Shown: positions 1 through 64,000 of the stretch, piece after piece
Position numbering within the stretch: position 1 is the first letter of the stretch
Layout: every line of letters starts with the position of its first letter
From: a virus
Taxonomy: Duplodnaviria; Heunggongvirae; Uroviricota; Caudoviricetes
IMG/VR virus record: IMGVR_UViG_3300034045_000104
DNA length: 64,000 bases
Strand: one strand, 5' to 3'
Position numbers and translations under genes: made by a program
The notes under the pieces: model-generated
Database searches by the model: none
The model's input: the letters and a program-made list of their open reading frames with translations, nothing else
Told to the model about the DNA's origin: nothing

Positions 1-240
1 GCCAAAATTAAGCCGATCTTATCAAAAGATTTTAAATCATCGCGTTTCAAATTAGGAATAACTTCAAGTTCATTATCATCAAACCATTGATTTATAGCAC
101 TTTCATCCATGGCAAGAAAACCATCAGGTAAACCGCCTTTGAAATAAGGACACAAAACAGATCGTAAAAAAACCAGTTGCGTTGAATCAGCAAAAGTAAT
201 TTCACCAATATTAAATTCTTTAGAAAATGGATTAGACATA
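1..240 (-). CDS. hypothetical protein (5' end inside window, 3' part runs off left edge); paralog of 12679-13068 product
   Basis: Reverse-strand translation from ATG at 240 gives MSNPFSKEFNIGEITF...LCPYFKGGLPDGFLAMDESAINQWFDDNELEVIPNL. It shares the YF[KR]GGLP[DE]..(7)..I[NDQ]W[FY][DE]D..(4)..IPNL block with ORF 12679-13068. Confidence 0.4.
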
Positions 241-383
241 ATAGACCTCTATATTATTTGTATAAAACATTATAACTATGCTCTAAAATAGCACTACCAA
301 GGAGAAATCACATAGCCTAAGTTACGCACTGGCAACAACCCCAGTAAAATACAGATTGAACGCCACTCAATCCCAGACCCCGC

Positions 384-758
384 CTAGAACTTCTCACCAT
401 CAAACATAATAGACCGATTACCACAATCACTAGCTGTAATTTCATCAGGCATCTGCAAACCAGCTTTTTCTATTTCTTTCTTTAACGAAAAGTACTCCAG
501 ATAGATTCCAGAGCGATATAAGACCCTTGCAGCTAACAAACAAGACAATGATGGCACCTTGGCCATGAAGTAGAACAACGCTGCTTTCTTAGCTGCTAAC
601 AGCCCACTCAGGTTGTTGCTGTAATTACCATGATGGGCATATGGATAGGTTTTATCTAATGGATTATTATCCTTTAATACAATACCATCACTATTGGTGC
701 AAACTTTGATTTCAAAACCAAGATAGGTTTGAGATTTGATTTCATCATTCTTATTCAA
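384..758 (-). CDS. hypothetical protein
   Basis: 124-aa ORF in the ORF track with no recognisable motif. It lies in the co-directional gene array. Confidence 0.35.
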   Translation of the reverse strand: MNKNDEIKSQTYLGFEIKVCTNSDGIVLKDNNPLDKTYPYAHHGNYSNNLSGLLAAKKAALFYFMAKVPSLSCLLAARVLYRSGIYLEYFSLKKEIEKAGLQMPDEITASDCGNRSIMFDGEKF

Positions 759-812
759 TTTAATTCTCCAATACTGTTAATTATCATATAATAGCTCTGC
801 GAGAAAACCTGC

Positions 813-1169
813 TTACTTATGCCAATATAATCCCATACCGAAAAATATACTTGCTTCATTGGCATCATAAAAATCCGCAACACACACATCAAGACCATCA
901 TTAACTCGCTTATACATGCCAATATAGTCCACAACATCTGTTTCTAACGCTTGGCCACAATCAAGACCATCATCTTTAATCGCTCGAAGAGAATAGGGCG
1001 AACCTTTTTTAGCCGCACAATCATTGAGTATTTCAATACATTTAAAAAATTTCTTATTCACTAAAACAGGGGTATAAATGTCTTTAATTTCTGCTATTGC
1101 ATCCCGCAATTCAACTTTACTTAAGTTGTGCTTAACAATTCCTTCAGATGCTGGCGCAAAACCACTCAA
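813..1169 (-). CDS. hypothetical protein; ORF is in frame with a 33-codon upstream ORF (1277-1176) across a TAA at 1175-1173
   Basis: I back-translated 1141-1290 by hand. It reads ATG(1277) MKNYKNVISIGAGCIKTELTYCASACINPCNRWM, then TAA, then SLSGFAPASEGIV continuing in the same frame. The track start at 1169 is a TTG. Confidence 0.35.
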   Translation of the reverse strand: MSGFAPASEGIVKHNLSKVELRDAIAEIKDIYTPVLVNKKFFKCIEILNDCAAKKGSPYSLRAIKDDGLDCGQALETDVVDYIGMYKRVNDGLDVCVADFYDANEASIFFGMGLYWHK

Positions 1170-1320
1170 GCTTTACATCCATCGATTGCACGGATTAATG
1201 CAAGCACTGGCACAATAGGTCAATTCAGTCTTAATACAGCCAGCACCTATGCTGATTACATTTTTATAATTTTTCATAATATATGCTCTTGTTTTAATAT
1301 ATTCGCATTTTAGCTAGACG

Positions 1321-1356
1321 AGAAAAAACCACTGATCTGTAAAAATCAGTGGTTTA
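1321..1356 (-). terminator. rho-independent terminator downstream of RNR gene
   Basis: 10-bp perfect stem aaccactgat/atcagtggtt with an 8-nt loop. The minus-strand transcript reads hairpin followed by TTTTTTCTC. Confidence 0.6.
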
Positions 1357-1370
1357 ATTTTAGTAGCTAA

Positions 1371-3320
1371 TCAAATCTCGCAAGAGTCATTTGAACAGAA
1401 TCGGCTCTCATAACCATCAGAACCAGTAAAAGAACTCCAATCAATATGACCCAATGCTTTTTTGCGCTTGTCATACTCTGCTTTATCGATTCGTGAATAT
1501 GGCATTTGAGGATATTCGCCCTCATCGCTATGGGGCAACATGCTTACTGACTTAATTAAAGGTGCGAACTGAGCCAACATTCTTTCAACTTGCGGTCCTT
1601 CTTTTACCTTATCGAAGTAAACAGTACATGACACCATATTATCTGACCATTCTCTTTGAAGCTGTGCAAGTAATGCAAACTGCTCCCAAGCACTGACATC
1701 CGAAGCCTGTCGAGTATCACCTTGATCAATAGGAAACTCAAATACTTGAGTATTAGTACTAACAACATCAGGCTCATTTGGAACCCCTGCATCCATAAGG
1801 ACTTTACAAATCGGACTGTTTTGTGCAACTCGCATGCGTCTAATGGCATATTTAAAAGTCGGATAATGAAGCCCCGAAGAATTTCCTGAAAGCAAACTAA
1901 TCGTGCCTGAAGGTTTAACTGTAGTTACTCTAATCGAGGCAGGCACACCAGCCTCAGCAGCTAATTGTGCATTTATACGTCTAACCAACTTATAACCCTT
2001 TCTTAATCTTTTGGTTAACTCAGCTGCGCTTATAGTGACAAGATAATCAGCAATGCCCGACAAGCTTACGCCAATCCGTCTGTTTCTAGCAATAACAGCA
2101 TTAGTTTCTGCCCTATGACATGGTAACAAAGCAACAGTTGATGAATAATAGGTTGCAAACTCGATTGCCTTATAAAATATTTCCTCAGATTCACATCTTG
2201 TAGGAAAAACCTCAGCCAAATTACACAACTCCTTGTTCTCCAGACCAATCTCACCACACGGATTACATAAAGTAGCCTTATCAGGCATTTCCTGACCATA
2301 ACGGCCATATTTTTGCATATTGATTAAATTGCAAATTCCAGGCTCACCATTATCAACAATCCTTTTAGCTATTTTATCCAATCCTTCAAAATGTTCTGGT
2401 TTAGATAAAATGGCGGTATTATTACTAGTCCAGCCATAATTCATCCTCTCAGGATTGATTTCATAGTTTTTTAAATTTAGGAAAGTTTCATCATCTGGAC
2501 TGCCCAAACATATTTCTGCGCTTCTTCGTACCCCGCCAGAAATGATCATTACACCAACTTTATTACAGATATCTGCAGTAGTTCTAGATGCATCATATTT
2601 GCCCGTGCTGTAATCATCTAATGATTTTTCAATAGAAATATGGCAGTCAATCAATGGCTGAGGCCCACTCGCAATTCCACCAAATCCCTTAATAGGAGCA
2701 CCATAGGGCCTTATTGCAGAATAATCAAATTTATACCAGTCACCATGCTTTGTATAGCTCTCAATTAGCAACCTTACACTCTCAACCCAACCCTCTCTAG
2801 AATCAGGAATAACAAAGTCAATAGGCTTAGTTTTATCAACAGGATTAACCTCGCCTCGCCACGCTAAATTGAATCCTACACCGACCCCACACATAAGTCC
2901 ATCGCACAACCAATCTACTGCATCACTCAAGTCAGTAGTATCTACAGCCCCACAATTATTAAGAGCCATACTGCCTTTTTTATAAACCATCTCGGTACCC
3001 ATGGAATATAATCCGCGACCTGGTGGCAAGAACTCCATCCTAAACATTGAGGTTGCAAGTGCGCGAGCAAATGATTGCTTTTCACTATCAACAAATCCCA
3101 AGCCATTATTAAGATAATGATTTTTACGAATGGACATAACACCTTCGACAACTCTAATTATGGTATCTGCCCAACATTCCTGACCACCATCACTCCTTAA
3201 GCGGCTGTAGGTTCTATAATAAGTTGCCTCTCCAAAACCATCAAACCCAAATTTTACTTTTAGGCTATGCAAATATTCTTTTGTCTCATCTGACAATTTA
3301 AATCTGTGTTTAACTAACAT
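1371..3320 (-). CDS. nrdA: ribonucleotide reductase large (catalytic) subunit, class I alpha-like, no ATP-cone
   Basis: Carries the catalytic NxCxE motif (LCNPCGEIGLE) and a C-terminal redox cysteine pair (FCSNDSCEI, compare E. coli NrdA ...CESGACKI). FLPPGRGLY and glycine-rich blocks are typical of RNR alpha. A small-subunit gene is present at 46922-48106. Confidence 0.85.
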   Translation of the reverse strand: MLVKHRFKLSDETKEYLHSLKVKFGFDGFGEATYYRTYSRLRSDGGQECWADTIIRVVEGVMSIRKNHYLNNGLGFVDSEKQSFARALATSMFRMEFLPPGRGLYSMGTEMVYKKGSMALNNCGAVDTTDLSDAVDWLCDGLMCGVGVGFNLAWRGEVNPVDKTKPIDFVIPDSREGWVESVRLLIESYTKHGDWYKFDYSAIRPYGAPIKGFGGIASGPQPLIDCHISIEKSLDDYSTGKYDASRTTADICNKVGVMIISGGVRRSAEICLGSPDDETFLNLKNYEINPERMNYGWTSNNTAILSKPEHFEGLDKIAKRIVDNGEPGICNLINMQKYGRYGQEMPDKATLCNPCGEIGLENKELCNLAEVFPTRCESEEIFYKAIEFATYYSSTVALLPCHRAETNAVIARNRRIGVSLSGIADYLVTISAAELTKRLRKGYKLVRRINAQLAAEAGVPASIRVTTVKPSGTISLLSGNSSGLHYPTFKYAIRRMRVAQNSPICKVLMDAGVPNEPDVVSTNTQVFEFPIDQGDTRQASDVSAWEQFALLAQLQREWSDNMVSCTVYFDKVKEGPQVERMLAQFAPLIKSVSMLPHSDEGEYPQMPYSRIDKAEYDKRKKALGHIDWSSFTGSDGYESRFCSNDSCEI

Positions 3321-3384
3321 AATTATTTCCTCTAAATTAACAATCCATCATAAACCAACTACAAATTCACAGTAATGAGCCCGA

Positions 3385-3822
3385 CTACAAACGCTCAATA
3401 CAGCTCAAGCCATCGCTTTCACTCTTTAACCACGAATAAATCCCACCCCATTCATTAGCCCTCACTTTAAATAATTCTAAGTAACCATCTGAACTACACC
3501 TCTCAATATGCACCGCCCACCTACTTTTGCTTACCACACCATAAAACATCACCTCATCATCCTTGTGGGCCCGATATACAAACCCACAAAGCTTCATGGC
3601 AACTGACACCATAGCTTTACCTTGTTTAAAATCATTCTTAAGTAAGTAATCAGACACGAATTTCAATCTATCGACAAAATCCAACTCCATAAACACAGCA
3701 TTAAACGATTCATCGCCGCCATGTTCAAAGGTATGAACCAAATCAGAATAAAAATCTATTGGGAACTCAAAGCCACCCGATTCAACTCTGTTTTTGACAT
3801 CCAAGGTACTCACGCCGCGCAC
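3385..3822 (-). CDS. hypothetical protein
   Basis: 145-aa ORF with no family recognised. Confidence 0.35.
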   Translation of the reverse strand: MRGVSTLDVKNRVESGGFEFPIDFYSDLVHTFEHGGDESFNAVFMELDFVDRLKFVSDYLLKNDFKQGKAMVSVAMKLCGFVYRAHKDDEVMFYGVVSKSRWAVHIERCSSDGYLELFKVRANEWGGIYSWLKSESDGLSCIERL

Positions 3823-4109
3823 CTGTCAACATAAGTACTAGAATGAACACTTGGAGTGAATGATTTGGTCAAATAATTCGCTTGTTCTAGCTCGCTCAAT
3901 TCGTCTTCAGGAATGATCTGATAATCATAAACATCATCACTACTGAAAGTGAATCTTTTGGTGCCGTCACCGTTTTCGATATATTCATATTCATTTATAT
4001 CGGCTATTAAATCATTTCTGACATAGTGCGGTCCGTTATACATAGGCAAACGCATGATTTCGTTTGAAGGGGAGAGAACATAAAAAGCACTAGCCATAAC
4101 AATCACCAA
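3810..4109 (-). CDS. hypothetical acidic protein
   Basis: 99-aa ORF that overlaps the downstream gene by 13 bp, suggesting translational coupling. Confidence 0.35.
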   Translation of the reverse strand: MVIVMASAFYVLSPSNEIMRLPMYNGPHYVRNDLIADINEYEYIENGDGTKRFTFSSDDVYDYQIIPEDELSELEQANYLTKSFTPSVHSSTYVDRCAA

Positions 4110-4151
4110 ATTTAATAAGATGAAATATTATAGCTTTGCTCAGATTTGAGT

Positions 4152-5069
4152 TTATGCACCAACCAAAACAGGCGGAAGCCATTTATATATGAATTTACGT
4201 GGAATTTGCGTTTCGGTTTTTGAACCAGTCCAATATCCATGCCAATGAGCTTTGCGCACATGTGCTCTTTTTGTATGGGGTAAGGAATGTTTAGTCCCTG
4301 TACCGAGATTATTTTTAATTATTTGACCGATACCATCCCCAACATTATAGACAATAGGTTTTGGTGCTGGGAAAAATCTAAGACCTTTTTTGGTCTTTTT
4401 AGCAGCTGGCACCGATGGCTGTAAAGGCCCATAATCAGGCTCTTCACTGCACAAATACAGCACAAGATTCACCAACTGATTAATATCATGCGAGGATTGT
4501 TCTATGAAAGAAGAGGGCGCCTTGAAGGTTCCTTGGCTATTTTTAGATGCAATTCTAGAATATTTTTCAATGGCTTCAGTTATTGTCCAATCACCCAAAT
4601 GAATAACAGCAGTTGTTAGGGCGTCATAACTACCATCATCAATTAGAAAACGCAGCTCTATGCTGCCATTGTTCATATCTTGTTCGATGAAGACAAAAAA
4701 ACCAACAGCCTCTCGATTTAGGTAATTGAACTCGTGGGGGATATAGCAGCACCAATGCGGCAATCTGGTTAAAACATCACAGGGTAAGGCACCAGAAAAA
4801 GGGGTTTTAATCAATTCATTTTTAAGAATATCATCAAATTTGAATATGCCTTGAGTCATGCGCCAAGAGCCCAGGCCTGCAAGTTTACCTGCTTCACCAA
4901 TATCATCAAGTGTTGGATTATTTCCGCCACTAGCAATAGCAATCCAACCAGCAATTGGCAAAAAACAAAAGGGTTCCCAGTGCGGCATATCTGGATCACA
5001 GCGAAAACCTTCTGCTTGTTTCCAAGCATCAGGAAACCTCTTTTTTGCCTGTACTATGTATTCAATCAT
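4152..5069 (-). CDS. hypothetical protein
   Basis: 305-aa ORF with no recognisable motifs. Opposite-strand ORFs 4851-5099 and 4858-5073 are probably spurious. Confidence 0.45.
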   Translation of the reverse strand: MIEYIVQAKKRFPDAWKQAEGFRCDPDMPHWEPFCFLPIAGWIAIASGGNNPTLDDIGEAGKLAGLGSWRMTQGIFKFDDILKNELIKTPFSGALPCDVLTRLPHWCCYIPHEFNYLNREAVGFFVFIEQDMNNGSIELRFLIDDGSYDALTTAVIHLGDWTITEAIEKYSRIASKNSQGTFKAPSSFIEQSSHDINQLVNLVLYLCSEEPDYGPLQPSVPAAKKTKKGLRFFPAPKPIVYNVGDGIGQIIKNNLGTGTKHSLPHTKRAHVRKAHWHGYWTGSKTETQIPRKFIYKWLPPVLVGA

Positions 5070-5073
5070 CTGA

Positions 5074-5541
5074 TTAATTTAAAAATAAACTATTATTAAC
5101 CAGAGCTCTTTTATTATCAAGCCTTTGCGCTGCAGTAATAAGCCCACTTGATGAAATTGATTTCAGTTTCATTTCATTTCTATTACGTACAACAATCCTA
5201 TCAATATGCTTATTGATGTAGCCAGTCATGTCAATTGATTGTATATCACTAACATAGCAAGCAGATTTGTCTTCCAACGGATAACCAGCCTTTTCAAAAT
5301 TAACATGCATTGGTACAAATCCCGGTGGTAAAACCTGCATGCAGTCATGCCCAGAATCATCCCAATGAATATTAGTTATGGGCTTTAAGGCATTTTCTAC
5401 TTCCGTTTCGGAATTAAAAAAACCAATACGTTCATCCAAACACAACACCCATTTACTTGTATCATTGGCAGTTCTAAATGCCTGACAATGTTTATTTGTT
5501 AAACTCTTACTGTCACAGCCATTGTTTATTATTTTCATCAC
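5074..5541 (-). CDS. hypothetical protein
   Basis: 155-aa ORF tightly packed after the upstream gene. Confidence 0.4.
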   Translation of the reverse strand: MMKIINNGCDSKSLTNKHCQAFRTANDTSKWVLCLDERIGFFNSETEVENALKPITNIHWDDSGHDCMQVLPPGFVPMHVNFEKAGYPLEDKSACYVSDIQSIDMTGYINKHIDRIVVRNRNEMKLKSISSSGLITAAQRLDNKRALVNNSLFLN

Positions 5542-5547
5542 CGCCTC

Positions 5548-5760
5548 CTAATGCATAGTTACACTTGAGCGTTCAATGATCTGAACACCTGACAAATGAG
5601 GATTAACCAAATTCTTTTTCTGCAATCGACACTGGCCTTTATTCTCTCCCTTGTACTCACTGTAACCAACAAAATCAGTCACAGTTTCGCCAGTAACCAC
5701 CATCACCATTTTATTTGATAGCAGTCGCGTGCCAATCGTTATTTCATTTTCAATGTTCAT
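5548..5760 (-). CDS. hypothetical protein
   Basis: 70-aa ORF. Confidence 0.3.
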   Translation of the reverse strand: MNIENEITIGTRLLSNKMVMVVTGETVTDFVGYSEYKGENKGQCRLQKKNLVNPHLSGVQIIERSSVTMH

Positions 5761-5966
5761 TATTTACCTCTAATCCCATTACGTCTCTGATTATACGATG
5801 ACGAAAATCCCCTGGGCACAGGCACTGACCTTGATAACGATTTTACGCCCTTGCTAACACCAAATAACTTAACAGGTTTACACAACTTAACCAATTCACT
5901 AAAATCATACCTGTAATTATAAATATAAGCAGTAGACATCAAACCAATACAAATAGAATTCCTCAT
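5760..5966 (-). CDS. hypothetical basic protein
   Basis: 68-aa ORF. The conserved TATAATGGGTTTT-type motif sits about 25 bp upstream on the minus strand. Confidence 0.3.
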   Translation of the reverse strand: MRNSICIGLMSTAYIYNYRYDFSELVKLCKPVKLFGVSKGVKSLSRSVPVPRGFSSSYNQRRNGIRGK

Positions 5967-5988
5967 TGCAAAACCTCAATTTCATCAT

Positions 5989-6004
5989 AAAAACCCATTA
6001 TAGG
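5989..6004 (-). promoter_or_regulatory. conserved -10-like promoter motif (minus strand TATAATGGGTTTTT)
   Basis: Plus-strand aaaaacccattatagg. Near-identical copies occur at 61644-61660 and 63485-63500, with a related copy at 22665-22678. All lie just upstream of minus-strand gene starts. Confidence 0.4.
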
Positions 6005-6169
6005 TGTGCTAAATATTTAGTTAATTGAAACATTAATTTCAGACAAATGCTTATCAAGATTGGCAGACTCTTTTTTAAGTTCTTTATTTGTTGTAGAGCT
6101 ACAATCAGTGAGTATTTTTGTAAACTCTCTAACATTACAAATAAATCCAACAATTTAATGTGGCTAAAA

Positions 6170-8497
6170 TTATTGTGAAATCACTCCAAGTATTGTTTTT
6201 CGCTCCAAGACTTCATGTTGAGTACAGGCTCTTTTAAACGCAGCTTCTTCCCCCACAATATATGCCATTTGCCGTCCTCTAGTAAGCGATGTGTACATTA
6301 AACAGCTAGACAACATCTTAAAAAAACTCATACTTAAAGGAAGCAAAATTGATAAAAATCCAGAGCCTTGCGATTTATGGCAAGTGATTACGTGGCCCAA
6401 TGTTAGCATACTTTCAATGTCAGATTTGTCATATCTGACAACCACTTCTTCGGCCGGATAATACGCCCATAATTTGAACTCATCTATATCAACTTTAATA
6501 ACAGCACCAAGATATCCGTTGAATATTCTCTTTTTAGAATCATCAGGTACTTCTCTATTTGGTTCCTTGTTAAACTCATCAATTGACATAACAGGCATAT
6601 TAAAATTCTTTGTGTGTAAAACCTTATCCATCTTTTTAAAAAGAACCGTATTACCCATTGAATTAACAGAAAGTGCTACGCCTCCTGGGTTCAATGTATT
6701 CTGAATGGTTTGATTTAAATTATCCACTCCCAAAATACCTTTTTTCATTGGAACTATGACTTGAGTAGAATATAGAAACTTCTGAAAATCTCCTTTTTCA
6801 AATGCATCATTGAGCATCCCTTTTTTATTTTCAAATGCTTTTGCTACATGTAAGCAAATACGCATATTGTTATCATTTCTCTGATTAGCTCTAACGTCCT
6901 TATCTCTGGATGGATTATTAATATTAAATGGCGCAAATGCAAAATCAGCATGTCTTGTATGATATTCAGGCACTTGGCCATTTCTTATCTTTTCTGCGTG
7001 TAGGGCGATCACTGAGTTCTCAGACTGTCTGTGGATCGTTTTAAGTTCAAGCACTGGCACTAACTTATTTTTTATAACGTCAATAAACACAGCGCCTGCA
7101 GCAAGGGCGGGTAATTGAGATGGGTCCCCGACCAACACCAATCGCGCATCGGGATGAAGCTTACGCAATAACCGAGCAAATAAAACACTGTCCAACATAC
7201 TGCACTCGTCAATTACTAAAACTTTAAAAGGAATGGTAGCTTCCTGCTTATATTTAACAAGTATAGACATAATTGTACCACCATCAAAACCACTTGCATT
7301 TTTAATCTTATCAGCAGCAATACCAGATAACGCAGTAACATATACCGAATCACGCGTGTAATAAGTTGAAAGAAGCTCCAATATACCCCTGGTAGTAAAA
7401 GTCTTACCGGTTCCTGCATAACCCACAAGCGCCATTATTTTGCGCTCATTTATAGCACGTATAGCACGCACCTGATGAGAGTCATATTTATGCCCAGCTT
7501 TCTTTTCAAGACCAGCAATAAAATTATTCATTTTCTTTTCATTAAGCACAGGGAATATCATTTCATTACTGCGACTATTGAAAAACTCATATAAAAACAT
7601 TTCAGCATCATACAAACTTTTAAGACAATACATGTCGGCATTAAGACAGACAATCTTTTTTGTGTTTATCAATTTCTTAAGCGCAGCTTGGTAATCAAAA
7701 CAATCCCTTGATGTCGTGCCTTTTGCAAATCGAATTAATAAATCATCAAGAATCTTATAGAGATCTATTTTAGATACGATACTGTGCCCGTGCTCTTGAC
7801 CAATCTGCTTAAGGCCATATATGACAGCACTGGAAATTCTAAAGATGGAATTAGGTTCAACCATTCCAGACTCCAAGGCTACTTCATCCAAGCCAATAAA
7901 GCCAATTCCACGAACATCGGTCAATAGATAAATGTTTTCATTAATCCTTCTAGCAATCCCTTCAATATCCTCTAGATAGTGCATATAGACGTTATTAACC
8001 TGGATTGGGGAAAAGCCCAGGGGTAAAAGTAGTTCGGAAATCTCTCTCATAGCAATATGCCTGTGCCATGAAGCGCATATAGTGGCCACCAAGGCTTTGT
8101 TAAATCCTTTCACATGCAAAAGCTCGTGAGGGCGATTTGCTATCATATCAGCAATTTTATCAGCACCAAAATGATCTAATAAGTACAAAGTCTTTTTGGG
8201 CCCCAAACCTGTCACAACCTTGGTTAGAAAATAAAATATTGTGTCAGAACCAACAATCTCAATGGTTTGAATTTGTATTTGTAAATCTTTTGTTTTTTTA
8301 TTTTCAACCCAGTGGCCAGTGACAGAAACATTCTCACCTTTTACCTTGTCAATGTTGCCAAGAGTGTGTTGGCCAAGAATAACCGTACCATTTTTAAGTT
8401 TCAAAATAGCAAAGTTATCTTTTTTATAAATAATGGTTTCAACAACCCCTTTTTGTTTAACTGTTTTACCCATGCTTGATTTTATATTTTCAGACAT
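6170..8497 (-). CDS. recD2: RecD2-type ATP-dependent DNA helicase (SF1B, RecD-like) with N-terminal OB/HhH region
   Basis: Walker A GYAGTGKTF, Walker B LVIDECSML, motif LVGDPSQLPAL and TCHKSQGSGF are present. The N-terminal helix-hairpin-helix block ENIYLLTDVRGIGFIGLDEVA matches the RecD2 ENPYRL..DVxGIGFKTAD signature. Confidence 0.85.
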   Translation of the reverse strand: MSENIKSSMGKTVKQKGVVETIIYKKDNFAILKLKNGTVILGQHTLGNIDKVKGENVSVTGHWVENKKTKDLQIQIQTIEIVGSDTIFYFLTKVVTGLGPKKTLYLLDHFGADKIADMIANRPHELLHVKGFNKALVATICASWHRHIAMREISELLLPLGFSPIQVNNVYMHYLEDIEGIARRINENIYLLTDVRGIGFIGLDEVALESGMVEPNSIFRISSAVIYGLKQIGQEHGHSIVSKIDLYKILDDLLIRFAKGTTSRDCFDYQAALKKLINTKKIVCLNADMYCLKSLYDAEMFLYEFFNSRSNEMIFPVLNEKKMNNFIAGLEKKAGHKYDSHQVRAIRAINERKIMALVGYAGTGKTFTTRGILELLSTYYTRDSVYVTALSGIAADKIKNASGFDGGTIMSILVKYKQEATIPFKVLVIDECSMLDSVLFARLLRKLHPDARLVLVGDPSQLPALAAGAVFIDVIKNKLVPVLELKTIHRQSENSVIALHAEKIRNGQVPEYHTRHADFAFAPFNINNPSRDKDVRANQRNDNNMRICLHVAKAFENKKGMLNDAFEKGDFQKFLYSTQVIVPMKKGILGVDNLNQTIQNTLNPGGVALSVNSMGNTVLFKKMDKVLHTKNFNMPVMSIDEFNKEPNREVPDDSKKRIFNGYLGAVIKVDIDEFKLWAYYPAEEVVVRYDKSDIESMLTLGHVITCHKSQGSGFLSILLPLSMSFFKMLSSCLMYTSLTRGRQMAYIVGEEAAFKRACTQHEVLERKTILGVISQ

Positions 8498-8499
8498 AT

Positions 8500-8628
8500 C
8501 TCATTAACCCATTAAAGATGAAACAACCATTACCAATACACTTACAATAATGCAAACAGCAAACAGATCACTTTCAATCGCATCCACTATACCAAACATC
8601 AATTTACCAACCAAATTTAAAGTTTTCA
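8500..8628 (-). CDS. possible small membrane protein (42 aa), below ORF-track cutoff
   Basis: Reverse translation gives MKTLNLVGKLMFGIVDAIESDLFAVCIIVSVLVMVVSSLMG*, hydrophobic, immediately downstream of recD2. Confidence 0.2.
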
Positions 8629-8744
8629 TTCTAACCACCTTCAAAATTAACATTGAATAATTATAGACAGGCTCACATACCAAGGAACATCAATTGAAAT
8701 CACTCCACAAATAAACCTTATCAAAACCATAACCCCTTCAACAG

Positions 8745-9101
8745 TTAAAAAACAACGCTTAGAGAAACCCCGTTACTATCCTCAGGCGTTGTATAACGTG
8801 TAAACAGACCATTTCTTTTCGCCACATTCTCTTTAACCACGTTTGGCGTATAGAACATCACATGTTGAGAACTTACTAGATTTGTATATTGAAAAGAACT
8901 ATCAATACATTCATTATCTTCATTTCTAAATAAAAAATAACAAGCTTTCAATACACCACCATACTTATCAATATGGCACTCAATTCTCAATGGCAAGGAT
9001 TCCTTTGCCCAACGCGCATTAACACGCTCAACACCTTTTAAACTTCTCTTATATAGCTCATCGCTCTTGATTGATTCCAAAGTATTCATAACAATTCTCA
9101 T
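8745..9101 (-). CDS. hypothetical protein
   Basis: 118-aa ORF. Confidence 0.35.
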   Translation of the reverse strand: MRIVMNTLESIKSDELYKRSLKGVERVNARWAKESLPLRIECHIDKYGGVLKACYFLFRNEDNECIDSSFQYTNLVSSQHVMFYTPNVVKENVAKRNGLFTRYTTPEDSNGVSLSVVF

Positions 9102-9148
9102 TTTGTATTGTTAATTTTAAGCATGCTAAAGTTCCAACAAAGCATCAA

Positions 9149-9523
9149 TTAGATGCCGCCATTCTGGTAAAACTCAAAGTTTTTAAAACCCTCAGTCCAC
9201 CAATCAAATTCCTTTGAGCCTTTCTCAAAAGGACAACTTTTATCCATATAGTTGCCATCTGCAACCATCGCTCCTTTACCTCTATAATAGACAGCCTGCA
9301 CATCGATGTTTTCATTTAGAAAATCAACAAGCAACTCAGGCTTACCAAATTCAATTCCGTGATTCATTTTTATCGCCTTAAAAACCGCGACAGCCAAAGA
9401 GCAGGGGATAGCGCCATCATTATCACAAATCCATCTTCCTTTACCGTTACAAGCAATTAGATAATTATGGGGCATTAATCTTAATGTTTCACTTGACTCA
9501 TCATATTTTATAAATACTGCCAT
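9149..9523 (-). CDS. hypothetical protein
   Basis: 124-aa ORF. Confidence 0.35.
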   Translation of the reverse strand: MAVFIKYDESSETLRLMPHNYLIACNGKGRWICDNDGAIPCSLAVAVFKAIKMNHGIEFGKPELLVDFLNENIDVQAVYYRGKGAMVADGNYMDKSCPFEKGSKEFDWWTEGFKNFEFYQNGGI

Positions 9524-9575
9524 TTTGTAACCTCTTCAATTTATTATAATGAATTATAATTTAGCTAGAAATCCC

Positions 9576-9604
9576 AAAAAAAAAGGGTGCTAAAAACACC
9601 CTTT
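9576..9604. terminator. bidirectional rho-independent terminator
   Basis: A9 run, then hairpin gggtgctaaaaacaccc, then tttt. It lies downstream of minus-strand gene 9626-9964. Confidence 0.5.
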
Positions 9605-9625
9605 TAAGCTTTAGTATTTCAGGAA

Positions 9626-9964
9626 TTAGGCATCAGCGGGTAAATAGAAAGCAGCAAATTCGTATGTTTCACCACAATACTTGCCATCAACACTAGGATA
9701 AATAGCATCATTCCAGACTTTAAAGCTATGGAACACAGTCCTATAATCCGACTCTTTTCCCCCATCCATTACCTTGAAATCATCCTTAAAATCAAGTCCA
9801 GTAGAAGCATCAATATCGATATAATTAATAGAATTTTCTGAAATTAGCTTTTGCGCAGCTTTAATGCGCTTGATTTGGTCTTTACTTAGGTCAAATTCAA
9901 TATGCGTGATATCAAGATTTTCACCAGTTTCAAGATTTAAATTGTATTTCATGTGTTTCACCAT
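9626..9964 (-). CDS. hypothetical protein
   Basis: 112-aa ORF. Confidence 0.35.
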   Translation of the reverse strand: MVKHMKYNLNLETGENLDITHIEFDLSKDQIKRIKAAQKLISENSINYIDIDASTGLDFKDDFKVMDGGKESDYRTVFHSFKVWNDAIYPSVDGKYCGETYEFAAFYLPADA

Positions 9965-10005
9965 AGTTATTAGATTGATATATTTTAGTCCAACTCGATT
10001 TACGA

Positions 10006-10320
10006 CTATTGAGAATTGCGCATACCCTCAAACCAAACATCCAACCATTTTTCCCCATTTTTAGGGTTCGCATAATTAGCCACGGTTTCACAATCATCGA
10101 CCATCAAAGTGATGTAAGCAGCACCAACAACATGACCTTCAGAATTACTAAACCTAAGCTCACACTCATCAACTGATTCTATGGCCTCATGTATCTCTGA
10201 TTTCTTTTTAGAGCGAATAACCGCCCAATCTTCAGTATCGAACACAGAAACAAAAAAGCCCATTTTATCAATGGCATATTTTACTAGCGATTTGTATGCT
10301 TTCATTACATTTGACTCCAA
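10006..10320 (-). CDS. hypothetical protein
   Basis: 104-aa ORF. Confidence 0.35.
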   Translation of the reverse strand: MESNVMKAYKSLVKYAIDKMGFFVSVFDTEDWAVIRSKKKSEIHEAIESVDECELRFSNSEGHVVGAAYITLMVDDCETVANYANPKNGEKWLDVWFEGMRNSQ

Positions 10321-10360
10321 TTTGATTAATACTACATTCTAGGGTAACTACAAATACAGT

Positions 10361-10555
10361 TTATTTATGAACCCGATTTAACAAATCACACGCCTTTTGT
10401 TTTATCAACAACTCATCCCCATACATTTTATTGAACTCAGCATTGGAAACCCTTACCTTGATTGGGAAAGATGAATTATTTAAAACAGGGGTTAAAATCA
10501 CATCGCTAACACTATTTAACCACCCAACAGATCGAATATCAGAAACCTTAATCAT
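10361..10555 (-). CDS. hypothetical protein
   Basis: 64-aa ORF, the first gene downstream of the iteron array. Confidence 0.3.
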   Translation of the reverse strand: MIKVSDIRSVGWLNSVSDVILTPVLNNSSFPIKVRVSNAEFNKMYGDELLIKQKACDLLNRVHK

Positions 10556-10633
10556 GCATCACCTACAATAATTATTAATTAAAATATATTATACGAGTGC
10601 GAGAAAACACACATTAGAAAACCAACAACAAAA

Positions 10634-10830
10634 AATGTTCCTGATGTCCGAATGGAAATGTTCCTGATATCCGAGTGGAAATATCCCTGTTATCCGTTGA
10701 AATACTCTATGTTTAGTTGAAATGTTCCTGTTATCCAAGTGGAAATATCCCTGTTATCCGTTGAAATGTTCCTGTTATCCGAGTGGAAGTGTTCCTGATA
10801 TCCGAGTGGAATTACAGTTATCCACAGACC
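10634..10830. repeat. iteron-like tandem direct repeats (8-9 copies, 20-23 bp period), candidate origin or operator array
   Basis: Unit about aaTGTTCCTGWTATCCGAGTGGaa, repeated head-to-tail with mild degeneracy. The last unit is agTTATCCACAgacc. An AT-rich tract lies at 10561-10633. Confidence 0.75.
10818..10826 (+). promoter_or_regulatory. perfect DnaA box TTATCCACA at end of iteron array
   Basis: Exact match to the DnaA-box consensus TTATNCACA. Upstream iterons carry TTATCC cores with 2-3 mismatches in the last three positions. Confidence 0.5.
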
Positions 10831-10868
10831 AATACCAAACCATCTGGTACGAACATCCATAGGAATAT

Positions 10869-10905
10869 AAAAATAAAAAAACGGCATACATTTAAATGTA
10901 TGCCG
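10869..10905 (-). terminator. rho-independent terminator downstream of methyltransferase gene
   Basis: Perfect 9-bp stem cggcataca/tgtatgccg with loop tttaaa, preceded on the plus strand by an A-run (T-run on the minus transcript). Confidence 0.65.
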
Positions 10906-10967
10906 CTAAATTTCTATTGGCAACCAATTCACCAATAGACCCCTAAAAAACAAATTTCAAACAAGCC

Positions 10968-11729
10968 TTATTTTGAACACCTAGCTTTAATCACACTCTG
11001 CTCAGAAAAACAATCAACTTGTCTAATTTCATTATTAATCCTTTTCACACTCCCATCATAATAATCCCTATCATTTTCACAGGCATCAATCTTATAGCCT
11101 AACTTATTTGATGAGATGGACAAAGAACCCGAACCATGATGAGAATCAAAGATAGTCATGCCAGGGCTTATGTATTTATTTAAAATCCAGTCATACAAAG
11201 CAACGGGCTTCTGACATGGATGGATTCGCATCTCATTTAATTTTTTATTGCCATTTTGAACATGGCCATTAATAACACCAGAACCTTGCATCATCCCACG
11301 CCACATGAATCTAAACAAATCCACTCTTGATGTCATGGAGTTATAAGCAATTTCACAATTACTTTGATCACTCCCCTCGTTGCATTTATCCCAAATGATT
11401 CTGCCAGAACCAAAATATTCATTAAAGTAATTGCATCCAAATATTATTTGATGTTTTGTGACTCTGCGCAACTCTTTAAAATACAAGCTGCCCACAGGTT
11501 CATCATCCCACTGTTTTCTTTTATATCCACCATCTACAACAAAAACCTTACCACCGTTAGCTTGTTCAACCCATGTTGAACGAGATGTACCTCCATGCTG
11601 TTTCCTACCCCACTGCGGGTCAACAATGCCGACATCATAATGATTGTCTTTAAGACCAGCCATAAACTCCATACAATCTACAAAATACAAAGAGGAGGTG
11701 CCAAGTGTTGTTTTTTCAAAATCTTTCAT
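10968..11729 (-). CDS. DNA methyltransferase, beta-class (N6-adenine or N4-cytosine; motif IV before motif I)
   Basis: N-terminal DPQW (DPPY/W-like motif IV, VGIVDPQWG) and C-terminal AdoMet motif I IFDSHHGSGSLSISSNKLGYKIDACEND. This order is typical of Pfam N6_N4_Mtase-type enzymes. Confidence 0.7.
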   Translation of the reverse strand: MKDFEKTTLGTSSLYFVDCMEFMAGLKDNHYDVGIVDPQWGRKQHGGTSRSTWVEQANGGKVFVVDGGYKRKQWDDEPVGSLYFKELRRVTKHQIIFGCNYFNEYFGSGRIIWDKCNEGSDQSNCEIAYNSMTSRVDLFRFMWRGMMQGSGVINGHVQNGNKKLNEMRIHPCQKPVALYDWILNKYISPGMTIFDSHHGSGSLSISSNKLGYKIDACENDRDYYDGSVKRINNEIRQVDCFSEQSVIKARCSK

Positions 11730-11743
11730 AATATCGCCTTAAT

Positions 11744-12061
11744 TTATGCTGCCAATGCCAAACAAACCTTGTTTTTAAGCACTCGTATTCTGTCAATGAT
11801 CTCAGAACAAATGGATCCGCACAACAATTCACCATTTCTTAATTGAGATTCTAATTCTTTTTCAAGCTCTGAAACGCATTTGCCTTCGAGTATATCTTGA
11901 ATGTCACCAACTGGCTTTATTTTTAAATCTTCAAGCAATTCGATTAATGCCTGCTCATATGAATCATGATAGTCTGTTATCTCCTCACCAACATCTGTCA
12001 TACCTATATAAACCGACTTGCCTGATGCTCCAAATTCTTGAGTTACTGTAAATTTTGACAT
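11744..12061 (-). CDS. hypothetical acidic protein
   Basis: 105-aa ORF. Confidence 0.35.
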   Translation of the reverse strand: MSKFTVTQEFGASGKSVYIGMTDVGEEITDYHDSYEQALIELLEDLKIKPVGDIQDILEGKCVSELEKELESQLRNGELLCGSICSEIIDRIRVLKNKVCLALAA

Positions 12062-12117
12062 GTCGCTAAATCTCCGTAATTGTTAATTAATATATTATAC
12101 AAATACTAGAATTTAAA

Positions 12118-12264
12118 TCATTCCCAATCACTAATTTCAAAGCTTCCACAATCAGGGCATAATTTACACTCATCGTCCAATGAAGATGTTTCACTAACCA
12201 ATTCCCCATGTTCCCCAACCCACCCACAACTATCACATTCCAACAATTCATCTAGTTCATCCAT
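12118..12264 (-). CDS. small zinc-ribbon protein (48 aa, CxxC-x26-CxxC), below ORF-track cutoff
   Basis: Reverse translation gives MDELDELLECDSCGWVGEHGELVSETSSLDDECKLCPDCGSFEISDWE*. A GGAG lies 7 nt upstream of the ATG. It fills a gap between genes that is otherwise empty. Confidence 0.35.
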   Translation of the reverse strand: MDELDELLECDSCGWVGEHGELVSETSSLDDECKLCPDCGSFEISDWE

Positions 12265-12299
12265 ATCACACTCCACTTACAAAAAACATTATCAAGACT

Positions 12300-12614
12300 C
12301 TATTCACACTTAAACAATAACTTTGAATCAATTATTTCTGGCTTTACACCATCTGCCAAACCCGCTGAAACATACAGCAACTCACCATCCTGCTTTTTTA
12401 CAAAAACATAGAAACCATCTTCAAATCTTTCATTTGCCCCTTTCAGGAGAGCATAATCAGTAATAGGAATAACGTCATCTTGTAGCATATCAGAACACAT
12501 GCGTAAAACCGTTTCTTCATCAAATCCAAACTTCTCATAAGATGGGGTAGGGCGCTTATCAATACTGGCACACCCAACCACAAACAAAACCATTATCAAA
12601 CCAATAATTCTCAT
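12300..12614 (-). CDS. putative lipoprotein
   Basis: N-terminus MRIIGLIMVLFVVGCAS has a signal peptide with a lipobox-like VVGC. Confidence 0.45.
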   Translation of the reverse strand: MRIIGLIMVLFVVGCASIDKRPTPSYEKFGFDEETVLRMCSDMLQDDVIPITDYALLKGANERFEDGFYVFVKKQDGELLYVSAGLADGVKPEIIDSKLLFKCE

Positions 12615-12678
12615 ACAATCTCCAAAGCCTATTATTTAAACATCATTAAATACAATTCATTATAGAAGAGCCAAAACA

Positions 12679-13068
12679 TCAATCAACAAAAATAATGCAC
12701 TTGTGTATCATCGCTTCAAGCAGTCTAAAGACAAAACTAGCCATGCCATCACATGATATAATATTATTTCTACCGTCATCATACTCAATCACAATCTCAC
12801 AGTGATTATGTACATACAAGTTAATTGCATCAGATACACTTATCTTTTCAACCTCAGCCAAATCAACTGCGACAAGATTTGGTATATCTTCTTTTTCATG
12901 ATCCTCATACCAGTCGTTAATTTCTTTCTCGGTCATTTTAAACAGGTCTTCAGGCAAGCCACCGCGAAAATAGTCAGATAAGTGCCACTCTAGCATTACA
13001 TATTCTTCAGTTAAGGCAAGTTTATTTTCCTTCAAACCCAATTCATTTGAATAGATATCTAGCTTCAT
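12679..13068 (-). CDS. hypothetical protein; paralog of the left-edge ORF (1-240)
   Basis: Shares the DYFRGGLPEDLF...INDWYEDHEKEDIPNLV block with the edge ORF. Confidence 0.45.
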   Translation of the reverse strand: MKLDIYSNELGLKENKLALTEEYVMLEWHLSDYFRGGLPEDLFKMTEKEINDWYEDHEKEDIPNLVAVDLAEVEKISVSDAINLYVHNHCEIVIEYDDGRNNIISCDGMASFVFRLLEAMIHKCIIFVD

Positions 13069-13583
13069 AGAGATGCCACTCCGTCCTTATCAGCATCTAA
13101 AATATCCTCAACCCAATCGCTAACAAGCCTCGGAAGCTCATCGAAAGATGGCTTGAAAGGATATTCCTCCATAGGATAAAGATTTAGGTCATTATCACCA
13201 TCAAACCAAACCTCATTTAATTTATAAAACGCCTTTACGAATTTCTTTAACGCCTTTTTCTGTCTTTTCGTTAATCGCACATCCGAATCATCTGAATCCT
13301 TTTGTTTTAAAGCCTTCAAAGCATCCTCAGCAAACTTATCAACCTGAACATCCCAATTTGAGTCAACAAAGAATCCATTTCCATTTGTCACCGCAAGAAA
13401 ATCATTGGTAATACCCGTACAAAGCTCCATAACACCCATACATCCACCATTAACACTAACGTCCTTCAACGCCGCATTTGATTCAATAGCAGAATTAACA
13501 ATTCTTGTAACATGATAATTTATATCAAGAATATCTTTAGCACCAAAACCATTTATTATTTTATCACTCTTCGAGTTCTCCAA
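13065..13583 (-). CDS. hypothetical protein
   Basis: 172-aa ORF with a 4-bp overlap to the downstream gene. Confidence 0.4.
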   Translation of the reverse strand: MENSKSDKIINGFGAKDILDINYHVTRIVNSAIESNAALKDVSVNGGCMGVMELCTGITNDFLAVTNGNGFFVDSNWDVQVDKFAEDALKALKQKDSDDSDVRLTKRQKKALKKFVKAFYKLNEVWFDGDNDLNLYPMEEYPFKPSFDELPRLVSDWVEDILDADKDGVASL

Positions 13584-13682
13584 TTTATAATTTATTTAAT
13601 ACTAAAATATAACTTGGCTACAAATATGAATTTACAAAACAAAAGCACACAACAAAAATCATATTGATTAATACACACCCCA

Positions 13683-14130
13683 TTAATCAATCAACTTTAA
13701 GGCAGGGGATTGAGGTATTGAACTACAGCCAGATTCATAAGGAAACAAACCATCTGGATCAGGCCAAAACAACACTCTTGCAAAAAATATACCACCCTTG
13801 TAATAACGCTTACAAGCCAACATATATTCTCCCACCTTTTCATTGGCATCTTTCAAAACAATATTATAGCCGCCATCCAAAACACCAGATATAGGTAGAC
13901 CAACTTCAAGAGATTTACCTTCAGCTAGCATATCTACAACATTACTTATGATGTGATGTCTTCCCATCCAAACCAAATATAATCAGATCAGGAACCCCAT
14001 ATGTTTTATTTAAACCAATAGTATAGGCATAATCCACATCATTGCCATCGGGGTCAAAAATAGTCACAACCGACCACCCAAATTTCTCTATGTTTTCCTC
14101 AACCGTTTTACTTAAATCAAATTTACTCAT
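13683..14130 (-). pseudogene. DUF4262-like gene split by a +1 frameshift (ORFs 13942-14130 and 13683-13976)
   Basis: The upstream piece ends ...YAYTIGLNKTYGVPDLIIFGLDGKTSHHK*. The downstream piece, in a different frame, begins (TTG)VWMGRHHIISNVVDMLAEGKSLEVG. Joined they give about 159 aa with the YT[IV]GL...PE/DLI[IV]FGL...AG architecture. The frame change lies near the ccc/ggg run at about 13960-13970. Confidence 0.45.
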
Positions 14131-14163
14131 ATTTTCACACTGTCTCCAGTTTTTATTTATATT

Positions 14164-15060
14164 CTACAACCGCCCATTAACCTCAAGCAAGTACAAATAT
14201 GTCCACTCAAATACATTTAAAGTTTTTAAATACAAACGCTTAAAAGAATCAAAACTACCAACATAGCATATATCGCGATTCTCATCACGCTCTACAACCA
14301 TTGTAAAATCCTTGAACATGCCACCCCTAAAATTATTTTCCTTAGCTATGTATTCAACCAAAAACCTTCCATATTTAAAATCACCAAACACATAACCACC
14401 AGAGCGTGATTTACTATAAGTCCACTGTATTCTTTCAATACTTCTTAATTCTTCAAACCCACCAATATGATCTTTAAAAAACATATCATTAGGCTCGTCA
14501 ACATTAGAATATCCACCAACCCTGAATTCATTGCTTCCACATGTATCATTCAGCTTATAAAAAAACATTCGAACAACTGAATTAATTCTTCTTTTATCAG
14601 TTGTTGTTAAAGCACGGGTAACATGTTCGCTATAAGCATGTAAAGCATCAACTCTCGTTGTTTCAATCAGCTGAATTTCGCTTATCTTTTTGTCCATGTC
14701 TGCATTTGTTAGTCCTTGGGATTGAATACAATCAAATAACTTTCTATCATGTTCATAAATGGCCATATACAGCTCATCATGCTCAGATAAGCCCTTCATG
14801 GTATAGATGCGAACCTCGTTATACTTACCACCCTTATAAACATTAGAATAAAATTTACCAAAATTATTTTCATCAAACTGAGCACAAACAATAAACAGGT
14901 TGTCATAATTGGATTCTTGAGAGGCATCATCATAAAACTTACCAAATGCAAGTTCAACATACTCACCACTTTCATCACAACCATTATAATCTCTACTAGC
15001 ATCAATTGGCGTGATATCTAAAAACAAACTTACAGCTGACTTCAACATCCAAATCTCCAA
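14164..15060 (-). CDS. hypothetical protein
   Basis: 298-aa ORF. Opposite-strand and overlapping ORFs (14658-14846 and 14796-15005) are probably spurious. Confidence 0.45.
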   Translation of the reverse strand: MEIWMLKSAVSLFLDITPIDASRDYNGCDESGEYVELAFGKFYDDASQESNYDNLFIVCAQFDENNFGKFYSNVYKGGKYNEVRIYTMKGLSEHDELYMAIYEHDRKLFDCIQSQGLTNADMDKKISEIQLIETTRVDALHAYSEHVTRALTTTDKRRINSVVRMFFYKLNDTCGSNEFRVGGYSNVDEPNDMFFKDHIGGFEELRSIERIQWTYSKSRSGGYVFGDFKYGRFLVEYIAKENNFRGGMFKDFTMVVERDENRDICYVGSFDSFKRLYLKTLNVFEWTYLYLLEVNGRL

Positions 15061-15099
15061 TTATTAATACTATATTGTACGCACGCTAATAAATGGCGA

Positions 15100-15480
15100 T
15101 TAAGAATCATGATGTTGCAAAAACTCATAACCTACAGACTCAATGGCATCATAACAGGCAATAAGCCATTCAATAAATATATCCAAAGTTGTATTGGCAA
15201 CAAACTCACCATCGTTATAAGACAGGTCAAACCAAATTTTTTCACCTGCATCAGTCTCTATCCAATCACAAGTGTATTTACTCCAACAAATTCTTTCAGG
15301 TTTTTCCAATTTAGCCAAAAAAGAACCCGCACAATCCAATATTTTAATGCCCTTTTTATTCTCAACAACATCATATGGAGCCAGATCGATATTTATTACA
15401 GCCATTTTATTTGTCAGTAAATTTAGTTGATTAATAATAAGACAACGAGAAACCCAGAACTTACATAGTGACAACATCAC
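15100..15480 (-). CDS. hypothetical protein
   Basis: 126-aa ORF. The opposite-strand ORF 15109-15420 is probably spurious. Confidence 0.35.
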   Translation of the reverse strand: MMLSLCKFWVSRCLIINQLNLLTNKMAVINIDLAPYDVVENKKGIKILDCAGSFLAKLEKPERICWSKYTCDWIETDAGEKIWFDLSYNDGEFVANTTLDIFIEWLIACYDAIESVGYEFLQHHDS

Positions 15481-15589
15481 TTGGATTAAACTAACTTCAT
15501 TACCCCATACAAAACTTTAAAAAGGCCTTACCCCGCACATGAATGACAGGGTTTTACGCCTAAACGTGATAATGACCCTAATTTTCAAT

Positions 15590-15811
15590 TTAAGCCCAAC
15601 CTTCAATATAACCTTGAGCCTCAAGTTTTTTAATATAAGCCTTGAGCTTTAATTTATTTTTGAAAGTAGCAATCCCAAAAAAATCACTGCCGTCCTTATG
15701 CTTTTCCACTCCATCATGCTCATTTACTAGATACTTCACACTACCAACACCATACATGACGTTATAACGCTTAATGCCACGACTTTGTTTGCCACCATCC
15801 AATTTACCCAT
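15590..15811 (-). CDS. hypothetical protein
   Basis: 73-aa ORF. Confidence 0.3.
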   Translation of the reverse strand: MGKLDGGKQSRGIKRYNVMYGVGSVKYLVNEHDGVEKHKDGSDFFGIATFKNKLKLKAYIKKLEAQGYIEGWA

Positions 15812-15936
15812 GCCTTCACTCCAATTATTTATTTATGAAAAATTATAAACCAGCCAAAATTCCAGCCAATAAAAAAGCCAGAGAATAATTACATTCCCTG
15901 TATCCTTTTAAGACCAGCTCACTAGATAATCAGCTT

Positions 15937-16254
15937 TTAATACTCCTTTTTAATCACAACAAAGTCACTACCAATTTGTTTTAAACATTCCAAGACCAGT
16001 GCGTGACTCTCTTGTATATTTGCCATACTTAAACCACTCATTAACCCATCAATCAAAGGAGCTACACCATCACTCGATATTTCTATTTCCCATACAAGCT
16101 TTTTTATTACTGGCATCAGCCAATCCCAAGAAGATTTAAATTGAATTGGCGAGACAGTACCATCTAAATATTTTGGATTGGTACATTTATCACCATTAGG
16201 TGTTATTTCCAAACCCATAAAATTTACTATTAAAATATCTTCTTTATCACTCAC
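15937..16254 (-). CDS. hypothetical protein
   Basis: 105-aa ORF. Confidence 0.35.
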   Translation of the reverse strand: MSDKEDILIVNFMGLEITPNGDKCTNPKYLDGTVSPIQFKSSWDWLMPVIKKLVWEIEISSDGVAPLIDGLMSGLSMANIQESHALVLECLKQIGSDFVVIKKEY

Positions 16255-16316
16255 ACTATTTCTCCTTTGATTTATAACTTTAATACTTGATTATCACTTG
16301 CCTAAAATTTCAACGA

Positions 16317-17381
16317 TTAAAATGGGAGCTCGCATCGTTTCGACCAATCATCACCACCACTTGCTTTGCAGTATTTTTTAAAAACCTCAAACATCTTCTT
16401 AAATCCCCAATTTGCATCAAACTCAAAATTATTCTCTATTGCCATCCTTTTGGTATCTCGAAACGTCCTAGTTTTTTCATACCAATCATCATCATTAGAA
16501 ACCTTTGCATGAGTATCTGCCCACAATTTAGCATCATCTTCTGCGTATTCATCCCATACAACTCTTCGCACAATTGTAGTAGCTTTAAGTTGCATTATAA
16601 ATTTCAATCTGTCTAGTTGTAGTTCAAGCATATCTCCAGGAAAATTCTCAGGCTCGCCTTCCCGCAAAACTCTGCCACCTATACCAGAAAAACCATTACA
16701 ATTATTAATTACCATAACATCATCTAGCTCATCACCTATAAAAAAGTTTTGGTAAGGACCCGCCAGCACTAATCTTGGAAAAAGCGAGCAATCCAACATC
16801 ACTTTGGCAATCTTGATAGTCAAATACTGTTTTTTAGAGCTGATGTTTTCCCACTCATCCTGACTTAGTTTTGATTTAAGTTCGCTAGGCGATAGACCTG
16901 TTACCGCCACGATTGGAAGTAAGTTAAGATATTCACCCTTTAGATAGGCTTTTGTAACGATATCAAGATTAACCCACATACTCTCCAACAGAGCAGGGCA
17001 AATCTTGCCACCGACACGTATTCCCTGAGCAACCAACCTAGCCATAGGCTCAACAGGCTTCACCCAGTAGTCATAAGAGGCTTTAATTAACCGAGCGTAA
17101 AACTTTTTACCAAAATACTCATAGAAATATTTATGTGCTTCATCCAATATATGAACAAAATTTCTCACGTTGCCACGGAACTTTTCTGGAACATCAATAT
17201 TGTTACTTTTAAGAATATCAACTTTATATAGCGTATGATGCTCCTTAAGATGGACAACTGGCATAAAAAACCCCTGATGCTCCCAATTACCTATTTTTGT
17301 AACTATATTTTTTTCATCAAAACTTATATCAAAACTACAACTCTCGTTTATTTTACTCAAATCAAACATATATTTTCTCAA
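16317..17381 (-). CDS. hypothetical protein
   Basis: 354-aa ORF with no recognisable motif. Confidence 0.45.
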   Translation of the reverse strand: MRKYMFDLSKINESCSFDISFDEKNIVTKIGNWEHQGFFMPVVHLKEHHTLYKVDILKSNNIDVPEKFRGNVRNFVHILDEAHKYFYEYFGKKFYARLIKASYDYWVKPVEPMARLVAQGIRVGGKICPALLESMWVNLDIVTKAYLKGEYLNLLPIVAVTGLSPSELKSKLSQDEWENISSKKQYLTIKIAKVMLDCSLFPRLVLAGPYQNFFIGDELDDVMVINNCNGFSGIGGRVLREGEPENFPGDMLELQLDRLKFIMQLKATTIVRRVVWDEYAEDDAKLWADTHAKVSNDDDWYEKTRTFRDTKRMAIENNFEFDANWGFKKMFEVFKKYCKASGGDDWSKRCELPF

Positions 17382-17450
17382 AGTTATTTACATTGAAAAA
17401 TTATAACTAAACGGGAATCACAACCATTAACAGAACAATGACATAGCAGA

Positions 17451-17993
17451 CTAACCCGCCCTTTTCATTCCCTGTAAGAGCTCACCCTGAGTAGGGTTCC
17501 ATTCCTTTTTATCCATAGAATTAACATGTTCTATTAATTTACTGATAAAAACCCTGGCATCTTTGTAGTTCCAATATCTTTTGAGCGATTGTGCAAAATA
17601 GAAAGTACGATACCTCCTTCTTGTAAAGAACTTCATATCACGCCCAGTACCCATAGGACATTTCAAATAAACTTTTGATTTAGTGACATAAATATTAAAT
17701 ACATATAAACCCGTATCACTATCACGTTCAAAGCAATGCTTTATATCTGCAGGAATATCGACAAACCACTCTACAGAAAAAGTAAACCTAACATCTTGCT
17801 CATAGTTGATACTTATCCGATTATCAGTCATAGCCTGTGCTAGATTGAAATTCTCACAACCTGAGTTATTACCATCTAAATTATGACCATTGATCTCAAC
17901 GACTCCTACATCATCAATAAACTTAACTACTCTTTCATACAGTTTATCGAAAAACCCATAATCACTAACATCTACATTATCTAATTCACGCAT
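17451..17993 (-). CDS. hypothetical protein
   Basis: 180-aa ORF. Confidence 0.4.
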   Translation of the reverse strand: MRELDNVDVSDYGFFDKLYERVVKFIDDVGVVEINGHNLDGNNSGCENFNLAQAMTDNRISINYEQDVRFTFSVEWFVDIPADIKHCFERDSDTGLYVFNIYVTKSKVYLKCPMGTGRDMKFFTRRRYRTFYFAQSLKRYWNYKDARVFISKLIEHVNSMDKKEWNPTQGELLQGMKRAG

Positions 17994-18034
17994 TGCATAC
18001 TATCCAATTAATTCAATACACTATTATCAATAAA

Positions 18035-18343
18035 CTAAAAATTACACACCAAAGGCCCATCTAACATTTCTAATAAACCTAACATTTCATATTCATCACT
18101 ATCTACAATCATACAAGGCTGTTCCCAATACTTTGATTTAAGAAACCACTCCTTGCCCGTGCTGACAGATTTCAAACTTAACATTTCATCATCAACACCT
18201 ACCAAGTAGTAACAATCTGATTGACCAAGATGCTTAAGATGATTTAAAAACCCCGTGCCACCAAAAGCAATAATCTTACCAATCAAATCAGCAAGAGTAT
18301 CCTCGTCAACAAAAGGGAAGGGCATGTAATAAAGTATCATCAT
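18035..18343 (-). CDS. hypothetical protein
   Basis: 102-aa ORF. Confidence 0.35.
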   Translation of the reverse strand: MMILYYMPFPFVDEDTLADLIGKIIAFGGTGFLNHLKHLGQSDCYYLVGVDDEMLSLKSVSTGKEWFLKSKYWEQPCMIVDSDEYEMLGLLEMLDGPLVCNF

Positions 18344-18739
18344 GCATCAGCGTGGTTAAACACAACCCAATGATACCAACGCCTAACAAAATCAAGCGGA
18401 GCTACCCCCAACAAAACTCACCTTTTCATGATGATACTATGATGCTCAATATTGACTATATAAGTCAAAATAATACCAACCCATGATGAAACTCTATTCC
18501 TTGCTTACAATCCATGTAGACTGGAAATAAAGTATCATCGCCTTTAATAAAGTGTCATCCTCTAAATTAACAAATAACCATATACAGTTATTTGGTCAAA
18601 TTAATTCCAAATAATTAACTAATATCTGGAATTTTACGATGATACTTTAAATTTAAAATTTACTAAATTAAGCAAAAAACTAACCTATAATACCGTTTTA
18701 ACGATTAAACTTTATTTTCAATCTACAATCCATTAAACC
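18344..18739. promoter_or_regulatory. about 400-bp non-coding region with repeated AAAGTATCATC motifs and a conserved 17-mer
   Basis: TAAAGTATCATC or TAAAGTGTCATC appears at about 18335, 18527 and 18548, with inverted copies GATGATACT at about 18432 and 18638. The 17-mer cTcTATTCCTTGCTTACA at 18491-18508 recurs 17/18 identical at about 35346-35363. Confidence 0.4.
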
Positions 18740-19015
18740 TTAAACATATGGCATACAGGTTTCGTCTTTAGCAACATTGGCACAAAATCCTACAGCACCT
18801 TCATTTCTCAAATCAAAGCCCCTGGCATCGGTTATTTGAGTGTATTTAATAGCGGTATCTCGAATACTCCGCCAAAAATTCTGTTGCAGAGTTCTGTGCT
18901 CTTTGGCAACCACCTCAGCAATCGTCTGACCTACTGCATCAGCACCACCCATGATATTTAACTGTGACATCAACACACCAATAGCACTGGCAACCTTTTC
19001 TTTATCTATACTCAT
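18740..19015 (-). CDS. hypothetical protein
   Basis: 91-aa ORF. Confidence 0.35.
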   Translation of the reverse strand: MSIDKEKVASAIGVLMSQLNIMGGADAVGQTIAEVVAKEHRTLQQNFWRSIRDTAIKYTQITDARGFDLRNEGAVGFCANVAKDETCMPYV

Positions 19016-19071
19016 GACCTAAACCTCAAAATTAATAACAGTTAATGATAATTAGACTCAAAATCGATAAA

Positions 19072-19278
19072 TTAAACCATCTCAACAATTTTAAAAAACT
19101 TTACATCTTGAGATTTCAATTCATCTAACGAAGAACAACGGTCATCGCCAACACAGTTCTCATCCCCATAAAAAATAAGATCCTCATCAGGGTTACAACC
19201 ACTCATGCGAAACATTTGACCATCAATTGAAATAAACGCACTCTCCAACAACTTAAACCTCAACTCATCTTTATCCAT
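19072..19278 (-). CDS. hypothetical acidic protein
   Basis: 68-aa ORF. Confidence 0.3.
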   Translation of the reverse strand: MDKDELRFKLLESAFISIDGQMFRMSGCNPDEDLIFYGDENCVGDDRCSSLDELKSQDVKFFKIVEMV

Positions 19279-19336
19279 AATTACTCTCCAAAACTAAATA
19301 AAATAAAATAACCAACAAAGCACCAACGAATAATGC

Positions 19337-19561
19337 CTAGCAAGGTAAACCATATGAAAAACTCCATGCTCCAGAATAAGATGGAGACGAATCACTTTCA
19401 AAACACAATTCTCCAGAGGTAAAGCCACCCTTTCTCATCTCCATAATTCTTTCCTCTGCGTGCTCTTCTAACTGCTCAAGAACGTCATTCGGTATAGTTT
19501 CTTTACTCCCATCTGAACGCCACCAATTAAATTTTATATTTATTACACTTTCTATAGACAC
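19337..19561 (-). CDS. hypothetical protein
   Basis: 74-aa ORF. Confidence 0.3.
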   Translation of the reverse strand: MSIESVINIKFNWWRSDGSKETIPNDVLEQLEEHAEERIMEMRKGGFTSGELCFESDSSPSYSGAWSFSYGLPC

Positions 19562-19610
19562 TTTAATCTCCTACATTAATATCAATTTATAATAACTACA
19601 CTCAAAACCG

Positions 19611-20114
19611 TTACAAATAAATAACCAGATTTCCAGAAATTCTAGGATTAAAATCCCTTAGCTCCTTACTAACCTGATACAGTCCTTGTTTAATATCGTT
19701 GATTATAGAAATCACCTCACCGCCATGGTGAAAGGTGCGAAGCTCATGAGATGATTTAATCAAAGAGTTCAAAACATCATCATCACGGTACCCAGAAAAA
19801 ATACCTTCACTAATTTTCTTTTTCCATCTAATCACCAGGCTTGAGTATAACTCCCTGTATTGAGCTACTTTAGACAAATAATCTTGCTTATAATCAAGCA
19901 ACTGTTTTTTCATACCTGAGTTAAATTTCACTTCAATGCCATCCCTTGACTTAATCTCGTTGACCAAATTCCGTCTTAACGCCAACAAGCCATTAATATT
20001 CAATGGCTCAACATTAAAAGCACTGACAAAAATAGTATGCTCACTTGCCACATATATTCGTTCATCATTCACACACACATCGCTTAACTTAATTCTTTTA
20101 TTCATGCAACTCAC
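19611..20114 (-). CDS. hypothetical protein
   Basis: 167-aa ORF. Confidence 0.4.
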   Translation of the reverse strand: MSCMNKRIKLSDVCVNDERIYVASEHTIFVSAFNVEPLNINGLLALRRNLVNEIKSRDGIEVKFNSGMKKQLLDYKQDYLSKVAQYRELYSSLVIRWKKKISEGIFSGYRDDDVLNSLIKSSHELRTFHHGGEVISIINDIKQGLYQVSKELRDFNPRISGNLVIYL

Positions 20115-20152
20115 CGTTTAATCATAAACATATAATAACAACACTAAACATA

Positions 20153-20181
20153 CAAAAAGGCGCACAATGACGCCTTTTTAG
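20153..20181. terminator. bidirectional rho-independent terminator
   Basis: aaaaa, GGCG-cacaatga-CGCC, ttttt, immediately downstream of minus-strand gene 20203-21756. Confidence 0.55.
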
Positions 20182-20202
20182 TTCATTACATCAAGCCCTT
20201 AA

Positions 20203-21756
20203 CTAAGCTGCTTTTAATAAGTGTTTCTTACCATCAAACATCTCAACTTCGACCCCTTTTTCTGAGAGATTGATATTGGTAATATCAGTAGCCTTGCACC
20301 ACCCCAACATTTCGCGCACAGACTCCCAAACAAGAGAAACATCAATTGATTTATTGTATCGGTTCATAATGCTATCAAAATCAGCGTTATATGTATCTAG
20401 TTCACAATCAGGACAGTGGTTTTCCCATAGATACTGAACAAAATCCCCATCTACACAATCCGTATAAAATGCCGTGCCTCCCTCATCAATAAACCACTCA
20501 ATATCATCATCACCAATCTTTAATGATTCACACAAAGTCACACAGCTAAAACCAATATAATTATCAATAAAACCTTTAACAGATTTAAACTCAATATTTA
20601 TTTCAGAACGATATAAATCCAACACTCTCTTAGGAGCTTTCGTGCCCCCAATGACCAAAGACACCTTTTCAAAGCCACTGCCCAACCTACAAAGCTCTAG
20701 TTCGTCCTCGTGACCATTACATGATAGCTTTGTACTGTCATCATAAACCCCTCTTACACCAGCCAAAGACACATCCCTTATATAAGAAGAAGTCCCAATA
20801 TACCCAACCTTGACCTCGCCCCAAAAATCAAAGTGCTCAACCTGATAACTGCCTTTTAAGCAACGCAAATAATTCAAAATCCCACAACTGCCTTTGGATT
20901 CTAAAAAGACAGTATTTAATCGCTCTTCAAATATAGCCTCAAGTTTTCCATGAACGATAGCCAACTCATCTGCTGAATTACTAATAGACCGTCTATCTGG
21001 TAGAGTAGGGGAGATACAATCAGTACAGCCATTAACAACAATGGTAAAAGGTGCAATCTCTTTACAGGCTATATGCTTTCCATGCCAATACAATTCGCCC
21101 GAGCCCTGATTAGAAACTCCAATGACACAACCTTCAAAATCACCCGCACCCTTTTCACTAATTAGCCAATCATGCTCATCACGCCTTACTTTTACACCAT
21201 TAATTACAATATCGAGATTATAAAATCTATAGCCAGACAACCTGATATTATCCATTTCCTTAACACTATAAAAAACATGGTCTTTCAAAGATTCAATAAA
21301 ACCCTCTTTACAAACAAATTCACTGGTGAAGCCATCAACATAATCATCACACTCAAGCAAATCTTGATTGTCCAGTAACTCAACAACCTCTTGGCGATAA
21401 GTAGGCTCTGACCAAAATCTATCACAATCAATACTCAGTTGCTTATTGCCACTTCTAAAAGTAGCTTTTGTCGAGGCAGCAATCATCATGAAAACGCCCA
21501 TACCAGCTGGTTTCTGGTCAGAAACCATTTGCGCATCATAGCCAGTATCAGCCACTCTTAACAAGTGAGTGAAGTCAACAAGCACATCACCATCATTGTG
21601 ACACGTTATGATGCCGCTATCACCAAGCTCGATTTTGCAATTTTGGGCATGTGCGCGAACAGCATTTTCAATAAGCTCCTCGATAATCATGTTTTTATTA
21701 CCGATAAATTTCAAAACATCTGAAAAGAACCGTGACTCATTTATTAATTTACTCAT
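20203..21756 (-). CDS. GHKL (Bergerat-fold) ATPase-like protein
   Basis: The N-terminus has an N-box-like EELIENAVRAHA, a G1-like HNDGDV and a G2-like KPAGMGVF, in the order and spacing expected for the histidine-kinase/Hsp90/MutL ATPase fold. The rest of the protein is unassigned. Confidence 0.4.
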   Translation of the reverse strand: MSKLINESRFFSDVLKFIGNKNMIIEELIENAVRAHAQNCKIELGDSGIITCHNDGDVLVDFTHLLRVADTGYDAQMVSDQKPAGMGVFMMIAASTKATFRSGNKQLSIDCDRFWSEPTYRQEVVELLDNQDLLECDDYVDGFTSEFVCKEGFIESLKDHVFYSVKEMDNIRLSGYRFYNLDIVINGVKVRRDEHDWLISEKGAGDFEGCVIGVSNQGSGELYWHGKHIACKEIAPFTIVVNGCTDCISPTLPDRRSISNSADELAIVHGKLEAIFEERLNTVFLESKGSCGILNYLRCLKGSYQVEHFDFWGEVKVGYIGTSSYIRDVSLAGVRGVYDDSTKLSCNGHEDELELCRLGSGFEKVSLVIGGTKAPKRVLDLYRSEINIEFKSVKGFIDNYIGFSCVTLCESLKIGDDDIEWFIDEGGTAFYTDCVDGDFVQYLWENHCPDCELDTYNADFDSIMNRYNKSIDVSLVWESVREMLGWCKATDITNINLSEKGVEVEMFDGKKHLLKAA

Positions 21757-21821
21757 AAAACATTCCTATATTAACGAATTAAAAAACAATTATAAAACGA
21801 CTATAAATTCAAGCCATAAAA

Positions 21822-22640
21822 CTAAACAAGCCTTCCGTTTATATATCCCTTCAGTTCTACAATATCATTTGAAAATTCTCTATTGACTCTATCAATACAC
21901 TTAAGAGCATCACCTTTCTTTATAAACTTATGTCCAAAACTCCCATTCTCAGTGTATTTATAACCATTTTTCAAAAAACGAATAAAGAAACCCACATCCT
22001 TAATATAAACTTTAAAATAATCCAATACATCCACTCGCTCTTTAGGCTTTTTTACTACAGGAAAGAACCTGGACTTAATTTTTTTCATCACATCCTCATT
22101 TAGACCCGTTAGAGTAAGAAACACACAATCATTAATTGTGTAGCTCTTAACAAAGTCCAATAACTGCACGGTGGTTGAATAATATGTTGTGAATGGCTTT
22201 ATACCTCGCTGCTGTGCTTTATACCCCGTACTCACCTTGACACGAACTCCAGCGGTTGCTAACTGCTCAACAGTTAATGCTTTTTTACACCCAACCTTAA
22301 ACATATTGAGATAAGAACGAAATGTCATATTCCTTTGACCTTTGTGATAATAACCTTTTGAGCAGCCCCAACTGTCATCATCCCAACCCTCGCCATTTTT
22401 TTCATACCGTGCTTTTTCCTCGTCACGATATGCCTGTGCAACTAATTGCATTTCTTGCAAAGTTCCAGCAAAGCTCCCGCCAGTAAGATGCGGTCTTGCC
22501 TCCCAACTTCTGTCCATCTGCCATTTGCCAGTACGGTCATTAAAAGAAGTTCCACTACTACAGCCCTCCAACAAAACAGGAACACAACGACCATCACCAA
22601 GTTCGATGAATTGTTTATCAAATAAAATGTTATAGCTCAT
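21822..22640 (-). CDS. hypothetical protein
   Basis: 272-aa ORF. Confidence 0.4.
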   Translation of the reverse strand: MSYNILFDKQFIELGDGRCVPVLLEGCSSGTSFNDRTGKWQMDRSWEARPHLTGGSFAGTLQEMQLVAQAYRDEEKARYEKNGEGWDDDSWGCSKGYYHKGQRNMTFRSYLNMFKVGCKKALTVEQLATAGVRVKVSTGYKAQQRGIKPFTTYYSTTVQLLDFVKSYTINDCVFLTLTGLNEDVMKKIKSRFFPVVKKPKERVDVLDYFKVYIKDVGFFIRFLKNGYKYTENGSFGHKFIKKGDALKCIDRVNREFSNDIVELKGYINGRLV

Positions 22641-22735
22641 ATCAAAATCCTAAATAATCTAATTAAAACCATTATAGAAAGGCAAAAAAAAGAGCCGATT
22701 AAGACTCTTTTAAGAATTATACACCTTATTTAAAT

Positions 22736-23353
22736 TTACAAACCCCCATTTAAATACATTAATTTAACTGGGGACTTCCATACTCTTAAATCTGAAAGAT
22801 AGGTAATCACATCATTTATAGTGAGATAATCCCGCTTGGATTCCGCATCATTCCATACGTACATGGTTCCCTCATATCCATCAACGCCATACAAATGCGC
22901 AAAGACAACACCATCACAATCAAACAACTTGTATGACAACTCATTATAATTAAGAAACTCTATAGTGGAATACTCATCCAGAAACACGAAACCATCCCGT
23001 TTAATTGTATCTAACTCAAACAATACACCTCCAAATAAAATGTATTCCATATCATCAAAGTCATTCCATTCAGTAAAATAGCAATATTCTTGCTCATAGG
23101 CATCTTTTAAATTCTTGAAACCCTCACTCACAACTACTTTTAACGCATCTTTTTCTTGCGCAATATAACGACTGCCTTGAATTACAAAACCACTATTCAT
23201 GCCCTTGCCAGTAACAGAGCATTTACGTGCAAAAAGAATATCAACATCACGCACAATCTCTTTCTTTTTTTCAGAAATCGCAACAAAACAATCTGCGTCT
23301 TTACGCTCCTGAAGGGTGGCTAGTTCACCCATAAGCTCATTATATAAATTCAT
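22736..23353 (-). CDS. hypothetical protein
   Basis: 205-aa ORF. Confidence 0.4.
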   Translation of the reverse strand: MNLYNELMGELATLQERKDADCFVAISEKKKEIVRDVDILFARKCSVTGKGMNSGFVIQGSRYIAQEKDALKVVVSEGFKNLKDAYEQEYCYFTEWNDFDDMEYILFGGVLFELDTIKRDGFVFLDEYSTIEFLNYNELSYKLFDCDGVVFAHLYGVDGYEGTMYVWNDAESKRDYLTINDVITYLSDLRVWKSPVKLMYLNGGL

Positions 23354-23473
23354 ATCTCACCATTATTCTAATTATTAAGATTATAGAGTGACTATAAAGA
23401 CCAAGCCTTATTCACATAAAGCCATTTTCATAACCAACACCCCAAATAAAAATAAATAAAACATATTAGACAT

Positions 23474-24232
23474 TCACTTATTGCAATCAAAAAATGCTTT
23501 CGCAAAACCATTAGGTGTTACGCTCCTTAACATTTTCGTTCTTTCACTAGATCCGCCTAAAGATGTGTGCATCTTGCTACCAAGATGAGGAAATACACTC
23601 CTATCCTCACCAATATTGGCAACAGTCGGAGGAACAAACTTACCCCAAAGCCCCGTTTTCTTTGTGTAAGCCTCGCCTTCAAAGCCTTCGGCATAATCAC
23701 AAGGGTTGAAATAAAAGGGTTTAGAATTTAATTCAGGTATTAATTTAGCCATTCTACCAACTGGATTTTCTATCACCCAAAACTCTGGGTCATAAAGCTC
23801 AACTGTTCTTAAAGCTTGTCGTACTAAGTGTATTGCTTTTTGTGTACGCCCGCTTAAATCTTTTTGGGCGAACCAACGAGCACCAGAACAAGCGAACTCA
23901 GTACATGGGCAGGCAGCTAAAACCCCCCACACACCCTCAATACCAAGCTCCTCAAACAAATACTCACAACAAAAATCATTAATATCAATTCCGTGCTTCA
24001 AATCTAAATTAATAACATTGTATCCCGCATCCCAATATGGCTTTGCCCATTGCCCAGTAAAATCAAATAAACTCAGAATAGTTTTTGTACAATTACTATC
24101 ATTCCTTCGCTCACCGGCTTCTGCCAACCATTGCTCTTCAGACGATTCACTAACACTGCGTATAAACTCAGGATCGGCAAAATATTCTTGCCTAAGAAAA
24201 TCCAAACCCATTTGTAAATCATGCTTACTCAT
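23474..24232 (-). CDS. minimal C5-cytosine DNA methyltransferase-like protein (no obvious target-recognition domain)
   Basis: Motif I-like ILSLFDFTGQWAKPYWDAGYNVINLDLKH (compare LSLFSGIGG...AGFEVV), PC motif IV AACPCTEFACSG, ENV motif VI VIENPVG, and a motif X-like SVTPNGFAKAFF (compare TPRE..RLQGFPD). Only 252 aa. GxGG is degenerate, reading TGQW. Confidence 0.55.
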   Translation of the reverse strand: MSKHDLQMGLDFLRQEYFADPEFIRSVSESSEEQWLAEAGERRNDSNCTKTILSLFDFTGQWAKPYWDAGYNVINLDLKHGIDINDFCCEYLFEELGIEGVWGVLAACPCTEFACSGARWFAQKDLSGRTQKAIHLVRQALRTVELYDPEFWVIENPVGRMAKLIPELNSKPFYFNPCDYAEGFEGEAYTKKTGLWGKFVPPTVANIGEDRSVFPHLGSKMHTSLGGSSERTKMLRSVTPNGFAKAFFDCNK

Positions 24233-24341
24233 AAAATAGAACCAATTTTATTATTAATACATTACAATTATAGAAAGACACAACATACATATAATGAAAA
24301 AAGCATCCTTGCTCATATTTACACATCGCACAAAACAAAAT

Positions 24342-24695
24342 CTATTTGCCCTTGTTTTCCCATAATGAATTAATGCGGCGATGATGCATAACATTATGTT
24401 TAATATCATCATGACGTAAACCACGTATATGAGCTTCTGGCACCTCCCATGCATCCCATATTGCCAGATGAATTAAAGTGCTTGCATCAAAAACAATATA
24501 GTCAGCAGTTCCATCAGCAATGGGAAATTTAATAATATCTCCTGCAAACTCATAGCCGCTATTTGCCTTGCAATATTCTTGAACCTGCTTTGTGAAAACA
24601 TCAACCTCACGGACATAATCATCAACACATGAATCAGATGTAAAACCCAAATCTGGCACCTTAATTGATTTAGGTGGATTTATTGCTTTTGCCAT
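24342..24695 (-). CDS. hypothetical protein
   Basis: 117-aa ORF. The overlapping ORF 24254-24454 is probably spurious. Confidence 0.35.
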   Translation of the reverse strand: MAKAINPPKSIKVPDLGFTSDSCVDDYVREVDVFTKQVQEYCKANSGYEFAGDIIKFPIADGTADYIVFDASTLIHLAIWDAWEVPEAHIRGLRHDDIKHNVMHHRRINSLWENKGK

Positions 24696-24784
24696 AATTA
24701 ATTACCAACAGTTAAAAACATATTTTAATCACACTACAAATCAAATGAAGCATTACCAAACCCCAAAAAAATAAAAATAACATT

Positions 24785-24812
24785 AGTTACCAATGAAGCA
24801 TCTGATATAATA
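24785..24812 (+). promoter_or_regulatory. candidate sigma70-type promoter with extended -10 (TGaTATAAT) for plus-strand gene
   Basis: gttaccaatgaagcatcTGaTATAAT lies upstream of a strong SD (AAGGAG, 8 nt before ATG 24847). Confidence 0.35.
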
Positions 24813-24846
24813 AAGACTCATTAAAACTAGAAAAAGGAGAAACAAA

Positions 24847-25785
24847 ATGAAATATTTGATCATATTGACCACACTATTCATTTCAATATCAGCACAAGCA
24901 ATAAAACCAGTAGATGGCTTTTATTGGGACCCTACAAGTAGCGGGCGTGGCTTAACCATAGAGGTCCAAAAAAATACGCTCGTTGTTGCATTTTATGCCT
25001 ATGATGATTCAAATATAGGTAGATGGTATCTGGGAAGCGGGCCTTACGACTCAAACGCAAGCGTATTCAACGGCCACTGGGATGCATATGACGGAGGGCA
25101 ATGTGCAGGTTGCGCATATACATCACCTACAATAAATACAGGAGAATCAAAAGGAGCGTTCACAATAAATTTCTTAAGTTGGCAAAAAGCACGTATGACG
25201 TGGGCTGGCGGAACAACTAATCTTGAGAGATTTAATTTTTCATACCCTTCACCTAATTCTTACATTCAAGGAACATGGGTAACTACAGAATTCATAGACA
25301 CTTTAGCCATTGGAGAAAAAACTATTTTTATGGGGGAAACATTTATTAATGATGGAACCGAATTTGTCCAAGGAAGTCTTTTTGGCTCTTTAAGCCGTCC
25401 CGCAGTTGGTAGTTTAATCGAAGTTGATCCAGCAGATGGTGAAAATATATATGGTATTTTGTTAGATTCGTCATCAAGCTTTTATCGGTACTATGTTTAT
25501 AAAGCAAATAAAAATAAGTTTGCAGGCCTTTCTTACCTTTACCTTAAAACAGAACAACCAGGCTCTGGTTTACCAGTGATTGGGAGTAAAATTGGAGAAT
25601 ATCAACCAACAACAAAAAATTCTAAATCAGTGCCAGAAAATGAACGCCCACTTCAAGATGAAATTGATGCGCACGAGTATGCTTTACAGAAAGAGCATAG
25701 TACATCAAAGGGCGGGGTTGAGATAACCCAAATACAACTGGATACACTTATGAAATTACAGAATCAAATAGAAACTCAAAAATAA
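24847..25785 (+). CDS. secreted protein of unknown function (signal peptide)
   Basis: MKYLIILTTLFISISAQA followed by IKP is a classic Sec signal. It has a strong RBS, is the only plus-strand gene in a 48-kb minus-strand block, and is convergent with the Sir2 gene. Confidence 0.6.
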   Translation: MKYLIILTTLFISISAQAIKPVDGFYWDPTSSGRGLTIEVQKNTLVVAFYAYDDSNIGRWYLGSGPYDSNASVFNGHWDAYDGGQCAGCAYTSPTINTGESKGAFTINFLSWQKARMTWAGGTTNLERFNFSYPSPNSYIQGTWVTTEFIDTLAIGEKTIFMGETFINDGTEFVQGSLFGSLSRPAVGSLIEVDPADGENIYGILLDSSSSFYRYYVYKANKNKFAGLSYLYLKTEQPGSGLPVIGSKIGEYQPTTKNSKSVPENERPLQDEIDAHEYALQKEHSTSKGGVEITQIQLDTLMKLQNQIETQK

Positions 25786-25847
25786 ATTACTATGACTTTA
25801 ACCCAGATACTCTCTTTCTATGAAAGTATCTGGATTCATAACTTAAC

Positions 25848-26558
25848 TTATTTGTTAATATGCCTCTTTTCCTCATTAATTAGATAATTAACTAAATGAG
25901 GAACACCAGTTGTTGCCACAGATTTGTTTAAAGACATATTTGTAATTCCATTATTTTCAGCATTTGGATCAATATAATAACAAGGAGATATTCCTTTTTT
26001 GTAGTGCAAAAGACTAGCTGCAGGAAACACCTGCAAAGAAGTACCTACAACAATGAGAATATCAGCATTTTCCACAAGCTGTGCCGCATACCCAAACAAA
26101 GGCACTTCTTCACCAAACCATACAATATTAGGCCTTAATTGAAACCCGTCAACGCCACAATCACCTAAATTTAAGTCACTATAGCCAATATCATAAACAT
26201 CTTGCGAGTTAATATTAACACTTCTGGCTTGAGTTATCATTCCATGTAAGTGGACAACATTAGAAGAGCCTGAACGCTCATGTAAATCATCAATGTTTTG
26301 CGTAACAATTGCAACATCAAACAATTGCTCCAACCTCGCTAAAGCAACATGCGCCTTATTTGGGGCCGTGTTAGAAATCTCATTTCTTCTTTTATTATAA
26401 AACCCTAAAACCAAACCCGAATTTTCATTCCACCCATCTACACTTGCCACTGTGCGAACATCATGCTTAGCCCAAAGGCCATTTCCATCACGGAAAGTTT
26501 CAATCCCACTTTCGGCGCTAACACCCGCTCCAGTCAACACTACAATATTTTTTATCAT
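25848..26558 (-). CDS. Sir2-family NAD-dependent protein deacylase
   Basis: GAGVSAESGIETFRDGNGLW (Sir2 NAD-binding signature GAGISAESGIPTFRG) and TQNIDDLHERSG (compare TQNIDGLHQRAG). Only one Cys lies where the Zn-ribbon CxxC...CxxC is expected. Confidence 0.8.
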   Translation of the reverse strand: MIKNIVVLTGAGVSAESGIETFRDGNGLWAKHDVRTVASVDGWNENSGLVLGFYNKRRNEISNTAPNKAHVALARLEQLFDVAIVTQNIDDLHERSGSSNVVHLHGMITQARSVNINSQDVYDIGYSDLNLGDCGVDGFQLRPNIVWFGEEVPLFGYAAQLVENADILIVVGTSLQVFPAASLLHYKKGISPCYYIDPNAENNGITNMSLNKSVATTGVPHLVNYLINEEKRHINK

Positions 26559-26631
26559 AAGCCATTATACAAATACAAAAAAAGGGCTGCAACCTATCAA
26601 CCCTTTTAATTTGACACCATGTTTGTGGTAA

Positions 26632-27120
26632 TTAAAAAGGCTGATCCATATCTGAATCAAAATCATCAAAGCTAGGCGTTGAAGCTGGAGCTTGTGGAGC
26701 TTGTGGAGCTTGTGGCTGTGGAGCTTGTGGCTGTGGAGCTTGCTGATTACTACCACCTCTTGGCTGCCCACCTTGGGCTGAGCCATTGCCTGAATTACCA
26801 AGCATTTGCATCTCATTTGCCACAATTTCGGTAGTGTATCGATCAACACCATTTGCATCAGTCCATTTGCGGGTTTGATTTTTACCCTCAATTAGCACCT
26901 GACTTCCTTTTTTTAAATACTCTCCAGCAATCTCAGCCAACCTACCAAAAAACACAATTTTATGCCATTCGGTTTTAACCTTATCTTCACCGGTACTCTT
27001 ATCTTTCCACGACTCTGATGTTGCTACTGATATATTTGTGACCGCAGCGCCTGCCGCAGTATATCTCACCTTAGGATCTTCCCCTAAATTACCAACCACA
27101 ACTGTTTTAGAATAACTCAT
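26632..27120 (-). CDS. ssb: single-stranded DNA-binding protein
   Basis: OB-fold N-terminus (...[31 protein letters not shown]...RYTTEIVA), a Gly/Gln/Pro-rich linker with PQAPQ repeats, and an acidic C-terminal tail [12 protein letters not shown] (compare the DDDIPF tip). Confidence 0.85.
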
Positions 27121-27226
27121 ACAAACCTCTTTTTAAAATAATTAATAATTAAACAACTCTGAATTATAATGGCACTACATTCTGCACGAATATAATAAAC
27201 CTTTCAATTCAACTTTATAACCGCCA

Positions 27227-27235
27227 TTATCCACA
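27227..27235 (+). promoter_or_regulatory. perfect DnaA box TTATCCACA upstream of ssb
   Basis: Exact 9-mer in the 27121-27457 intergenic region, about 110 bp upstream of the ssb start. Confidence 0.3.
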
Positions 27236-27457
27236 TCCAAAACATAGGTGCACACATTACCTTTTATTTTTACAATAAAAGACTCAAGACCACTATGCAA
27301 TTGCACCATCTTTTTTACTACACAACCCAAACTCATCTGAATTGTAACTTTCACTACAAACCAAACCCGAAAACAACACCATCAAAACAATTAATATCTT
27401 CATGCCAGCCTCCAAATTATTTAAGTCATTTTAGTACAGCTAAAAAACTGCCTAGTA

Positions 27458-27946
27458 TTAAAAAGCAACTTGCTTTAAAACCACTTGATTTAAAAATCCT
27501 TTAATAGCCCGTTCATAAATTTCATAATGAGCTAATTCATAATCAATTTTTATTTGAGGATTATTAATATCCCCACCATATTCACCATCAAGCAACTGAT
27601 GAGCCCCATCGCCATCATCAAACTGCTCTTCCACCAGCTTGCTTAAATCATTCGCATGAGCTATATCATCACAATGATCATAATCAGGATAAAATTTCTC
27701 TACAAAATCCCATTCACTTAAATAGGTTGCCTGGCTTTTTATTCGGAACTTAACAATGAAATCAACAACCAATGGGTCATGCCTATATGGACTATCAAAA
27801 AATACTACCTTAAGCGTATCCAGACAAAGCATAGCAACTGTTAAAACAGTATTTTCTGCATCATCAAAAAAAACATTAACCCTTTGATAATTATCATCAT
27901 TAACAATACCCAGCTTCACACATCCAATCTTCTTTTTCATACTCAA
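27458..27946 (-). CDS. hypothetical protein
   Basis: 162-aa ORF. Confidence 0.4.
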   Translation of the reverse strand: MSMKKKIGCVKLGIVNDDNYQRVNVFFDDAENTVLTVAMLCLDTLKVVFFDSPYRHDPLVVDFIVKFRIKSQATYLSEWDFVEKFYPDYDHCDDIAHANDLSKLVEEQFDDGDGAHQLLDGEYGGDINNPQIKIDYELAHYEIYERAIKGFLNQVVLKQVAF

Positions 27947-27984
27947 TATTCTGTTTAATTATGACATAATAACAAGACTAAAAA

Positions 27985-28266
27985 TTAGTAAATCCAAGTT
28001 TCATAAATCCGAATATTAACTTCAACGTCCTCGTTAGGAACATCAGACTCAAGACCAACACAAACATCTCTAAAAGCCACATCATCAAACAACACAATAT
28101 CAGGCATCTTTACTACGAATTGATCAAAATGCTCGGCCAACATCCTTTTAAGACGTAAATAAAATGATTTCTTGCCCGCCTTGTCATCATAGACATTTTT
28201 AACAACGCCAATGACAGGCGTTTCACCACGATCTTTGTCCATTACCACAAAACTCTTTATAGCCAT
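27985..28266 (-). CDS. hypothetical protein
   Basis: 93-aa ORF. Confidence 0.35.
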   Translation of the reverse strand: MAIKSFVVMDKDRGETPVIGVVKNVYDDKAGKKSFYLRLKRMLAEHFDQFVVKMPDIVLFDDVAFRDVCVGLESDVPNEDVEVNIRIYETWIY

Positions 28267-28305
28267 TCTAACTCTCCAAATTTACGATAAATAATTATAT
28301 TGCAC

Positions 28306-29202
28306 CTACAAATCCACCGAAACATGACCGCCTAAAATACCAACATCAGAAACAGATTGTACGTTTTTCAATTGGTCGTCAAAAAAAATATCTGCCCCAA
28401 AAGCTTTTACAAACTCACCTTTATCTAAGCCACCCAAAAACACAGATTCATCCATCCTTAAACCCCAATGCCTTATAGTTTTTAGAACCCTTTTGTGGGT
28501 TGGGCTACAGCGAGCCGTTATCATACAAGTACGAATTGGCACATCATCAATCCCAAAACAAGATTGAATATCATGCAAACCAGACAAAAAACCTTTAAAC
28601 AAACCATCTTCTAATGGCACGTTTTCATTTGCGACTTCGTGTTCTGTAAAGGCTTTTAATCCACCTGACTTAAAAAGACTTTCAGAAGCACTAGAGAACA
28701 ATACAGCATCACCATCAAAACCAATTCTCAAGGGCTCATCATCACACTCATTAGAAACAAAAGACCCATCAACACGTAAATGCGCTGCCGCTATACCATT
28801 ATCAAGACAGCTTTTAACTTCCTTGGCATGGGCTGACAAAAACAAATCAACACCATAAGCTTTAATGTATTCACTTCTTGAACCACCTTTAGTAAAAGCA
28901 CCTTTTTGAATATTAAGTCCATAATGTTCAATTGAATTAAAAATCCGTAAACCAACATCACCATGATTCCTAGAAACCATCACCACTTCAACTAAGGCAT
29001 CCCCAGTAACAGGGCTTTTAATATTTAGAAGTTTTTCCACAATCCCAAATGCAACTCCCTTTTTGAGAATTTTAGTTTCGTTTTGAATTTGATAATCCCG
29101 ATATTCATCCACTCCTTTGGATAAAAATAATTGATGTTCACTATCAAGATTAAATAAAACCCTTGAACTTACCGCTATTACCAATTTTGACATAATATTC
29201 AC
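28306..29202 (-). CDS. hypothetical protein; possible HAD-like phosphatase or nucleotidase
   Basis: 298-aa protein with an internal IGFDGDAVLF (DxDx[TV]-like HAD motif I). The assignment is weak. Confidence 0.3.
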   Translation of the reverse strand: MNIMSKLVIAVSSRVLFNLDSEHQLFLSKGVDEYRDYQIQNETKILKKGVAFGIVEKLLNIKSPVTGDALVEVVMVSRNHGDVGLRIFNSIEHYGLNIQKGAFTKGGSRSEYIKAYGVDLFLSAHAKEVKSCLDNGIAAAHLRVDGSFVSNECDDEPLRIGFDGDAVLFSSASESLFKSGGLKAFTEHEVANENVPLEDGLFKGFLSGLHDIQSCFGIDDVPIRTCMITARCSPTHKRVLKTIRHWGLRMDESVFLGGLDKGEFVKAFGADIFFDDQLKNVQSVSDVGILGGHVSVDL

Positions 29203-29213
29203 CTATACTTGAT

Positions 29214-29726
29214 TTAAGATATTATATGAATGCCAAGAATCCGCATCAAATGCAAGGCTTGAGATTTAGCATCATTCAAAGCATTATGCTTTTCCCCATA
29301 CATTTCAAATTCTTCATCAAGCATCAACTTACAAGCAGTTCGATAACAACAATTATTATGATAGTCCCAAGGAACAACTAACCCCAATTGTTCATAGGAG
29401 TTTCTTAGTATTACGTTGTCAAAATCAGCGCCATTACCCCACAACTCATCAATATCTCCAGCCCAAACAGAAAACTCAACCAAGGCATCCTTAAGGCTCT
29501 TAGGTTTATCAAATAAAGCATTGCGAACACAATCATTTTGCTCCATCCAAAATTGGATACACTTACCATCAATTTGCGAACCTGATTCTAAAGAGCTGCT
29601 CAAATCCACATTAATATAAAATTCATCAAGAACGTTCGTTGAATCAAATTTCACAGCTCCGATTGAAACAATAGCGGCATTACTCTTTGTGCTAAAAGTC
29701 TCCAAGTCCAACATTATTTTATTCAT
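29214..29726 (-). CDS. DEDDh-family 3'-5' exonuclease (DnaQ/epsilon-like)
   Basis: Exo I MLDLETFS (DxE), Exo II WGNGADFD, Exo III HNALNDA (H-x4-D). Confidence 0.6.
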   Translation of the reverse strand: MNKIMLDLETFSTKSNAAIVSIGAVKFDSTNVLDEFYINVDLSSSLESGSQIDGKCIQFWMEQNDCVRNALFDKPKSLKDALVEFSVWAGDIDELWGNGADFDNVILRNSYEQLGLVVPWDYHNNCCYRTACKLMLDEEFEMYGEKHNALNDAKSQALHLMRILGIHIIS

Positions 29727-29776
29727 TCACATTACCAAATTAAGATAATAGAATTATATACAAACGATGATTTGAA

Positions 29777-30625
29777 TTATGAAGCCCTGGCTATTGGTTC
29801 CCAATTTTCCAGATCCTCTTTAACTGCATCAAACTGAAAACCCCTGACTCTCCTTAACCCTGAAACATTATAAGTGGTTTTAAGATATTCCAGAAAATAA
29901 ATCCTATCAGGCAATTTAAGAAATATAGCATTTAACTCTTTTACCTTTTTAGGTGTTAACACATCCCATTCTTCATCTGTATATTCATGCAACTCACCAG
30001 AATAGCACTCAGGCATATCTACAAACACATTAAGAACACTGCCAGCCAATACATCTTTTTTAGCTTTAGTGGTGGCAGCAAACACACACTTATCAATGGT
30101 TAGCTGAGTATCTTTAATACTACAAGAAACAACCAATGATGGTTTCGATGCAACAGTAATATTTCCACCCAATTTATGCGAAATATTCATATTTACTTGT
30201 ATTTGCTTCAAACCAGTTTTTTCATCAACTTTTGATTCAATGCTCGTAAAGCTAAAGTATAAATCATGTTCAACTAATTTTTTTACAACTGCTTTTTTTA
30301 CATCTTGATATCTTGTGTGATAAACCAATTCAGGCCTTCCTTTTGCCACGTACTCCAATCTAGCACTACATGGCACAATCAATGGATTTGCATTAAAATC
30401 AAGGATCGCTTGATTAAGTGCCATTTTTTGAACCTGGCTGACCTGGTGAACGCTATACTCTTTTTTCTTCATTAACTGATTAATGATAGATTCATAGTTC
30501 ATCGGGCCACAATCATCAGTTGTAGCAACATCGTCCAATACAGGCACAGCTGCAAATTTTGGTTTACTAGGACCACGATAATATTTCTTACCACGATACT
30601 TTCTATTATTTTTTGATTTTGGCAT
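29777..30625 (-). CDS. hypothetical protein with basic N-terminus
   Basis: 282-aa ORF beginning MPKSKNNRKYRGKKYYRGPSKPK. Confidence 0.4.
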   Translation of the reverse strand: MPKSKNNRKYRGKKYYRGPSKPKFAAVPVLDDVATTDDCGPMNYESIINQLMKKKEYSVHQVSQVQKMALNQAILDFNANPLIVPCSARLEYVAKGRPELVYHTRYQDVKKAVVKKLVEHDLYFSFTSIESKVDEKTGLKQIQVNMNISHKLGGNITVASKPSLVVSCSIKDTQLTIDKCVFAATTKAKKDVLAGSVLNVFVDMPECYSGELHEYTDEEWDVLTPKKVKELNAIFLKLPDRIYFLEYLKTTYNVSGLRRVRGFQFDAVKEDLENWEPIARAS

Positions 30626-30652
30626 AACTTACTCCTATTTATTCAACATCAA

Positions 30653-30934
30653 CTAACTACAAACAAGCGTTTGTTCTAACTCATCTTCACTAAGAACCTC
30701 AAAAGGGTGCTTCATTTTTTCATTGTCCCATGAAACACAACACGTTCTCTTAACTCCGAAAGCCTTAAGCTCTAACTCTTTTTTTCTAACATCAATGATT
30801 TTATAAAAATCATTAGATTTTATAGATCCCTTTAATTCCTCAACATCAGTTGCAAATCGGACCCATTTTCCAATACTGGACTTAATAACACTTATTGACT
30901 CACAAACCTTGTTACCGACCACAACGACCTCCAA
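30653..30934 (-). CDS. hypothetical protein
   Basis: 93-aa ORF. Confidence 0.35.
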   Translation of the reverse strand: MEVVVVGNKVCESISVIKSSIGKWVRFATDVEELKGSIKSNDFYKIIDVRKKELELKAFGVKRTCCVSWDNEKMKHPFEVLSEDELEQTLVCS

Positions 30935-30970
30935 AACTATTTATTAACGAATTATAATGAGGCGTTAATA

Positions 30971-31165
30971 TCACAAATCAGAAACACCAGTAAGTGCATA
31001 TTCATCAATCCAATTCTCGCCACATGACTCACACTCGCACTCACTAGTTGCACCCATAGATTCTGCCTGAATACGCCCAGCACTTATGTCTTCAGATTTA
31101 CAAAAAGGGCAACAACTTGGAGCTACCAGATAACTTGCTTTTTGCTTACTTGTTAATATACCCAT
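30971..31165 (-). CDS. small Cys-rich zinc-ribbon-like protein
   Basis: CCPFC...CECESC pattern in a 64-aa ORF. Confidence 0.35.
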   Translation of the reverse strand: MGILTSKQKASYLVAPSCCPFCKSEDISAGRIQAESMGATSECECESCGENWIDEYALTGVSDL

Positions 31166-31296
31166 TTATTTCTCTACTACAGTTCAGTTTATACATTTTA
31201 TAGATGCTAAAAAAAAAGCAGACCATTACAGCCCGCTTTAAAGGATCACTTTTTATTATTATTATCGACCCACACCCACTAAAATTATTATTATTA

Positions 31297-31512
31297 TTAT
31301 TTATCTTCCTTTATACAAAACCTATAAATCACCAAAAACAAATTCAGCACATTTATAATAACGTCCACAGTACTTGCCACCAAGCCCTGTGATCCAACCA
31401 ACCCAGAAACATCCTTTAATCGCTGTATATCATCAGCACTTAATTCAATCTCTATTTGCTCCAATCCATCAGGCACATTACTTTCAATTACATCCAATGC
31501 AAACATTTGCAT
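31297..31512 (-). CDS. hypothetical acidic protein
   Basis: 71-aa ORF. Confidence 0.3.
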   Translation of the reverse strand: MQMFALDVIESNVPDGLEQIEIELSADDIQRLKDVSGLVGSQGLVASTVDVIINVLNLFLVIYRFCIKEDK

Positions 31513-31583
31513 AAAATATCACCTGTTTAACCTAAAAAACATATTATAGACCGACTATTAATTCAGAATAAAGCCATTAAAAA

Positions 31584-32399
31584 TCAATCCTTAAGGGTTT
31601 TAACCAGAGGTATGCCATTAGCTCCTGATGGTATGTATACGGTTGTATGATTAGGGGAATCCGCCATAGCTCTCTGAGCCAAAATCGCTTCATGCTGGAG
31701 GTACTTTAAAGAGAGGGTAGAGTTAATAATCTTCTGTGCTTCAGCAATACCACGAGCTTCTTCAATTCTGATTTCAGCATCCTTTTTAGCAATTTGTCTT
31801 TGAGTTTCTTTTTCATCGAGCAATTGTTTGGCTGCTAACTTTTTTTCAACCGCTTGGGTCACTACTTTCGGATAATCAATGTTTCCTACAACTCCAGATA
31901 TTGCAACAAAAGGCGTTCCTTTTAAATACCCTCTAAGTTCCACCATAACAGCTTCTGCTATTTCACTGCGCATTTCCTTAACTTGTCTTGAATCTAGTTT
32001 TTGGACATGTTTTCTGACCATCGCACGCAAAGGCTCTCTGATAAATCTGGGATAAAAATTCAATCCAGCATATTCCTCAACAACATCCTTAATCGCACCT
32101 TTCTTGACTTTTATAATGGATTGAAACCTAAAATAAATATTCAGCTCATCTTTTGCTAAAATATTAAATTCCTCAGGATAGGTCTGGGGACGAATATCAA
32201 TGTTCAAAACTTCATTACGGTATAAACTTACACCATAGTTTGAAGGCCCGGTCATAACCCCTCGAAAACCACCTGTGCCAAACATTCTTGGATTCTCAAT
32301 CACATATCCTTCAGATCCTGGAGGCGTCATTGGATTACTACACGCTCCCAAACTAAATAAACCCACAAGAACCAAAATTCTTAAAATTACTTTTTTCAT
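31584..32399 (-). CDS. SPFH/Band-7 (prohibitin/HflC-like) family lipoprotein
   Basis: Signal and lipobox LFSLGAC. The central region (...YPRFIREPLRAMVRKHV...VAISGVVGNIDYPKVVTQAVEKKLAAKQLLDEKETQRQIAKKDAEIRIEEARG...) is typical of the SPFH domain and its coiled-coil tail. Confidence 0.6.
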   Translation of the reverse strand: MKKVILRILVLVGLFSLGACSNPMTPPGSEGYVIENPRMFGTGGFRGVMTGPSNYGVSLYRNEVLNIDIRPQTYPEEFNILAKDELNIYFRFQSIIKVKKGAIKDVVEEYAGLNFYPRFIREPLRAMVRKHVQKLDSRQVKEMRSEIAEAVMVELRGYLKGTPFVAISGVVGNIDYPKVVTQAVEKKLAAKQLLDEKETQRQIAKKDAEIRIEEARGIAEAQKIINSTLSLKYLQHEAILAQRAMADSPNHTTVYIPSGANGIPLVKTLKD

Positions 32400-32444
32400 A
32401 TTTACACCCCTACTTTACATTAATAAAAATCAAATTAATTTATT

Positions 32445-32687
32445 TTAACTTGAAAAACCTACCATAGCACCGGCAATCAAAGCCGCTGCCTGACCAGAAC
32501 TCAACGAACACGTTCTTGGTTCATTAGCTCGCTTAATAGCCCTCTGCAACCTCTGTTGCGCCTCATCTAAACGAACTTGGGCACGCCTTATATCTTCCTT
32601 GGCAGACAAAACCCTTTTTTCAAGCATCCCAATCATCCTAATTTGATTAGAACTACCAACCTTTTCAACATTCACTTTCATGGCCAC
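32445..32687 (-). CDS. hypothetical protein
   Basis: 80-aa ORF with coiled-coil-like content. Confidence 0.3.
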   Translation of the reverse strand: MAMKVNVEKVGSSNQIRMIGMLEKRVLSAKEDIRRAQVRLDEAQQRLQRAIKRANEPRTCSLSSGQAAALIAGAMVGFSS

Positions 32688-32741
32688 AACCTTCTCCTAA
32701 AATCATAAAGAACAATAATCCATTGTAATAACACTAAATAC

Positions 32742-33098
32742 TTAACAAATATATTTCCTTTGGGTCTTATCTGCAACCTGTACATCTAAACCAATTTTAG
32801 AAGCATCAGCTTTACCGTTTTTATATGCATCAAATTGCTCTTTACTTACAAGTTTACGCGACTGCACTTTAGACTCCTGCATCCCAAAATGCACCTCAAC
32901 AAGCTCCTTTTTAATTACAACCAAATCTGTTCCCGTTAACGATTCCAAATCCGCCTTGCGCTTTTCCATTTCCTCCTCAATACGGCGATTTAACTCAACA
33001 GCAGCTCCACACTTATAACTATTAGCCATCACACCCTTGTAACCACCTTCCTTACGTAATCTCTCAACCGTTTCAACCAAATACTCATGGGTATACAA
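32742..33098 (-). CDS. hypothetical protein
   Basis: 118-aa ORF. Confidence 0.35.
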   Translation of the reverse strand: MYTHEYLVETVERLRKEGGYKGVMANSYKCGAAVELNRRIEEEMEKRKADLESLTGTDLVVIKKELVEVHFGMQESKVQSRKLVSKEQFDAYKNGKADASKIGLDVQVADKTQRKYIC

Positions 33099-33141
33099 AG
33101 CAATAATTGCATCGGCCTCAAACCCCTTAAACTCAACAACC

Positions 33142-33429
33142 CTAGACCTTCCAGGCCCACAAACACCCTACTAATCCACAAACACAATCATTCCACTTAG
33201 CAACTATAAGTGCTATTGACTGAATCCAAACTGGCCAACGCGCTTTAGCAGTTGAATTAGAAGACGTGCCAAAGGATGTCTTTTCTCCGATGTCAGATTC
33301 TTCTATCTGGTGCTTATCCATTAAAGACCTAGCCATTTTTGCAGCAACAACGGCTTCTTTAGGAGAGCCAGCACAATTAGCCATTGCCAATAGCTTGCGA
33401 ATCTTATCAATTACTTTCTTATTACCCAT
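33142..33429 (-). CDS. hypothetical protein
   Basis: 95-aa ORF. Confidence 0.3.
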   Translation of the reverse strand: MGNKKVIDKIRKLLAMANCAGSPKEAVVAAKMARSLMDKHQIEESDIGEKTSFGTSSNSTAKARWPVWIQSIALIVAKWNDCVCGLVGCLWAWKV

Positions 33430-33718
33430 TTATCAACGCCTCTATAAAATTAACATTATCTTTTAAATATTCCTTTAAATAAGCCAAAGTTCGACCTTTT
33501 AAAAACTCCAGTCCAAATGGTGCATCAATCACCTTTTGAGCTTTAGAGATACCGTTATACACTAAATCAGTAATAACAAAGTGAAGAGGATAGAAGAACC
33601 ATCTTGAACCCATATCACCACTTAAATCCCAAACATCATCTTTGGTATGGTTTTTATTTCCACCTTCAATCTGATAATCATCTCCATCTGGTGTAACTAG
33701 TAACAACTTATACGACAT
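33422..33718 (-). CDS. hypothetical protein
   Basis: 98-aa ORF with an 8-bp overlap to the downstream gene. Confidence 0.35.
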   Translation of the reverse strand: MSYKLLLVTPDGDDYQIEGGNKNHTKDDVWDLSGDMGSRWFFYPLHFVITDLVYNGISKAQKVIDAPFGLEFLKGRTLAYLKEYLKDNVNFIEALING

Positions 33719-33773
33719 CTCATCACCTTAATATTTTAATTAAGACATTATAATTTTGCTAAAAATACACAAA

Positions 33774-34538
33774 TCAGGCCACCTTTAATTTAATTGATTC
33801 TATTTCACACATTAACCCACATGAAATATTTGGTTCTTTCAATATATTCCCTGCATTCGGTTCTAATTCATCTAAATATATAGATACTCTGCCATGTTTT
33901 GTTTCTTTTCTAATAATTGAAATACCAATATCGCGTTCCACACTGGCCATTCTATTGAAAACACTTGGAAAATGTTCCCTGATCAAGTTCCAATAACCCA
34001 TCCCGCCTTTTGGACACCCAATACAATTATTATTTAAAAATCCCAACGTATACATTACTGGAATTTCAATACCTGCCTTTTTCAACATTCCCAAACAGTC
34101 ATCTTTAGTTAACCACTTCTCAATCAATATGGTTCTAATCATTCTTTCGGGATTGTGTTCTTTGAATCTAGCAACTCTGTGCTTTTCTTCAATCGTGTAT
34201 CCAAAATACTCAACATCCCCAAACTCAATATATCTTCGTGCAACCAGCTTTTTTAGCTCAGTAGTGCATCTAGCCCCACTAGGCCCAACAAGATATTTAG
34301 TTTTACTGAATACATCCCATATATCAGTATACTTATCAGATTTTAAAATTAATATTTTCTTACCGAACCATTTCTCACAATCCTTTAAAAATCTAATATT
34401 ATCAGGATGCTCTGAACCTGTATCTTGATATATAATCTCAATATTAGGGTTTTCTTGTAGTAGTAGCTTGGTAGCAACAGCACTCGCCGCCCCACATGAG
34501 AACCAAGCTATAGTTTTATTATCATCCACAATACCCAC
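33774..34538 (-). CDS. phosphoadenosine-phosphosulfate reductase family (PP-loop ATP pyrophosphatase) protein
   Basis: PP-loop-like WFSCGAASAV near the N-terminus. The overall layout (...KILILKSDKY...C..C cluster CIGCP) resembles the PAPS reductase/DndC-like family common in phages. Confidence 0.6.
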   Translation of the reverse strand: MGIVDDNKTIAWFSCGAASAVATKLLLQENPNIEIIYQDTGSEHPDNIRFLKDCEKWFGKKILILKSDKYTDIWDVFSKTKYLVGPSGARCTTELKKLVARRYIEFGDVEYFGYTIEEKHRVARFKEHNPERMIRTILIEKWLTKDDCLGMLKKAGIEIPVMYTLGFLNNNCIGCPKGGMGYWNLIREHFPSVFNRMASVERDIGISIIRKETKHGRVSIYLDELEPNAGNILKEPNISCGLMCEIESIKLKVA

Positions 34539-34895
34539 CTATAGAAATCTAAAAGACTTAATTAATGATCCACAAACACTGCCACCACCTGTAGAATTGC
34601 TTTGCTTAATCTCAAGATGACAAGGTATCCAGCCTGTAGAGCGCCCAATGTAAAATCTAGCACTACTTCCATCATGATAAAAAACCTCAACACGCCTACC
34701 TTCATGCCCAATAAACGGCTGATACAATCCTGTTTTACTCTTAAAACCACTATTTAAATGCCGCTCCTTAACGACATTAACAACATTATTGTATTCACTT
34801 AACATCTTCATAGTGCCCCTATACTTAGAAACAACACTCAAACCAAGCTCAGTGGCCAATTTATTAAGTCGCTCATAAACAACATCAAAACCCAA
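34539..34895 (-). CDS. hypothetical protein
   Basis: 118-aa ORF abutting the PAPS-reductase-like gene with a 0-bp gap. Confidence 0.35.
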   Translation of the reverse strand: MGFDVVYERLNKLATELGLSVVSKYRGTMKMLSEYNNVVNVVKERHLNSGFKSKTGLYQPFIGHEGRRVEVFYHDGSSARFYIGRSTGWIPCHLEIKQSNSTGGGSVCGSLIKSFRFL

Positions 34896-35026
34896 ACAAC
34901 AAACAATCCTCTTCCTTTATATACATAACATCTTTTATATTTAATATATTCATATATAACTCACTTTTATTAATACAACCATTGCCTTACACCTCAAGTA
35001 TAACTCAACGAAAAACCACACAACCC

Positions 35027-35326
35027 TCAATTATTTCTGATAGCCGACTCTGCTTTTTCTATGACACCAGACTCTAGACCGCTGAACCACAAAGACCAAT
35101 AGAGTTTTGTTTCATCATTAGCATGTTCCAAGCCAATTGCCACAAGCTTCTCTATGTCTTGCTTATATGCATCAGTATCAGACATAAGCATTTCAGCTAT
35201 TGCATTATTTAAGTGATTGTGACCAGCCTGTTTTATTTGCTTTGAACCCATCATTATCTCCACGATATTTAATTTATGATTAATCATAATCACACTCAAA
35301 TTAAAAAGGTAATAACATTCACTCAC
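35027..35326 (-). CDS. hypothetical protein
   Basis: 99-aa ORF. The true start may be the internal MINHK. Confidence 0.3.
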   Translation of the reverse strand: MSECYYLFNLSVIMINHKLNIVEIMMGSKQIKQAGHNHLNNAIAEMLMSDTDAYKQDIEKLVAIGLEHANDETKLYWSLWFSGLESGVIEKAESAIRNN

Positions 35327-35443
35327 TAGCTCGAATATTTATGTATACATTAACTTTATTCCTTGCTTACAGAACAAATCAACGAGCGAGTGAGTCACAA
35401 CGCTATTTCCATACTTTCAACTGAATTTGATTTTAAGGTCAGG

Positions 35444-35755
35444 TTAGTCAGAAACACTACAACGCGGTAAAAAGCAATCCCTCAATTTAAGTTCATCACG
35501 GTCAAAACACCACTTTATCCCCAATACATCATGACGAAAATCATCAGAATTGGACGTATAGAGTTTTCTGAAATCCAATCCAATATCATGGTTATTAACC
35601 AAGGAAAGGTCCATTACAACATCCATAAACAGGTCCTCAGATACTAAACGCATTGAAACAGAGCGATTAGCACACTTAGACACAAGCTTTGCATCACCCA
35701 AACATAAATCAAAATTCTTTTCTTTCATAAAAACTCCAAAATTAAAAATAATCAC
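35444..35755 (-). CDS. hypothetical protein
   Basis: 103-aa ORF. Confidence 0.35.
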   Translation of the reverse strand: MIIFNFGVFMKEKNFDLCLGDAKLVSKCANRSVSMRLVSEDLFMDVVMDLSLVNNHDIGLDFRKLYTSNSDDFRHDVLGIKWCFDRDELKLRDCFLPRCSVSD

Positions 35756-36068
35756 TAGATATACTAGATAACCAACGATCCTTAATAGAGTCCCTTAACT
35801 TAAGTCGCCCAACATAAGCAGTAAGTCTTTTCTTGGCAGCATCCAACTCATCACGCTTGCCAATTTCAACTGCAGAATTAGGACATTTGCCAAACCCGGC
35901 AATTGATTCACGCATCATGTTAGGAGAAAACTCAACCACACAACCGCACTCAAATTCTCTTTTCTCATTCCAGTGCCCATTGATATGTTTATTTCTCCTG
36001 CTTTCAGAACAACACGGGCTCCCACAATCTGGGCACAATTTACTTGTTATATCTTTTAATAAACTCAT
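35742..36068 (-). CDS. Cys-rich zinc-finger-like protein
   Basis: 108-aa ORF carrying CPDCGSPCC...HINGHW...CGC...C. Confidence 0.35.
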   Translation of the reverse strand: MSLLKDITSKLCPDCGSPCCSESRRNKHINGHWNEKREFECGCVVEFSPNMMRESIAGFGKCPNSAVEIGKRDELDAAKKRLTAYVGRLKLRDSIKDRWLSSISSDYF

Positions 36069-36115
36069 TTTAATTCCTTCAAATAGTTAATAATTACAAT
36101 TACACTATAAACACA

Positions 36116-36829
36116 CTAAACAACAGTCTCATAATCAGCCAACATAAATGCCTTGCTATCATAAGACACGCCATTAATACGATTGACTAGAGACAAGCAA
36201 AACCTATCCTTGTAGACCTTTAACAAAGACTTGCCCTCTGGGAATGCATCACTTGCAGAATGTTTGTATATAATTTGATGTGAACACGCAGGTACAAGTA
36301 CAGAAACAAGCTTATTGCTATCTATAATTTCTACTATTGTTCTTATTTGGTTTAATACGTATGCATTTAATATCAGCTCAATAGATTCAATATGACACAA
36401 ATATTCTGAAACCGCATCCATTTCTCTTCTACCAAGAAGATAGCCAGAGATAGAGTAGGGATATTTGTCTACATCAAACAACACAAGTTGCTTTTCAAAT
36501 CCGTTAAACATAACAGTACCGCCATCTTCTTGGATATCCGAATACTCAACATAAAAGCCACTACCGTCTAAGCTACAAGTAAGCCTAAAAAACCGAGTAT
36601 GTTCATATTTAAAAAACTGGTTACGAACCACTTCATCAAAATCATTATCAGTACCACCAACGTCCGTAAGAAACTTATCCAAAATATCATAATCTTCAAT
36701 ACAAATGTCTTTAGCATCTACAACATAGATAGCACCATCATCACTAATGACGCCCTTCTGAACTAAAACCAAATTCCATTCTTCAGAATCAAAATTATCC
36801 TTATCAAAAGCATATACCTTATTACTCAC
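36116..36829 (-). CDS. hypothetical protein
   Basis: 237-aa ORF. Confidence 0.4.
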   Translation of the reverse strand: MSNKVYAFDKDNFDSEEWNLVLVQKGVISDDGAIYVVDAKDICIEDYDILDKFLTDVGGTDNDFDEVVRNQFFKYEHTRFFRLTCSLDGSGFYVEYSDIQEDGGTVMFNGFEKQLVLFDVDKYPYSISGYLLGRREMDAVSEYLCHIESIELILNAYVLNQIRTIVEIIDSNKLVSVLVPACSHQIIYKHSASDAFPEGKSLLKVYKDRFCLSLVNRINGVSYDSKAFMLADYETVV

Positions 36830-36928
36830 AACAACACCTCGAATTAAATTATTAATAAAATATTATAGCTAAAAGAGAAATCCAACAATACAGACAAGCA
36901 TAGTTGGATTTTCATTTACAATTTAGGA

Positions 36929-37207
36929 TTAAGCTCTATAAACCTCATAAGAGGTAATGGTAAAATCCTCACCGCTAGAATCACCTAATTGGATCAATGA
37001 CTTTATTGCCCTCTCATCCAATCCAAAAAAGAAAATATCCTCATCCACAAAGGTATCACCATCATCTAAGTCCAATTCTTCATAAATAAGCGATCCCTTA
37101 AAATAATCACAATCAGAATTTGCTGGTTTAAAATAACCATCAACTTGAAAAATCTTTGGCAGGGTAATATCTGTTAATTTAGGCAGCTCACTTTTCACAT
37201 CATTCAT
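36929..37207 (-). CDS. hypothetical acidic protein
   Basis: 92-aa ORF. Confidence 0.3.
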   Translation of the reverse strand: MNDVKSELPKLTDITLPKIFQVDGYFKPANSDCDYFKGSLIYEELDLDDGDTFVDEDIFFFGLDERAIKSLIQLGDSSGEDFTITSYEVYRA

Positions 37208-37287
37208 AAAACACTCCGATTAATTTATTAATTATAAAAACACTACAAAACACAATATTTATCAATGCCCGTGCATGGCATAGAAGA

Positions 37288-37806
37288 TTAATCCTTAAAA
37301 AACATCAGCTCAGATGATAAAAAATCACTAAAACAAATTCCCACAGCATCAATTAAAGATTCTGTTTCACGCTGAAAACCATCCATTGATACTTGCCACA
37401 CGCCATCCTTGAATAGAAAACCAATTTGAACTCCATCCATTCCAGTTATGGCATTTTTAGAACTAGAAATCATCTCTATAAAAGATATAGAAAGTGTAAC
37501 TATATTAATTTCAGAACAAATGTTCTGCATATGCCGTATAAACATTTTTTTTAGTGAAGTAATTTCCTTTGAGAAAAGCGACATAAGAACAATTTTACCA
37601 ATTGAATAATGATCTATGTAAGGACTTTCAGATAGAACGATAGGGACATGGCTACTTTTTGCATTTGAACCCGTACCACCCTTAACATCCAATAAAGCAC
37701 AACAATCCGCCTCGCCAGATAAATTCGTTACTGAAATATCAGAATGACAATCATTTGTAGAAATACTTAATTTATAATTATTCATATGTTTCCTCAAATA
37801 AAACAT
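37288..37806 (-). CDS. hypothetical protein
   Basis: 172-aa ORF. Confidence 0.4.
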   Translation of the reverse strand: MFYLRKHMNNYKLSISTNDCHSDISVTNLSGEADCCALLDVKGGTGSNAKSSHVPIVLSESPYIDHYSIGKIVLMSLFSKEITSLKKMFIRHMQNICSEINIVTLSISFIEMISSSKNAITGMDGVQIGFLFKDGVWQVSMDGFQRETESLIDAVGICFSDFLSSELMFFKD

Positions 37807-38012
37807 TTTAAAGAGGCTAAATAACCATGAATTAGGGCAAAATACACCAATGAATAAAAAATGGGTGAAACCAATGAAAATAAGGGGGTAAAAGAGAAAT
37901 TAGACGTTGATTTAAACAAGTCCAACCCCCACAATTAAGAGGAGAAGGGGACAATAATTTCAGTAGATTCCGAAGTCAAGCAAATGAGTCTTCTTCTTAA
38001 CTTTAAAACCTA

Positions 38013-38264
38013 TCAATTATTAGCGTTAATAACATCTTTTACCTCATGCAAGCAAAGCCAGTCCTTTAATTTAGAATAATTGCGTGGAATACTCTGCGTG
38101 ATAATAGCAAAAGCATGGCGCTCAAAGACTGGGTTAGAAAGGCTGCAGCCACTAGCAGGGGTCAAAAACGCTCCACTTGTTAGAACATATCGCTTGTTAC
38201 ACAACATGGGTTTATGTAAAGGCTCATTCTTCGCGATAATATCTTTGTCCATGAATCTCTGCAA
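38013..38264 (-). CDS. hypothetical protein
   Basis: 83-aa ORF. It overlaps the end of the hydrolase gene by 41 bp, so its coding status is uncertain. Confidence 0.25.
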   Translation of the reverse strand: MQRFMDKDIIAKNEPLHKPMLCNKRYVLTSGAFLTPASGCSLSNPVFERHAFAIITQSIPRNYSKLKDWLCLHEVKDVINANN

Positions 38265-38736
38265 GAAAAATCACTTTATCACTCTTAACCCACCAAGGAA
38301 CAATATCCGGGTCAGTGTAGGGCGCAACTTTAGTGCTATAGTACAATGTAGCCCCAACCAATTGAGAAATGAACGGGGGATTATTAGAGAGCATAAGCTT
38401 AGCTACATTAACGTCCTCAAACCAAGAATCGCGCTGGAATTTTGATTTAAGTTCTATTTCGTTAGATTTATCATCACACTGCCAAGTAAAAGCACAGCCT
38501 TTGACGTTCTTGCCTTTTTGTACTACTTGACAGATATCATTTGAATATCTGCGGTCAGCAACACGCTCTAAGACAATCTGTGATACTGCAATTTTAGATA
38601 TCAAGGCTTCACCGCCAACCTCGAAATGCACATTTACAGCAAGGCAAATTACATCTCTTGAATAAACATCATAATCACCAGACCTACAAACAGGTGAAAA
38701 CCCCACCAACAAAAAAGCAATAAAAACAAACTTCAT
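38224..38736 (-). CDS. SleB-family cell-wall hydrolase with N-terminal signal peptide (candidate endolysin)
   Basis: MKFVFIAFLLVGFSPVCRSG signal. The LAVNVHFEVGGEALISKIAVSQIVLERVADRRYSNDICQVVQKGK...AFTWQCD block matches the Hydrolase_2/SleB pattern (EARGE...QIAVAQVVLNRV...CGVV). Confidence 0.65.
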   Translation of the reverse strand: MKFVFIAFLLVGFSPVCRSGDYDVYSRDVICLAVNVHFEVGGEALISKIAVSQIVLERVADRRYSNDICQVVQKGKNVKGCAFTWQCDDKSNEIELKSKFQRDSWFEDVNVAKLMLSNNPPFISQLVGATLYYSTKVAPYTDPDIVPWWVKSDKVIFLAEIHGQRYYREE

Positions 38737-39015
38737 TTACATGCCCGGTGATGGTCCACTGCTTTGCGCCACAGGAGCAGGTGTGTTATTGTTATCCATT
38801 TCAAACGCACTATTTAAATCAGCTGCCGCCTGATTTGGATCAAATGCAACCGGCTCATTACCGGGGCTATTATGAGACAAAGTAAGCTGATGAACCATAT
38901 TGTCAACAGGTATCGTTCCTTGTCCACTAGCTCTATTGTAAAAAGCAGCTTCAATATTATCAGGTGCTTCATAAGCATCAGCAAAAGCATTTACATCTAC
39001 GTAGTTATCGGTCAT
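38737..39015 (-). CDS. hypothetical protein ending ...SGPSPGM
   Basis: 92-aa ORF. Its C-terminal GP.PGM tail resembles the tails of the two acidic paralogs upstream. Confidence 0.35.
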   Translation of the reverse strand: MTDNYVDVNAFADAYEAPDNIEAAFYNRASGQGTIPVDNMVHQLTLSHNSPGNEPVAFDPNQAAADLNSAFEMDNNNTPAPVAQSSGPSPGM

Positions 39016-39038
39016 TTTAGTTCCTCTGTGTATATATT

Positions 39039-41270
39039 TTAAAAATTCAAATCTAATGTGGTTTGCACATTATTTGTATTACTGTGATTGTTTTCGGTTG
39101 TTACACCATTTTCTAAACTCAAATCATTTATTTCTTGATGCACGAAACTAGAATTCAGTTCAGAAGCAACATCAATTCTAGCTTTTAAAACATCTAAAGA
39201 TGCAATCGTGTGACTTGTTCTATTTCGCAATGCTATATTTTCATTTTCATAACTCATCAAATTAATATCTGAAACATCAATACTACCCTGGGTCTCATAT
39301 CCTAAATCACCAATGTTGGACGCATTACTAGATTTAAATTCCATAAAATCAACATCAGTAACACCATCAAGACAATCCTTTACGTCACAAACATCTATTT
39401 TGACTCCAGATTTAACAACAACTCCAATAAAATCTTTAAGAGATGATAAATCAGCCAACAATACATCTGATACATCCTTAGCACTAACCACATCTCCATC
39501 GATTTTATTAGGTGCATTTTTACAAACAACAATAGCATCTTTAACATAAGCTATTGAATCTATTGTATCTGAACTCAAAAAAGACAATTCTTTAAGTTTT
39601 AATTTTGCATTCCCTGAAATTAGTTCAATTCGTTTCTCAGAGAGACCACCTGATAATTTGCCTTCATCTATGTTAAATTCATTCATGTAAGAATCAATAA
39701 CAGCAGAGTTAACACCAATATTAGAAAGCCGAGAAACGACATCAAGGAAACCAGGTTTTTCTCCCATTAATGGATCAGTAAAACTAATGGATATTTGCTC
39801 AATTGGCTCAAGTAAAGAAATTCTAGATGTTAAAAATGCTTTTTGTAAAACCTCCATCTCATCTTGCTCCCAATCAGTAGTAATCCCGCCCTCCACAAAA
39901 TCCATTTTCGTAGCCTCCCCATCATCCCCCATGGTATCGTTAAGTGAAGATGTATTTAGATTTGAATAAGCTGCGTCAAGTTTAATAACTTTATCAAAAG
40001 ACAGGTCGAGCGCATCAGCAATATCAGTATCACTTGGCTTTTTTTGAAACCGCGAATAATATTCTCTTTTATACTTCTTAATCTTAAGTATATCAATCCT
40101 GTCCTTTTCTGGCACTACAACAGTATTAAACATGTTATTAGATGCATTTCTTATAAATAATTCAGCGTAATGAGTAGCGTAAGCATTGAGTCTATTCCCA
40201 TTGGCAACCCTGTATCTTTCTATGCCTTGGGTATATCCAAGAACAGCAGCAGAAGATAATTCATTGCGAATATCGTTAGAAGGATGGGGAAAGTTTTTAA
40301 CGCGCTTATTTACAATGGTATAGATCCAATTAATATTTGCTTTTAGTAGTGTCTCAACATTCTTTTTATTAGCCCTATCAAAAGAGTTCAACTCCATAAT
40401 ATGTGATTGAATTTGAGAATAGGACATATTAAATTTGTTACCTAATGCTTGTTTAAGATTATAGACTTTTAAAGCCGCTTCACTTGTTGTTTTTGTTAAA
40501 ACGCTCCCAGAAACACGCTCTAAAGAGCTTTTAAATTCATCAAGTTTTTTATCAATCGGATTATCTTTTTGTTCAATATATGTTCTAAATTGTGGACCAG
40601 ATAAATTACAATCATCAACCAATAATGTTCTCAATTCCAGTCCGAAAACAGCCATGTCTCGTGCCACAAGGTCTGAATTAACTTTAAAAGCACTTAATGC
40701 ATCCTTAGAAAAAATTAGGCTTCTTGATTTTGCTCCTATTTGCTTAGATATTTTTTTCATACTGTCTAGATCACCTGTTAACCGGGATTTCATGTGTTTG
40801 TGATATAAACGATCTATTTCCATAAATGCCTTGGATAAAACACTTACATCAACATCATTACTTTCATACTTATCTACATTCTCTAAAGCCACATCACTTG
40901 GCTCGTCCGTTTCCCTTTTATTGCTTATAAATTTTAGCTCAGTATCTGGATAAGTGCCGCTTATTACATCGGCGTAGTTAATTTCTTTATTGTGAATTTG
41001 TACTATGCGCCTATGTAACAAATCAACATTACGTGGCACCGAAAAATATTCAGAAACTGTGTCTCTCTTAATATTGCGCATATCAATAAAAACATTGAAT
41101 TCAGCCTCCGCACTTAAATAGTTGGCATTAGTCTTTTTAACAGCTAATGGCACATATTCTTTATCATTGGTTTTGAAAAATTCATCGGCAAGTTCATCAG
41201 ACTCATCTTTAAACAAGTCATCACTCATTATTGCATCAAATTCCAAATCTACTTCAGCTTTATCATTCAT
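39039..41270 (-). CDS. RNA polymerase sigma-70 family factor (RpoD-like) with long acidic N- and C-terminal extensions
   Basis: Residues about 300-470 align colinearly with E. coli RpoD regions 2-3. ANINWIYTIVNKR matches ANLRLVISIAKKY. GNRLNAYATHYAELFIRNA matches GYKFSTYATWWIRQAITRS. VVVPEKDRIDILKIKKYKREYYSRFQKKPSDTDIADALDLSFDKVIKL...DTMGDDGEATKMDFVEG matches [48 protein letters not shown]...PIGDDEDSHLGDFIED. A weaker region-4-like stretch follows. Confidence 0.7.
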   Translation of the reverse strand: MNDKAEVDLEFDAIMSDDLFKDESDELADEFFKTNDKEYVPLAVKKTNANYLSAEAEFNVFIDMRNIKRDTVSEYFSVPRNVDLLHRRIVQIHNKEINYADVISGTYPDTELKFISNKRETDEPSDVALENVDKYESNDVDVSVLSKAFMEIDRLYHKHMKSRLTGDLDSMKKISKQIGAKSRSLIFSKDALSAFKVNSDLVARDMAVFGLELRTLLVDDCNLSGPQFRTYIEQKDNPIDKKLDEFKSSLERVSGSVLTKTTSEAALKVYNLKQALGNKFNMSYSQIQSHIMELNSFDRANKKNVETLLKANINWIYTIVNKRVKNFPHPSNDIRNELSSAAVLGYTQGIERYRVANGNRLNAYATHYAELFIRNASNNMFNTVVVPEKDRIDILKIKKYKREYYSRFQKKPSDTDIADALDLSFDKVIKLDAAYSNLNTSSLNDTMGDDGEATKMDFVEGGITTDWEQDEMEVLQKAFLTSRISLLEPIEQISISFTDPLMGEKPGFLDVVSRLSNIGVNSAVIDSYMNEFNIDEGKLSGGLSEKRIELISGNAKLKLKELSFLSSDTIDSIAYVKDAIVVCKNAPNKIDGDVVSAKDVSDVLLADLSSLKDFIGVVVKSGVKIDVCDVKDCLDGVTDVDFMEFKSSNASNIGDLGYETQGSIDVSDINLMSYENENIALRNRTSHTIASLDVLKARIDVASELNSSFVHQEINDLSLENGVTTENNHSNTNNVQTTLDLNF

Positions 41271-41272
41271 AA

Positions 41273-42706
41273 CTACATTCCTGGACCCGTAGGTTTATCA
41301 TCGGGTGATTCATCATCAGACTCGTCATCTGATGGCCCTTTAACAGAATTATCATTTGTGTCCTTTTCATAGGCTTCAATTAATTCTTCTGACAATACAT
41401 TTATATCTTGTTCTTTCTCAACTACACCAGCAGAAATATTAAACACTTGTGATAAATTGATCCCCGTTAAATCTACAACATCTCCATCAACGGGTTCAAC
41501 ATCATCTGCATTAGGTGTTATTTCGTCATGGGTTTCAGCATTCAAACTATGCCCACCCCCATCCATTATTAAGGCGTTATCTAACTCTGCAACATTATAT
41601 AAATCAGCATTAATATTATTTGAAGTATCTTTATACTGCTCATTTATAGATTTAACCTCATCTGCTAAATTAGGACTATCTAAATCCAATACAGGGCCAT
41701 TCCTTTTGTCCGTTTCATATGCATTAATTAATTCAGCGGCATTTATAACCCCTGTATTATCAACTCTCGCCTCATCTTCATGTTCAGATTCTATGTAAGC
41801 GGGTGCAGAAATGAGGATTTTATGTAAATTGTTTTCACTCAAATCAAGTTTATTATATAGAGCATCCCACTCTATGCGTTTTTTATCCATTTCAAAACGC
41901 ATCATGGGTTCATCACTGGCCTGAACATCTGTATTTAATTTATCGAAATCATCTCTAGACAAATCATTAACATTAAAAGCGAAAAACACCAAATCATGGG
42001 GATGGGCCTTATCATTGTTTATTAATGCATCGGTTAATATACTTATATTTGCATGAGGCATATTAGCCAGATCTGTGTATTTCATAATTGAATAATTATT
42101 AAATGGTATTTTTACCACATCACTTATCAACTCATTAACATCAACACCTGTTACACTAGCAAATCCTACAAGCTGATTTGATAAAACTGGGTTTTTATGA
42201 TTAGAAACATCATAACCGCTAATTAATGATTTCTGTATAGAACCTAAATCTACACCATTTTTTGTTTTAGCAAATTCCAAAACCTTATCTGGAGCGTTTT
42301 CTAACAAAATCTTGTGCTGCTCACAAATTAGAGATAAAACGCTTGTTGCACCTTTTGCGTGTTCCAAAAATTTGACATATTTAGGTAGGCCAGCATCATC
42401 ACCATACTTAACATTAAGTTCGTTTGCTTGATGCAATCTTAAGTCTTCATCAGTTGTGTGAGCTATATCCATAAGGTTTTTTTGAGAATCGGCCATTTTA
42501 AACAAAACAGCTTTGTTCACCATGAAGTCATTATTAGGATTGTTGACTATGAAGTAAAAATTATCTTCAAATGTTCCAATTTCGGCAATTCTATCTCTTA
42601 TGCCAGGATAATCAAAACCTTCGACATTAGCACTAAAAACAAGCAAATCATGACCAGAGCCAGTTTTAAGTAAATTTAATTCTTCTTGATATTCTTGTTC
42701 GTTCAT
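41273..42706 (-). CDS. acidic hypothetical protein, paralog A (N-term KTGSGHDLLVFS, C-term ...KPTGPGM)
   Basis: 477-aa, Asp/Asn-rich. Shares N- and C-terminal motifs with 42711-43940. A 2-bp gap to the sigma gene suggests an operon. Confidence 0.5.
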   Translation of the reverse strand: MNEQEYQEELNLLKTGSGHDLLVFSANVEGFDYPGIRDRIAEIGTFEDNFYFIVNNPNNDFMVNKAVLFKMADSQKNLMDIAHTTDEDLRLHQANELNVKYGDDAGLPKYVKFLEHAKGATSVLSLICEQHKILLENAPDKVLEFAKTKNGVDLGSIQKSLISGYDVSNHKNPVLSNQLVGFASVTGVDVNELISDVVKIPFNNYSIMKYTDLANMPHANISILTDALINNDKAHPHDLVFFAFNVNDLSRDDFDKLNTDVQASDEPMMRFEMDKKRIEWDALYNKLDLSENNLHKILISAPAYIESEHEDEARVDNTGVINAAELINAYETDKRNGPVLDLDSPNLADEVKSINEQYKDTSNNINADLYNVAELDNALIMDGGGHSLNAETHDEITPNADDVEPVDGDVVDLTGINLSQVFNISAGVVEKEQDINVLSEELIEAYEKDTNDNSVKGPSDDESDDESPDDKPTGPGM

Positions 42707-42710
42707 AATA

Positions 42711-43940
42711 TTAACTTACACCAGGTCCAGTATTAGTCGGTTTATCGCCTTGTTTAAGTTCTGCCTGTTTAGCTTCTTCATTCTCAACATCTTTATTTAG
42801 GGATTCTTGCAATTCTTCATGAACATAAGGGGAATCCATTTTCATTTGGCGCTCAATAGAACTTATAACTTCCAATTTGGGTTGGGAATTACTCATTGCT
42901 TGCATATCCTTATCCAAAGCCCCCATTAATTCATCGGCGTCATAAGGAGTGTCTGGATTTTGTAGAGCATCTTCCAAATAAACGAGATTGCTGGTAAATG
43001 GAAATTTACCATCAGTTGCCTCAGCAACATAATTTAATGTCTCAACCAAAGTTTTATCACCACCGTCATAATGTTGCATTAAGCTACTATAAAGCTTAAT
43101 ATTATTCATCTCACCAAAAATATCTTGCTCTATGGCATAAGCAATAGTAAATGACATAGAATGTGCATCATAACTAGCTTTTCCACCTGACAAAACATAC
43201 TGATTATTAAAAGAATCTATCAAATGATTTAAACCAAGATTTTGAATGCTTAAATCGGGTTTTAATTCTTCAATTAAAGATAGTAAATTATTATTAAAAA
43301 AAGGAAGGTATACGTGACTATTAACGTTATCTACCTTTTCATCTGAATTCTTAACTGCGTTTAAAATATCAACAGCAGAAGCTAGAACAGGTTCAAACCC
43401 TAAAGTTGGATCTATATTCTGTAAATCCTCAATTGCAACATGAGCATTATCAAAATCATAATTAATGCCTGATATGTTAATATTTAAATCATCTAGAGGT
43501 TGAAAAAAACGTGATGCATAATTAACCAAGGTTTTATGGGCTTTATGTAAATCCACACCAGGAACAAAACGTATAAATTCACGCATCAACAATGCAGCAC
43601 CTGGTCTATTTTCAAGATGCTTCTCAAAATGCCCAGAAACCAAATCAAGCACATTATTTGGATTAACATTTAGGTTAGATACCAAGTTATTAAAAAAAGA
43701 GGCGCTAGAATAAAAAGCTGCTCTATCTTCACGGTCTTGTCCATCATGATAAAATTCCAACAATTCAACACATTGCTTATTTATTTGGGGAAGTACATCA
43801 TCACCAGATTTGTTTATTCTTTCAATTAATTTACCGACCATGGCTTGACCACCATGCTCACGTATAAAAACCATGCAATCAGGTCCTGATCCACTTGCTA
43901 TAAGCTTGTTTTGCCTTTTAAAAAATTCAGGATTTGCCAT
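42711..43940 (-). CDS. acidic hypothetical protein, paralog B (N-term ASGSGPDCMVFI, C-term ...KPTNTGPGVS)
   Basis: 409-aa ORF, tandem to paralog A with a 4-bp gap. Confidence 0.5.
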   Translation of the reverse strand: MANPEFFKRQNKLIASGSGPDCMVFIREHGGQAMVGKLIERINKSGDDVLPQINKQCVELLEFYHDGQDREDRAAFYSSASFFNNLVSNLNVNPNNVLDLVSGHFEKHLENRPGAALLMREFIRFVPGVDLHKAHKTLVNYASRFFQPLDDLNINISGINYDFDNAHVAIEDLQNIDPTLGFEPVLASAVDILNAVKNSDEKVDNVNSHVYLPFFNNNLLSLIEELKPDLSIQNLGLNHLIDSFNNQYVLSGGKASYDAHSMSFTIAYAIEQDIFGEMNNIKLYSSLMQHYDGGDKTLVETLNYVAEATDGKFPFTSNLVYLEDALQNPDTPYDADELMGALDKDMQAMSNSQPKLEVISSIERQMKMDSPYVHEELQESLNKDVENEEAKQAELKQGDKPTNTGPGVS

Positions 43941-43942
43941 AA

Positions 43943-45433
43943 TTAACTCATGCTCGGTGCTGATGTTGGAACCGCTGGAATAACTTGAGGAACCTCAGAG
44001 AACTCAGCTTTCATTTCAGCTTGAATTTCTGGAACCTCTTCTTTGATAAATTTTACAGCCTCTACAAGCCCAATCTGGATTTTTTTATGGAACGATTCCG
44101 TTTCCTCACCGGGCAAACTTTGTATTGCTGCAAGTGGTGTATTCTCATCATGTTGCGCTAATTTCTTTGCAAACATGGATAGGGTAGGGATGCCTTTATT
44201 CTTACCTTTTAAACCACCCATCAATGCAAGTTTGTCAATAGCACCTTCTGAATTTTTGGTGGTTGCTCTTGCATACCAAACCATCGCCTTTGAAACAACA
44301 GTTCCTTTATTAATTAAATTAGAAAGATGCTCATTATTGTTTTCCAAACAACCCAAAACCTTAGAACATTTCCCAGCTATCGACCACAAAGCAGCAGCAC
44401 TTGATTCTGCATCCCCAATATAAGACATTATGTTTTGAGCACTGGTATCCAATTCCACATTTTCAAAACCAAGTGCTGATGTAAGCATAACAGCTCCACT
44501 TTCAGCAATTATATCTTCAAAATTATTATCATCATTATCCATGGCACTATGCAACCTGTTATCTCGCTTGAAACCACCTGTTGCTTTTATGAATTCTCTT
44601 GCTTGTATTGAAGTGTATTCCAAGATTGCCTGCTTATCTTTATCTTCAATATTAGATGAATCTATTCCAAATTCAATAGGATCACGAATAAGCAATTTAT
44701 CATTTACAGCATCATATTTACCAAGATGAGCTGATTGTTTAAGTAAGTCAACATCAACACCATTGTCAGCAATTAATTCCACTAATGCTTTATGGCTTTC
44801 ATTTAAAGGCACTTCGTTAATAGAAGGAATAATCATCATGTCAGCGGGCAATCCTGCAAATTCAGCGGCATTGAAAACCGTATACTCTCTAAATTTACCA
44901 GGGACTATTTGACTTACAGTATCTCTATCTGGGTTATAAGACATGCCATTAATGCTTTCAGGCTCTCCCTTAACCCTTGCATTTCTTAAATCTTCTTCAG
45001 TAACATCTTCAAAACCTTTAACCTTTAATCTGAATTTCTGAATTATAGAAAGTTTTTCCATTTCAACATTGAAAGATAAAGGGAAAAAAGAAGGGCAGCC
45101 CATGTTATCACCTGGCTCAATCGGTACACCATTTTTATTGGAGTAGTAACCACCAGCAGCTTTTGCTTGAGAAAGAGTTAAGAATACATTTGAAACTTTA
45201 TTACCATGACCTTTGACCGTAGACAGCCATTTAGAATATATCTTCATAAACATGCTATTTCTAGATGAAAAGTGCGCCTTGTTATCACGAAGATAACCAC
45301 CAATTATATTGCCAGCAAAAGAATGTGTAAGAGGATGAGAGCCAGTTGCGGTGATCTCATTCATTTTTAATACGATACCATCAAGCGCCTCATCAATTCC
45401 TGCGCCTAAATTAGCGTTTTTGTGTGTTGTCAT
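43943..45433 (-). CDS. hypothetical protein (about 496 aa from internal Met)
   Basis: The ORF track starts at 45565, but the first 44 codons translate the A/T-rich terminator region. A plausible start is MTTHKNANLG at 45433, preceded by agaagagaaaaaata. Confidence 0.45.
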   Translation of the reverse strand: MTTHKNANLGAGIDEALDGIVLKMNEITATGSHPLTHSFAGNIIGGYLRDNKAHFSSRNSMFMKIYSKWLSTVKGHGNKVSNVFLTLSQAKAAGGYYSNKNGVPIEPGDNMGCPSFFPLSFNVEMEKLSIIQKFRLKVKGFEDVTEEDLRNARVKGEPESINGMSYNPDRDTVSQIVPGKFREYTVFNAAEFAGLPADMMIIPSINEVPLNESHKALVELIADNGVDVDLLKQSAHLGKYDAVNDKLLIRDPIEFGIDSSNIEDKDKQAILEYTSIQAREFIKATGGFKRDNRLHSAMDNDDNNFEDIIAESGAVMLTSALGFENVELDTSAQNIMSYIGDAESSAAALWSIAGKCSKVLGCLENNNEHLSNLINKGTVVSKAMVWYARATTKNSEGAIDKLALMGGLKGKNKGIPTLSMFAKKLAQHDENTPLAAIQSLPGEETESFHKKIQIGLVEAVKFIKEEVPEIQAEMKAEFSEVPQVIPAVPTSAPSMS

Positions 45434-45502
45434 TATTTTTTCTCTTCTACAGTAAGCCTTATGCTTTGAGTCGAGTTTAATACAAAAGTATAAAAAACAA
45501 AA

Positions 45503-45556
45503 GAAAAAAAAGGGTTGAAAATTAAAAGTTATTAAAAATAACCAAATTTCAACCCC
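45503..45556 (-). terminator. rho-independent terminator separating the gene at 45575 from the sigma operon
   Basis: aaaaaaaa, aGGGTTGAAA...(20-nt loop)...TTTCAACCCt. The minus transcript reads hairpin followed by T8. Confidence 0.5.
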
Positions 45557-45574
45557 TGATGCCAAATAAAAATA

Positions 45575-45796
45575 CTAATGTAAAGTTTTTGGTATGTCTA
45601 AATCAACATTAACTTCACCAAATTTGTTTTTGAAAAACATATGAGTACCATCACTTAGCATAATCAGTTTTATTAATGCAGCAGAGACTGCTGTTACCGC
45701 CTCCTCTTTTGACATACCAATTACAGCACTATTAATTGCCTCATAAATATTAGATCCACCCATCGAACCTCCTTTTATATTATTATCAACAATCAT
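45575..45796 (-). CDS. hypothetical small protein
   Basis: The track ORF 45575-45928 overlaps the upstream gene by 125 bp. An internal Met (MIVDNNIKGGSMGG...) at 45796 gives a 73-aa product that abuts the upstream stop. Confidence 0.3.
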   Translation of the reverse strand: MIVDNNIKGGSMGGSNIYEAINSAVIGMSKEEAVTAVSAALIKLIMLSDGTHMFFKNKFGEVNVDLDIPKTLH

Positions 45797-45803
45797 AGTT
45801 CGG

Positions 45804-46772
45804 CTATTTTTCCGAAGCCTTAATGTCGGCGCGTGAAATATTATTTTTATCATTAACAAACGCACAAGGCATGTACTCAGCATTAATATGTGATGGACCA
45901 CAAACCTGCATAGACCAAAAAGACTCATTACTTTTATTGGTCACATACTCTAACAAATAAACAGACTCGCGATAAAACTCAACACCGTTATGAGTGTACA
46001 AATCACTTGTTTTAGCGGTCTTTGCTATTCTTTTATGTGGAATAAAAGTATCAAGAGTAGGGGCAACAACTACTTTAATAGAATCATTTGCCCACATATC
46101 TTTTTCTTGCATATGATTAATAATGCCAACAAATACCTCACTATTTACAATGTTTTTAATGGCTTCGCCAATATTGTCATTCAAAGTGGATGAATAAAAA
46201 CCGATATTATATCCAACACAATTTTTGTCATTCTGAATTACCTGGACCAAAACACCGTATGAACCAAGCAAACCTTTTTTCTTGGCATCATCAGCAATTC
46301 CAGCAATGTTGTCTAACAAAGAATCTTTTGTGACACATACCATTTGGTTTTCTGATTTAACCAAAGTGATTCTTTGTGATTTCTTACCCTTGTTATCAAC
46401 TGGTGCATGAACTATGGCTGGAGACTTTCCCACTACACATTTTTTAATATCTCTACAAGCAATATTGCCCCATCTGTATTCGTATAAACCACTAACCATC
46501 GATGCCCCTTGAATATAATAGACATTGCCTATATCCAATCTTGCCATATGACTAGAATCACGTATATCAGCAAAAGTTGCTCTAGATGCTGACATACCAA
46601 ATGTACTCAGCTTAAATCCAAGTTGCTCACCAACCGGAGCCCTACCTTCAATGCGCCTGCCCAAAATTAATTGATTAGCATCATCAAACCCATCAACCAA
46701 TATAAAAATATTTTCACCAAAAACGCCAGAAGAACTTTTAAGCCCTCTTAACCCACTTAATAAATCACTCAT
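45804..46772 (-). CDS. hypothetical protein
   Basis: 322-aa ORF. Confidence 0.45.
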   Translation of the reverse strand: MSDLLSGLRGLKSSSGVFGENIFILVDGFDDANQLILGRRIEGRAPVGEQLGFKLSTFGMSASRATFADIRDSSHMARLDIGNVYYIQGASMVSGLYEYRWGNIACRDIKKCVVGKSPAIVHAPVDNKGKKSQRITLVKSENQMVCVTKDSLLDNIAGIADDAKKKGLLGSYGVLVQVIQNDKNCVGYNIGFYSSTLNDNIGEAIKNIVNSEVFVGIINHMQEKDMWANDSIKVVVAPTLDTFIPHKRIAKTAKTSDLYTHNGVEFYRESVYLLEYVTNKSNESFWSMQVCGPSHINAEYMPCAFVNDKNNISRADIKASEK

Positions 46773-46921
46773 TTCTTACTCCAAATATAAAATTACAAAT
46801 CATTATATTCCTGCGAGATAACAAAAAAAATGACGTGAATTGACACTTGAAATGGCGATAAATCTCACTCTTGTTGACAGAAATCTCAATCTTGTTGGCA
46901 ATTCACGGGATGAAAAATGTG

Positions 46922-48106
46922 TTAATCCCATTTTAGTGCCGTTTTGGAATAGTCGATTACGGTCGTCTCAAAAAAATTTTTCTCCTTACGAAGATTGGCC
47001 TGTTCATCAAGCCACGGTAAAGCACACTGCGCCCCAGGGAAAGGTTCAGAAAATCCCAAGCTTCTTGCTCTTCTATTGGCTATATATCTAGATTGTTCAA
47101 TATGCTCTAAAGCTGAATAGCCTAAAATCGGTTTTTTTAAAATAAAATGGGCATAAGCAGACTCAGCAGCATCTGATTCTTCCCACATGTTTTTAAGTGC
47201 TTTAGGCTCAAGTTTGATGTCATTTTCAATGAATATTTGTTTAATAACACGTATACCAAAAGATGCATGCATGACTTCATCACGCATAATATATTGAAAT
47301 TGCTGGCCTGTGGCTGCCATCATTCCCCTTCTTTGAAGAGAAAATATAGGAGAGAATCCGTTATAGAACCAGGTTCCTTCGAAGATAGCAGCAAAAAATA
47401 TATAGGCCATAATAAATTCATGAAGATCATCTTTATTAGTTAGATCCATATTAGATTTCAATACAGAATCAAGTCTACGATTAGCAATTTGAATTTTTCC
47501 ATTTATAGCTGGCACAACTCGATAACGGTTGTAAATCTCTCCCTGGTCTAGTCCGATGGTTTCGATACAATGTTGATAGGTCCATGTATGTAACGCTTCT
47601 TCATAGACTTGACGTGCTTGATAAATTTGAAGTTCTGGAGCAGTCATTTTTTCCATAACAGCCAAACCAATATTGCGCATAGCTAAAATATCAGACGTGG
47701 TAAGATATGACAGAACATTTTCATAAACATGTCGCTCATCATCATTAAGCTTATGGTAAAAATCAGAAACATCTCCAGACATTTGAATATCTAAAGGGGT
47801 CCAGTGATTTGAATTACTATTGAGAAAATACTTCCATGCCCAAGGATATTTAAATGGGGCTAATTGGTTAATATCAGATGTTCCCCCAACAACTCTTTTG
47901 TCATCAGGATTAATGGGTACTACTCCTCCTTCAACAGAACTCCTTTTATTTGCATCCTTAAATTTATCAGGAATTTCTGTAATAACATCAACATTCTTTT
48001 CAGGTGCGTCTTTTATATTTTGTTTTGGAGGTTCAATATTGTTTTCAGTCTGAGGCTTATTTAATCCTTTTCCTAAAGGATCTGCCCATGTTTTAGTTAG
48101 GTTCAT
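46922..48106 (-). CDS. nrdB: ribonucleotide reductase small subunit (ferritin-like di-iron R2)
   Basis: ...PFKYPWAWKYF..., iron-ligand helices (EALHTWTY ... FEGTWFYNGFSPIF ... RDEVMHASFG) and a C-terminal tail typical of NrdB/R2. Confidence 0.85.
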   Translation of the reverse strand: MNLTKTWADPLGKGLNKPQTENNIEPPKQNIKDAPEKNVDVITEIPDKFKDANKRSSVEGGVVPINPDDKRVVGGTSDINQLAPFKYPWAWKYFLNSNSNHWTPLDIQMSGDVSDFYHKLNDDERHVYENVLSYLTTSDILAMRNIGLAVMEKMTAPELQIYQARQVYEEALHTWTYQHCIETIGLDQGEIYNRYRVVPAINGKIQIANRRLDSVLKSNMDLTNKDDLHEFIMAYIFFAAIFEGTWFYNGFSPIFSLQRRGMMAATGQQFQYIMRDEVMHASFGIRVIKQIFIENDIKLEPKALKNMWEESDAAESAYAHFILKKPILGYSALEHIEQSRYIANRRARSLGFSEPFPGAQCALPWLDEQANLRKEKNFFETTVIDYSKTALKWD

Positions 48107-48306
48107 TTTATCTCTCTCTAATTGAGATAATAATAAACTCTCAATTATTAATTGCTATATATTAATACAGTGAAGCAATGACGTGCATTCTTCTTGAAAT
48201 GAAAGATAACACAATAAAGCCAATAATGCATTAAAAACATAAAATGAAAAAATAGTTTAATTTAAAAATAGAATAATAAAATTAATGAAGATGGAAAAGT
48301 AGGGGT

Positions 48307-48609
48307 CTAACTAATATAAAAACCATTATTAGAATTTTCTTTAAACACAAGTATAATAATTACATTATTTCTTAGCCTTAACTCCAACTCATGAATTTTA
48401 AGAAATTTATTTACATTGTATGAAATAATTTCAGCATCAATTAAATTATGAGATTTGCTGTCATGCAAAAAAGGAGTCCCATCTTTATATGAAATTGTAG
48501 CATCAAGAATAATTGAGTAATTATCCTCTAAAAGCAATTGTGTTACATTCCCACCAATTGTTTCAATAGAAACAATGGAATCACCTATCAAAGAAAAACC
48601 ATCAGACAT
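48307..48609 (-). CDS. hypothetical protein
   Basis: 100-aa ORF, AT-rich, isolated between non-coding tracts. Confidence 0.25.
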   Translation of the reverse strand: MSDGFSLIGDSIVSIETIGGNVTQLLLEDNYSIILDATISYKDGTPFLHDSKSHNLIDAEIISYNVNKFLKIHELELRLRNNVIIILVFKENSNNGFYIS

Positions 48610-48711
48610 AAAATAAATATTTAATATAAAAATGTATTATAAATCAAATAATGAAACAACTATATAAAATACCAATATAGGTTAATAATAACATAAGAAA
48701 CTACCAAGATG

Positions 48712-49466
48712 GCCTCCTCACCAGAATACTAAAACTGTGTCAGAACCTCACCAAATAGTAAAATTGTGTCAGAACCTCACCAGAATAGCAAAACTGTGTC
48801 AGAACCTCACCAAATAGCAAAACTGTGCCAGAACCTCACCAAAATAATGAAATATACAAAAAAAACAAAGAAAACAGTGCGGTATTAACACGTTCTAGCA
48901 TAAGATTAGAGTTATATAGCATTAAAGCTCCCGAATATATGTAACTTCAACACACTAAATTGGGACTATTACGAGGTTCTGGTGAGGTTCTGACACAGTG
49001 TTTTGGGGTTATTGCGTGAATCTGGTGAGGTTCTGACACAGTATTTTGGGGTTATTGCGTGAATCTGGTGAGGTTTTAACACACTAAACTGGGACTATTA
49101 CGAGGTTCTGGTGAGGTTCTGACACAGTATTTTGGGGTTATTGCGTGAATATGGTGAGGTTTTAACACACTAAATTGGGACTATTACGAGGTTCTGGTGA
49201 GGTTTTAACACAGTGTTTTGGCGCTATTGCGTGAATCAAGTGAGGTTCTGACACGCTAATTAGGTGCTATTACGTGAATCTAATGAGGTTTCAACACACT
49301 AAATTGGGACTATAAACCGGTTCTGGTGAGGTTTTAACACAGTGTTCTGGGACTATTACGAGGTTCTGGTGAGGTTTTAACACAATTTTGGTGAGGTTTT
49401 AAAACAGCATGGTGAGGTTGTGAAACAACGTGGTGAGGTTGTGAAACAGTAAAAATATTTAAAACG
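48712..49466. repeat. large iteron-like repeat region with TGTGTCAGAACCTCACCA 18-mers in opposite orientations (4-5 copies left, about 13 right)
   Basis: The left array (48716-48848) has 32-33-bp units cctcaccaRaataSYaaaaYtgtgYcagaa. The right array (48961-49450) has alternating about 43-bp units, tggtgaggttctgacacagtRttttggggttattgcgtgaat and tggtgaggttttaacacactaaaYtgggactattacgaggttc, that decay to about 21-bp units (tggtgaggttgtgaaaca). An AT-rich tract follows at 49466-49556. Confidence 0.8.
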
Positions 49467-49556
49467 TATATACCACGCCGTCTATAGAGCTAAATATTTA
49501 GTTATATAATAATGTATTAATAATAATGTATTCTAACTAATGTTTAAAAACATTAA

Positions 49557-51215
49557 ATGATGAAAAAAAAAGATAAAAGGAAAAAAATGTTAAGCAAAGA
49601 AGAAGAAGAAAAAGAACGCATTAAAGAAAAGCTTAAAAAGCAATATTTAGAATCAGCGGAAACTGAGTATGATGATAATGAAAAAGTATCTAACAGTCTT
49701 CTTGATACTCCTTCCATGATAAATGCTCAAGCAAATAATATAAATGAACAAACCAAATTTGATGACGTAGACATTGATGATTTATGTGAGATAGGTGAAT
49801 CCAAAAACTTAAATTTAGATGATTACGAAATAATCACAGATACTACAGCATACGAAGATTATGGAATAAAACCATTTGAACATTTCGGGAATAAAAAAGT
49901 TGCTATAACAGAAGAAATTATAAACAAAAACAGATTGATCCAAACCGAAAGGAGTATAGAAAGGTATGTAGGGCAAATCTTTCCATCAAATAAATCAGAA
50001 AGATTAAACAAGGAATACAGCAAGCAATGGCCAGTAAAGGCAAGACATAAAATTTCTGGAAAAGTCATAACTGTGGGAACCCAAGGAATAAAGATAAAAC
50101 CATCGCTTGATAAACTTCGGTATACCACAGAGACATTGAAAATATATTGGGCACTAATATTTTTGTGGAACGCAAATGGCTGTCCAGAAGCTAATGTTGA
50201 GATTGAAAGCAATTTAAGTGATCTTTGTAAAATACTAACCATCGAAAAAAATGGGGAAGTATATAAAAGGCTAATCAAAGAATTATATTGCCTTAAGGAG
50301 ACAAGTTTAGAATTCTTGCGCTCGTTTGAAGTAAAGGGCGGGGAAAAATACAAATCCAGAAACATAAATATATTAACTGAATTCAATCACAATTATCGTG
50401 AGAAAACACAAAATAAATACGAAAAAGCATTAGAATTAGACAAAGAACACCAAAGCAAACAAAAATTTTCTTTTAAATTCAATTCTGACATTATTGAAAA
50501 CCTCAAAAACAAAGTAACAATCCCGGTTAACCTAAAAGTATTGAATTCAATTCGGTCATCTATTGCTCAAAGCATGTACACAAAAACCAACAAAATATTA
50601 ATGTGGCGGTATAAAGAAGCACTGAGAGGGGGGATAGTAGACTATGAAAATACAGCGCGAAGAATTGTTGGAGAAATAGGATTAAAACAAAAAAACTATA
50701 AATACCCATCAAGAAGAAAAGCATTAATAAATTTAATAGTCAAGGCTCTTGATGGAAAAGAATTAACACAACCAGGCTACACAATAAAAGCAGAATTATT
50801 TGATGCTGCAAACATGGATTACAAAGTAAGATTTACTTTGGTTGTGGATAAAACTAAAATAAAAAAATCAAATAGGCCAAAAGTTATTAATACTGATCCT
50901 GATGTAATAAGGACAATTATAGATAGAATCAAGGAATACATTCAACCAAAAACTAACAAAGATGATGACGCATATAAGATTTATGCACAAGTTTATTCTT
51001 ATGATCTTATTAATGTAGCTGTTGGCCAAGCTAGAGAAAAAGAAGAATATTTAAAAACAATAGGCAATGAAGTAACTAATAGAGGCGGCTGGTTTTCTAA
51101 TACACTTCACCAAGAAGTTCATAAAAAAAGGCTTAAATGGATTGATGGATGTGATGATAACAATGAAAGTTGTCCAATTTTAAAAAGATTAAAAAATGAA
51201 GGTTACATAGTCTAA
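49557..51215 (+). CDS. Lys-rich protein adjacent to the repeat array; candidate replication initiator or partition/centromere-binding protein
   Basis: 552-aa plus-strand ORF starting within 100 bp of the repeat and AT-rich region. It has a highly basic N-terminus and no recognisable catalytic motif. Confidence 0.45.
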   Translation: MMKKKDKRKKMLSKEEEEKERIKEKLKKQYLESAETEYDDNEKVSNSLLDTPSMINAQANNINEQTKFDDVDIDDLCEIGESKNLNLDDYEIITDTTAYEDYGIKPFEHFGNKKVAITEEIINKNRLIQTERSIERYVGQIFPSNKSERLNKEYSKQWPVKARHKISGKVITVGTQGIKIKPSLDKLRYTTETLKIYWALIFLWNANGCPEANVEIESNLSDLCKILTIEKNGEVYKRLIKELYCLKETSLEFLRSFEVKGGEKYKSRNINILTEFNHNYREKTQNKYEKALELDKEHQSKQKFSFKFNSDIIENLKNKVTIPVNLKVLNSIRSSIAQSMYTKTNKILMWRYKEALRGGIVDYENTARRIVGEIGLKQKNYKYPSRRKALINLIVKALDGKELTQPGYTIKAELFDAANMDYKVRFTLVVDKTKIKKSNRPKVINTDPDVIRTIIDRIKEYIQPKTNKDDDAYKIYAQVYSYDLINVAVGQAREKEEYLKTIGNEVTNRGGWFSNTLHQEVHKKRLKWIDGCDDNNESCPILKRLKNEGYIV

Positions 51216-51226
51216 ACAATAAGTAA

Positions 51227-51565
51227 TTATGTTGTTGTCTTAATGGGGTCAAATTTAAGACAATATTTAACAGTATCAGGAATAGGGGTGTTGTTTCGCA
51301 GCTTGCAAAAAGTTAGTGATCCACCACTACCAGAAAAGGCAACAATATCTGCATGCTTACAAACGGCGCATTTATTTGTTTGGCTCAAGATTTTGAATAG
51401 ATCAGCAAAGTGTCTGGATTTATAGTCAGGATCAAGTGAGGAGTCTTTTTTATTTTTAGTATAAATAGAAATCAAATCACTGACAGAATGCTTTTCACCA
51501 GTCGAAGAGATTAAGGAAGAAACGCCAATATTATTTAAGTGTAAAAGAAAACCGATATAATTCAT
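51227..51565 (-). CDS. hypothetical protein
   Basis: 112-aa ORF. Confidence 0.3.
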   Translation of the reverse strand: MNYIGFLLHLNNIGVSSLISSTGEKHSVSDLISIYTKNKKDSSLDPDYKSRHFADLFKILSQTNKCAVCKHADIVAFSGSGGSLTFCKLRNNTPIPDTVKYCLKFDPIKTTT

Positions 51566-51692
51566 AAATTAATCCCTCAAGAAAAGTTTGCACTGGCAGT
51601 AATGGCATAGACTGATAAAAACACAACAACCAGACCAACATTGTATAAAACCCGGTTATCATTGTCAATCACCTCCCAAAGCTAGAACCCAA

Positions 51693-52181
51693 TACTCAAT
51701 ATTAGGTATTGTACTATACACAAAGCACCACCAAACAAAGCCAAGAACCTACTAAACCATACCCAAGCATAGGTATTGCACTAGACCATAACACCTACCA
51801 CCCCATACAATCCCAAACTATATGCCCCGAGATCTTCCTGAAATAGCAATTTATTCCAGCCACCTTGTGCCATTAAGTAAGGCATATTTATGTTTATCTT
51901 TTGTATGTATGGGTATTTTAAGTTGAGCTTTTACATGTCCAGCTTGTTAATGTTTGGCTTATAATATGTCAATCATATTCATGTTAGCCTTAAATACGTT
52001 TGGCTTATAACAAGTTTGTCATGAGTCAGTATGGCACTTTTTAGTTTATATTATTATGTTATGGGGATTGGAGGAACGCTTAAGGTAAGTACAATACCTA
52101 ATAGTAAGTATTGTATAGAAAAGCTTTAGTTACAGGAGTCAAGCTTGAAAGGGGAGGGAATGTTGAGTACAATACCTACCG
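51693..52181. promoter_or_regulatory. structured non-coding region: four copies of 13-mer TAGGTATTGTACT (two direct, two inverted) flanking degenerate about 15-bp periodic repeats
   Basis: taggtattgtact at 51703 and taggtattgcact at 51770 on the plus strand. agtacaataccta at 52089 and agtacaatacctacc at 52166 are the reverse complement. Between them (51885-52025) lie about 9 imperfect repeats resembling nnATGTTTGGCTTAt. Confidence 0.45.
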
Positions 52182-52204
52182 TAAGGTATCTTAGGAGTTA
52201 AACT

Positions 52205-53017
52205 ATGAAAGCAGATGTAATATTTAGAAAAGCATATGATTATGAAAGAACCATTCTGGCACGCATGGCTAAGTGGGAATCCTCAGGACAAGCTGTTGCG
52301 TTGTTTGTTGATGAGCAGTATCCTGCAGCTTATGTCACCCAACTGTTGCCCCCAGCTTTCATTCGCAGGGTAGTGGCCGTAAAAGATGCTCAAGATTTCG
52401 CACAGATTACTGACCTAGTTCATGAAATGAATAAATACTACAAGATGGCAGTTATTGCAGATCATGATGGCGATGAAAAGGCCTACAAAGGGCCAATGAA
52501 TCGATTTGCTGTGTGTGTTAAAGATGTGTTGTATGCAAGACATGTGCTCAAACAAAGCTGGGAGTCTATCAACGACTTTAAAAAGAGCCCCTTTGATTAC
52601 ATTCCTCTTATTTCAGTGAAAACTAAATGGGACCAAACACTTACCAATCTACAAAAGGAAGAAAAACTTTGTGAGTACGGTACCGTGCTATTAGCCAATG
52701 GCATCCAAAATGAATTCAAACATGGTACCTTGTATGGCCAAATAGATGGCATCAGAAAATATGGTAATGCACCAGGGCTTATAATTAGATCTCCAACTGG
52801 CACCCATCATAAAATGCACCTTAAATTTAAAGACCCTGAGTTAAAAACTAAAACCCTGGCTTGTGGCTATATTATTAGTAACGGTGAATTTGATGTTTTT
52901 AAAACAAAGCCAAGGACAAGGAAAAGACAGATTCAAGATATTCGAGAACAAATCAATCTGCCTATTTATACAGCCAATAGAACATTTTGGAAGGCAAAAG
53001 CCAATGAAATGAGCTGA
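52205..53017 (+). CDS. hypothetical protein
   Basis: 270-aa plus-strand ORF with no motifs. SD-like aggag lies upstream. Confidence 0.45.
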   Translation: MKADVIFRKAYDYERTILARMAKWESSGQAVALFVDEQYPAAYVTQLLPPAFIRRVVAVKDAQDFAQITDLVHEMNKYYKMAVIADHDGDEKAYKGPMNRFAVCVKDVLYARHVLKQSWESINDFKKSPFDYIPLISVKTKWDQTLTNLQKEEKLCEYGTVLLANGIQNEFKHGTLYGQIDGIRKYGNAPGLIIRSPTGTHHKMHLKFKDPELKTKTLACGYIISNGEFDVFKTKPRTRKRQIQDIREQINLPIYTANRTFWKAKANEMS

Positions 53018-53052
53018 TATGCTCCCATAGATAAATGAATTGGCGTATACAA

Positions 53053-53973
53053 TTACATATCTAAAATTTGTGCAAGCTGGTCATTTATATAAATTGGATC
53101 AACAAGCCCGATTTTTGCCTTTTTAACTGCATCATCAACGTAAGATAAACCCGTGTGCCCATCTGAACACTTGGAGCTGCACCAAAATTCAGAAGCTCCA
53201 ATAAAATCACCTTTTTGGATATAAGACAAATATTCATCAGTCGGAATTAATATTTCAAAAACACCAGTTCTACCAACAATACCATTTATACAATGCTCAC
53301 AACCACTTTCATTAACAAACCTTAAGTTCATCATGTCCTGTGCAAACATATTTTTAATTACGACATGATATTTAGGACTTATAAACTTTTTAGCCTGAAC
53401 AAAATTTAATCTACAATGCTTACATAAAACATTAACAAGCCTTTGTGATATAACAGCTTTAACAGCGTTGTGCTTAATCATATCATTAATAGGTATATTA
53501 ATATCTGAAATCATTCTAGGAAATAAATGAGAGGCGTTTATTGAGTGTAGAGAAGATAACACCATATGTTTTTCGTCAATTAACCTAAACACTGCATTTG
53601 CAGTATTTAAATCACGTATCTCGCTAACCAATATTACATCAATTCCCTTTTTTGAAACAATGTTAATAGCATTGGAATAATTGACGTTTCTTTTATTTAC
53701 ACCATCACCAATGCCATGTAAAACCTGATTTTGCCTAACCCCATCAATATTATATTCTATAGGATCTTCTATAGAGCAAATTATTTTATTTGCTTGGTGA
53801 TAGTTATCAATGAATTCAAGCATTACTTTTAGTGTTGTGCTTTTTCCTGAGCCAGTTGGACCCACCACAAAAATACCACCATCTGAGGATTTCAAAATCG
53901 GTTTTAAAACAGCAATAACATCATTGCTAAAACCTATGTTTGTTAATTTAAATGAATTTGTAAACATCACCAT
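53053..53973 (-). CDS. GspE/PilB-family secretion ATPase, C-terminal ATPase domain only (no N-terminal domains)
   Basis: Walker A GPTGSGKSTTL, Asp box IEDPIEY, Walker B DVILVSEIRD, His box HMVLSSLHS, and the GspE-type tetracysteine Zn site CKHC...GCEHCINGIVGRTGVFEIL (compare GCxxCxxTGYxGRxGIxELL). Only about 35 residues precede Walker A. Confidence 0.75.
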   Translation of the reverse strand: MVMFTNSFKLTNIGFSNDVIAVLKPILKSSDGGIFVVGPTGSGKSTTLKVMLEFIDNYHQANKIICSIEDPIEYNIDGVRQNQVLHGIGDGVNKRNVNYSNAINIVSKKGIDVILVSEIRDLNTANAVFRLIDEKHMVLSSLHSINASHLFPRMISDINIPINDMIKHNAVKAVISQRLVNVLCKHCRLNFVQAKKFISPKYHVVIKNMFAQDMMNLRFVNESGCEHCINGIVGRTGVFEILIPTDEYLSYIQKGDFIGASEFWCSSKCSDGHTGLSYVDDAVKKAKIGLVDPIYINDQLAQILDM

Positions 53974-53986
53974 AATTATATTCTAT

Positions 53987-54187
53987 TTATAATTTACCAT
54001 TTACAGTTTGAGGTTTGTCAAAAAATAGAACAACCAGCCATGACATAATTACCAATAAAACAATATTTAAAATATCGAGCAAAAGGTTATTAAAAATGAA
54101 GATTACTGCCAACACCATATAAAGTAATGATGTTTTAGCTGCAATTTTATAAATACGTTTTTCACTATGTTTCGCTTCTTTAGTCAT
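53987..54187 (-). CDS. small membrane protein (2 predicted TM helices)
   Basis: 66-aa ORF with hydrophobic stretches LLYMVLAVIFIF and IVLLVIMSWLVVLFF. Confidence 0.4.
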   Translation of the reverse strand: MTKEAKHSEKRIYKIAAKTSLLYMVLAVIFIFNNLLLDILNIVLLVIMSWLVVLFFDKPQTVNGKL

Positions 54188-54228
54188 ATTAATTTCCTTT
54201 GAATTTGTAATAATGCCAGTTATTTTGG

Positions 54229-54510
54229 CTAAACCTTTACAGTGCCATAAGCCAAATATTGTAAGCTATAACCGCTAGTAATGGTAAAAAATAAAGACAT
54301 CAAATAATCAATCGCTAGCTGTCCAAATAAAATAACATTTGCTACAATAAAAACTGTAGATGTTAAATTAATTAACAGTTCCTTTGTAAAAGAAACGTCA
54401 AATCCGTTAACAGCGGCATAAATAGCCAAAAACAAACCGGATAAAACAAATATATATATTGTAAGAACCAATACATCAACAATATATTTAAAAAACACTT
54501 TTAACTTCAT
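54229..54510 (-). CDS. small membrane protein (about 3 TM)
   Basis: 93-aa hydrophobic ORF. Confidence 0.4.
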   Translation of the reverse strand: MKLKVFFKYIVDVLVLTIYIFVLSGLFLAIYAAVNGFDVSFTKELLINLTSTVFIVANVILFGQLAIDYLMSLFFTITSGYSLQYLAYGTVKV

Positions 54511-54543
54511 GATTTAATTCTCCTAGTGGGTTAGTGATTTCAT

Positions 54544-54792
54544 TTATTTTGGTTCAATCACGTCATTCTGTATTTCTTTGTGTAATTTATCTTTATTCAA
54601 ATTAAAATGAACAAAGTCAAACAACGTATATAAAAAAAATAATGCGCAATACACCATAAATACTATGATTGATGCATATATATAATGGTCATAAATATTG
54701 TCTTTATTTAAGACTATATCTAATGCACCCAAAAAGAGAAAAACCGTAAGGCACATTTGAAGTACCATTTTTAGATTAATCTTTGAATTCAC
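54544..54792 (-). CDS. small membrane protein (2 TM)
   Basis: 82-aa hydrophobic ORF. Confidence 0.4.
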   Translation of the reverse strand: MNSKINLKMVLQMCLTVFLFLGALDIVLNKDNIYDHYIYASIIVFMVYCALFFLYTLFDFVHFNLNKDKLHKEIQNDVIEPK

Positions 54793-55024
54793 GTTCTTCT
54801 CCTTCTTTTAGTTTATTTAATGTTCGTGCGTACAAACGACTTCTTATCACTTTTAATCCCTTATCCCTAGCATTCCTCATTGAAGAAAAAAATTCATTTG
54901 TTAAAACTATTTTTTCACCCGTTGGTTTGTGGACACACTTAACGTACCATATGATCCTACTCATACCCGTAAAATCATTTAAGAACCCAGAAATTACATC
55001 TACATCTGTTATTTTATATTTCAT
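54776..55024 (-). CDS. small basic soluble protein
   Basis: 82-aa ORF with a 17-bp overlap to the downstream membrane protein gene. Confidence 0.35.
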   Translation of the reverse strand: MKYKITDVDVISGFLNDFTGMSRIIWYVKCVHKPTGEKIVLTNEFFSSMRNARDKGLKVIRSRLYARTLNKLKEGEEREFKD

Positions 55025-55173
55025 TAGAATAATCTCATAATACGTTATTTTAACTCAAGAAACCATTTCCAATGCTCCGGCTTCCATAAATTAGGATTGT
55101 TAACGTCTTCACTGTCTGTTGGTGGATATTGAACGCCCAGGCCAACAATGGCCTTGTTAATATGTTTTCTATG

Positions 55174-55437
55174 TCAATCAAGCAACGTATTTGCTTTAAT
55201 GCTCTGTTGCTCTGTTAATAATGATTGGTCCATTGTTGAAACATTTTTTAATTTACGACCTTGTAATATCCACTGGTCTTTAGTTACCCCTCTCTCATAC
55301 TTAGATGACCCACACATTGAAATAGCTTTGTCTTGACCAGAAAGGTAATTTAAAAACCCATTAAATAGTTTAATAAAGCACCAGCCTATAAAAACTCCCA
55401 GAGCTATTGTAAATATTAAAATTATATCAATATTCAT
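55174..55437 (-). CDS. small membrane protein (N-terminal TM anchor)
   Basis: 87-aa ORF beginning MNIDIILIFTIALGVFIGWCFIKLF. Confidence 0.35.
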   Translation of the reverse strand: MNIDIILIFTIALGVFIGWCFIKLFNGFLNYLSGQDKAISMCGSSKYERGVTKDQWILQGRKLKNVSTMDQSLLTEQQSIKANTLLD

Positions 55438-55650
55438 AATTTATTCCTCCTTACTTTCAATCTTAGCCTTTAAATATTCACTTGCATCTTTAATTTCAAA
55501 AATAACGAAAGGTACAAAGAGAATGCTAAATACAATTGCTATAAACAGAGATGCGATTCCTAAATCATGTGGCATATATAAATTCCTATTATTGTGATAG
55601 ATTTGTTTTTCATAAAAACACTTTAATTAATTTAGCCCTATTGTATTGAT

Positions 55651-56016
55651 TTACCAATAATAATAAAAATAGGGCACAATAAATAACAACACAGCAAATC
55701 CTGCCTGTAACAGACCTAGATTATTGATTCTTTTTACATACCTTAAATACAGCGACCTGACTAAAAGAACAACACCACCAAAAGCAAGAAGCTTAAGGGC
55801 AAGTTGACCCAAGGCCATTCTTGCTTCGTATACCCTATCATAATTTAATGGCATAGGCGCACCATCATCAAATATAGATAGAAAGCCAATTATAACCAGT
55901 ATCAAAAAGACAGTAAAACCCACACCCAACATTAAACCTATTAATGTATCCACTACTTTGTTTTTCTTTTTTATAACTTTAGTTTTTCCCATAACAACCT
56001 CAATTTGGTTCATCAC
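55651..56016 (-). CDS. membrane protein (about 3 TM)
   Basis: 121-aa hydrophobic ORF. Confidence 0.4.
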   Translation of the reverse strand: MMNQIEVVMGKTKVIKKKNKVVDTLIGLMLGVGFTVFLILVIIGFLSIFDDGAPMPLNYDRVYEARMALGQLALKLLAFGGVVLLVRSLYLRYVKRINNLGLLQAGFAVLLFIVPYFYYYW

Positions 56017-56052
56017 TTTTCATATGACTACAGCCATAATTCTACAATACTT

Positions 56053-56676
56053 CTAACCCCAAACAATGGCAACCTCTATACCTAAAATAAGCTGATCATC
56101 GTGCTGCTCATCTGCTTCAACCGCAGACTTACCCTTGGCCTTTTTAACAGGCTTTGGGGCAAGCACCTCATACTTTTCATACATATCCTGTTGGCCAGGA
56201 CGCTGTTCCACAGGAACACATTCAACATATTCCTTGCGCTGCTTATTCATAATATTAGGTGTTGCAGAAATCCGCAATACAGGATTTAACTCTAATTTAT
56301 TTAAATGATCATATAATCGTTTTAAATTACCACATAAATCCCGCTGGTACCGCTCTGCCAACAAAGGGGTATGTACAATGGAACCATCTACTCCTCGATG
56401 AAACTCTGTTCGCAGCATTCTTTTAATGCGCGAATTTTCCATACCTTTTAGTAACTCAACACTGCCGTCAGAACCAAACCACCCAACCACCAAGGATGGT
56501 AAATAGGATGCTGCGAATTCCAAGCGTGGCCTCAACTCTGAAATCATGTATTTAAACTCACGTTCCAATTTGTTTTGTTGATCTTTTTTGCGCTGCTTTT
56601 CAAGTGCTATGCCCTGCTGTTCTTGTTGCTTAACAGCAGCCCCATAAATGTTCTTAAGCGAATCTAAATCTATCAT
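56053..56676 (-). CDS. hypothetical protein
   Basis: 207-aa ORF, soluble, with a charged coiled-coil-like N-terminus. Confidence 0.4.
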   Translation of the reverse strand: MIDLDSLKNIYGAAVKQQEQQGIALEKQRKKDQQNKLEREFKYMISELRPRLEFAASYLPSLVVGWFGSDGSVELLKGMENSRIKRMLRTEFHRGVDGSIVHTPLLAERYQRDLCGNLKRLYDHLNKLELNPVLRISATPNIMNKQRKEYVECVPVEQRPGQQDMYEKYEVLAPKPVKKAKGKSAVEADEQHDDQLILGIEVAIVWG

Positions 56677-56763
56677 ATGCTTTTCTCTAATTATCTATTT
56701 ATACATTGTGTCCTAGCCACAACCCATATAATAACATCCAGATGATAGATGCTCAAGACCCAA

Positions 56764-57183
56764 TCAACCATTCAAAGCCAAAAGACAAGGCATAACATCG
56801 ACAAGACGATAATAACCCTTACACTCAAATTCGAGTCCATCACTGCTGTATGCCTGGAATACGAACTCATTACCATTATCACCATCTGGAAGCTCTCTAT
56901 CTGTCATATCAATTGGCAGATGTAAAGCAGGCGGTGTGGATGTAGCATTTTCAAACATAACCTCTAAACACTCAATGTCATCCATTTGCCCTCTGGAGAC
57001 AATTACATGTTCACATTTTTTCATAGCCTCAATGTCATAAAGTTTTGAATCTGGGATAAACAATCTCCCAAAACCCGGACGCCAAGACAAATACGCACGG
57101 CCAGCTGCAGCATGTGCTGTACTAAAATAATTTGTACTCAAAAACTGCGAGCCCTTTGTTTTTATTGTTATCAACTCACTCAT
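56764..57183 (-). CDS. hypothetical protein
   Basis: 139-aa ORF. Confidence 0.4.
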   Translation of the reverse strand: MSELITIKTKGSQFLSTNYFSTAHAAAGRAYLSWRPGFGRLFIPDSKLYDIEAMKKCEHVIVSRGQMDDIECLEVMFENATSTPPALHLPIDMTDRELPDGDNGNEFVFQAYSSDGLEFECKGYYRLVDVMPCLLALNG

Positions 57184-57347
57184 AAAATATCCTCATTTTT
57201 ACTAATTATATAAACGATACCAATCCTGATACCGGCATAAATTTTAAAAAGTTTCATGCTCACTTAAAACCCTACATTGCATCATTCACAAACAATCCAT
57301 GCCCGTGCCAGGATAACACCAACAAAGCTATTACCAATACTACCAAG

Positions 57348-57686
57348 TCAAACCGAGCTATAAGCTAAACTAATTAACAATGGTCCCAACTTTGAAATAG
57401 AAATAATTGTTGAAAAGATAAAAAAGAATAACCAGAGATTCACTATATTTTTAAAATACTCCTTTTGCACACCATCACGAAACAACAATTTAGTAGCTAA
57501 AGATAAAGGAATAGCTACAGTAACACCAAGAAGCCAGTAAAACAGATATTTAAAATTTCCAATATTCCAATATGAAAAATGCGATAAAAAGTAATATGTA
57601 TATGACAATGTAATTATTAATATTATAAATGTCCAAACAAACATATAGAAGCCATTCTTCTCAAAATTGTTATTAGTCATCATCAC
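57348..57686 (-). CDS. membrane protein (about 4 TM)
   Basis: 112-aa hydrophobic ORF that overlaps the upstream gene by 14 bp. Confidence 0.4.
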   Translation of the reverse strand: MMMTNNNFEKNGFYMFVWTFIILIITLSYTYYFLSHFSYWNIGNFKYLFYWLLGVTVAIPLSLATKLLFRDGVQKEYFKNIVNLWLFFFIFSTIISISKLGPLLISLAYSSV

Positions 57687-58383
57687 ACTCCTTAATCACA
57701 TCATTAGATTTATTTACAACACCACCTGATATTCGTTTAACATACATACTCTCTACACCTTTAACAACCCCTTCAAATCCAATCGGCTTTAAACATAGAT
57801 CTAGATGTTTACTTTTTTCCATCTCTCTTCTTTTTTGTTCAATATCAAGCAATGATTGCCTATACCTTTTAAATTCATCCCCAACAAATACAGCGTATTT
57901 CGCCCTAAAAACACAATTAGCTCTTCCTGCAACCATGAAAATATCAACATTCCTTGAATTGACCATATATGGCTTTGGAAAAGCTTTATTCATTAAATCT
58001 TGAAAGTATTCAATTTCATTATCATTATAATAGGAGCATAGTTTATTTAGTCCAGTTTCATCAGTTGTATCTTCACTTAGATAATCGCTAGGATCACTCC
58101 TAAACTCAGTAGGCCTCTCCTCTATAATTTTATAAAGAGCATTATCATCTTGCTCTTTGGTTGACGTAAAATACAACTTTATTCCACGTACATTTGTCTC
58201 AGGAAACACATAATTAAACTCAGGATTAACCCGTAAAAACGTTTTTAATGCCTTAGCTATTATGCCAACATCATTCTCAACAACAGATTTCCTAACATGG
58301 GTTGTATCAAACCAGTAAAAGAAACTAAAAACGACCAGCAGCCAAAACGCATTTAAATAACCTATATATTTGTTCTTTTTCAT
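57673..58383 (-). CDS. membrane-anchored protein (N-terminal TM plus about 200-aa extracytoplasmic or soluble domain)
   Basis: 236-aa ORF beginning MKKNKYIGYLNAFWLLVVFSFFYWF. Confidence 0.4.
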   Translation of the reverse strand: MKKNKYIGYLNAFWLLVVFSFFYWFDTTHVRKSVVENDVGIIAKALKTFLRVNPEFNYVFPETNVRGIKLYFTSTKEQDDNALYKIIEERPTEFRSDPSDYLSEDTTDETGLNKLCSYYNDNEIEYFQDLMNKAFPKPYMVNSRNVDIFMVAGRANCVFRAKYAVFVGDEFKRYRQSLLDIEQKRREMEKSKHLDLCLKPIGFEGVVKGVESMYVKRISGGVVNKSNDVIKECDDD

Positions 58384-58521
58384 TAACTCACTCTCTCATA
58401 TAACAACATAAACCACACCACCTAAAATATTATATCACACAATTACAAACACTAGCATTGCTGACATATTGCCAGGTTGCATATCGATATATTCACCCAA
58501 AGCGCCAACATTAAAACCCTA

Positions 58522-59037
58522 TTAAATCAAATCTTGCAGCAGCGTGACCGCATCTTGTCCAAAGCGTACATTAATCGCATCAAGCAAGCTCTGTCCATCA
58601 TCAGGACAAACAGCCTCATCCAATGCTATAACATCAACACAAACCTTACCCACCATCAACATAACACGATCTAATTGCACCGGCAATCCCGTCATCTTTT
58701 TAAACAAACTTAAGCACTGTTGACTATTTGTGCGTTGTTGAAATTCATTAACATGCTCATTAACCGGCACATAACTTTGTATATTTTCAACAAATATCTT
58801 TTGCCCAACTTTATTAATCAACTTAATTAATTCTTTTTTAGCAGACAAAACATTATCAACGTACAACACGGTACGCCCGCAATATTCTTCAGTTATAAAA
58901 TACTTACCCCGGCGCTGGCCATTAACAAACTCAGACTCATGAAGATTAAATACCAACTCATTGCCTCCAAGAAAAATCTGCACGCATTTAACAACCTGGA
59001 CTTCCTTAATTTCATCATCAACAATAATTTTGGCCAT
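58522..59037 (-). CDS. hypothetical protein
   Basis: 171-aa ORF. Confidence 0.4.
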   Translation of the reverse strand: MAKIIVDDEIKEVQVVKCVQIFLGGNELVFNLHESEFVNGQRRGKYFITEEYCGRTVLYVDNVLSAKKELIKLINKVGQKIFVENIQSYVPVNEHVNEFQQRTNSQQCLSLFKKMTGLPVQLDRVMLMVGKVCVDVIALDEAVCPDDGQSLLDAINVRFGQDAVTLLQDLI

Positions 59038-59261
59038 TACATCGCCTCCACAGCTGTTAATTCAGTAGTCTTCGCTCCATGTGCATAATAGCCATTAAAA
59101 TATGTATTCTCATCATGAACCTTAGTATCTAGATAAATCGTTTTACGCCCATCCATACACTCCACACCTAAAACACCAACCACCTCAACAGATGAAGACC
59201 CGCTAGAAGACAACATCACACACCCATCGCCCATTACAACATCATAAGTCATAAAAACCAC
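59037..59261 (-). CDS. hypothetical protein
   Basis: 74-aa ORF sharing a start/stop overlap with the downstream gene. Confidence 0.3.
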   Translation of the reverse strand: MVFMTYDVVMGDGCVMLSSSGSSSVEVVGVLGVECMDGRKTIYLDTKVHDENTYFNGYYAHGAKTTELTAVEAM

Positions 59262-59297
59262 CTTTTTAAAACAAGCCCTTTACCACAGCTTAATACA

Positions 59298-59759
59298 TTA
59301 CCCATTAGAACCAATAAGGACATAATGAAAATACCTATCACCACATTGACCAGTAAACTCTGTCCCACCATCATAATCATCAACATCACACTCAAGAAAA
59401 TTACCCTTTTTAATAATATTACCAAGTTCGGTAAGTCCAACATCAACCTGATCATAAACCCCCAATAATTCAACCCTGCAAACCATAGGTTCTATCCGTA
59501 TCAAAGTATAGTCACAAACCAAAGGCAGAGCATAAACCGCAGCATTACAAGCATCTCCGTAATTAAACATAACCTTCTTCATGTCACCAACATTGAAACT
59601 TAATAGCGCACATGTGCGACTATAGGCATTTACATAACCAGATACCTTATCCTCAAGATGCTGCTGGCTTACAACCTCAACATCAGGACATGAATAACCA
59701 TCACCATTAAATGAATTGATAATAGCAAAACAAGCTGGTTCATTAATAATTTCAAACAT
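59298..59759 (-). CDS. hypothetical protein
   Basis: 153-aa ORF. The overlapping ORF 59249-59473 is probably spurious. Confidence 0.4.
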   Translation of the reverse strand: MFEIINEPACFAIINSFNGDGYSCPDVEVVSQQHLEDKVSGYVNAYSRTCALLSFNVGDMKKVMFNYGDACNAAVYALPLVCDYTLIRIEPMVCRVELLGVYDQVDVGLTELGNIIKKGNFLECDVDDYDGGTEFTGQCGDRYFHYVLIGSNG

Positions 59760-59804
59760 AATCCACCTTCAGTCTGCAATAAGAGCTGCAGCCACACTCA
59801 ACAA

Positions 59805-60173
59805 CTAAAACCCAACCGCAGGCTTGAACAAAGAAACAATCCTAAGGCCAGAACCATATTCAGGCTCAATTGCCTGAAACAATAATTCTAAAACATCAAC
59901 ACTCCACTGATCAAACCCGATTTTTAATGGGGGTGAGTAACTTTTAAGCTCGCACAATCCTTTATAGATCGATGAACGCGCCCCAGAGTGATAATACAAA
60001 TCTCTTTTTAAAAAACCACCAGAAAACACCAGGTTAAACTGCCACACTCCATATTCAGTATAGGTCCACCAGTAGGCGACATTAATGCTCACATCATTAA
60101 CCTCGAAGCCGGCATTAAATGTCTTTTCACTTCCTCTACTCTCAACATCCAATTGGAATTTATATTTATCCAT
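59805..60173 (-). CDS. hypothetical protein
   Basis: 122-aa ORF. Confidence 0.35.
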   Translation of the reverse strand: MDKYKFQLDVESRGSEKTFNAGFEVNDVSINVAYWWTYTEYGVWQFNLVFSGGFLKRDLYYHSGARSSIYKGLCELKSYSPPLKIGFDQWSVDVLELLFQAIEPEYGSGLRIVSLFKPAVGF

Positions 60174-60176
60174 TTG

Positions 60177-60611
60177 CTACTCCAAACTCAATTTTTCAAC
60201 AAAGAAGCGCTCAATTCCACGTTTTGCCAAAAGCTCGTCTTTATCAATATCATCATCTGCATTTTTTACAGATTGCTCGATCTCTCTGAATACCAAAAGA
60301 ACATCGACCATAGACTCATATCCTTTAGCCTCATAAAGACCGGCAAACTCACTATCACCATCCACCTCAACAATTAAGGTGCCTGGCGCATTAGGTTGGA
60401 TTACACCAATCAACCCATCTTTGACTTTCTCAACTTCACTAGAATCAACCTTTTGCGCACCTAGAACCTGAAACGAATCACTAAGATAATCCTCACCCAA
60501 CATCGTAAAATCAACCTCTCCTGCAGCATCCATAGCACCTTGACCATCATCGGCCTTAACAATAATTTTCTTTATATAGGTTTCTTGAACCTCTACTTCA
60601 TATAATCCCAT
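60177..60611 (-). CDS. hypothetical acidic protein
   Basis: 144-aa ORF. Confidence 0.4.
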   Translation of the reverse strand: MGLYEVEVQETYIKKIIVKADDGQGAMDAAGEVDFTMLGEDYLSDSFQVLGAQKVDSSEVEKVKDGLIGVIQPNAPGTLIVEVDGDSEFAGLYEAKGYESMVDVLLVFREIEQSVKNADDDIDKDELLAKRGIERFFVEKLSLE

Positions 60612-60698
60612 AACTACCTCTATATTAATTAACTATAAACATAATAATATTACTAAAAACCCAGACGCTATCAGCATCAGATAACGCCCAATTTTAGA

Positions 60699-61268
60699 TT
60701 AGGCTGCCAGTGGCTTAACCTCATATTCGTTAATATATTCTTCAGCTCCCGCAATGGCATCCTCCTGACTAAAATAACCACCATACCCTTCATCGGTAAC
60801 AGTAATATCAAATCTATAGACATCGCCATTACACCAAGACGAATATGTAACCAATGCGCTTTCTGCCAATTTAATAGCTTGCGCTTTTCGTTTAGCAGAC
60901 CATCTTGACCAACCCATTTCATCACGATCTATTAACAACCAACCCATTTGGCCAGAATCCCATCTACAAGAAAAAGGCACTGTTGAATAGGCAACACCAC
61001 TATGCTCAAACTTATACAAAGGCAAAACCAAATAACGTGAATTATTGCGCATGAAAGTTTCAATCTTTTCAATATCCTCATCACGATCTTCATAATCCAA
61101 CTCATAGCCGGCAAGCTCAAAAGGATCTGTTTTAGAACCATTCATACTTCTTGTGTAAGAATTTGAAACAACATAAAATAGCTCATCATGCTCCAAAGGA
61201 GATTCAGAATCACTATCCATACTTATGCAATACTTAACGCCCTTAAAGGTTTCTTCACTTACTTTCAT
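60699..61268 (-). CDS. hypothetical protein
   Basis: 189-aa ORF. Overlapping ORFs 60677-60925 and 60932-61141 are probably spurious. Confidence 0.4.
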   Translation of the reverse strand: MKVSEETFKGVKYCISMDSDSESPLEHDELFYVVSNSYTRSMNGSKTDPFELAGYELDYEDRDEDIEKIETFMRNNSRYLVLPLYKFEHSGVAYSTVPFSCRWDSGQMGWLLIDRDEMGWSRWSAKRKAQAIKLAESALVTYSSWCNGDVYRFDITVTDEGYGGYFSQEDAIAGAEEYINEYEVKPLAA

Positions 61269-61396
61269 AATCTTATCTCTTATAAAAATTCATTATAAAA
61301 ACACTAAAATCTGCCAAACTTCACCAGATTGTAAAAACTTGTTACCCCATACAATCTTAACTGCATGAGATAACATACAACTACCAGGATTAATTT

Positions 61397-61636
61397 CTAA
61401 ACTTCAGTCCAAACAATACACACGCTTTTGCCGTTACCTTCAAAATAACCATCACTCAAACAGTCATCAAGCTCAGCTTCGGCCATCCCAATTCGTACCG
61501 CACATTCCTTAAATAAATTCTCAGCATCTGCAACCTCATTAGGCAATACGCCTTCTGACACACCAAAGGATTGCGCATCTCCAACCACTCCATCATTAAC
61601 TGTAATCACATTAACTATTCGCATAATATTGCTCAC
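61397..61636 (-). CDS. hypothetical protein
   Basis: 79-aa ORF. The conserved TATAATGGGTTTT motif lies just upstream (61644-61660). Confidence 0.3.
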   Translation of the reverse strand: MSNIMRIVNVITVNDGVVGDAQSFGVSEGVLPNEVADAENLFKECAVRIGMAEAELDDCLSDGYFEGNGKSVCIVWTEV

Positions 61637-61944
61637 TAAATATAAAACCCATTATAAAAATACGAGAATATGTATATATTGCAGGCACAATTTAACCCAA
61701 TGCTCAAGTTTTGCATAAATTGGTTTACTGGTTAATATTGGGTCCTGCAGGAGGGACAAATAAGATTAGCTTATTGTCACGCACAATTTTAAAATGGAGA
61801 GTAGGGCGTGCGATTGCTCGAACAGCAGATGTCCCATTAAGCGCAACAACAATCTCATGGGATTTATAGAAAACCACCCAATCCAACTTAAAACCTTTCA
61901 CATACCGAAAAGCATTGGATTGGATATTCTTTATTTAACTCATA

Positions 61945-62223
61945 TTAAAGGCTGGATTTTATTCTTTTAATCTGCACATTATTCGCCATAATGTTAATTT
62001 CAGCAAACTCAGTACCGCTAATTTTTCCATCCTTCAACGCACTGTTTACTAAAGCACCGATCTCTGGATATTTTTCCTTTAAATTATCAACATATGCATA
62101 ATCTCGCACAGATATTTCATTTACCGCAAAACCAACTTGGCTTATTATCACCACCACAACAATAACAACAAACGCCGCCATCACATATAGACCAAACCCA
62201 CTACTACCTTGCTTTTTAGACAT
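61945..62223 (-). CDS. small membrane protein
   Basis: 92-aa ORF with a central TM segment FGLYVMAAFVVIVVVVIISQVGFAV. Confidence 0.35.
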   Translation of the reverse strand: MSKKQGSSGFGLYVMAAFVVIVVVVIISQVGFAVNEISVRDYAYVDNLKEKYPEIGALVNSALKDGKISGTEFAEINIMANNVQIKRIKSSL

Positions 62224-62258
62224 ATTTACTTACAACTCCCATAATATAACCATACTCA

Positions 62259-63113
62259 TTAACAACAATATTGCTTCTTATTGGCCAAAACATCAATTAA
62301 CATATCTTTTGCATACTTGTTTACATATATTGCTATACGGTTAAAATCAGCATGTTCAAATGATAAAGTAAAGTGCTCTTTAAAAACCTTTAGCTTGATA
62401 CCATTAACCACCATCCCATCCCCTGGCTTTGTTTTTGACTCCAAAAACTTATCAAGGGCAAGGACACTCAAAGTGGATCCGCCATGTAAAAGTCCAGCAC
62501 GCAGACCCATGTACTGAGCTTTAGAACGAAACTCATCAGTGACACCAAAACCATAATCATTATTATTCCACAAACCCTTGACTACCACATATCTTGATGA
62601 CTTGGTAATGTTTGAAAAGGCAATAGCAGCATTTTGCGCATTACATTCATGATATTTAGAATTTATTTTACTGGGGTTAAATATCTTAATCAAGGAACAC
62701 CAACAATCCCTAACACAAAACCACTTCAAAAAATCTTCACAACTTGGCACATCATCAAAACTAGCACCTGAATACCGGTACACATCTTCAAAAGAAAATC
62801 CCTTAAAACCATCCATATCTAATAGATGCTTGAACGACCCTACAAACAACGAATTAAGCTCATTAAAAACATTCAATCTAAGGCCGCACATCAGTTCATT
62901 AACAGGCCTATCCAAATCAATATAATCATGGCCACTAATATCCATGATTCTACTTATGCCATCAATTGCACCAGCAACCTTGTTTTCGATTTCTTTCAAT
63001 GTCAAATCTAATGGAGAATCTTTCAATATTGGTGTAGCTACCAAAGCATCCACCGACAAATCATCACCAATGTAAAGCAAACTCGTTGCTGTATTAGCCA
63101 TCATCACTTTCAC
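62259..63113 (-). CDS. hypothetical protein
   Basis: 284-aa ORF. Confidence 0.45.
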   Translation of the reverse strand: MKVMMANTATSLLYIGDDLSVDALVATPILKDSPLDLTLKEIENKVAGAIDGISRIMDISGHDYIDLDRPVNELMCGLRLNVFNELNSLFVGSFKHLLDMDGFKGFSFEDVYRYSGASFDDVPSCEDFLKWFCVRDCWCSLIKIFNPSKINSKYHECNAQNAAIAFSNITKSSRYVVVKGLWNNNDYGFGVTDEFRSKAQYMGLRAGLLHGGSTLSVLALDKFLESKTKPGDGMVVNGIKLKVFKEHFTLSFEHADFNRIAIYVNKYAKDMLIDVLANKKQYCC

Positions 63114-63468
63114 CTGTCAAATCTTCAATATTACAATCTTCCAATTTAATGCCAGAGCTTTGCGCATACACTTCTAATGCCGCACGAGATGAAATTTCAG
63201 ATATATAACGCAATTCATTAAGCCCACACCTAACACGATACAGACAATCATTGTCTTTACCATTATGTCCCACCTCATATCCAACTATAATCTTATCACT
63301 TACAAGTTCAATTGATTCAATCTCATACTCAGATGATTTTTCACTAAGCACACGGTTAGCAGCAGCATCAGTTGCATATTGGGTTGCCTGAGTCATATTC
63401 TCAGCCTCAATATCTAAAACAACATGAGAATACCCAATTCTGGTGACATCTACTTTATACATCGGCAT
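63094..63468 (-). CDS. hypothetical acidic protein
   Basis: 124-aa ORF. Confidence 0.35.
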   Translation of the reverse strand: MPMYKVDVTRIGYSHVVLDIEAENMTQATQYATDAAANRVLSEKSSEYEIESIELVSDKIIVGYEVGHNGKDNDCLYRVRCGLNELRYISEISSRAALEVYAQSSGIKLEDCNIEDLTGESDDG

Positions 63469-63511
63469 ATCTATTTACTCCTATAAAAACCCATTATAAT
63501 GATGCTATAAA

Positions 63512-63967
63512 TTACGAAGAGCGAATCAACTCTAGTAATTTTTCTAACAATAATTGTTTTAACTCACCCTTCATTTCATCTGGGGGAACATTATGTAAAT
63601 GTTCACAAGCCTCAATAATTTGCTCACAAAGCATATGCTTCAAAGTATATCTCTCTCGTAAATAGCACCCACCTTCAACTTGAGACTGAAAACCAGCATC
63701 TAGTTTTAACTTTTCAAATTCACTCCAAAAATAATCTGATTTTTCTGTACCCGCTCTAAAATAGTTGTACATACTTCTATAGGCTTCTTCAGATAAAACA
63801 TAGGCCAATCCATTGCTGCTACCAAAGCGTTGCTCGACCATGGCCAAGGATTTGTTTTTCAATTCGATAAGGACGGGCAGGGCACGGCTTATGTCGTTAA
63901 GACACCTATCATAATCATAAACCATGCGCTCAAGCTTACTTGAAATACTAGGAAGCACACCTAACAT
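63512..63967 (-). CDS. hypothetical protein
   Basis: 151-aa ORF. Confidence 0.4.
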   Translation of the reverse strand: MLGVLPSISSKLERMVYDYDRCLNDISRALPVLIELKNKSLAMVEQRFGSSNGLAYVLSEEAYRSMYNYFRAGTEKSDYFWSEFEKLKLDAGFQSQVEGGCYLRERYTLKHMLCEQIIEACEHLHNVPPDEMKGELKQLLLEKLLELIRSS

Positions 63968-64000
63968 TAGTTCACCATTTCACTTTTAATATTATCGACA

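What the first reader, a model, noticed from the sequence alone, without database searches (positions are those of the whole stretch)
10561..10905. Second iteron array (8-9 copies of a 22-bp unit) ending in a perfect DnaA box, between a terminator and the next operon
Head-to-tail repeats of about aaTGTTCCTGWTATCCGAGTGGaa have two-helical-turn periodicity. The final unit carries TTATCCACA, an exact DnaA-box consensus. The upstream units carry TTATCC cores, and an AT-rich stretch lies at 10561-10633. This resembles DnaA-assisted iteron origins (for example P1 oriR, pSC101) or a DnaA/iteron operator array controlling the downstream operon. With the array at 48712 this gives two distinct candidate origins in one window, suggesting separate lytic and plasmid-like replication modes or a replication-and-partition pair. 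A second perfect TTATCCACA lies at 27227-27235 upstream of ssb.
Basis: seen in the sequence. Interest (0 to 1): 0.7.

Follow-up and report, generated by a model that had tools for sequence, protein, structure and literature searches.

The report
Orphan iteron-like array before small operon
Eight head-to-tail 20-23-bp repeats and one textbook DnaA box lie between a terminator and the promoter of a three-gene cassette on a large plasmid-like element; they probably dock a DNA-binding protein, but the element's clear replication origin is a different repeat field 38 kb away.

Summary
Window 10633-10830 carries seven well-conserved units, one degenerate unit and one partial unit of 20-23 bp. The last carries TTATCCACA. 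The unit core occurs nowhere else in the window and matched nothing in any collection searched.

The origin reading is weakly supported. TTATCCACA is not enriched (3 found, 1.15 expected). The unit cores are not DnaA boxes. The AT-rich flank is an ordinary promoter and 5'UTR, and 37 other loci melt as easily. No initiator gene lies nearby, and gene orientation does not switch here.

The other array (48716-49449) abuts a 552-aa protein whose homologues match plasmid initiator families. It is flanked by the two least stable DNA segments of the window. Its iterons do not resemble this array.

The array belongs to a 1.3-kb cassette bounded by terminators: DnaA box, repeats, T-rich spacer, TATAAT, then a basic 64-aa orphan ORF and two acidic ORFs.

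Best reading (about 0.4): a multi-site docking platform for an unidentified DNA-binding protein that controls the cassette promoter. Main rival (about 0.25): an orphan or secondary DnaA-assisted iteron origin, or an incompatibility locus served in trans. This is a new member of a known kind. Interest is modest.

The parts
10880..10907 (-). Intrinsic terminator (12-bp stem, then a T tail running to about 10870). It ends the upstream methyltransferase unit and insulates the array from upstream transcription.
   Evidence: Terminator scan; perfect 12-nt inverted repeat I5; methyltransferase ORF 10968-11729 on the minus strand matches PF01555.
10817..10827 (+). Single consensus DnaA box, TTATCCACA at 10818-10826, inside the 11-mer GTTATCCACAG. 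It lies in the decayed ninth unit at the end of the array far from the promoter.
   Evidence: The same 11-mer occurs twice in the E. coli K-12 oriC stretch. It is the only copy of the 11-mer in the window.
10633..10809 (+). Eight head-to-tail units, U1 to U8. Start-to-start spacing is 23, 23, 21, 20, 23, 21, 23 bp. The conserved 18-bp site is AAAT[G/A]T[T/C]CCTG[A/T]TATCC[G/A], followed by a 3-5-bp spacer. U4 is degenerate.
10810..10830 (+). Partial ninth unit, AATTACAGTTATCCACAGACC.
10614..10632 (-). T-rich spacer (on the minus strand: TTTTTTGTTGTTGGTTTTC) between the array and the core promoter, at about -33 to -51.
   Evidence: Sequence. Positions relative to the start site are inferred.
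10588..10593 (-). TATAAT -10 hexamer of the cassette promoter. There is no clear -35. The inferred transcription start is near 10581, which places the array at about -52 to -228 and the DnaA box at about -237 to -245.
   Evidence: Sequence. The same layout, TATAAT 30-40 nt upstream of the ATG, recurs in at least 10 intergenic gaps of the window. The start site is inferred, not measured.
10559..10564 (-). Shine-Dalgarno sequence AGGTGA, 3 nt before the ATG of orf64.
   Evidence: Sequence.
10361..10555 (-). orf64, the first gene after the array. It is the only basic protein of the cassette (pI 9.4) and an orphan. It is a candidate, unproven, for the array-binding autoregulator.
   Evidence: The only database hit is itself. 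No Pfam or PHROG family. AlphaFold2 model has pLDDT 55 and is uninformative. pI.
10006..10305 (-). orf99, acidic (pI 5.0). It belongs to a small family found in clusters of short ORFs on phage contigs.
   Evidence: AlphaFold2 pLDDT 84.5 with no solved-structure match. pI.
9626..9964 (-). orf112, acidic (pI 4.8), the last gene of the cassette.
9581..9605 (-). Intrinsic terminator that closes the three-gene cassette. A further TATAAT promoter follows it.

Best explanation
The array is a docking platform for a sequence-specific DNA-binding protein that has not been identified.

Shown: seven good 18-bp sites, all in one orientation, are spaced about two helical turns apart. They cover about 180 bp from roughly -52 to -228 upstream of a TATAAT promoter. 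That promoter drives a short cassette (orf64, orf99, orf112) bounded by terminators on both sides.

Inferred: protein monomers or dimers bind head to tail along the array and form an extended nucleoprotein complex. This complex sets the activity of the adjacent promoter, either by repression through coating or wrapping, or by upstream activation. The most economical candidate binder is the basic 64-aa product of the first gene, which would make the cassette autoregulated. The single high-affinity DnaA box at the far end may add a host DnaA input or help nucleate the complex.

The array is not the element's main replication origin. That origin is the Rep-linked iteron field at 48716-49449.
For: - The array is real, directional and confined to this gap.
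- It sits inside a self-contained unit: terminator 10907-10880, array, T-rich spacer, TATAAT, Shine-Dalgarno, three ORFs, terminator 9605-9581.
- The promoter type is the element's standard one. The 'AT-rich region' is therefore explained as promoter and 5'UTR.
- orf64 is the only basic protein in the cassette, with pI 9.4 against 4.8-5.0 for the other two.
- The element already has a complete origin elsewhere. The 552-aa ORF has 180 homologues at E up to 0.001. Of 50 aligned (the query and 49 homologues), 12 match PF10134 'Replication initiator protein A' and 6 match Rep3_N.
- At least 17 iterons, TGGTGAGGTTYTRACAC, lie directly upstream of that ORF.
- The two least stable duplex segments of the whole window flank that field at window sizes of 40, 70 and 100 bp.
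- A related element carries a 32%-identical Rep with different iterons. This is the co-variation expected of a cognate pair.
- A weight matrix built from those iterons scores array 1 at -19.5 at best, against more than 15 for true sites.
- Other large intergenic gaps of the element carry their own distinct repeat sets. Gap-specific protein-binding clusters are thus a theme of this element.
- Members of the orf99 family in L041, L046 and L133 sit in clusters of short ORFs downstream of long gene-free stretches. Those in L041 and L046 carry short repeats.
Against: - No binding protein is identified. orf64 has no homologues, no family match and no confident fold.
- The array stops about 50 bp short of the core promoter. 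It does not overlap the promoter, as most direct-repeat operators do.
- Sites of 18 bp at 21-23-bp spacing are more typical of Rep iterons than of transcription-factor sites (my knowledge of RK2, P1, F, R6K and pPS10).
- A flank-perfect DnaA box next to direct repeats is a hallmark of iteron origins.
- No relative carrying the array was found, so conservation and co-variation could not be tested.
- Only 64 kb of a contig of about 143 kb is visible.
Confidence: 0.4

Rival explanations
1. The array is an orphan or secondary DnaA-assisted iteron origin, or an iteron-based copy-control or incompatibility locus. Its initiator would be encoded elsewhere, in the unseen part of the contig of about 143 kb or on another replicon, as trfA lies apart from oriV in RK2. 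Initiator monomers would bind the direct repeats, DnaA would bind the box, and the adjacent AT-rich DNA would open.
For: - Seven to eight direct 18-bp sites at 21-23-bp spacing.
- One DnaA box whose 11-mer also occurs twice in the E. coli oriC stretch, in the same orientation as the units.
- The order DnaA box, iterons, AT-rich segment matches RK2 oriV (my knowledge).
- The site lies in a transcriptionally insulated gap.
- The closest cellular homologues of the element's 5'-nucleotidase are Gamma- and Betaproteobacteria at 47-57% identity. In such hosts TTATCCACA is the canonical box.
- The cloned array alone would be expected to exert incompatibility.
Against: - No initiator is adjacent or anywhere in the window. 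The Pfam and NCBIfam family summaries of 102 ORFs list no initiator family. A profile of the Rep family finds only the 552-aa ORF.
- The AT-rich flank is about 40 bp long, carries the promoter and Shine-Dalgarno sequence, and is matched or exceeded in instability by 37 loci. It ranks at the 5th and 11.5th percentile for 70-bp and 100-bp windows.
- There is a single box and no enrichment.
- Gene orientation and GC skew do not change at 10.6 kb. All neighbouring genes are on the minus strand.
- A complete Rep-iteron origin exists at 48.7-51.2 kb.
- If the host is a member of Campylobacterota (the nearest cellular RecD2 is Hydrogenimonas at 33-36%), its DnaA box core is TTCAC with a strictly conserved T at position 5. 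TTATCCACA lacks that T (PMC5043019).
Confidence: 0.25
2. The array is a centromere-like partition or positioning site, comparable to sopC of F, parC of R1 or the stbDR repeats of R388. A centromere-binding protein would bind it and segregate the large low-copy element.
For: - Tandem direct repeats in an intergenic gap of a large plasmid-type element.
- Direct-repeat centromeres often lie upstream of a small operon whose first or second product binds them (my knowledge).
- orf64 is small and basic.
Against: - No ParA, ParM or TubZ NTPase and no ParB, ParR or ParG family appears in the family summaries of the window's ORFs.
- The cassette encodes only 64-, 99- and 112-aa proteins.
- A better candidate for a maintenance site lies next to the Rep gene. 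Five palindromic 24-bp repeats at 51690-52189 sit upstream of a 270-aa ORF. A similar CAATACCTA-type motif and a 270-aa ORF also lie next to the Rep homologue in L040; homology of the two 270-aa ORFs was not tested.
Confidence: 0.1
3. The array is a functionless product of recent tandem duplication (slippage or unequal crossing-over) in a spacer region.
For: - Two 49-nt A+B blocks are 96% identical, which points to recent segmental duplication.
- One unit is degenerate.
- The array has no counterpart in any relative or collection.
Against: - Seven units keep 16 of 18 core positions while their spacers vary in length. This is the pattern expected of constrained binding sites.
- The element is tightly packed, and its other large gaps also hold organised repeats.
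Confidence: 0.08
4. The array acts as RNA. A weak TATATT promoter just after the terminator would transcribe the array as a long 5' leader. Its 15 GGA motifs (CGGAUAWCAGGAAC in each unit) could sequester a CsrA/RsmA-type protein.
For: - On the coding (minus) strand every good unit carries two GGA triplets.
- A TATATT lies at about 10866-10861.
Against: - Neither strand folds better than shuffled sequence as RNA; z-scores are +0.21 and +0.95.
- No Rfam family matches; the best E-value is 0.18 and overlaps the terminator.
- The only hairpin I could draw by hand places GGA in the stem, not in the loop.
- A strong terminator lies immediately upstream.
- The GGA excess follows trivially from repetition.
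Confidence: 0.05

Closest known systems
Iteron origins of theta-replicating plasmids (RK2 oriV, P1 oriR, pSC101, F ori2)
   Same: Direct repeats with an 18-bp core at 21-23-bp spacing, all in one orientation. A consensus DnaA box at one end and an AT-rich segment at the other, in the same order as in RK2 oriV.
   Different: No cognate initiator gene is next to the array or in the window. There is only one DnaA box. The AT-rich segment is short, ordinary and occupied by a promoter. Gene orientation and skew do not switch. The element has a separate, complete Rep-iteron origin whose iterons are unrelated.
The element's own Rep-linked iteron field (window 48716-49449 plus the 552-aa RPA/Rep_3-like initiator at 49557-51215)
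   Same: Both are tandem direct-repeat arrays with periods near 21-22 bp, lying in large intergenic gaps of the same element.
   Different: The other array has at least 17 sites in two opposed blocks. It abuts the initiator gene, is flanked by the two least stable DNA segments of the window, and marks the point where gene orientation diverges. Its motif, TGGTGAGGTTYTRACAC, does not match array 1 (weight-matrix score -19.5).
Direct-repeat operator or centromere arrays bound by small autoregulators (omega of pSM19035, ParR/parC of R1, StbA/stbDR of R388)
   Same: A run of head-to-tail repeats lies immediately upstream of the promoter of a small operon whose first gene encodes a small basic protein. 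Cooperative coating of 100-200 bp is the expected mode of action.
   Different: Those units are 7-11 bp long, overlap or flank the core promoter, and are bound by known RHH or HTH folds. Here the units are 20-23 bp, the array ends about 50 bp upstream of the -10 region, no such fold could be assigned to orf64, and no partition NTPase is present.
Repeat-rich untranslated 'iss' region of T5-like phages, with eight DnaA boxes (Davison preprint, doi 10.1101/866236)
   Same: A non-coding, repeat-rich region carrying a DnaA box, next to early or anti-defence-type genes of a mobile element. A role other than replication origin has been proposed for it.
   Different: T5 has eight DnaA boxes in a conserved arrangement, with inverted repeats and palindromes. 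Here there is one box and a plain direct-repeat array. No sequence similarity was found.

Membership tests
Iteron-type plasmid or phage replication origin | Tandem direct repeats of about 17-22 bp spaced about two helical turns apart | tested here: met
   Seven good units and one degenerate unit. Spacing is 23, 23, 21, 20, 23, 21, 23 bp.
Iteron-type plasmid or phage replication origin | A cognate initiator (Rep) gene, normally adjacent, whose product binds the repeats | tested here: not met
   The flanking genes are a methyltransferase and a 64-aa orphan ORF. No Rep family appears in the family summaries of 102 ORFs. A Rep-family profile hits only the 552-aa ORF. About 79 kb of the contig was not visible.
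Iteron-type plasmid or phage replication origin | An adjacent DNA-unwinding element: an exceptionally unstable AT-rich segment | tested here: not met
   The least stable 40-bp window beside the array is equalled or exceeded at 37 distinct loci. It ranks at the 5th and 11.5th percentile for 70-bp and 100-bp windows. Ranks 1 and 2 flank the other array. The segment carries the -10 hexamer and the Shine-Dalgarno sequence.
Iteron-type plasmid or phage replication origin | Host DnaA box or boxes next to the iterons | tested here: met
   One exact TTATCCACA at 10818-10826. Its 11-mer occurs twice in the E. coli oriC stretch. Whether it fits the host DnaA is uncertain, because the host signals conflict.
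Iteron-type plasmid or phage replication origin | Autonomous replication or incompatibility of the cloned fragment | not testable with these tools
   Requires an experiment.
DnaA-box cluster (oriC-like, datA-like, or the T5 iss region) | Several DnaA boxes (0-2 mismatches) clustered beyond expectation | tested here: not met
   There is one box at the array. Window-wide counts are 3 against 1.15 expected for exact matches and 31 against 28.4 for up to 1 mismatch. The unit cores match the 9-mer at only 5-6 of 9 positions and miss positions 7-9.
Partition centromere (type I, II or III par locus) | Adjacent genes for a partition NTPase and a centromere-binding protein | tested here: not met
   No ParA, ParM, TubZ, ParB, ParR or ParG family appears in the window summaries. 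The cassette proteins are 64, 99 and 112 aa with no family match.
Direct-repeat operator with a small autoregulator (omega/ParR/CopG-like) | The repeats lie at the promoter of the operon that encodes the binding protein | tested here: inconclusive
   The array lies at about -52 to -228 from the inferred start site of the cassette promoter. It is adjacent to the core promoter but does not overlap it.
Direct-repeat operator with a small autoregulator (omega/ParR/CopG-like) | A small DNA-binding fold (RHH, HTH or AbrB) in an operon product | tested here: inconclusive
   orf64 is basic, but its AlphaFold2 model has pLDDT 55 and it has no family match. The orf99 model has pLDDT 84.5, shows no helix-turn-helix and matches no solved fold.
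CRISPR-like repeat or RNA anti-CRISPR mimic | Repeats separated by spacers, or the same repeat present in host CRISPR arrays | tested here: not met
   The units abut with no spacers. The unit pattern gave only 8 single hits in metagenome contigs, none in a repeat array, and none in viral or genome contigs.
Frpo/ssi single-strand promoter of plasmid leading regions | An intergenic strand that folds into a long duplex-mimicking hairpin | tested here: not met
   As single-stranded DNA both strands fold less well than shuffled sequence, with z-scores of +1.63 and +1.40.
Tn7- or Mu-type transposon end | Multiple roughly 22-bp transposase sites with an inverted partner end and a transposase gene | tested here: not met
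   No copy of the unit lies on the opposite strand anywhere in the window. No transposase family appears in the ORF summaries.

The most novel reading that the evidence does not exclude
The array could be a set of 'foreign' iterons with no cognate initiator on the element. It would sit among anti-defence and establishment-type genes and act as a decoy. By titrating or handcuffing the initiator of a competing plasmid or phage, together with host DnaA, it would use incompatibility as a weapon between mobile elements. A related reading is that it is a second origin fired only by an initiator supplied in trans by a co-resident element.
Probability: 0.06. Interest if true: 0.7.

Novelty: new member of a known kind. 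Interest (0 to 1): 0.3.

Why it matters
The practical value is mainly corrective. The window does not hold two comparable origins. It holds one well-formed Rep-iteron origin at 48.7-51.2 kb and an orphan repeat array attached to a small cassette.

If the array is a control platform, it is a compact and experimentally tractable example of multi-site direct-repeat regulation. It sits in an otherwise uncharacterised large plasmid-like element from an uncultured host.

If the array proves to be a trans-served origin or a decoy, it would bear on how large mobile elements keep several replicons or compete with each other. No current evidence favours that reading.

Tried and rejected
Searches for relatives that carry the array:
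- The exact unit pattern gave 0 hits in viral contigs and 0 in genome contigs.
- In metagenome contigs it gave 8 single chance hits, none in a repeat array.
- blastn in distant mode found nothing in plasmids or phages, and megablast of 9000-13000 found nothing in phages.
- Exact look-ups of window proteins failed.
- The nearest relatives by helicase, L030 (75% identity) and L031 (47%), lack the array and the small ORFs.
- Loci of methyltransferase homologues have no such array.
- Viral-contig scans with orf99 and orf124 found nothing.

Searches for the binding protein:
- orf64 has no homologue, no family match and a low-confidence model.
- orf99 gave a good model but no fold match.
- Contexts of the orf99 family contain no similar array.

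Hypotheses considered and rejected:
- Array 1 as weak sites for the element's Rep, rejected by the weight-matrix scan.
- Structured RNA or an Rfam family.
- Frpo-type single-strand promoter.
- Coding repeat. Unit lengths of 20 and 23 bp are not multiples of 3, and no plausible ORF spans the array.
- CRISPR-like mimic, transposon end and attP arm sites. No spacers, no inverted partner, and no transposase or integrase family were found.
- DnaA low-affinity site array. The spacing is 8 and 15 bp, not about 11 bp, and the sites match only 5-6 of 9 positions (sequence).

Host assignment stayed ambiguous.
Full report
OBSERVATION. The sequence at 10633-10830 is a genuine head-to-tail repeat array. 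Tandem Repeats Finder gives period 23, 8.1 copies and score 169, and a 64-bp higher-order period scoring 247. Parsing by hand and aligning the units gives five 23-bp A-type units, AAATGTTCCTGWTATCCGAGTGG (U1, U2, U5, U7, U8). There are also two 21-bp B-type units, AAATATCCCTGTTATCCGTTG (U3, U6), one degenerate 20-bp unit (U4) and a partial ninth unit (U9, 10810-10830).

The conserved part is an 18-bp site, AAAT[G/A]T[T/C]CCTG[A/T]TATCC[G/A], followed by a 3-5-bp spacer. Start-to-start spacing is 23, 23, 21, 20, 23, 21, 23 bp. The motif is far beyond chance and confined to this gap. The 20-mer core with up to 3 mismatches occurs 5 times against 0.02 expected. CCTGWTATCCG with up to 1 mismatch occurs 9 times against 0.77 expected, 7 of them in the array. 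Outside the array, the 10-mer core with 1 mismatch is at background: 6 hits, against 4.9 expected for the whole window. Two 49-nt A+B blocks are 96% identical, so the array has grown by recent segmental duplication.

ANATOMY ON THE CODING STRAND. About 97 of 103 ORFs in the window are on the minus strand. Read on that strand, the order is as follows:
- A DNA methyltransferase gene at 11729-10968, matching PF01555.
- An intrinsic terminator at 10907-10880 with a T tail.
- The DnaA box and then units U9 to U1.
- A T-rich spacer, then a TATAAT hexamer at 10593-10588.
- AGGTGA at 10564-10559 and the ATG of a 64-aa ORF at 10555.

TATAAT at 30-40 nt upstream of the start codon, with no clear -35, recurs in at least ten other gaps. 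It is the element's ordinary promoter type. With an inferred start near 10581, the array spans about -52 to -228 and the DnaA box about -237 to -245. After orf64 come orf99 and orf112, then a second intrinsic terminator at 9605-9581 followed by another TATAAT promoter. The array therefore belongs to a self-contained 1.3-kb cassette between two terminators. It is not part of the RecD2 helicase operon as such.

THE DnaA CLAIM. TTATCCACA is present at 10818-10826. The window holds three exact copies against 1.15 expected, and 11 of 100 shuffles reach three. With up to 1 mismatch there are 31 against 28.4 expected, and no cluster at the array.

The 'TTATCC cores' occur in only five units. They continue as GAG or GTT rather than ACA, so they match the 9-mer at 5-6 of 9 positions and are not DnaA boxes.

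In favour of the single box, its 11-mer GTTATCCACAG occurs twice in the E. coli K-12 oriC stretch I fetched; from my knowledge of oriC these are boxes R1 and R4. It is also unique in the window. Given that GTTATCC is already part of the unit, the extra ACA has a chance of roughly 0.03 in one decayed unit. This is my inference from the base composition. It is suggestive but not significant once the search for known motifs is allowed for.

Whether the box suits the host is unclear. The helicase's nearest cellular relatives are Hydrogenimonas (Campylobacterota) at 33-36%. The DnaA box core in that group is TTCAC with a strictly conserved T at position 5 (PMC5043019). The 5'-nucleotidase's nearest relatives are Gamma- and Betaproteobacteria at 47-57%, where TTATCCACA is canonical.

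WHERE THE ORIGIN IS. The 552-aa ORF at 49557-51215 has 180 homologues at E up to 0.001 among 1.84 billion representatives. I aligned it with 49 of them. Of those 50 sequences, 12 match PF10134 (Replication initiator protein A), 6 match Rep3_N and 2 match Rep3_C. It is a plasmid-type winged-helix initiator.

Directly upstream lie at least 17 copies of TGGTGAGGTTYTRACAC in two opposed blocks, followed by AT-rich 14-mer repeats. A nearest-neighbour stability scan shows that the two least stable duplex segments of the entire 64 kb flank this field, starting at 48604-48612 and at 49491. This holds for window sizes of 40, 70 and 100 bp. Gene orientation diverges there and the GC skew changes sign.

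A related element from the same sample as L030, the 75%-identical helicase contig, has a 32%-identical Rep preceded by different iterons, GTTAGACTACCYGYGTAA. This is the co-variation expected of a cognate Rep-iteron pair. The main replicon is therefore accounted for.

By contrast, the AT-rich flank of array 1 is equalled or exceeded in instability by 37 separate loci. It ranks only at the 5th and 11.5th percentile for 70-bp and 100-bp windows. Array 1 does not resemble the Rep iterons: the best weight-matrix score is -19.5, against more than 15 for true sites. A Rep-family profile finds no paralogue in the window. The Pfam and NCBIfam family summaries of 102 ORFs list no other initiator, partition protein, integrase or transposase.

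THE BINDING PROTEIN IS NOT IDENTIFIED. orf64 is the only basic product of the cassette, with pI 9.4 against 5.0 and 4.8. However, it has no homologue among 5.8 billion proteins other than itself. It has no family match even at E up to 10, and its AlphaFold2 model is unreliable at pLDDT 55.

orf99 belongs to a small family (43-51% identity). In L041, L046 and L133 its members sit in clusters of short ORFs downstream of long gene-free stretches; short repeats occur in those of L041 and L046. Its model is confident (pLDDT 84.5) but matches no solved fold and shows no helix-turn-helix. One of those phage contigs (L046) has a tandem doublet of GTTATCCACAG about 340 bp upstream of the homologue. L041, L131 and L134 have no exact box, and the only one in L133 lies about 4 kb away, so there is no consistent association.

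COMPARATIVE EVIDENCE IS ABSENT. The unit pattern has no match in viral contigs or genome contigs and only eight single chance hits in metagenome contigs. blastn in distant mode finds nothing in plasmids or phages. The closest relatives by helicase lack the array and the small ORFs. Conservation and co-variation, the most powerful tests, could not be applied.

OTHER READINGS TESTED:
- As RNA, neither strand folds better than shuffles; z-scores are +0.21 and +0.95. No Rfam family matches.
- As single-stranded DNA, both strands fold worse than shuffles; z-scores are +1.63 and +1.40. This excludes an Frpo-type promoter of the kind described for plasmid leading regions (PMC11541004).
- The units abut with no spacers, and the repeat occurs in no repeat array in the collections. 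This argues against a CRISPR mimic.
- No inverted copy and no transposase argue against a transposon end.
- No NTPase or centromere-binding family argues against a par locus. A better candidate maintenance site is the group of palindromic 24-bp repeats at 51690-52189, upstream of a 270-aa ORF. A similar motif and a 270-aa ORF lie next to the Rep homologue in L040.

INTERPRETATION. What is shown is a directional, multi-site, sequence-constrained array lying immediately upstream of a standard promoter, inside a cassette bounded by terminators. The element's origin lies elsewhere.

What is inferred is that a sequence-specific protein coats the array and sets promoter activity, possibly with DnaA input. 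orf64 is the simplest candidate for that protein. I give this reading about 0.4.

The geometry (18-bp sites at two-turn spacing, with a DnaA box) is nevertheless that of Rep iterons, and more than half of the contig is unseen. An orphan or secondary origin, or an incompatibility locus served in trans, therefore stays at about 0.25. A centromere-like site gets about 0.1, neutral duplication about 0.08 and an RNA role about 0.05. The remainder is unassigned.

COMPARISON AND NOVELTY. The array works most like iterons, or like the direct-repeat operator and centromere arrays of plasmids. It fails the membership tests for an iteron origin on the initiator and the unwinding element. It fails the test for a par centromere on the motor and binding proteins. 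It is inconclusive for an autoregulated operator. Its sequence is new and orphan, but the kind of element is known, so I rate it a new member of a known kind. Interest is modest (0.3). The main result is that the 'second origin' is not on a par with the first.

Noticed in passing
window 48716-49449 and 49557-51215: This is a canonical plasmid-type replicon. At least 17 iterons (TGGTGAGGTTYTRACAC) lie in two opposed blocks, followed by AT-rich 14-mer repeats and a 552-aa initiator whose homologues match PF10134 RPA and Rep3_N. The field is flanked by the two least stable DNA segments of the window. The related contig L040 has a 32%-identical Rep with different iterons, GTTAGACTACCYGYGTAA.
   Followed up: yes
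window 18328-18716; L031 21420-21479: A third repeat cluster lies in a 396-bp gap: six copies (three on each strand) of AATAAAGTWTCATC(ATG). The same motif, GGGAATAAAGTTTCATCATG, occurs as three tandem 20-bp copies at the end of the distant relative contig L031 (helicase 47% identical). This cis element is therefore conserved in the lineage, unlike the 10.6-kb array.
   Followed up: partly
window 51690-52189; L040 about 1170-1270: About five copies of a palindromic 24-bp unit, CAATACCTAATAnTAAGTATTGTA, lie upstream of a 270-aa ORF (52205-53017) next to the Rep gene. A similar motif and a 270-aa ORF lie next to the Rep homologue in L040; their homology was not tested. This could be a maintenance, centromere or operator site.
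   Followed up: partly
L046 4640-4662 (also L047 and L048): An unrelated phage contig carries a tandem doublet of the 11-mer GTTATCCACAG, that is, two perfect DnaA boxes 11 bp apart. It lies in an 850-bp divergent gap about 340 bp upstream of a homologue of orf99.
   Followed up: partly
window 1-48106 (whole minus-strand block): About 97 of 103 ORFs are on one strand. They include SSB, two DNA methyltransferases, Sir2, a 3'-5' exonuclease, a PAPS-reductase-like protein, an ORF matching an anti-restriction PHROG, a counterpart of the AcrVA2-like ORF of L030 (4152-5069, 73% identical), a 743-aa sigma-70-like protein, RecD2 and ribonucleotide reductases. This resembles a plasmid leading or anti-defence region, or a phage early region. 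No virion genes were seen in the window.
   Followed up: partly
window 6170-8497 and 28306-29202: The host signals conflict. The nearest cellular homologues of RecD2 are Hydrogenimonas (Campylobacterota) at 33-36%. The nearest homologues of the 5'-nucleotidase are marine Gamma- and Betaproteobacteria at 47-57%.
   Followed up: partly
window, at least 10 intergenic gaps (for example 9524-9625, 23354-23473, 46773-46921, 58384-58521): Promoter layout is uniform. An exact or near-exact TATAAT lies 30-40 nt upstream of the ATG, with T-rich DNA upstream and no recognisable -35. It often follows an intrinsic terminator directly.
   Followed up: partly
window 53053-53973: A 306-aa GspE/PilB-type secretion ATPase (T2SSE, E = 2e-44) is followed by several small membrane-protein ORFs. 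This is an unexpected neighbour of the replicon.
   Followed up: no

What the first reader, a model, noticed from the sequence alone, without database searches (positions are those of the whole stretch)
20203..24232. Minimal C5-cytosine methyltransferase-like protein (252 aa, no TRD, degenerate motif I) two genes from a GHKL-ATPase-like protein
The 23474-24232 product keeps motifs I-like, IV (PC), VI (ENV) and X of C5-MTases in canonical order, but it is about 100 aa shorter than the smallest characterised enzymes. It has no room for a target-recognition domain, and the GxGG of motif I reads TGQW. It may be an inactive scaffold, may need a partner for target recognition, or may act on a non-DNA substrate. 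Two unknown ORFs lie between it and a 517-aa protein with GHKL N-, G1- and G2-box-like motifs. An ATPase paired with an MTase-like protein recalls modification-dependent defence or anti-defence modules, but this combination is not a described system. A separate, conventional beta-class MTase is at 10968-11729.
Basis: partly seen in the sequence, partly recalled or inferred. Interest (0 to 1): 0.6.

Follow-up and report, generated by a model that had tools for sequence, protein, structure and literature searches.

The report
Compact orphan cytosine methyltransferase, unlinked GHKL neighbour
The short methyltransferase-like gene is an ordinary member of a very large family of compact DNA cytosine-5 methyltransferases carried by phages and plasmids, one member of which has been shown to be active, and its closeness to a GHKL-type ATPase-like gene looks coincidental.

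Summary
All four ORFs exist as described. The 252-aa protein misses Pfam on its own but hits phrog_757 "DNA methyltransferase" at E 4.6e-44. It has more than 2,100 homologues, mostly 190-220 aa, and matches in 1,338 phage records; 31 of 34 aligned relatives hit PF00145. Its confident AlphaFold model matches C5 DNA methyltransferases at every significant hit (DNMT3A/3B, M.HaeIII, DNMT1, M.HhaI). A 236-aa family member (the Dcm of phage KarlJaspers K42) puts 5mC on DNA at CCWGG. Its catalytic C82, E128 and K175/K176 align with invariant C110, E155 and K191/K192 here. The odd motif I is conserved across the clade, and 42 residues between motifs VIII and IX form a small recognition segment.

The 517-aa protein is a real GHKL-fold protein (MutL by profile; Hsp90/TRAP1, MORC and RIIA by fold). 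It belongs to a separate, unannotated mobile-element family. No MTase lies next to it in 7 other loci, and no GHKL gene lies next to the MTase in 6 other loci. A terminator-like hairpin lies between the two genes. The pairing is most likely chance adjacency in an accessory-gene array.

The parts
23474..24232 (-). Compact orphan DNA cytosine-C5 methyltransferase (252 aa), phrog_757 / 'Dcm-like' family
   Evidence: phrog_757 E 4.6e-44. 2,126 homologues. Matches in 1,338 phage records. 31/34 relatives hit PF00145. AF2 pLDDT 89. Foldseek PDB top hits are all C5-MTases.
24089..24232 (-). Clade-specific N-terminal extension (residues 1-48), predicted helical, function unknown
   Evidence: Present in about half of the aligned relatives, including all the closest ones; the family core starts at about residue 49. 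pLDDT about 90 for residues 11-50.
24047..24079 (-). Motif I variant LSLFDFTGQW (residues 52-62); the first Gly of FxGxG is replaced by Phe
   Evidence: D57 and W62 are invariant and G60 is nearly invariant. The position of the first Gly varies in the clade (Y/F/H/E/T/V). The Drexlerviridae orthologue keeps F-D-G-S-G.
23903..23908 (-). Motif IV Pro-Cys (P109-C110), catalytic cysteine
   Evidence: Invariant in 34/34. Aligns with C82 of the Drexlerviridae Dcm, which the paper lists as the putative catalytic residue.
23762..23770 (-). Motif VI E155-N156-P157 (ENV equivalent)
   Evidence: Invariant in 34/34. E155 aligns with E128 of the Drexlerviridae Dcm.
23654..23668 (-). Motif VIII equivalent Y189-T-K191-K192-T193
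   Evidence: Y189, K191 and T193 are invariant. K191/K192 align with K175/K176 of the Drexlerviridae Dcm.
23528..23653 (-). 42-residue segment between motifs VIII and IX (residues 194-235): a small target-recognition-like segment
   Evidence: Length measured (97 residues in a canonical PF00145 enzyme). Family-conserved V213, P215, G218-S219, G226-G227, S229, T232-K233. Lower model confidence here (pLDDT 66-80).
23513..23527 (-). Motif IX equivalent R236-S237-V-T239-P240
   Evidence: R236, S237, T239 and P240 are invariant.
22736..23353 (-). 205-aa ORF of unknown function; adjacent, no evidence that it belongs with the MTase
   Evidence: No Pfam, PHROG, NCBIfam, PADLOC or PDB match. No relative next to any MTase or GHKL homologue.
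22688..22711 (-). Terminator-like hairpin (9 pairs) followed by a T-run, in the gap between the 205-aa and 272-aa ORFs
   Evidence: The number of such sites in the region is not above chance (3 against 2.5 expected); only its position directly after a stop codon is suggestive.
21822..22640 (-). 272-aa ORF of unknown function; adjacent, not conserved with either family
   Evidence: No family or PDB match. No relative in other loci.
20203..21756 (-). 517-aa GHKL-fold protein (N-terminal Bergerat ATPase-like domain plus Hsp90/MORC-like middle region plus C-terminal domain), from an unannotated mobile-element family
   Evidence: 367 representatives by exhaustive HMMER. Family profile against PDB: MutL N-terminal domain, E 1.7e-6. 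12/60 members hit HATPase_c_3. AF2 pLDDT 89.7. Foldseek: TRAP1/Hsp90/MORC2 and RIIA-like.
20153..20180 (-). Terminator-like hairpin (11 pairs) just after the stop codon of the 517-aa ORF
10968..11729 (-). Second, unrelated orphan MTase (N6/N4 amino-MTase family) about 12 kb away
   Evidence: PF01555 N6_N4_Mtase, E 8.2e-9.

Best explanation
Gene 23474-24232 encodes a stand-alone (orphan) SAM-dependent DNA cytosine-C5 methyltransferase of the compact 'Dcm-like' family (phrog_757) that is widespread in phages and plasmids.

Anatomy:
- The core is about 200 aa and keeps the catalytic machinery: nucleophile C110 (motif IV, PC), E155 (motif VI, ENP), K191/K192 (motif VIII equivalent) and R236-S-x-T-P (motif IX).
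- The large target-recognition domain of classical enzymes is reduced to a 42-residue segment. This resembles the small TRD of the DNMT3 catalytic domain (the DNMT3 comparison is from my own knowledge).
- This clade adds a 48-residue helical N-terminal extension of unknown role.

Inferred mechanism: after the element enters a cell, the enzyme methylates a short cytosine-containing motif on the element's own DNA and so protects it from host restriction enzymes. It acts alone, without the neighbouring genes.

The 517-aa gene two ORFs downstream is a genuine GHKL-fold protein from a different, uncharacterised mobile-element family. Its position near the MTase is coincidental adjacency within a long array of accessory genes on one strand.

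Shown: family membership, fold, conservation of catalytic residues, and lack of linkage. Inferred: activity of this particular protein, its target motif, and the anti-restriction role.
For: - Profile hit to phrog_757 'DNA methyltransferase', E 4.6e-44, residues 45-251.
- 2,126 homologues, mostly 190-220 aa, some named DNA cytosine methyltransferase.
- tblastn matches in 1,338 phage records, annotated 'Dcm-like C5 cytosine methyltransferase' or 'DNA methyltransferase'.
- 31/34 relatives hit PF00145. Several exceed the gathering score over profile positions 3-110.
- AF2 model pLDDT 89, pTM 0.88. All 41 Foldseek PDB hits at E <= 1e-3 are C5 DNA MTases.
- Experimental precedent: the 711-bp dcm of phage K42 gives 5mC on msDNA at CCWGG by LC-MS, and a C82A/E128A/K175A/K176A mutant is inactive (10.1101/2023.08.16.553469). 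The 711-bp Bas07 orthologue has C, E, K, K at those same numbers. They align with C110, E155, K191 and K192 of the window protein (35% identity, E 2e-23).
- These residues are invariant in 34/34 relatives.
- Independence from the GHKL gene: six loci with 60-64% identical MTases contain no relative of the 205-, 272- or 517-aa proteins. Seven loci with GHKL relatives contain no C5-MTase.
- A terminator-like hairpin lies at 22711-22688.
- Close MTase relatives sit in typical orphan-MTase contexts: plasmid transfer and KfrA/KlcB genes, and other MTases.
Against: - The window protein itself gets no Pfam hit. The family profile does not reach solved C5-MTases by sequence (DNMT2 only at E 0.51).
- In this clade the first glycine of motif I (FxGxG) is replaced by an aromatic or other residue. 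The experimentally active Drexlerviridae member keeps F-D-G-S-G and is only about 35% identical, so activity is extrapolated across a real difference in the cofactor loop.
- The experimental paper is a preprint. I matched its residue numbering through the Bas07 orthologue, not the K42 sequence itself.
- Target specificity and the anti-restriction role were not tested. CCWGG frequency in the window is as expected by chance and gives no information.
- The linkage test rests on 13 loci, several of them short.
Confidence: 0.78

Rival explanations
1. The MTase-like protein, the two unknown ORFs and the GHKL protein form one functional module, either a new modification-linked defence or an anti-defence system. 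In it the ATPase supplies target recognition or regulation for a methyltransferase core that lacks a TRD.
For: - The four genes are on the same strand within 4 kb, with 65-120-nt gaps.
- The MTase has only a 42-residue recognition segment.
- GHKL proteins of the MORC type do act on DNA (fold match to MORC2-DNA structures).
Against: - There is no co-occurrence in six MTase loci or seven GHKL loci.
- The family works as a single gene elsewhere. In Drexlerviridae, the lone dcm is enough to methylate DNA when expressed in E. coli.
- PADLOC gives no hit for the ATPase or the two unknown ORFs.
- A terminator-like hairpin lies between the 205- and 272-aa ORFs.
- The whole 1-48 kb stretch is one-stranded, so shared orientation carries no information.
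Confidence: 0.05
2. The 252-aa protein is catalytically inactive (a scaffold or DNA-binding decoy), or it methylates something other than DNA, such as tRNA in the manner of DNMT2. The reason would be that its cofactor loop (motif I) is degenerate and its TRD is minimal.
For: - Motif I reads F-D-F-T-G instead of F-x-G-x-G.
- There is no Pfam hit.
- The only PDB sequence match that is a methyltransferase is DNMT2, at a non-significant E 0.51.
Against: - The catalytic Cys, the ENP Glu, the KK pair and motif IX are invariant in 34/34 relatives across 46-69% identity. This implies selection for catalysis.
- The motif I variant is a conserved feature of the clade, with an invariant D57 and W62 around it, so it is not decay.
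- A family member methylates DNA.
- The best structural matches are DNA MTases, often in DNA-bound form.
Confidence: 0.1
3. The MTase is the first step of a cytosine hypermodification pathway, as in phage C5-MT/TET/glycosyltransferase clusters, and is not a simple protective methylase.
For: - Phage C5-MTases can feed TET-type oxidation and further tailoring (PMC8256090).
- The window carries other nucleotide-metabolism genes: ribonucleotide reductase, 5'-nucleotidase and a PAPS-reductase-like protein.
Against: - No TET/JBP, glycosyltransferase or other tailoring-enzyme domain was found in the genes flanking the MTase. In the published clusters these lie within five genes.
- Neighbourhoods of close relatives also lack them.
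Confidence: 0.04

Closest known systems
Dcm-like C5 cytosine methyltransferase of Drexlerviridae coliphages (phage KarlJaspers K42 Dcm, 236 aa; Bas07 bas07_0054); PHROG family phrog_757
   Same: - Same compact single-domain architecture.
- Same order of motifs.
- Catalytic C, E and KK residues align (C110, E155, K191/K192).
- Same C-terminal GG-S-x-RTK-x-RS-x-TP-x-GFA-x-A-F-x-x-N block.
- Strong profile hit.
- A lone gene among small early or accessory genes.
   Different: - Only about 35% identical.
- The window clade has an extra 48-residue N-terminal extension.
- It replaces the first Gly of motif I with Phe or Tyr, whereas the coliphage enzyme keeps F-D-G-S-G.
- It has a shorter insert before motif VIII.
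- Its target motif is unknown; CCWGG is reported for K42.
DNMT3A/DNMT3B catalytic domain (for example PDB 2qrv, 6f57, 8tdr)
   Same: - Best structural matches (E about 1e-6).
- The motif I context L-F-D is shared (DNMT3 sequence from my own knowledge).
- Small target-recognition region compared with bacterial type II enzymes (from my own knowledge).
- The K42 paper also used DNMT3A as its structural reference.
   Different: - 14-20% identity and TM-scores of only 0.35-0.5.
- DNMT3 works as a DNMT3L- or homo-oligomer and sits within a large regulatory protein.
- There is no evidence of direct descent.
Classical bacterial type II C5-MTases (M.HhaI, M.HaeIII; Pfam PF00145)
   Same: - Same fold.
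- Motifs I-VI of relatives match PF00145 positions 3-110.
- PC catalytic dipeptide.
   Different: - About 100 aa shorter.
- 42 residues between motifs VIII and IX instead of about 97.
- ENP instead of ENV, Y-T-K-K-T instead of Q-x-R-x-R, and no GNAV motif X.
- The C-terminal half is invisible to the Pfam model.
- There is no cognate restriction enzyme.
Hsp90/TRAP1, MutL and MORC GHKL ATPases (for the 517-aa neighbour)
   Same: - N-box E-x-x-x-N and G2 box conserved.
- The family profile hits the MutL N-terminal domain (E 1.7e-6).
- The fold match to TRAP1 covers about 460 columns, including the middle domain, and MORC2 also matches.
   Different: - 10-15% identity and TM-scores of about 0.4.
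- R34 replaces the usual Asp of the N-box (N-A-x-D).
- The window clade has N-D-G-x-V instead of D-x-G-x-G, so ATP binding is in doubt.
- The C-terminal domain is different.
Phage T4 RIIA ('protector from prophage-induced early lysis')
   Same: - Best matches in the viral structure library (E 1.3e-10, up to 616 aligned columns).
- RIIA is also a GHKL-fold protein encoded by a mobile element.
   Different: - No sequence-level relationship: hhalign probability 5% over 41 columns; 0/60 family members hit a PHROG carrying a functional description, rIIA included; tblastn E 3.4.
- No rIIB-like gene in the window.
- No relative in 50,697 phage records.

Membership tests
Compact phage/plasmid 'Dcm-like' C5-MTase family (phrog_757) | Significant full-length match to the family profile | tested here: met
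   phrog_757 E 4.6e-44, residues 45-251 against profile positions 10-218 of 247.
Compact phage/plasmid 'Dcm-like' C5-MTase family (phrog_757) | Single-domain architecture with a core of about 200 aa and a short segment between motifs VIII and IX | tested here: met
   Alignment of 34 relatives. The segment is 42 residues.
Compact phage/plasmid 'Dcm-like' C5-MTase family (phrog_757) | Residues equivalent to the experimentally mutated C82, E128 and K175/K176 of K42 Dcm | tested here: met
   C110, E155 and K191/K192 align with them and are invariant or nearly invariant.
Compact phage/plasmid 'Dcm-like' C5-MTase family (phrog_757) | DNA cytosine-C5 methylation activity | not testable with these tools
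   Shown only for the K42 member. This protein needs expression followed by EM-seq or LC-MS.
Classical C5 DNA MTases (Pfam PF00145) | Score above the Pfam gathering threshold | tested here: not met
   The window protein gets no hit. Relatives score 21-32.5 bits against a cut-off of 22, over positions 3-110 only. The active Drexlerviridae orthologue scores 12.7 bits.
Classical C5 DNA MTases (Pfam PF00145) | Motif IV Pro-Cys catalytic nucleophile and motif VI E-N-V glutamate | tested here: met
   P109-C110 and E155-N156-P157(-V158) are invariant.
Classical C5 DNA MTases (Pfam PF00145) | Motif I F-x-G-x-G cofactor loop | tested here: inconclusive
   The motif reads F-D-F-T-G. The second Gly is kept and the first is replaced. 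The replacement is conserved within the clade but variable in residue. The effect on SAM binding is unknown.
Classical C5 DNA MTases (Pfam PF00145) | Motif VIII Q-x-R-x-R, motif X G-N-x-V and a large variable TRD | tested here: not met
   Y-T-K-K-T stands in place of Q-x-R-x-R. There is no GNAV, only N251. The segment is 42 residues instead of about 97.
Classical C5 DNA MTases (Pfam PF00145) | C5-MTase fold | tested here: met
   All 41 Foldseek PDB hits at E <= 1e-3 are C5 DNA MTases.
GHKL (Bergerat-fold) ATPases, for the 517-aa protein | N-box E-x-x-x-N and G2 box G-x-G | tested here: met
   E27, N31, G85 and G87 are invariant in 60/60.
GHKL (Bergerat-fold) ATPases, for the 517-aa protein | G1 box D-x-G-x-G with the adenine-binding Asp | tested here: not met
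   The window has N54-D55-G56-D57-V58. N54 aligns with MutL D58. 26/60 family members share N-[DN]-G-x-(non-G) and 34/60 are canonical.
GHKL (Bergerat-fold) ATPases, for the 517-aa protein | Bergerat fold followed by a transducer or middle domain | tested here: met
   Foldseek hits to TRAP1, Hsp90, GRP94 and MORC2, E down to 1.3e-12. Family profile against MutL, E 1.7e-6.
GHKL (Bergerat-fold) ATPases, for the 517-aa protein | ATP binding and hydrolysis | not testable with these tools
   Needs a biochemical assay.
T4-type RIIA/RIIB | Sequence-profile membership and an accompanying rIIB gene | tested here: not met
   hhalign probability 5%. No hit among 60 family members to any PHROG carrying a functional description, rIIA included. 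No rIIA or rIIB similarity in the window (PHROG scan of neighbours).
Known defence systems that pair an MTase with an ATPase (PADLOC models, including R-M, BREX and DISARM-type components) | Profile matches of the component proteins, and conserved gene neighbourhood | tested here: not met
   PADLOC gives only weak MTase_II hits for the 252-aa protein (E about 2e-3) and nothing for the 517-, 272- or 205-aa proteins. No conserved neighbourhood.

The most novel reading that the evidence does not exclude
The 517-aa protein, not the MTase, is the less ordinary item.
- It belongs to an unannotated family of about 530-aa GHKL-fold proteins with 367 representative clusters. The family has no Pfam or PHROG identity and no relative in 50,697 isolate phage genomes.
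- It occurs as a lone gene in accessory-gene arrays of large plasmids and uncultured mobile elements.
- Its overall fold resembles Hsp90, MORC and phage RIIA.
- The window's clade has systematically replaced the adenine-binding Asp and the second Gly of the G1 box (N-D-G-x-V instead of D-x-G-x-G), while keeping the N-box Glu/Asn and an invariant Arg255.

The most novel reading is that this clade is a GHKL protein that either works without ATP or binds a different ligand, and that it serves establishment or counter-defence of the element, as RIIA does for T4.

Separately, the MTase clade's motif I variant and its N-terminal extension could reflect an altered cofactor or altered substrate handling.
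Probability: 0.15. Interest if true: 0.55.

Novelty: new member of a known kind. Interest (0 to 1): 0.2.

Why it matters
The result mostly matters as a correction. Very short C5-MTase-like genes with an odd motif I are common in phages and plasmids, and they should be read as compact orphan Dcm-like methyltransferases, not as degenerate or partner-dependent enzymes. They are practically relevant because such enzymes protect mobile DNA from restriction. At least one of them is the trigger sensed by the retron Ec86/Eco1 defence system.

Two modest open points remain:
- How does a 42-residue segment specify a target sequence in this family?
- What does the unannotated GHKL family do on plasmids and uncultured mobile elements, and does its clade with the non-canonical G1 box still bind ATP?

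Tried and rejected
- **Direct Pfam, NCBIfam and PDB sequence searches with the 252-aa protein** gave nothing significant. The narrow family profile against PDB gave only coiled-coil noise and DNMT2 at E 0.51. Homology had to be shown through PHROG, relatives' Pfam hits and fold.
- **DNA-level searches of the region** against phage and plasmid collections found no match.
- **Profile comparison of the MTase family with one canonical 304-aa PF00145 enzyme** aligned only motifs I-IV, at low probability. It was not useful for mapping the C-terminal motifs.
- **Homology of the N-terminal extension to the small ORF upstream of dcm in Drexlerviridae** (same frame). Extending the alignment adds only about 1 bit, so I rejected the idea.
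- **Locus searches for the GHKL family** in IMG/VR and in GTDB genomes by peptide patterns confirmed no relatives.
- **The RIIA lead from the viral fold library** was tested by hhalign, a PHROG scan of 60 members and tblastn of T4 rIIA/rIIB. It holds as a fold-level resemblance only.
- **The 'methyltransferase' near the Paraburkholderia GHKL homologue** is a 162-aa NPPF amino-MTase, unrelated to the window's enzyme.
- **CCWGG depletion or enrichment in the window**: none (47 sites against 53 +/- 6 expected).
- **Deciding whether the window is a phage or a plasmid**: no structural or conjugation genes were found among about 45 ORFs scanned, so this stays unresolved.
- **Contig look-up for the window's own protein**: not on record.
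- **Not done**: I ran no further search on the 205- or 272-aa ORFs, because neither is conserved next to either family.

Full report
**Observation**

The gaps between them are 65-120 nt. From about position 1 to 48,000 the window is one long array of genes on the minus strand, with strongly negative GC skew. Shared orientation of neighbours therefore carries no information.

Recognisable genes in the window:
- class II ribonucleotide reductase and a ribonucleotide reductase small subunit
- RecD2 helicase
- an N6/N4 amino-MTase at 10968-11729
- 5'-nucleotidase, Sir2 and SSB
- a PAPS-reductase-like protein
- a sigma-factor-like protein
- a protein matching an 'anti-restriction' PHROG
- a T2SSE-type ATPase

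I found no virion or conjugation genes among about 45 ORFs scanned. I therefore call it a large mobile element, from a 143-kb metagenomic contig, without deciding between phage and plasmid.

**What the 252-aa protein is**

On its own it has no Pfam, NCBIfam or PDB sequence hit. It does match PHROG family phrog_757, 'DNA methyltransferase', at E 4.6e-44 over residues 45-251.

The family is very large:
- A homology search found 2,126 relatives, mostly 190-220 aa. Many carry precomputed PF00145 hits and some are named DNA cytosine methyltransferase.
- tblastn found the family in 1,338 of 50,697 phage records: Klebsiella 516, Escherichia 439, then Salmonella, Campylobacter, Vibrio and others. Typical annotations are 'Dcm-like C5 cytosine methyltransferase' or 'DNA methyltransferase'. 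In the T1-like phage JakobBernoulli the gene is 711 bp, or 236 aa.
- Scanned individually, 31 of 34 aligned relatives hit PF00145 (best E 8.3e-8). The matches cover profile positions about 3-110 of 324, which are motifs I to IV/V, and several exceed the gathering score.
- The window's nearest relatives score 21-23 bits. The experimentally supported Drexlerviridae orthologue scores only 12.7 bits. The window protein's own miss is therefore not evidence against function.

An AlphaFold model built on the family alignment is confident (pLDDT 89, pTM 0.88). All 41 Foldseek PDB hits at E <= 1e-3 are C5 DNA methyltransferases: DNMT3A/3B catalytic domains, M.HaeIII, DNMT1, the CP-933R prophage MTase and others. 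M.HhaI follows at E 1.4e-3.

**Anatomy**

The alignment of 34 relatives (46-69% identical to the window protein) shows a core of about 200 aa, plus an N-terminal extension in about half of the relatives, including all the closest ones.

| Feature | Residues | Conservation |
|---|---|---|
| Motif I variant L-S-L-F-D-[YF]-[ST]-G-x-W | 52-62 | D57 and W62 invariant |
| Motif II Asp | D77 | invariant |
| Motif III Asp | D83 | nearly invariant |
| Motif IV | P109-C110-T-x-F-x-x-S-G-A | invariant |
| Motif VI | E155-N156-P157-V-G-R | invariant |
| Motif VIII equivalent | Y189-T-K191-K-T193 | invariant |
| Motif IX | R236-S237-x-T239-P240 | invariant |
| C-terminus | F243...A246-F247...N251 | invariant |

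The position of the first Gly of FxGxG is occupied by Y, F, H, E, T or V in different members.

Between motif VIII and motif IX there are 42 residues, against 97 in a canonical 304-aa PF00145 enzyme encoded in locus L005. This short segment is itself conserved (V-E-P...G-S-K-M...G-G-K-S-E-x-T-K) and is modelled with lower confidence (pLDDT 66-80). It plays the part of a small TRD, comparable to the small TRD of DNMT3A/B. That comparison comes from my own knowledge and fits DNMT3 being the best fold match.

**Experimental precedent**

The preprint 10.1101/2023.08.16.553469 reports on the 711-bp dcm of the Drexlerviridae phage KarlJaspers strain K42:
- The gene is the trigger of the retron Ec86 defence system.
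- Expressing it yields 5mC on msDNA by LC-MS, at a CCWGG site.
- A C82A/E128A/K175A/K176A mutant is inactive.
- The authors also used DNMT3A as their structural reference.

A later paper cites the same mechanism (PMC12916289).

The 711-bp orthologue in phage JakobBernoulli has C, E, K and K at exactly those numbers. In a 35%-identity alignment (E 2e-23) they pair with C110, E155, K191 and K192 of the window protein. The family thus contains an active DNA C5-MTase of 236 aa. This contradicts the claim that the window protein is about 100 aa shorter than any characterised enzyme.

One caveat is real. The coliphage enzyme keeps F-D-G-S-G in motif I, whereas the window clade does not. Activity of this clade is therefore inferred from the invariant catalytic residues and has not been demonstrated.

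**What the 517-aa protein is**

The word-indexed search found a single relative. An exhaustive HMMER search found 367 representative clusters, typically 530-550 aa.

Evidence that it is a GHKL-fold protein:
- In 60 aligned members E27, N31, R34, G56, G85, G87, G226, P253, R255 and P375 are invariant.
- The family profile hits the N-terminal ATPase domains of MutL and PMS2 (E 1.7e-6).
- 12 of 60 members hit HATPase_c_3.
- The AlphaFold model is confident (pLDDT 89.7).
- The model matches TRAP1, Hsp90 and GRP94 over about 460 columns, and also MORC2 (E down to 1.3e-12, TM about 0.4).

The GHKL reading is correct, but the family splits cleanly into two clades:
- 34 of 60 members have the canonical D-[ND]-G-x-G G1 box.
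- The window's clade (26 of 60) has N-[DN]-G-x-(non-G). N54 sits at the position that aligns with MutL D58.
- From established knowledge of GHKL enzymes, that Asp contacts the adenine, and Asp-to-Asn mutants of Hsp90 lose ATP binding. Canonical ATP binding by this clade is therefore doubtful.

In the viral structure library the best matches are RIIA and RIIA-like proteins (E 1.3e-10), followed by phage topoisomerase II ATPase subunits and Hsp90. I tested RIIA membership and it fails:
- hhalign aligns only the N-box to G1 stretch (probability 5%).
- None of the 60 members hits a PHROG that carries a functional description, so none matches an annotated rIIA, topoisomerase or Hsp90 family.
- The window has no rIIA- or rIIB-like sequence.
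- The protein has no relative in 50,697 phage records.

Distant relatives (21-32% identity), annotated 'ATP-binding protein', occur on 15 large plasmids, four of them predicted conjugative. Examples are in Vibrio gigantis, Paraburkholderia fungorum and Hydrogenophaga, the last on a conjugative plasmid.

**Are the two genes linked?**

- Six loci encode MTases 60-64% identical to the window's. Their contexts are varied: a 143-kb contig of unknown type; a plasmid-like contig with KfrA, TrbC, VirB3 and VirB4; a contig with KlcB and an integrase; and contigs with other orphan MTases. None encodes a relative of the 205-, 272- or 517-aa proteins.
- Seven loci encode GHKL relatives: four metagenomic and three plasmid. 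They share no gene with each other or with the window except the GHKL gene itself.
- The one exception is a 162-aa protein, directly upstream of the GHKL gene in L010/L011 and at 27458-27946 in the window.
- The one 'methyltransferase' near a GHKL relative is an unrelated NPPF amino-MTase.
- PADLOC models of defence systems give only a weak MTase_II hit for the 252-aa protein and nothing for the other three.
- A terminator-like hairpin with a T-run sits between the 205- and 272-aa ORFs, and another just after the 517-aa stop. The count of such sites is not above chance, so this is only suggestive.

Taken together, the adjacency is best explained as chance within an accessory-gene array.

**Most likely mechanism**

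The 252-aa protein is a stand-alone SAM-dependent DNA cytosine-C5 methyltransferase. By the standard C5-MTase mechanism (established knowledge):
- C110 attacks C6 of a flipped-out cytosine.
- E155 protonates N3.
- K191/K192 take the place of the motif VIII arginines.
- The 42-residue segment and neighbouring loops read a short target sequence.

Its biological role is inferred from the family's distribution as an orphan gene in phages and plasmids: it modifies the element's own DNA to evade host restriction. A side effect is that it could be sensed by retron Eco1-type systems. Its target motif is unknown, and CCWGG frequency in the window gives no information.

I put 0.78 on this overall explanation. 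Family membership is close to certain. Activity of this clade and the anti-restriction role are less certain.

**Verdict**

The finding is a correct detection with an over-interpretation. It is a new member of a known kind and ordinary. The only points of residual interest are the unannotated GHKL family with its non-canonical G1-box clade, and how such a small C5-MTase selects its target.

Noticed in passing
L009 (Pseudomonas phage 8P, MT152150.1: match at 29549-30163, inside CDS 26390-41827): The closest cultured-phage relative of the compact MTase (44.6% identity) is not a separate gene. It is a domain inside a giant 15.4-kb 'structural protein' of about 5,100 aa. This suggests a methyltransferase carried in the virion and possibly injected with the DNA.
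   Followed up: no
window 20203-21756 (residues 54-58) and alignment A2: The GHKL family splits into two clean clades. 34/60 have the canonical G1 box D-[ND]-G-x-G with Q30, PAGWG and [YF]-R255. 26/60, including the window, have N-[DN]-G-x-(non-G) with E30, PAGMG, K227 and D-R255. All members have Arg in place of the usual Asp of the N-box (N-A-x-D).
   Followed up: partly
window 27458-27946 (-); L010 894-1382; L011 486-974: A 162-aa protein of unknown function in the window (next to SSB) has a 41%-identical homologue directly upstream of the GHKL homologue in two metagenomic contigs. It is the only gene besides the GHKL gene that recurs among the GHKL loci.
   Followed up: partly
window 24847-25785 (+): This is the only sizeable plus-strand gene in the 1-48 kb minus-strand array. 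It encodes a 312-aa protein with a signal-peptide-like N-terminus (MKYLIILTTLFISISAQA) and no family match. It lies between the MTase block and a Sir2-family gene (25848-26558, PF02146 E 6e-40).
   Followed up: no
window 26632-27120 (-): This SSB-like protein has a C-terminal tail of PQA/PQ repeats ([19 protein letters not shown]) before the acidic tip. The opposite strand carries a spurious repeat-derived ORF.
   Followed up: no
window 39039-45565 (-): Four large consecutive ORFs of 743, 477, 409 and 540 aa. The first matches a phage sigma-factor PHROG (phrog_351, E 5e-13; Sigma70_r3). The last matches an 'anti-restriction protein' PHROG (phrog_7245, E 1.5e-8). The middle two have no match.
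   Followed up: no
L005 1955-2869 and L007 1907-3536: Close relatives of the compact MTase sit next to further orphan MTases: a canonical 304-aa PF00145 enzyme in L005, and a D12-class-like protein plus a 259-aa PF00145 protein in L007. These are clusters of several methyltransferases on mobile elements.
   Followed up: no
L008 2387-3331 (Escherichia phage JakobBernoulli, bas07_0055 and bas07_0054): The 74-aa ORF upstream of the Drexlerviridae dcm is in the same reading frame as dcm, separated by a single stop codon and 9 nt. Its similarity to the window protein's N-terminal extension is not significant.
   Followed up: yes
window 33774-34538 (-); L002 1181-2296: A PAPS-reductase-domain protein is encoded about 10 kb from the MTase in the window. 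Another, a weak hit, lies about 6 kb from the MTase homologue on an unrelated 143-kb contig. The two proteins are not detectably similar by tblastn, so the recurrence may be coincidence.
   Followed up: no

Follow-up and report, generated by a model that had tools for sequence, protein, structure and literature searches.

What is a 743-aa sigma factor doing on the DNA of an uncultivated virus, and why is it encoded beside acidic proteins that share short terminal peptides? The locus that raises this question lies on the minus strand of a 64,000-nucleotide stretch of viral DNA, which is called the window in the following. An earlier note on this DNA had read the locus as a transcription-takeover module, an idea that is plausible as judged from the sequence.

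A six-gene operon on a mobile element

The locus is an operon of six genes, carried by a large phage- or plasmid-like element that is uncultivated. The genes stand in the order ArdC-like gene, B, A, sigma, the gene of a 92-aa protein and a cell-wall hydrolase gene (Table 1). All reading frames described earlier are present on the minus strand at the coordinates and with the sizes given then, and so are the gaps of 2-4 bp, which are 2 nt between the ArdC-like gene and B, 4 nt between B and A, and 2 nt between A and sigma. Sigma is followed by a 23-nt spacer, after which the 92-aa gene has its own ribosome-binding site of the GAGGAA type, and the hydrolase gene begins immediately behind the stop codon of the 92-aa gene (0 nt). 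The tight junctions of 0-4 nt imply co-expression of the operon genes. The hydrolase gene, missed in the earlier note together with its signal peptide, is the last of the operon, with about 200 nt of non-coding DNA behind it. Its product matches Pfam Hydrolase_2 above the cut-off (E 3.8e-11) as well as PHROG endolysin families, and by inspection has a signal peptide (MKFVFIAFLLVGFSPVCRSG; in the related element L001 ...GEAHA followed by G). L001 carries the sole other copy of the module found in public data, with identical gene order and 50-75% identity.

The mobile-replicon setting claimed before is borne out. An iteron array adjoins an initiator-like ORF, phage-type nucleotide metabolism genes are present, 96 of the 102 ORFs of the window lie on one strand, and no close match to the window DNA was found in plasmid and phage collections. 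The surrounding DNA thus looks like a mobile element, which is phage-like or phage-plasmid-like and probably has a low-GC gammaproteobacterium as host.

Table 1. Features of the operon and their positions in the window.
Feature	Position	Strand	Evidence or remark
Intrinsic terminator	45502..45557	-	hairpin 45510-45557, T-run 45502-45509; RNA fold, L001 alignment
Operon promoter/leader (TTTTGTATTAAACTC ... CAAAGCATAAGGCTTACTGTAGAAGAGA)	45434..45501	-	alignment with L001
ArdC-like protein, 496 aa	43943..45433	-	phrog_7245, PDB ArdC
Acidic orphan B, 409 aa	42711..43940	-	net charge -30; N-terminal motif SGSGPD
B, acidic helix motif (x2)	aa 336-345, 375-384; nt 42906-42935, 42789-42818	-	
B, tail KPTNTGPGVS	nt 42714-42743	-	
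Acidic orphan A, 477 aa	41273..42706	-	net charge -55; N-terminal motif TGSGHD
A, acidic helix motif (x2-3)	aa 324-333, 440-449; nt 41708-41737, 41360-41389	-	weak copy at about aa 370
A, tail KPTGPGM	nt 41276-41296	-	
Divergent sigma-70 family factor, 743 aa	39039..41270	-	Pfam, PHROG, NCBIfam, PDB matches
Sigma region 2	about aa 305-385; nt 40116-40358	-	
Sigma region 3	aa 394-463; nt 39882-40091	-	
Possible degenerate sigma region 4	aa 483-563; nt 39582-39824	-	
Sigma extensions	N aa 1-300; C aa 566-743	-	
Sigma conserved C-terminal peptide Q-x-T-[LM]-D-[LF]-x-F	nt 39042-39065	-	
Small acidic protein, 92 aa	38737..39015	-	pI 4.05; one basic residue
92-aa protein, acidic helix motif (x1)	aa 65-74; nt 38794-38823	-	
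92-aa protein, tail SSGPSPGM	nt 38740-38763	-	
SleB/CwlJ-type cell-wall hydrolase, 170 aa	38224..38736	-	N-terminal signal peptide; Pfam Hydrolase_2, PHROG

A divergent sigma factor and the promoters of the element

By its sequence matches, the 743-aa protein is a genuine and very divergent member of the sigma-70 family, as had been proposed. Pfam Sigma70_r3 passes its cut-off of 25.3 with 28.6 bits, phrog_351 ("sigma factor") matches with E 4.9e-13, the RpoD, SigA, SigB and FliA models of NCBIfam are colinear with aa 270-513 (E down to 1.9e-12), and SigA chains of the PDB match aa 348-467. The Pfam scans for the other regions gave less, as Sigma70_r2 stays below its threshold (14 bits, E 0.045) and Sigma70_r4 has no match; hhalign of aa 543-563 with the region 4.2 recognition helix, against manually entered reference sequences, reached E 0.09. 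Of the RpoD-like colinearity reported before, the part within aa 270-513 stands; regions 1.1, 1.2 and 4 are not demonstrable in the NCBIfam, Pfam and hhalign comparisons. The designation "group-1-like" is not supported, with a score far under the RpoD cut-offs (47 versus 384 bits). Both large extensions are real, with about 300 aa at the N-terminus and about 180 aa at the C-terminus, and neither has a family match. The N-terminus is acidic (28% Asp plus Glu in the first 60 aa), and the AF2 model of the protein is unusable (pLDDT 33.5). Only one relative was found among 5.8 billion protein clusters; the L001 protein P0002 is 64% identical, with conserved blocks in both extensions.

Within the conserved part, region 2.2 keeps its core-binding block well (AVLGYTQGIERYRVANGNRLNAYATHY versus the PDB SigA sequence), the WW of sigma-70 in region 2.3 is replaced by HY, and R584, E585, R588 and Q589 of sigma-70 align to E, K, E and L. 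These changed -10 and -35 contact residues match the promoter class of the element, which comprises 31 intergenic promoters with TATAAT, 25 of them with G at -7. A fixed upstream G/T-rich element stands beside the TATAAT hexamer, and neither a -35 hexamer nor TGn is found among the 31. This promoter class lends the takeover idea some indirect support.

The operon itself starts differently. An intrinsic terminator (-17 kcal/mol, z -3.8) closes the upstream unit and marks the operon start. Its counterpart hairpin in L001 has another stem sequence (-18.2 kcal/mol, z -5.5), and the position and the T-run are kept in the alignment. The leader that follows is near-invariant between the window and L001, has no second copy elsewhere in the window and is without the G at -7 that marks the common class. 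It lies outside the element-wide TATAAT promoter class.

An ArdC-like protein and three acidic proteins

The first gene of the operon lies inside the range covered by the earlier note, which left it undescribed and so missed that its product has the same N-terminal motif and a related tail. This 496-aa protein matches the anti-restriction family phrog_7245 (E 1.2e-8), ArdC in the PDB (6i89/6sna; aa 273-366, E 2e-4) and, weakly, Pfam MPTase-PolyVal. AHEATH of ArdC is aligned to AREFIK, so that the zincin motif HExxH has become REFIK in the window and REFMK in L001. This loss makes zinc-dependent proteolysis unlikely, and the protein is probably protease-dead as far as its sequence tells. The ArdC-N domain was not detected by phmmer. 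The N-terminus of the protein has the motif LGAGID, and its C-terminus is extended by about 130 aa and has the tail VPTSAPSMS; the protein is 75% identical to its L001 ortholog, and the tails of both are identical.

B has no match in Pfam, PHROG, NCBIfam, PADLOC or PDB, and a search of 5.8 billion clusters and 1.84 billion representatives gave a single homolog, P0004 of L001 (50% identical). A likewise has no family or PDB match and only one homolog, P0003 of L001 (54% identical). The C-terminal 177 aa of A consist to 25% of Asp and Glu, conservation in its C-terminal third goes down to 15-50% except for the motif islands and the tail, and its AF2 model is unusable (pLDDT 41.5). The 92-aa protein is without the N-terminal GxGxD motif; a weak match to designed consensus TPR proteins is probably spurious. 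Since the proteome of the whole element is acidic (13.5% Asp plus Glu), acidity alone says little about these proteins.

Short peptides shared by the operon proteins

The N- and C-terminal strings quoted in the earlier note are exact. GxGxD within the first 35 residues occurs in three of the 102 predicted proteins of the window, which are the consecutive ArdC-like protein, B and A (expectation 0.01 per protein). A, B and the 92-aa protein also have in common a repeated 10-residue acidic helix motif, overlooked before, with 10 matches observed versus 0.01 in shuffles for a pattern fitted to the same data. HMMs of the last 45 residues, built by leaving one family out, put the held-out family on top among 352 ORFs (E 3e-5 to 0.3), and the 92-aa protein is the best non-training match of the A- and B-tail HMMs. 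A search for the tail in other proteins thus led to the related tail of the 92-aa protein and to no carrier outside the operon among the 102 genes and 352 ORFs of the window. Sigma contains none of the shared peptides. All shared motifs are kept in L001 and form islands of conservation inside divergent, indel-rich acidic regions. The regular expressions were drawn up after the data had been seen. The shared short motifs exceed chance.

A possible takeover operon and its alternatives

We tentatively propose, with limited confidence, that the locus is an establishment or takeover operon, whose sigma factor redirects the host RNA polymerase and whose tagged proteins dock to one common partner. 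The host RNA polymerase holoenzyme would read the operon's own promoter/leader after the terminator, which would yield the ArdC-like anti-restriction protein, B, A, sigma, the small acidic protein and a Sec-exported peptidoglycan hydrolase. Sigma would bind the host core polymerase via its conserved regions 2 and 3 and redirect it to the element's own promoters with TATAAT and the G/T-rich element and without -35. B, A and the 92-aa protein would be different proteins with the same short peptides and not duplicates of one gene. GxGxD, the acidic amphipathic-helix motif and the Pro/Gly tail may be docking motifs for one partner, for which we favor the sigma/RNA polymerase complex, so that the tagged proteins could be anti-sigma-like or accessory factors. 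Genes for anti-sigma factors are often located directly downstream of sigma genes, and the 92-aa protein, encoded at this place, may be a minimal version. We infer in this way the timing of expression, the target promoters of sigma and the binding partners of the peptides. The position of the operon outside the TATAAT/G-7 class and its unique conserved leader behind a conserved terminator argue for the takeover operon. Against it, the ArdC-like protein is no transcription protein and shares the N-terminal motif and a related tail, sigma is without the shared peptides and has regions 2 and 4 below family thresholds, and host sigma-70 could read the promoter class, in which case the sigma of the element would act on late genes beyond the window. 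Moreover, a hydrolase that is exported does not sit easily in an early transcription unit.

The shared motif and tail of the ArdC-like protein fit better with the main rival explanation, to which we give only slightly less confidence: the terminal peptides are delivery tags, with which the ArdC-like protein, B, A and perhaps the 92-aa protein enter a new host with the DNA. GxGxD and the Pro/Gly tail would then be targeting signals for capsid packaging and injection or for translocation through a conjugation channel, the tagged proteins would be anti-defence or takeover effectors, and sigma would merely be co-encoded and made in the cell. Transfer together with the DNA is known for ArdC of pSa and for TraC1 of RP4, and polyvalent proteins that are injected typically contain ArdC/MPTase modules (PMC5512222). 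Moreover, three consecutive proteins that are not detectably homologous share motifs exactly at their termini, motifs that sigma lacks, and an ATPase of the GspE/PilB/TraJ/DotB superfamily is encoded in the window. The tails, with acidic blocks, small residues and a hydrophobic residue near the end, presumably resemble type IVB (Dot/Icm-like) signals. However, the ATPase is much closer to GspE/PilB than to DotB or VirB11, and the 64-kb window has no recognisable capsid, portal, terminase, relaxase or type IV secretion component. Furthermore, no other window protein has the tags, the internal helix motif is present in two or three copies per protein, an uncommon trait in a targeting signal, the tagged proteins are very acidic, and the N-terminal motif is missing from the 92-aa protein.

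An ancient tandem duplication that gave rise to A and B, and perhaps to the ArdC-like gene, is unlikely; the copies would have diverged beyond recognition, with the terminal motifs as last remnants that have no common partner. A and B are adjacent, similar in size and both built of a helical body and an acidic tail, and BLASTP aligns them only in short HSPs, three of them weak and colinear (N-terminus, E 0.04; internal 43 aa, E 0.003; C-terminus, E 0.3). However, their full-length similarity is not above that of composition-preserving shuffles (whole-protein scores within block-shuffle expectation, z 1.0-1.6), hhalign gave E 0.098 to 0.33, with 19 N-terminal columns only at E 0.098, and the B profile retrieved its ortholog and not A among 1.84 billion representatives. 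The paralogy claimed earlier is therefore not confirmed, and on sequence grounds A and B are not demonstrable paralogs, with short motifs as their common ground. For full-length similarity, this is the outcome that the earlier note had named as speaking against its claim. The 92-aa protein consists of the C-terminal module without the body, which points to a peptide module that is mobile or convergent and selected in its own right, and remnants are not expected to be the best-conserved parts of fast-evolving regions.

Very unlikely, too, are cis-acting translational features in place of protein-interaction motifs, in which case the last codons would be kept because they contain a ribosome-binding site or because the nascent peptide affects termination and re-initiation. 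Tail and 0-4 nt junction are perfectly correlated in the operon (4/4 tail-bearing genes), the tail-less sigma is followed by the spacer with a normal GAGGAA site, and AGGA/GAG lies 6-8 nt upstream of the next start within the last codons (GGA ATG; ATG AGT; GTG AGT). However, synonymous positions of the Pro, Thr and Gly codons differ between genes and between orthologs, so that selection acts on the tail peptide and not on the nucleotides. Moreover, 13 other tightly coupled gene pairs of the window have no such tails, the linker between helix motif and tail varies in length (including one 9-residue indel), and the N-terminal and the repeated internal motif would be left unexplained.

That the motifs arose by chance in Asp/Asn/Gly/Pro-rich sequence, in acidic ORFs with no special relation to sigma, is hardly credible, since the short motifs, the fitted expressions, the overall acidity and the non-significant HMM of the N-terminal motif alone (E 0.4 to 1.2) are set against same-position motifs in consecutive genes kept in L001 at only 50-64% identity, the leave-one-out and shuffle results and the restriction of GxGxD to adjacent genes.

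Comparison with known systems

"Group 2" jumbo phages encode RpoD-like sigma factors that redirect the host polymerase (PMC7824862). Like these phage sigma factors (PHROG 351), the element sigma has regions 2-3, comes without an RNA polymerase of the element's own within the 64-kb window and presumably redirects the host core polymerase. The best phage tblastn matches are annotated as sigma factors and come from Synechococcus phage S-CREM2 and from EJP2, a jumbo Escherichia phage (24-27% identity over about 180 aa). In contrast to them, the element sigma has unique conserved extensions, no recognisable region 4 and changed promoter-contact residues, and its gene shares a transcription unit with an ArdC-like gene and the genes of the peptide-tagged acidic proteins.

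The T4 late transcription system comprises gp55 (sigma), gp33 (co-activator) and gp45 (sliding clamp), and gp55, gp33 and gp43 have in common a hub-binding C-terminal peptide on a variable linker (PMC2988020). The element resembles this system in promoters of the -10 type without -35 and in several proteins that have one short conserved peptide at the C-terminus, attached by divergent linkers of different lengths. However, gp55 is a minimal sigma of 185 aa with region 2 only, whereas the element sigma is full length with region 3, and the tails of A, B and the 92-aa protein are Pro/Gly-rich and not hydrophobic/acidic. The end of sigma is hydrophobic/acidic (TLDLNF in the window, MDFVFDN in L001), which we take to resemble motifs for clamp binding, for instance QL[SD]LF or the peptide with which T4 DNA polymerase ends. 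Within the window no clamp gene was recognised, nor any sequence homology with gp33 or gp55.

With ArdC of R388/pSa (6i89, 6sna), the ArdC-like protein shares the C-terminal zincin-like domain, including the FE(E/D)xIAE helix, a weakly aligned YTVFNA..(a)GLP segment that closes the N-domain, and the first place in a unit on a mobile element. It differs from ArdC and the related modules (PMC5512222) by REFIK/REFMK in place of HExxH, by an ArdC-N domain undetected in sequence searches, and by the extra C-terminal region, the N-terminal GxGxD and the tail.

The T4 internal proteins IPI-III and Alt have a common capsid targeting sequence (PMC3012670) and, as here, adjacent genes encode unrelated products, at least one of them anti-restriction-like, which have only a short terminal peptide in common. 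Unlike theirs, the operon motifs are at both termini and internally repeated, show no similarity to the T4 targeting sequence and belong to large (409-496 aa), acidic proteins, and the element has no known genes for a capsid or a prohead protease.

Intrinsically disordered anti-sigma factors can be encoded beside the sigma gene, as FlgM with sigma-28. The 92-aa protein is small, acidic, probably disordered, encoded directly downstream of sigma and has helix-forming short motifs, features that it has in common with such factors. It differs from FlgM by the absence of sequence homology and by a motif that is also present in two much larger proteins. Overall, the peptide-tag set of the operon appears to be undescribed, and the operon itself has the look of a host-takeover unit, a kind that in general terms is known.

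Gene content and control region of the operon

The sigma factor gene lies in an operon of six minus-strand genes, which code in 5' to 3' order for an ArdC-like protein, the two acidic orphan proteins B and A, a sigma-70 family protein (hereafter sigma), a 92-aa protein and a hydrolase, with junctions of 2, 4, 2, 23, and 0 nt, respectively. The earlier note had described four of these genes, and the peptide strings quoted there match the ORF translations exactly; however, its range took in the 496-aa ArdC-like gene without interpretation and ended before the hydrolase gene. Upstream of the ArdC-like gene a stable hairpin and a T-run form an intrinsic terminator, which was missed by a generic promoter/terminator scan because of its long hairpin loop, the scan being no better than shuffles. 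It is followed by a 68-nt leader (45434-45501), which is almost invariant compared to the only related sequence and of which no second copy is found elsewhere in the window, and about 200 nt of non-coding DNA lie downstream of the hydrolase gene. The hairpin with its T-run, the unique conserved leader and the non-coding 3' stretch thus define a single transcription unit with its own control region; besides the genes described in the earlier note, it should be taken to comprise this control region and the genes for the ArdC-like protein and the hydrolase.

Two further features adjoin the unit. Downstream of the hydrolase gene, a stretch of about 50 nt is conserved and non-coding (37950-38005; 8535-8585 in the related contig L001). 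It holds TTGACT-17 nt-TATTGT, besides which no good -35/-10 pair was seen in the vicinity of the operon, and it may be a promoter of host type or encode a small RNA. Between the upstream gene for a 322-aa protein and the terminator there is a 62-aa ORF (45575-45763) with a strong AAAGGAGG ribosome-binding site, which is mostly deleted in L001 (1096-1170), where only its last ~15 codons are recognisable.

Positions of the operon genes, their motifs and other features recognised in the window
Feature	Position	Strand	Basis or remarks
ArdC-like gene, 496 aa	43943-45433	minus	ORF
B, 409 aa	42711-43940	minus	ORF
A, 477 aa	41273-42706	minus	ORF
Sigma gene, 743 aa	39039-41270	minus	ORF
92-aa gene	38737-39015	minus	ORF
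Hydrolase gene, 170 aa	38224-38736	minus	ORF
Intrinsic terminator	45502-45557	minus	stable hairpin and T-run upstream of ArdC-like gene; -17 kcal/mol, z -3.8
REFIK in place of HExxH (REFMK in L001)	44594-44608, aa 276-280	minus	ArdC alignment; rest of domain conserved
Conserved peptide Q-x-T-[LM]-D-[LF]-x-F	39042-39065	minus	last 8 codons of sigma gene
Acidic helix motif	A aa 324, 440, weak third near aa 370; B aa 336, 375; 92-aa protein aa 65	minus	pattern match
Class promoters, examples	63498, 61297, 46807, 33752, 21794, 6002	minus	TATAAT alignment
Ribonucleotide reductase, RTPR type (monomeric class II, B12-dependent)	1371-3320
Class I ribonucleotide reductase, small (beta) subunit	46922-48106
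SSB	26632-27120		phrog_44, E 9e-52; ends in classical acidic/hydrophobic tail DMDQPF
5'-nucleotidase	28306-29202		PF06189, 352 bits
DnaQ-like 3'-5' exonuclease	29214-29726		phrog_255, E 2e-48
Tandem arrays, three adjacent	48716-49449		29 nt x4.3, 43 nt x10, 21 nt x3.9
Putative initiator, 552 aa	49557-51215	plus	no family match
GspE/PilB-like secretion ATPase, truncated, 306 aa	53053-53973		C-terminal ATPase part; GspE E 1.5e-41

A single related copy

Among 5.8 billion protein clusters sigma has exactly one relative, with 62% identity by BLASTP and 64% in the pairwise alignment. It is encoded on L001, a 9.5-kb contig assembled from run SRR29593758, whose gene order is that of the window including the gene for the 322-aa protein. 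The ArdC-like proteins of window and L001 are 75% identical, and the corresponding values are 50% (B), 54-55% (A), 64% (sigma), and 67% (92-aa protein). Since the orthologous ORFs are intact at such divergence, these are all real genes. Word-indexed searches of the 5.8 billion clusters with sigma, A and B returned only identical JGI entries and one Logan contig. Protein-guided scans and hand-made degenerate patterns revealed no further relatives in IMG/VR, JGI metagenome contigs or GTDB genomes, and a megablast comparison of 8.6 kb with plasmid and phage sequences yielded nothing. The module is extremely rare in current data.

A divergent sigma factor and a promoter class without -35 element

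The claim that the operon encodes a sigma-70 family protein was confirmed by Pfam Sigma70_r3 (28.6 bits, gathering cut-off 25.3, E 1.5e-6, aa 394-463), by PHROG 351 "RNA polymerase sigma factor" (aa 269-473, E 4.9e-13), by 25 NCBIfam sigma models (RpoD/SigA, SigB/F/G, FliA/WhiG, RpoS), which are colinear over aa 270-513 with a best E of 1.9e-12 and every score far under the curated cut-off, and by mycobacterial SigA chains in PDB, which align to aa 348-467 corresponding to regions 2.2 to 3.2 (E 6.8e-5). Region 2 of sigma factors binds the beta-prime coiled coil and recognises and melts the -10 element, and region 4 binds the beta flap and reads the -35 element with its helix-turn-helix. In the alignment with the PDB SigA chains the core-binding block of region 2.2 is conserved, and the -10-melting Trp-Trp of region 2.3 is replaced by His-Tyr. 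The Pfam check that had been proposed for all three domains was thus positive for region 3, but Sigma70_r2 reached only 14 bits (E 0.045; cut-off 24 bits) and Sigma70_r4 gave no match even at E 10. Likewise, the NCBIfam alignments end at aa 508-513, within region 4.1. When aa 447-581 were compared by hhalign with hand-entered sequences of regions 3.2-4 of four well-known sigma factors, aa 543-563 (LSEKRIELISGNAKLKLKELS) fell on the recognition helix of region 4.2 (E 0.09), with changed -35 contact residues and an insertion of ~24 aa between regions 4.1 and 4.2. As region 3 scores above cut-off and the RpoD/SigA-type matches are colinear, sigma is a bona fide, although very divergent, member of the sigma-70 family.

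The designation "group-1-like" is not supported, since the best RpoD-type score is 47 bits against cut-offs of 354-555 and aa 1-270, where regions 1.1 and 1.2 of a group 1 factor would be expected, have no family match. The same holds for aa 566-743, which match no family either. The long RpoD model NF004208 covers aa 51-461 with 25.7 bits, which is lower than the scores of domain-limited models and therefore shows that the N-terminal part contributes nothing. Both extensions hold blocks strongly conserved in L001. Asp and Glu make up 28% of the first 60 aa, and the likeness of this acidic N-terminus to region 1.1 is only an analogy. With sigma as query, tblastn returned only distant cellular or phage sigma factors (22-28% identity), and the model of MzaA, the sigma factor of the MZA defence system, reached only E 0.0065 and 15 bits against a cut-off of 800. 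AlphaFold2 models of sigma (pLDDT 33.5, with region 3 as the sole part at ~70) and of A (pLDDT 41.5) are too poor, as the alignments contained two sequences each.

Promoter-like sites across the element form a class of their own, here called class promoters. Of 61 minus-strand TATAAT hexamers, 31 fall in the intergenic 13% of the window, mostly 20-50 nt upstream of start codons. Aligned by the hexamer, from which positions are counted, these sites have G at -7 (25/31), a pyrimidine at -6 (27/31), and T in position -9 and from -11 to -13; the alignment shows neither a TTGACA-like element at any spacing nor a TGn. Class promoters therefore differ from canonical sigma-70 and from extended -10 promoters, and the "TATAATG(GG)" motif of the earlier note is a subset of them. 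One of them, at 46807, belongs to the 322-aa gene directly upstream of the operon, and L001 holds one clear class promoter, at 8913; the operon leader lies outside the class. The putative, degenerate -35-reading helix and the altered -10-melting residues of sigma fit promoters without -35 element, which is circumstantial.

Sigma ends with Q-T-T-L-D-L-N-F, its ortholog with Q-S-T-M-D-F-V-F-D-N, and the linker in front of this conserved peptide is Asn/Ser-rich and poorly conserved, with indels. We take the peptide to resemble the bacterial clamp-binding motifs QL[SD]LF and the hydrophobic/acidic clamp-binding termini of T4 gp43, gp55, and gp33, which are described in PMC2988020. No sliding-clamp gene was recognised among the ORFs of the window. 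The clamp-motif-like end of sigma together with promoters lacking a -35 element suggests that sigma may work in clamp-coupled transcription.

The ArdC-like protein and the hydrolase

The ArdC-like protein matches phrog_7245 "anti-restriction protein" (E 1.2e-8) only over aa 172-366, and the ArdC structures 6i89 and 6sna align with its zincin domain (E 2e-4). The catalytic motif of zincins consists of HExxH and a downstream Glu. The catalytic AHEATH of ArdC is AREFIK in the ArdC-like protein and AREFMK in L001, whereas the helix with the downstream Glu is retained. Since HExxH is replaced in both copies, the ArdC-like protein is probably not a zinc protease, but a natural and conserved protease-dead relative of ArdC. 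The N-terminal domain of ArdC, ArdC-N, binds single-stranded DNA. Pfam ArdC-N did not match the ArdC-like protein at E up to 1, and phmmer of its aa 1-190 against PDB found no ArdC; its stretch FLTLSQAKAAGG may, judged by eye, resemble the ArdC-N signature. The operon closes with the gene for a cell-wall hydrolase of the SleB/CwlJ type, which has an evident signal peptide and matches Pfam Hydrolase_2 (E 3.8e-11). PADLOC gave no significant match for any of the six operon proteins.

The element, its replication and its host

The window has a G+C content of 35%, is rich in orphan genes and carries 96 of its 102 predicted ORFs on the minus strand. Ribonucleotide reductases of the RTPR type, as encoded here, are common in phages (1193 phage records), and a large subunit for the class I reductase was not recognised in the window. 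Its 5'-nucleotidase has its closest cellular relatives in Gamma- and Betaproteobacteria (47-57% identity), all marine or aquatic (Alcanivoracaceae, Marinicella, Spongiibacter, SAR86, Coxiellaceae), which may be a hint to the host lineage. A RecD2-like helicase, DNA methyltransferases, SIR2, an SPFH protein, and a PAPS-reductase-like protein were also recognised. In the C-terminal tail of the SSB the element has another kind of peptide for binding a hub. The truncated secretion ATPase matches TraJ and DotB more weakly than GspE and is adjoined by a run of small predicted membrane proteins (54229-57686) without family matches; together they may represent what is left of a secretion or pilus module, or a minimal version of one.

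The only long plus-strand ORF is preceded by about 18 iteron-like repeats (48716-49449), an arrangement that suggests an iteron-controlled replicon. The three arrays, of which the first is inverted, share the core TGGTGAGGTT / CCTCACCA, and their region has the lowest G+C of the window and a sign change of the GC skew. The arrays and the 552-aa ORF, for which no plasmid homolog was found, are probably an iteron-type origin with its initiator. Among the ~45 ORFs scanned, no capsid or structural, terminase, relaxase or type IV secretion genes were recognised, and tRNA and Rfam scans of the window found nothing. We take the element to be a large phage, or else a phage-plasmid, whose host would be a low-GC gammaproteobacterium.

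Short peptides shared by proteins without detectable relationship

Three kinds of short peptides recur on the operon proteins. The first, GxGxD, is found near the N-terminus of A (LLKTGSGHDLLVF), B (LIASGSGPDCMVF), and the ArdC-like protein (NLGAGIDEALD), and is in each case conserved in L001. G.G.D occurs within the first 35 residues of 3 of the 102 predicted window proteins, which are exactly these products of consecutive genes, whereas the rate expected from the whole proteome is 0.01 per protein. As the motif is not significant by HMM alone, it is its position and the adjacency of the genes that carry the argument. The second is an acidic helix motif of 10 residues, [DEAN][DE][LI]x-x[AS][YLFHI]x-x-D, with DP or SP in front in most cases, which is present in A, B and the 92-aa protein, is kept in L001 and is absent from all remaining ORFs among the 352 of the window. 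This pattern was fitted to the data seen, and the independent test is therefore that of the tails. These are the third kind and read KPTGPGM in A, KPTNTGPGVS in B, SSGPSPGM in the 92-aa protein, and VPTSAPSMS in the ArdC-like protein; all are conserved in L001, and no other ORF of the window has such a tail. For the families A, B, and 92-aa protein, HMMs of the last 45 residues were built with one family left out and run against the 352 ORFs; the held-out family was the best non-training match each time (E 3e-5 to 0.3). The tail of the ArdC-like protein was not retrieved by these HMMs and is only loosely similar. In the last third of A, conservation between the orthologs falls to 15-50%, with indels, while motifs and tail are unchanged. 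The DNA pattern "PTGPGM-stop" has 9 matches in IMG/VR, all in unrelated contexts and judged to be chance. The peptide-motif system of this operon is undescribed so far.

The shared helix motif (38794-38823 and the copies in A and B) resembles the "DPNN turn + TPR helix A" half of a TPR unit, and the profile of the 92-aa protein weakly matches designed consensus TPR proteins (E 5e-4) without any individual stretch being significant. The match was treated as an artefact, since the repeats of the target proteins have probably raised its score.

Possible roles of the shared peptides

Our preferred reading, which we put forward tentatively, is that sigma captures core polymerase and that B, A, and the 92-aa protein dock as partners. 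The host holoenzyme would transcribe the operon from its unique leader, sigma would next capture core polymerase for the class promoters, and B, A, and the 92-aa protein would be accessory or anti-sigma-like factors, docking via the shared peptides to one partner in the complex. Genes of anti-sigma factors commonly sit beside sigma genes. A precedent for transcription proteins that share a peptide, as B, A, and the 92-aa protein do, is the late transcription system of T4, in which a clamp-binding peptide at the C-terminus, behind a divergent linker, is common to gp55, gp33, and the DNA polymerase (PMC2988020). Moreover, RpoD-like sigma factors occur in jumbo phages (PMC7824862).

The main alternative, which is only slightly less likely, is that the peptides at the termini serve as tags for delivery. 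ArdC and TraC1 are transferred together with DNA, and ArdC/MPTase modules are typical of injected polyvalent proteins (PMC5512222); among the internal proteins of T4, anti-restriction proteins that are unrelated to one another have nothing but a capsid targeting sequence in common (PMC3012670). Delivery would explain better why the ArdC-like protein is tagged and sigma is not. However, it explains the internal repeats and the extreme acidity less well, and no other tagged proteins are found in the 64 kb. Docking and delivery are not mutually exclusive.

Unlikely is a third explanation, that A and B are ancient duplicates which diverged past detection. The earlier note had called them paralogs, and the sole hint of similarity between their bodies is a BLASTP match of 43 aa (E 0.003 without low-complexity masking), the best of several short HSPs; with default settings, 31 aa remain (E 0.02). 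Profile-profile comparison of the two ortholog pairs aligned only 19 N-terminal columns (E 0.098), a HMMER search of 1.84 billion representatives with the B profile returned only its ortholog and not A, and the semi-global scores of all four A/B combinations (z 1.0-1.6 against 25-residue block shuffles) place the whole-protein similarity within shuffle expectation. For similarity over the full length, this is the outcome that the earlier note had named as refuting its claim. Neither protein has a match in Pfam, PHROGs, NCBIfam, PADLOC or PDB sequences. Judged by their sequences, A and B probably are unrelated or undetectably related proteins bearing common short peptides, and this wording should replace "paralogs" in an otherwise largely accurate observation. 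The idea that A, B, and the ArdC-like protein are diverged ArdC duplicates was dropped, since A and B gave no significant hhalign match with the ArdC-like protein.

It is quite improbable that the tails reflect translational coupling at the nucleotide level. All four tail-bearing genes are followed by the next gene within 0-4 nt and have a Shine-Dalgarno-like AGGA or GAG inside their last two or three codons, whereas the spacer behind the tail-less sigma gene has 23 nt and contains an ordinary ribosome-binding site. However, the Pro, Thr, and Gly codons of the tails vary synonymously between genes and between orthologs, 13 other tightly coupled gene pairs of the window have unrelated C-termini, and coupling accounts for neither the N-terminal nor the internal motif. 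That the motifs are shared merely by chance is hardly credible.

Significance and comparison with known systems

Sigma factors of mobile elements are a known means of capturing host RNA polymerase, and to our knowledge very few have been studied along with accessory proteins. The operon would belong to a kind already known, i.e., the sigma or takeover unit of a mobile element, with a function that we infer. It offers a sigma factor whose promoter-contact residues are altered and which carries a large conserved extension at either end, a matching and easily testable promoter class with a -10 but no -35 element, a predicted, naturally protease-dead relative of ArdC, and a compact set of peptides that proteins without other similarity have in common and that speak for a specific interaction, either between proteins or in targeting. 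If the peptides are docking or delivery tags, they provide a portable handle for functionally linked orphans in uncultivated phages and plasmids; if they are neither, the locus simply adds to the number of takeover operons rich in orphan genes.

A further-reaching reading, to which we give little credence, is that of a self-contained and undescribed transcription system with a clamp-tethered giant RpoD-derived sigma factor and a peptide code that docks proteins to a hub. In such a system, sigma would read -10-only promoters while tethered to the clamp via Q-x-T-[LM]-D-[LF]-x-F, and GxGxD, the repeated acidic helix and the Pro/Gly tail would be a new code on three acidic proteins and an inactivated ArdC-like protein. 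The code could even make these proteins both partners of sigma and substrates of export or packaging, in the manner of a FlgM-like checkpoint. A recent report (PMC12867686) shows a role of the beta clamp in the late transcription of phage Mu, too. Similar to the late genes of T4 or to phage Mu, the self-contained system would be coupled to replication, but, different from both, with a full-length sigma factor.
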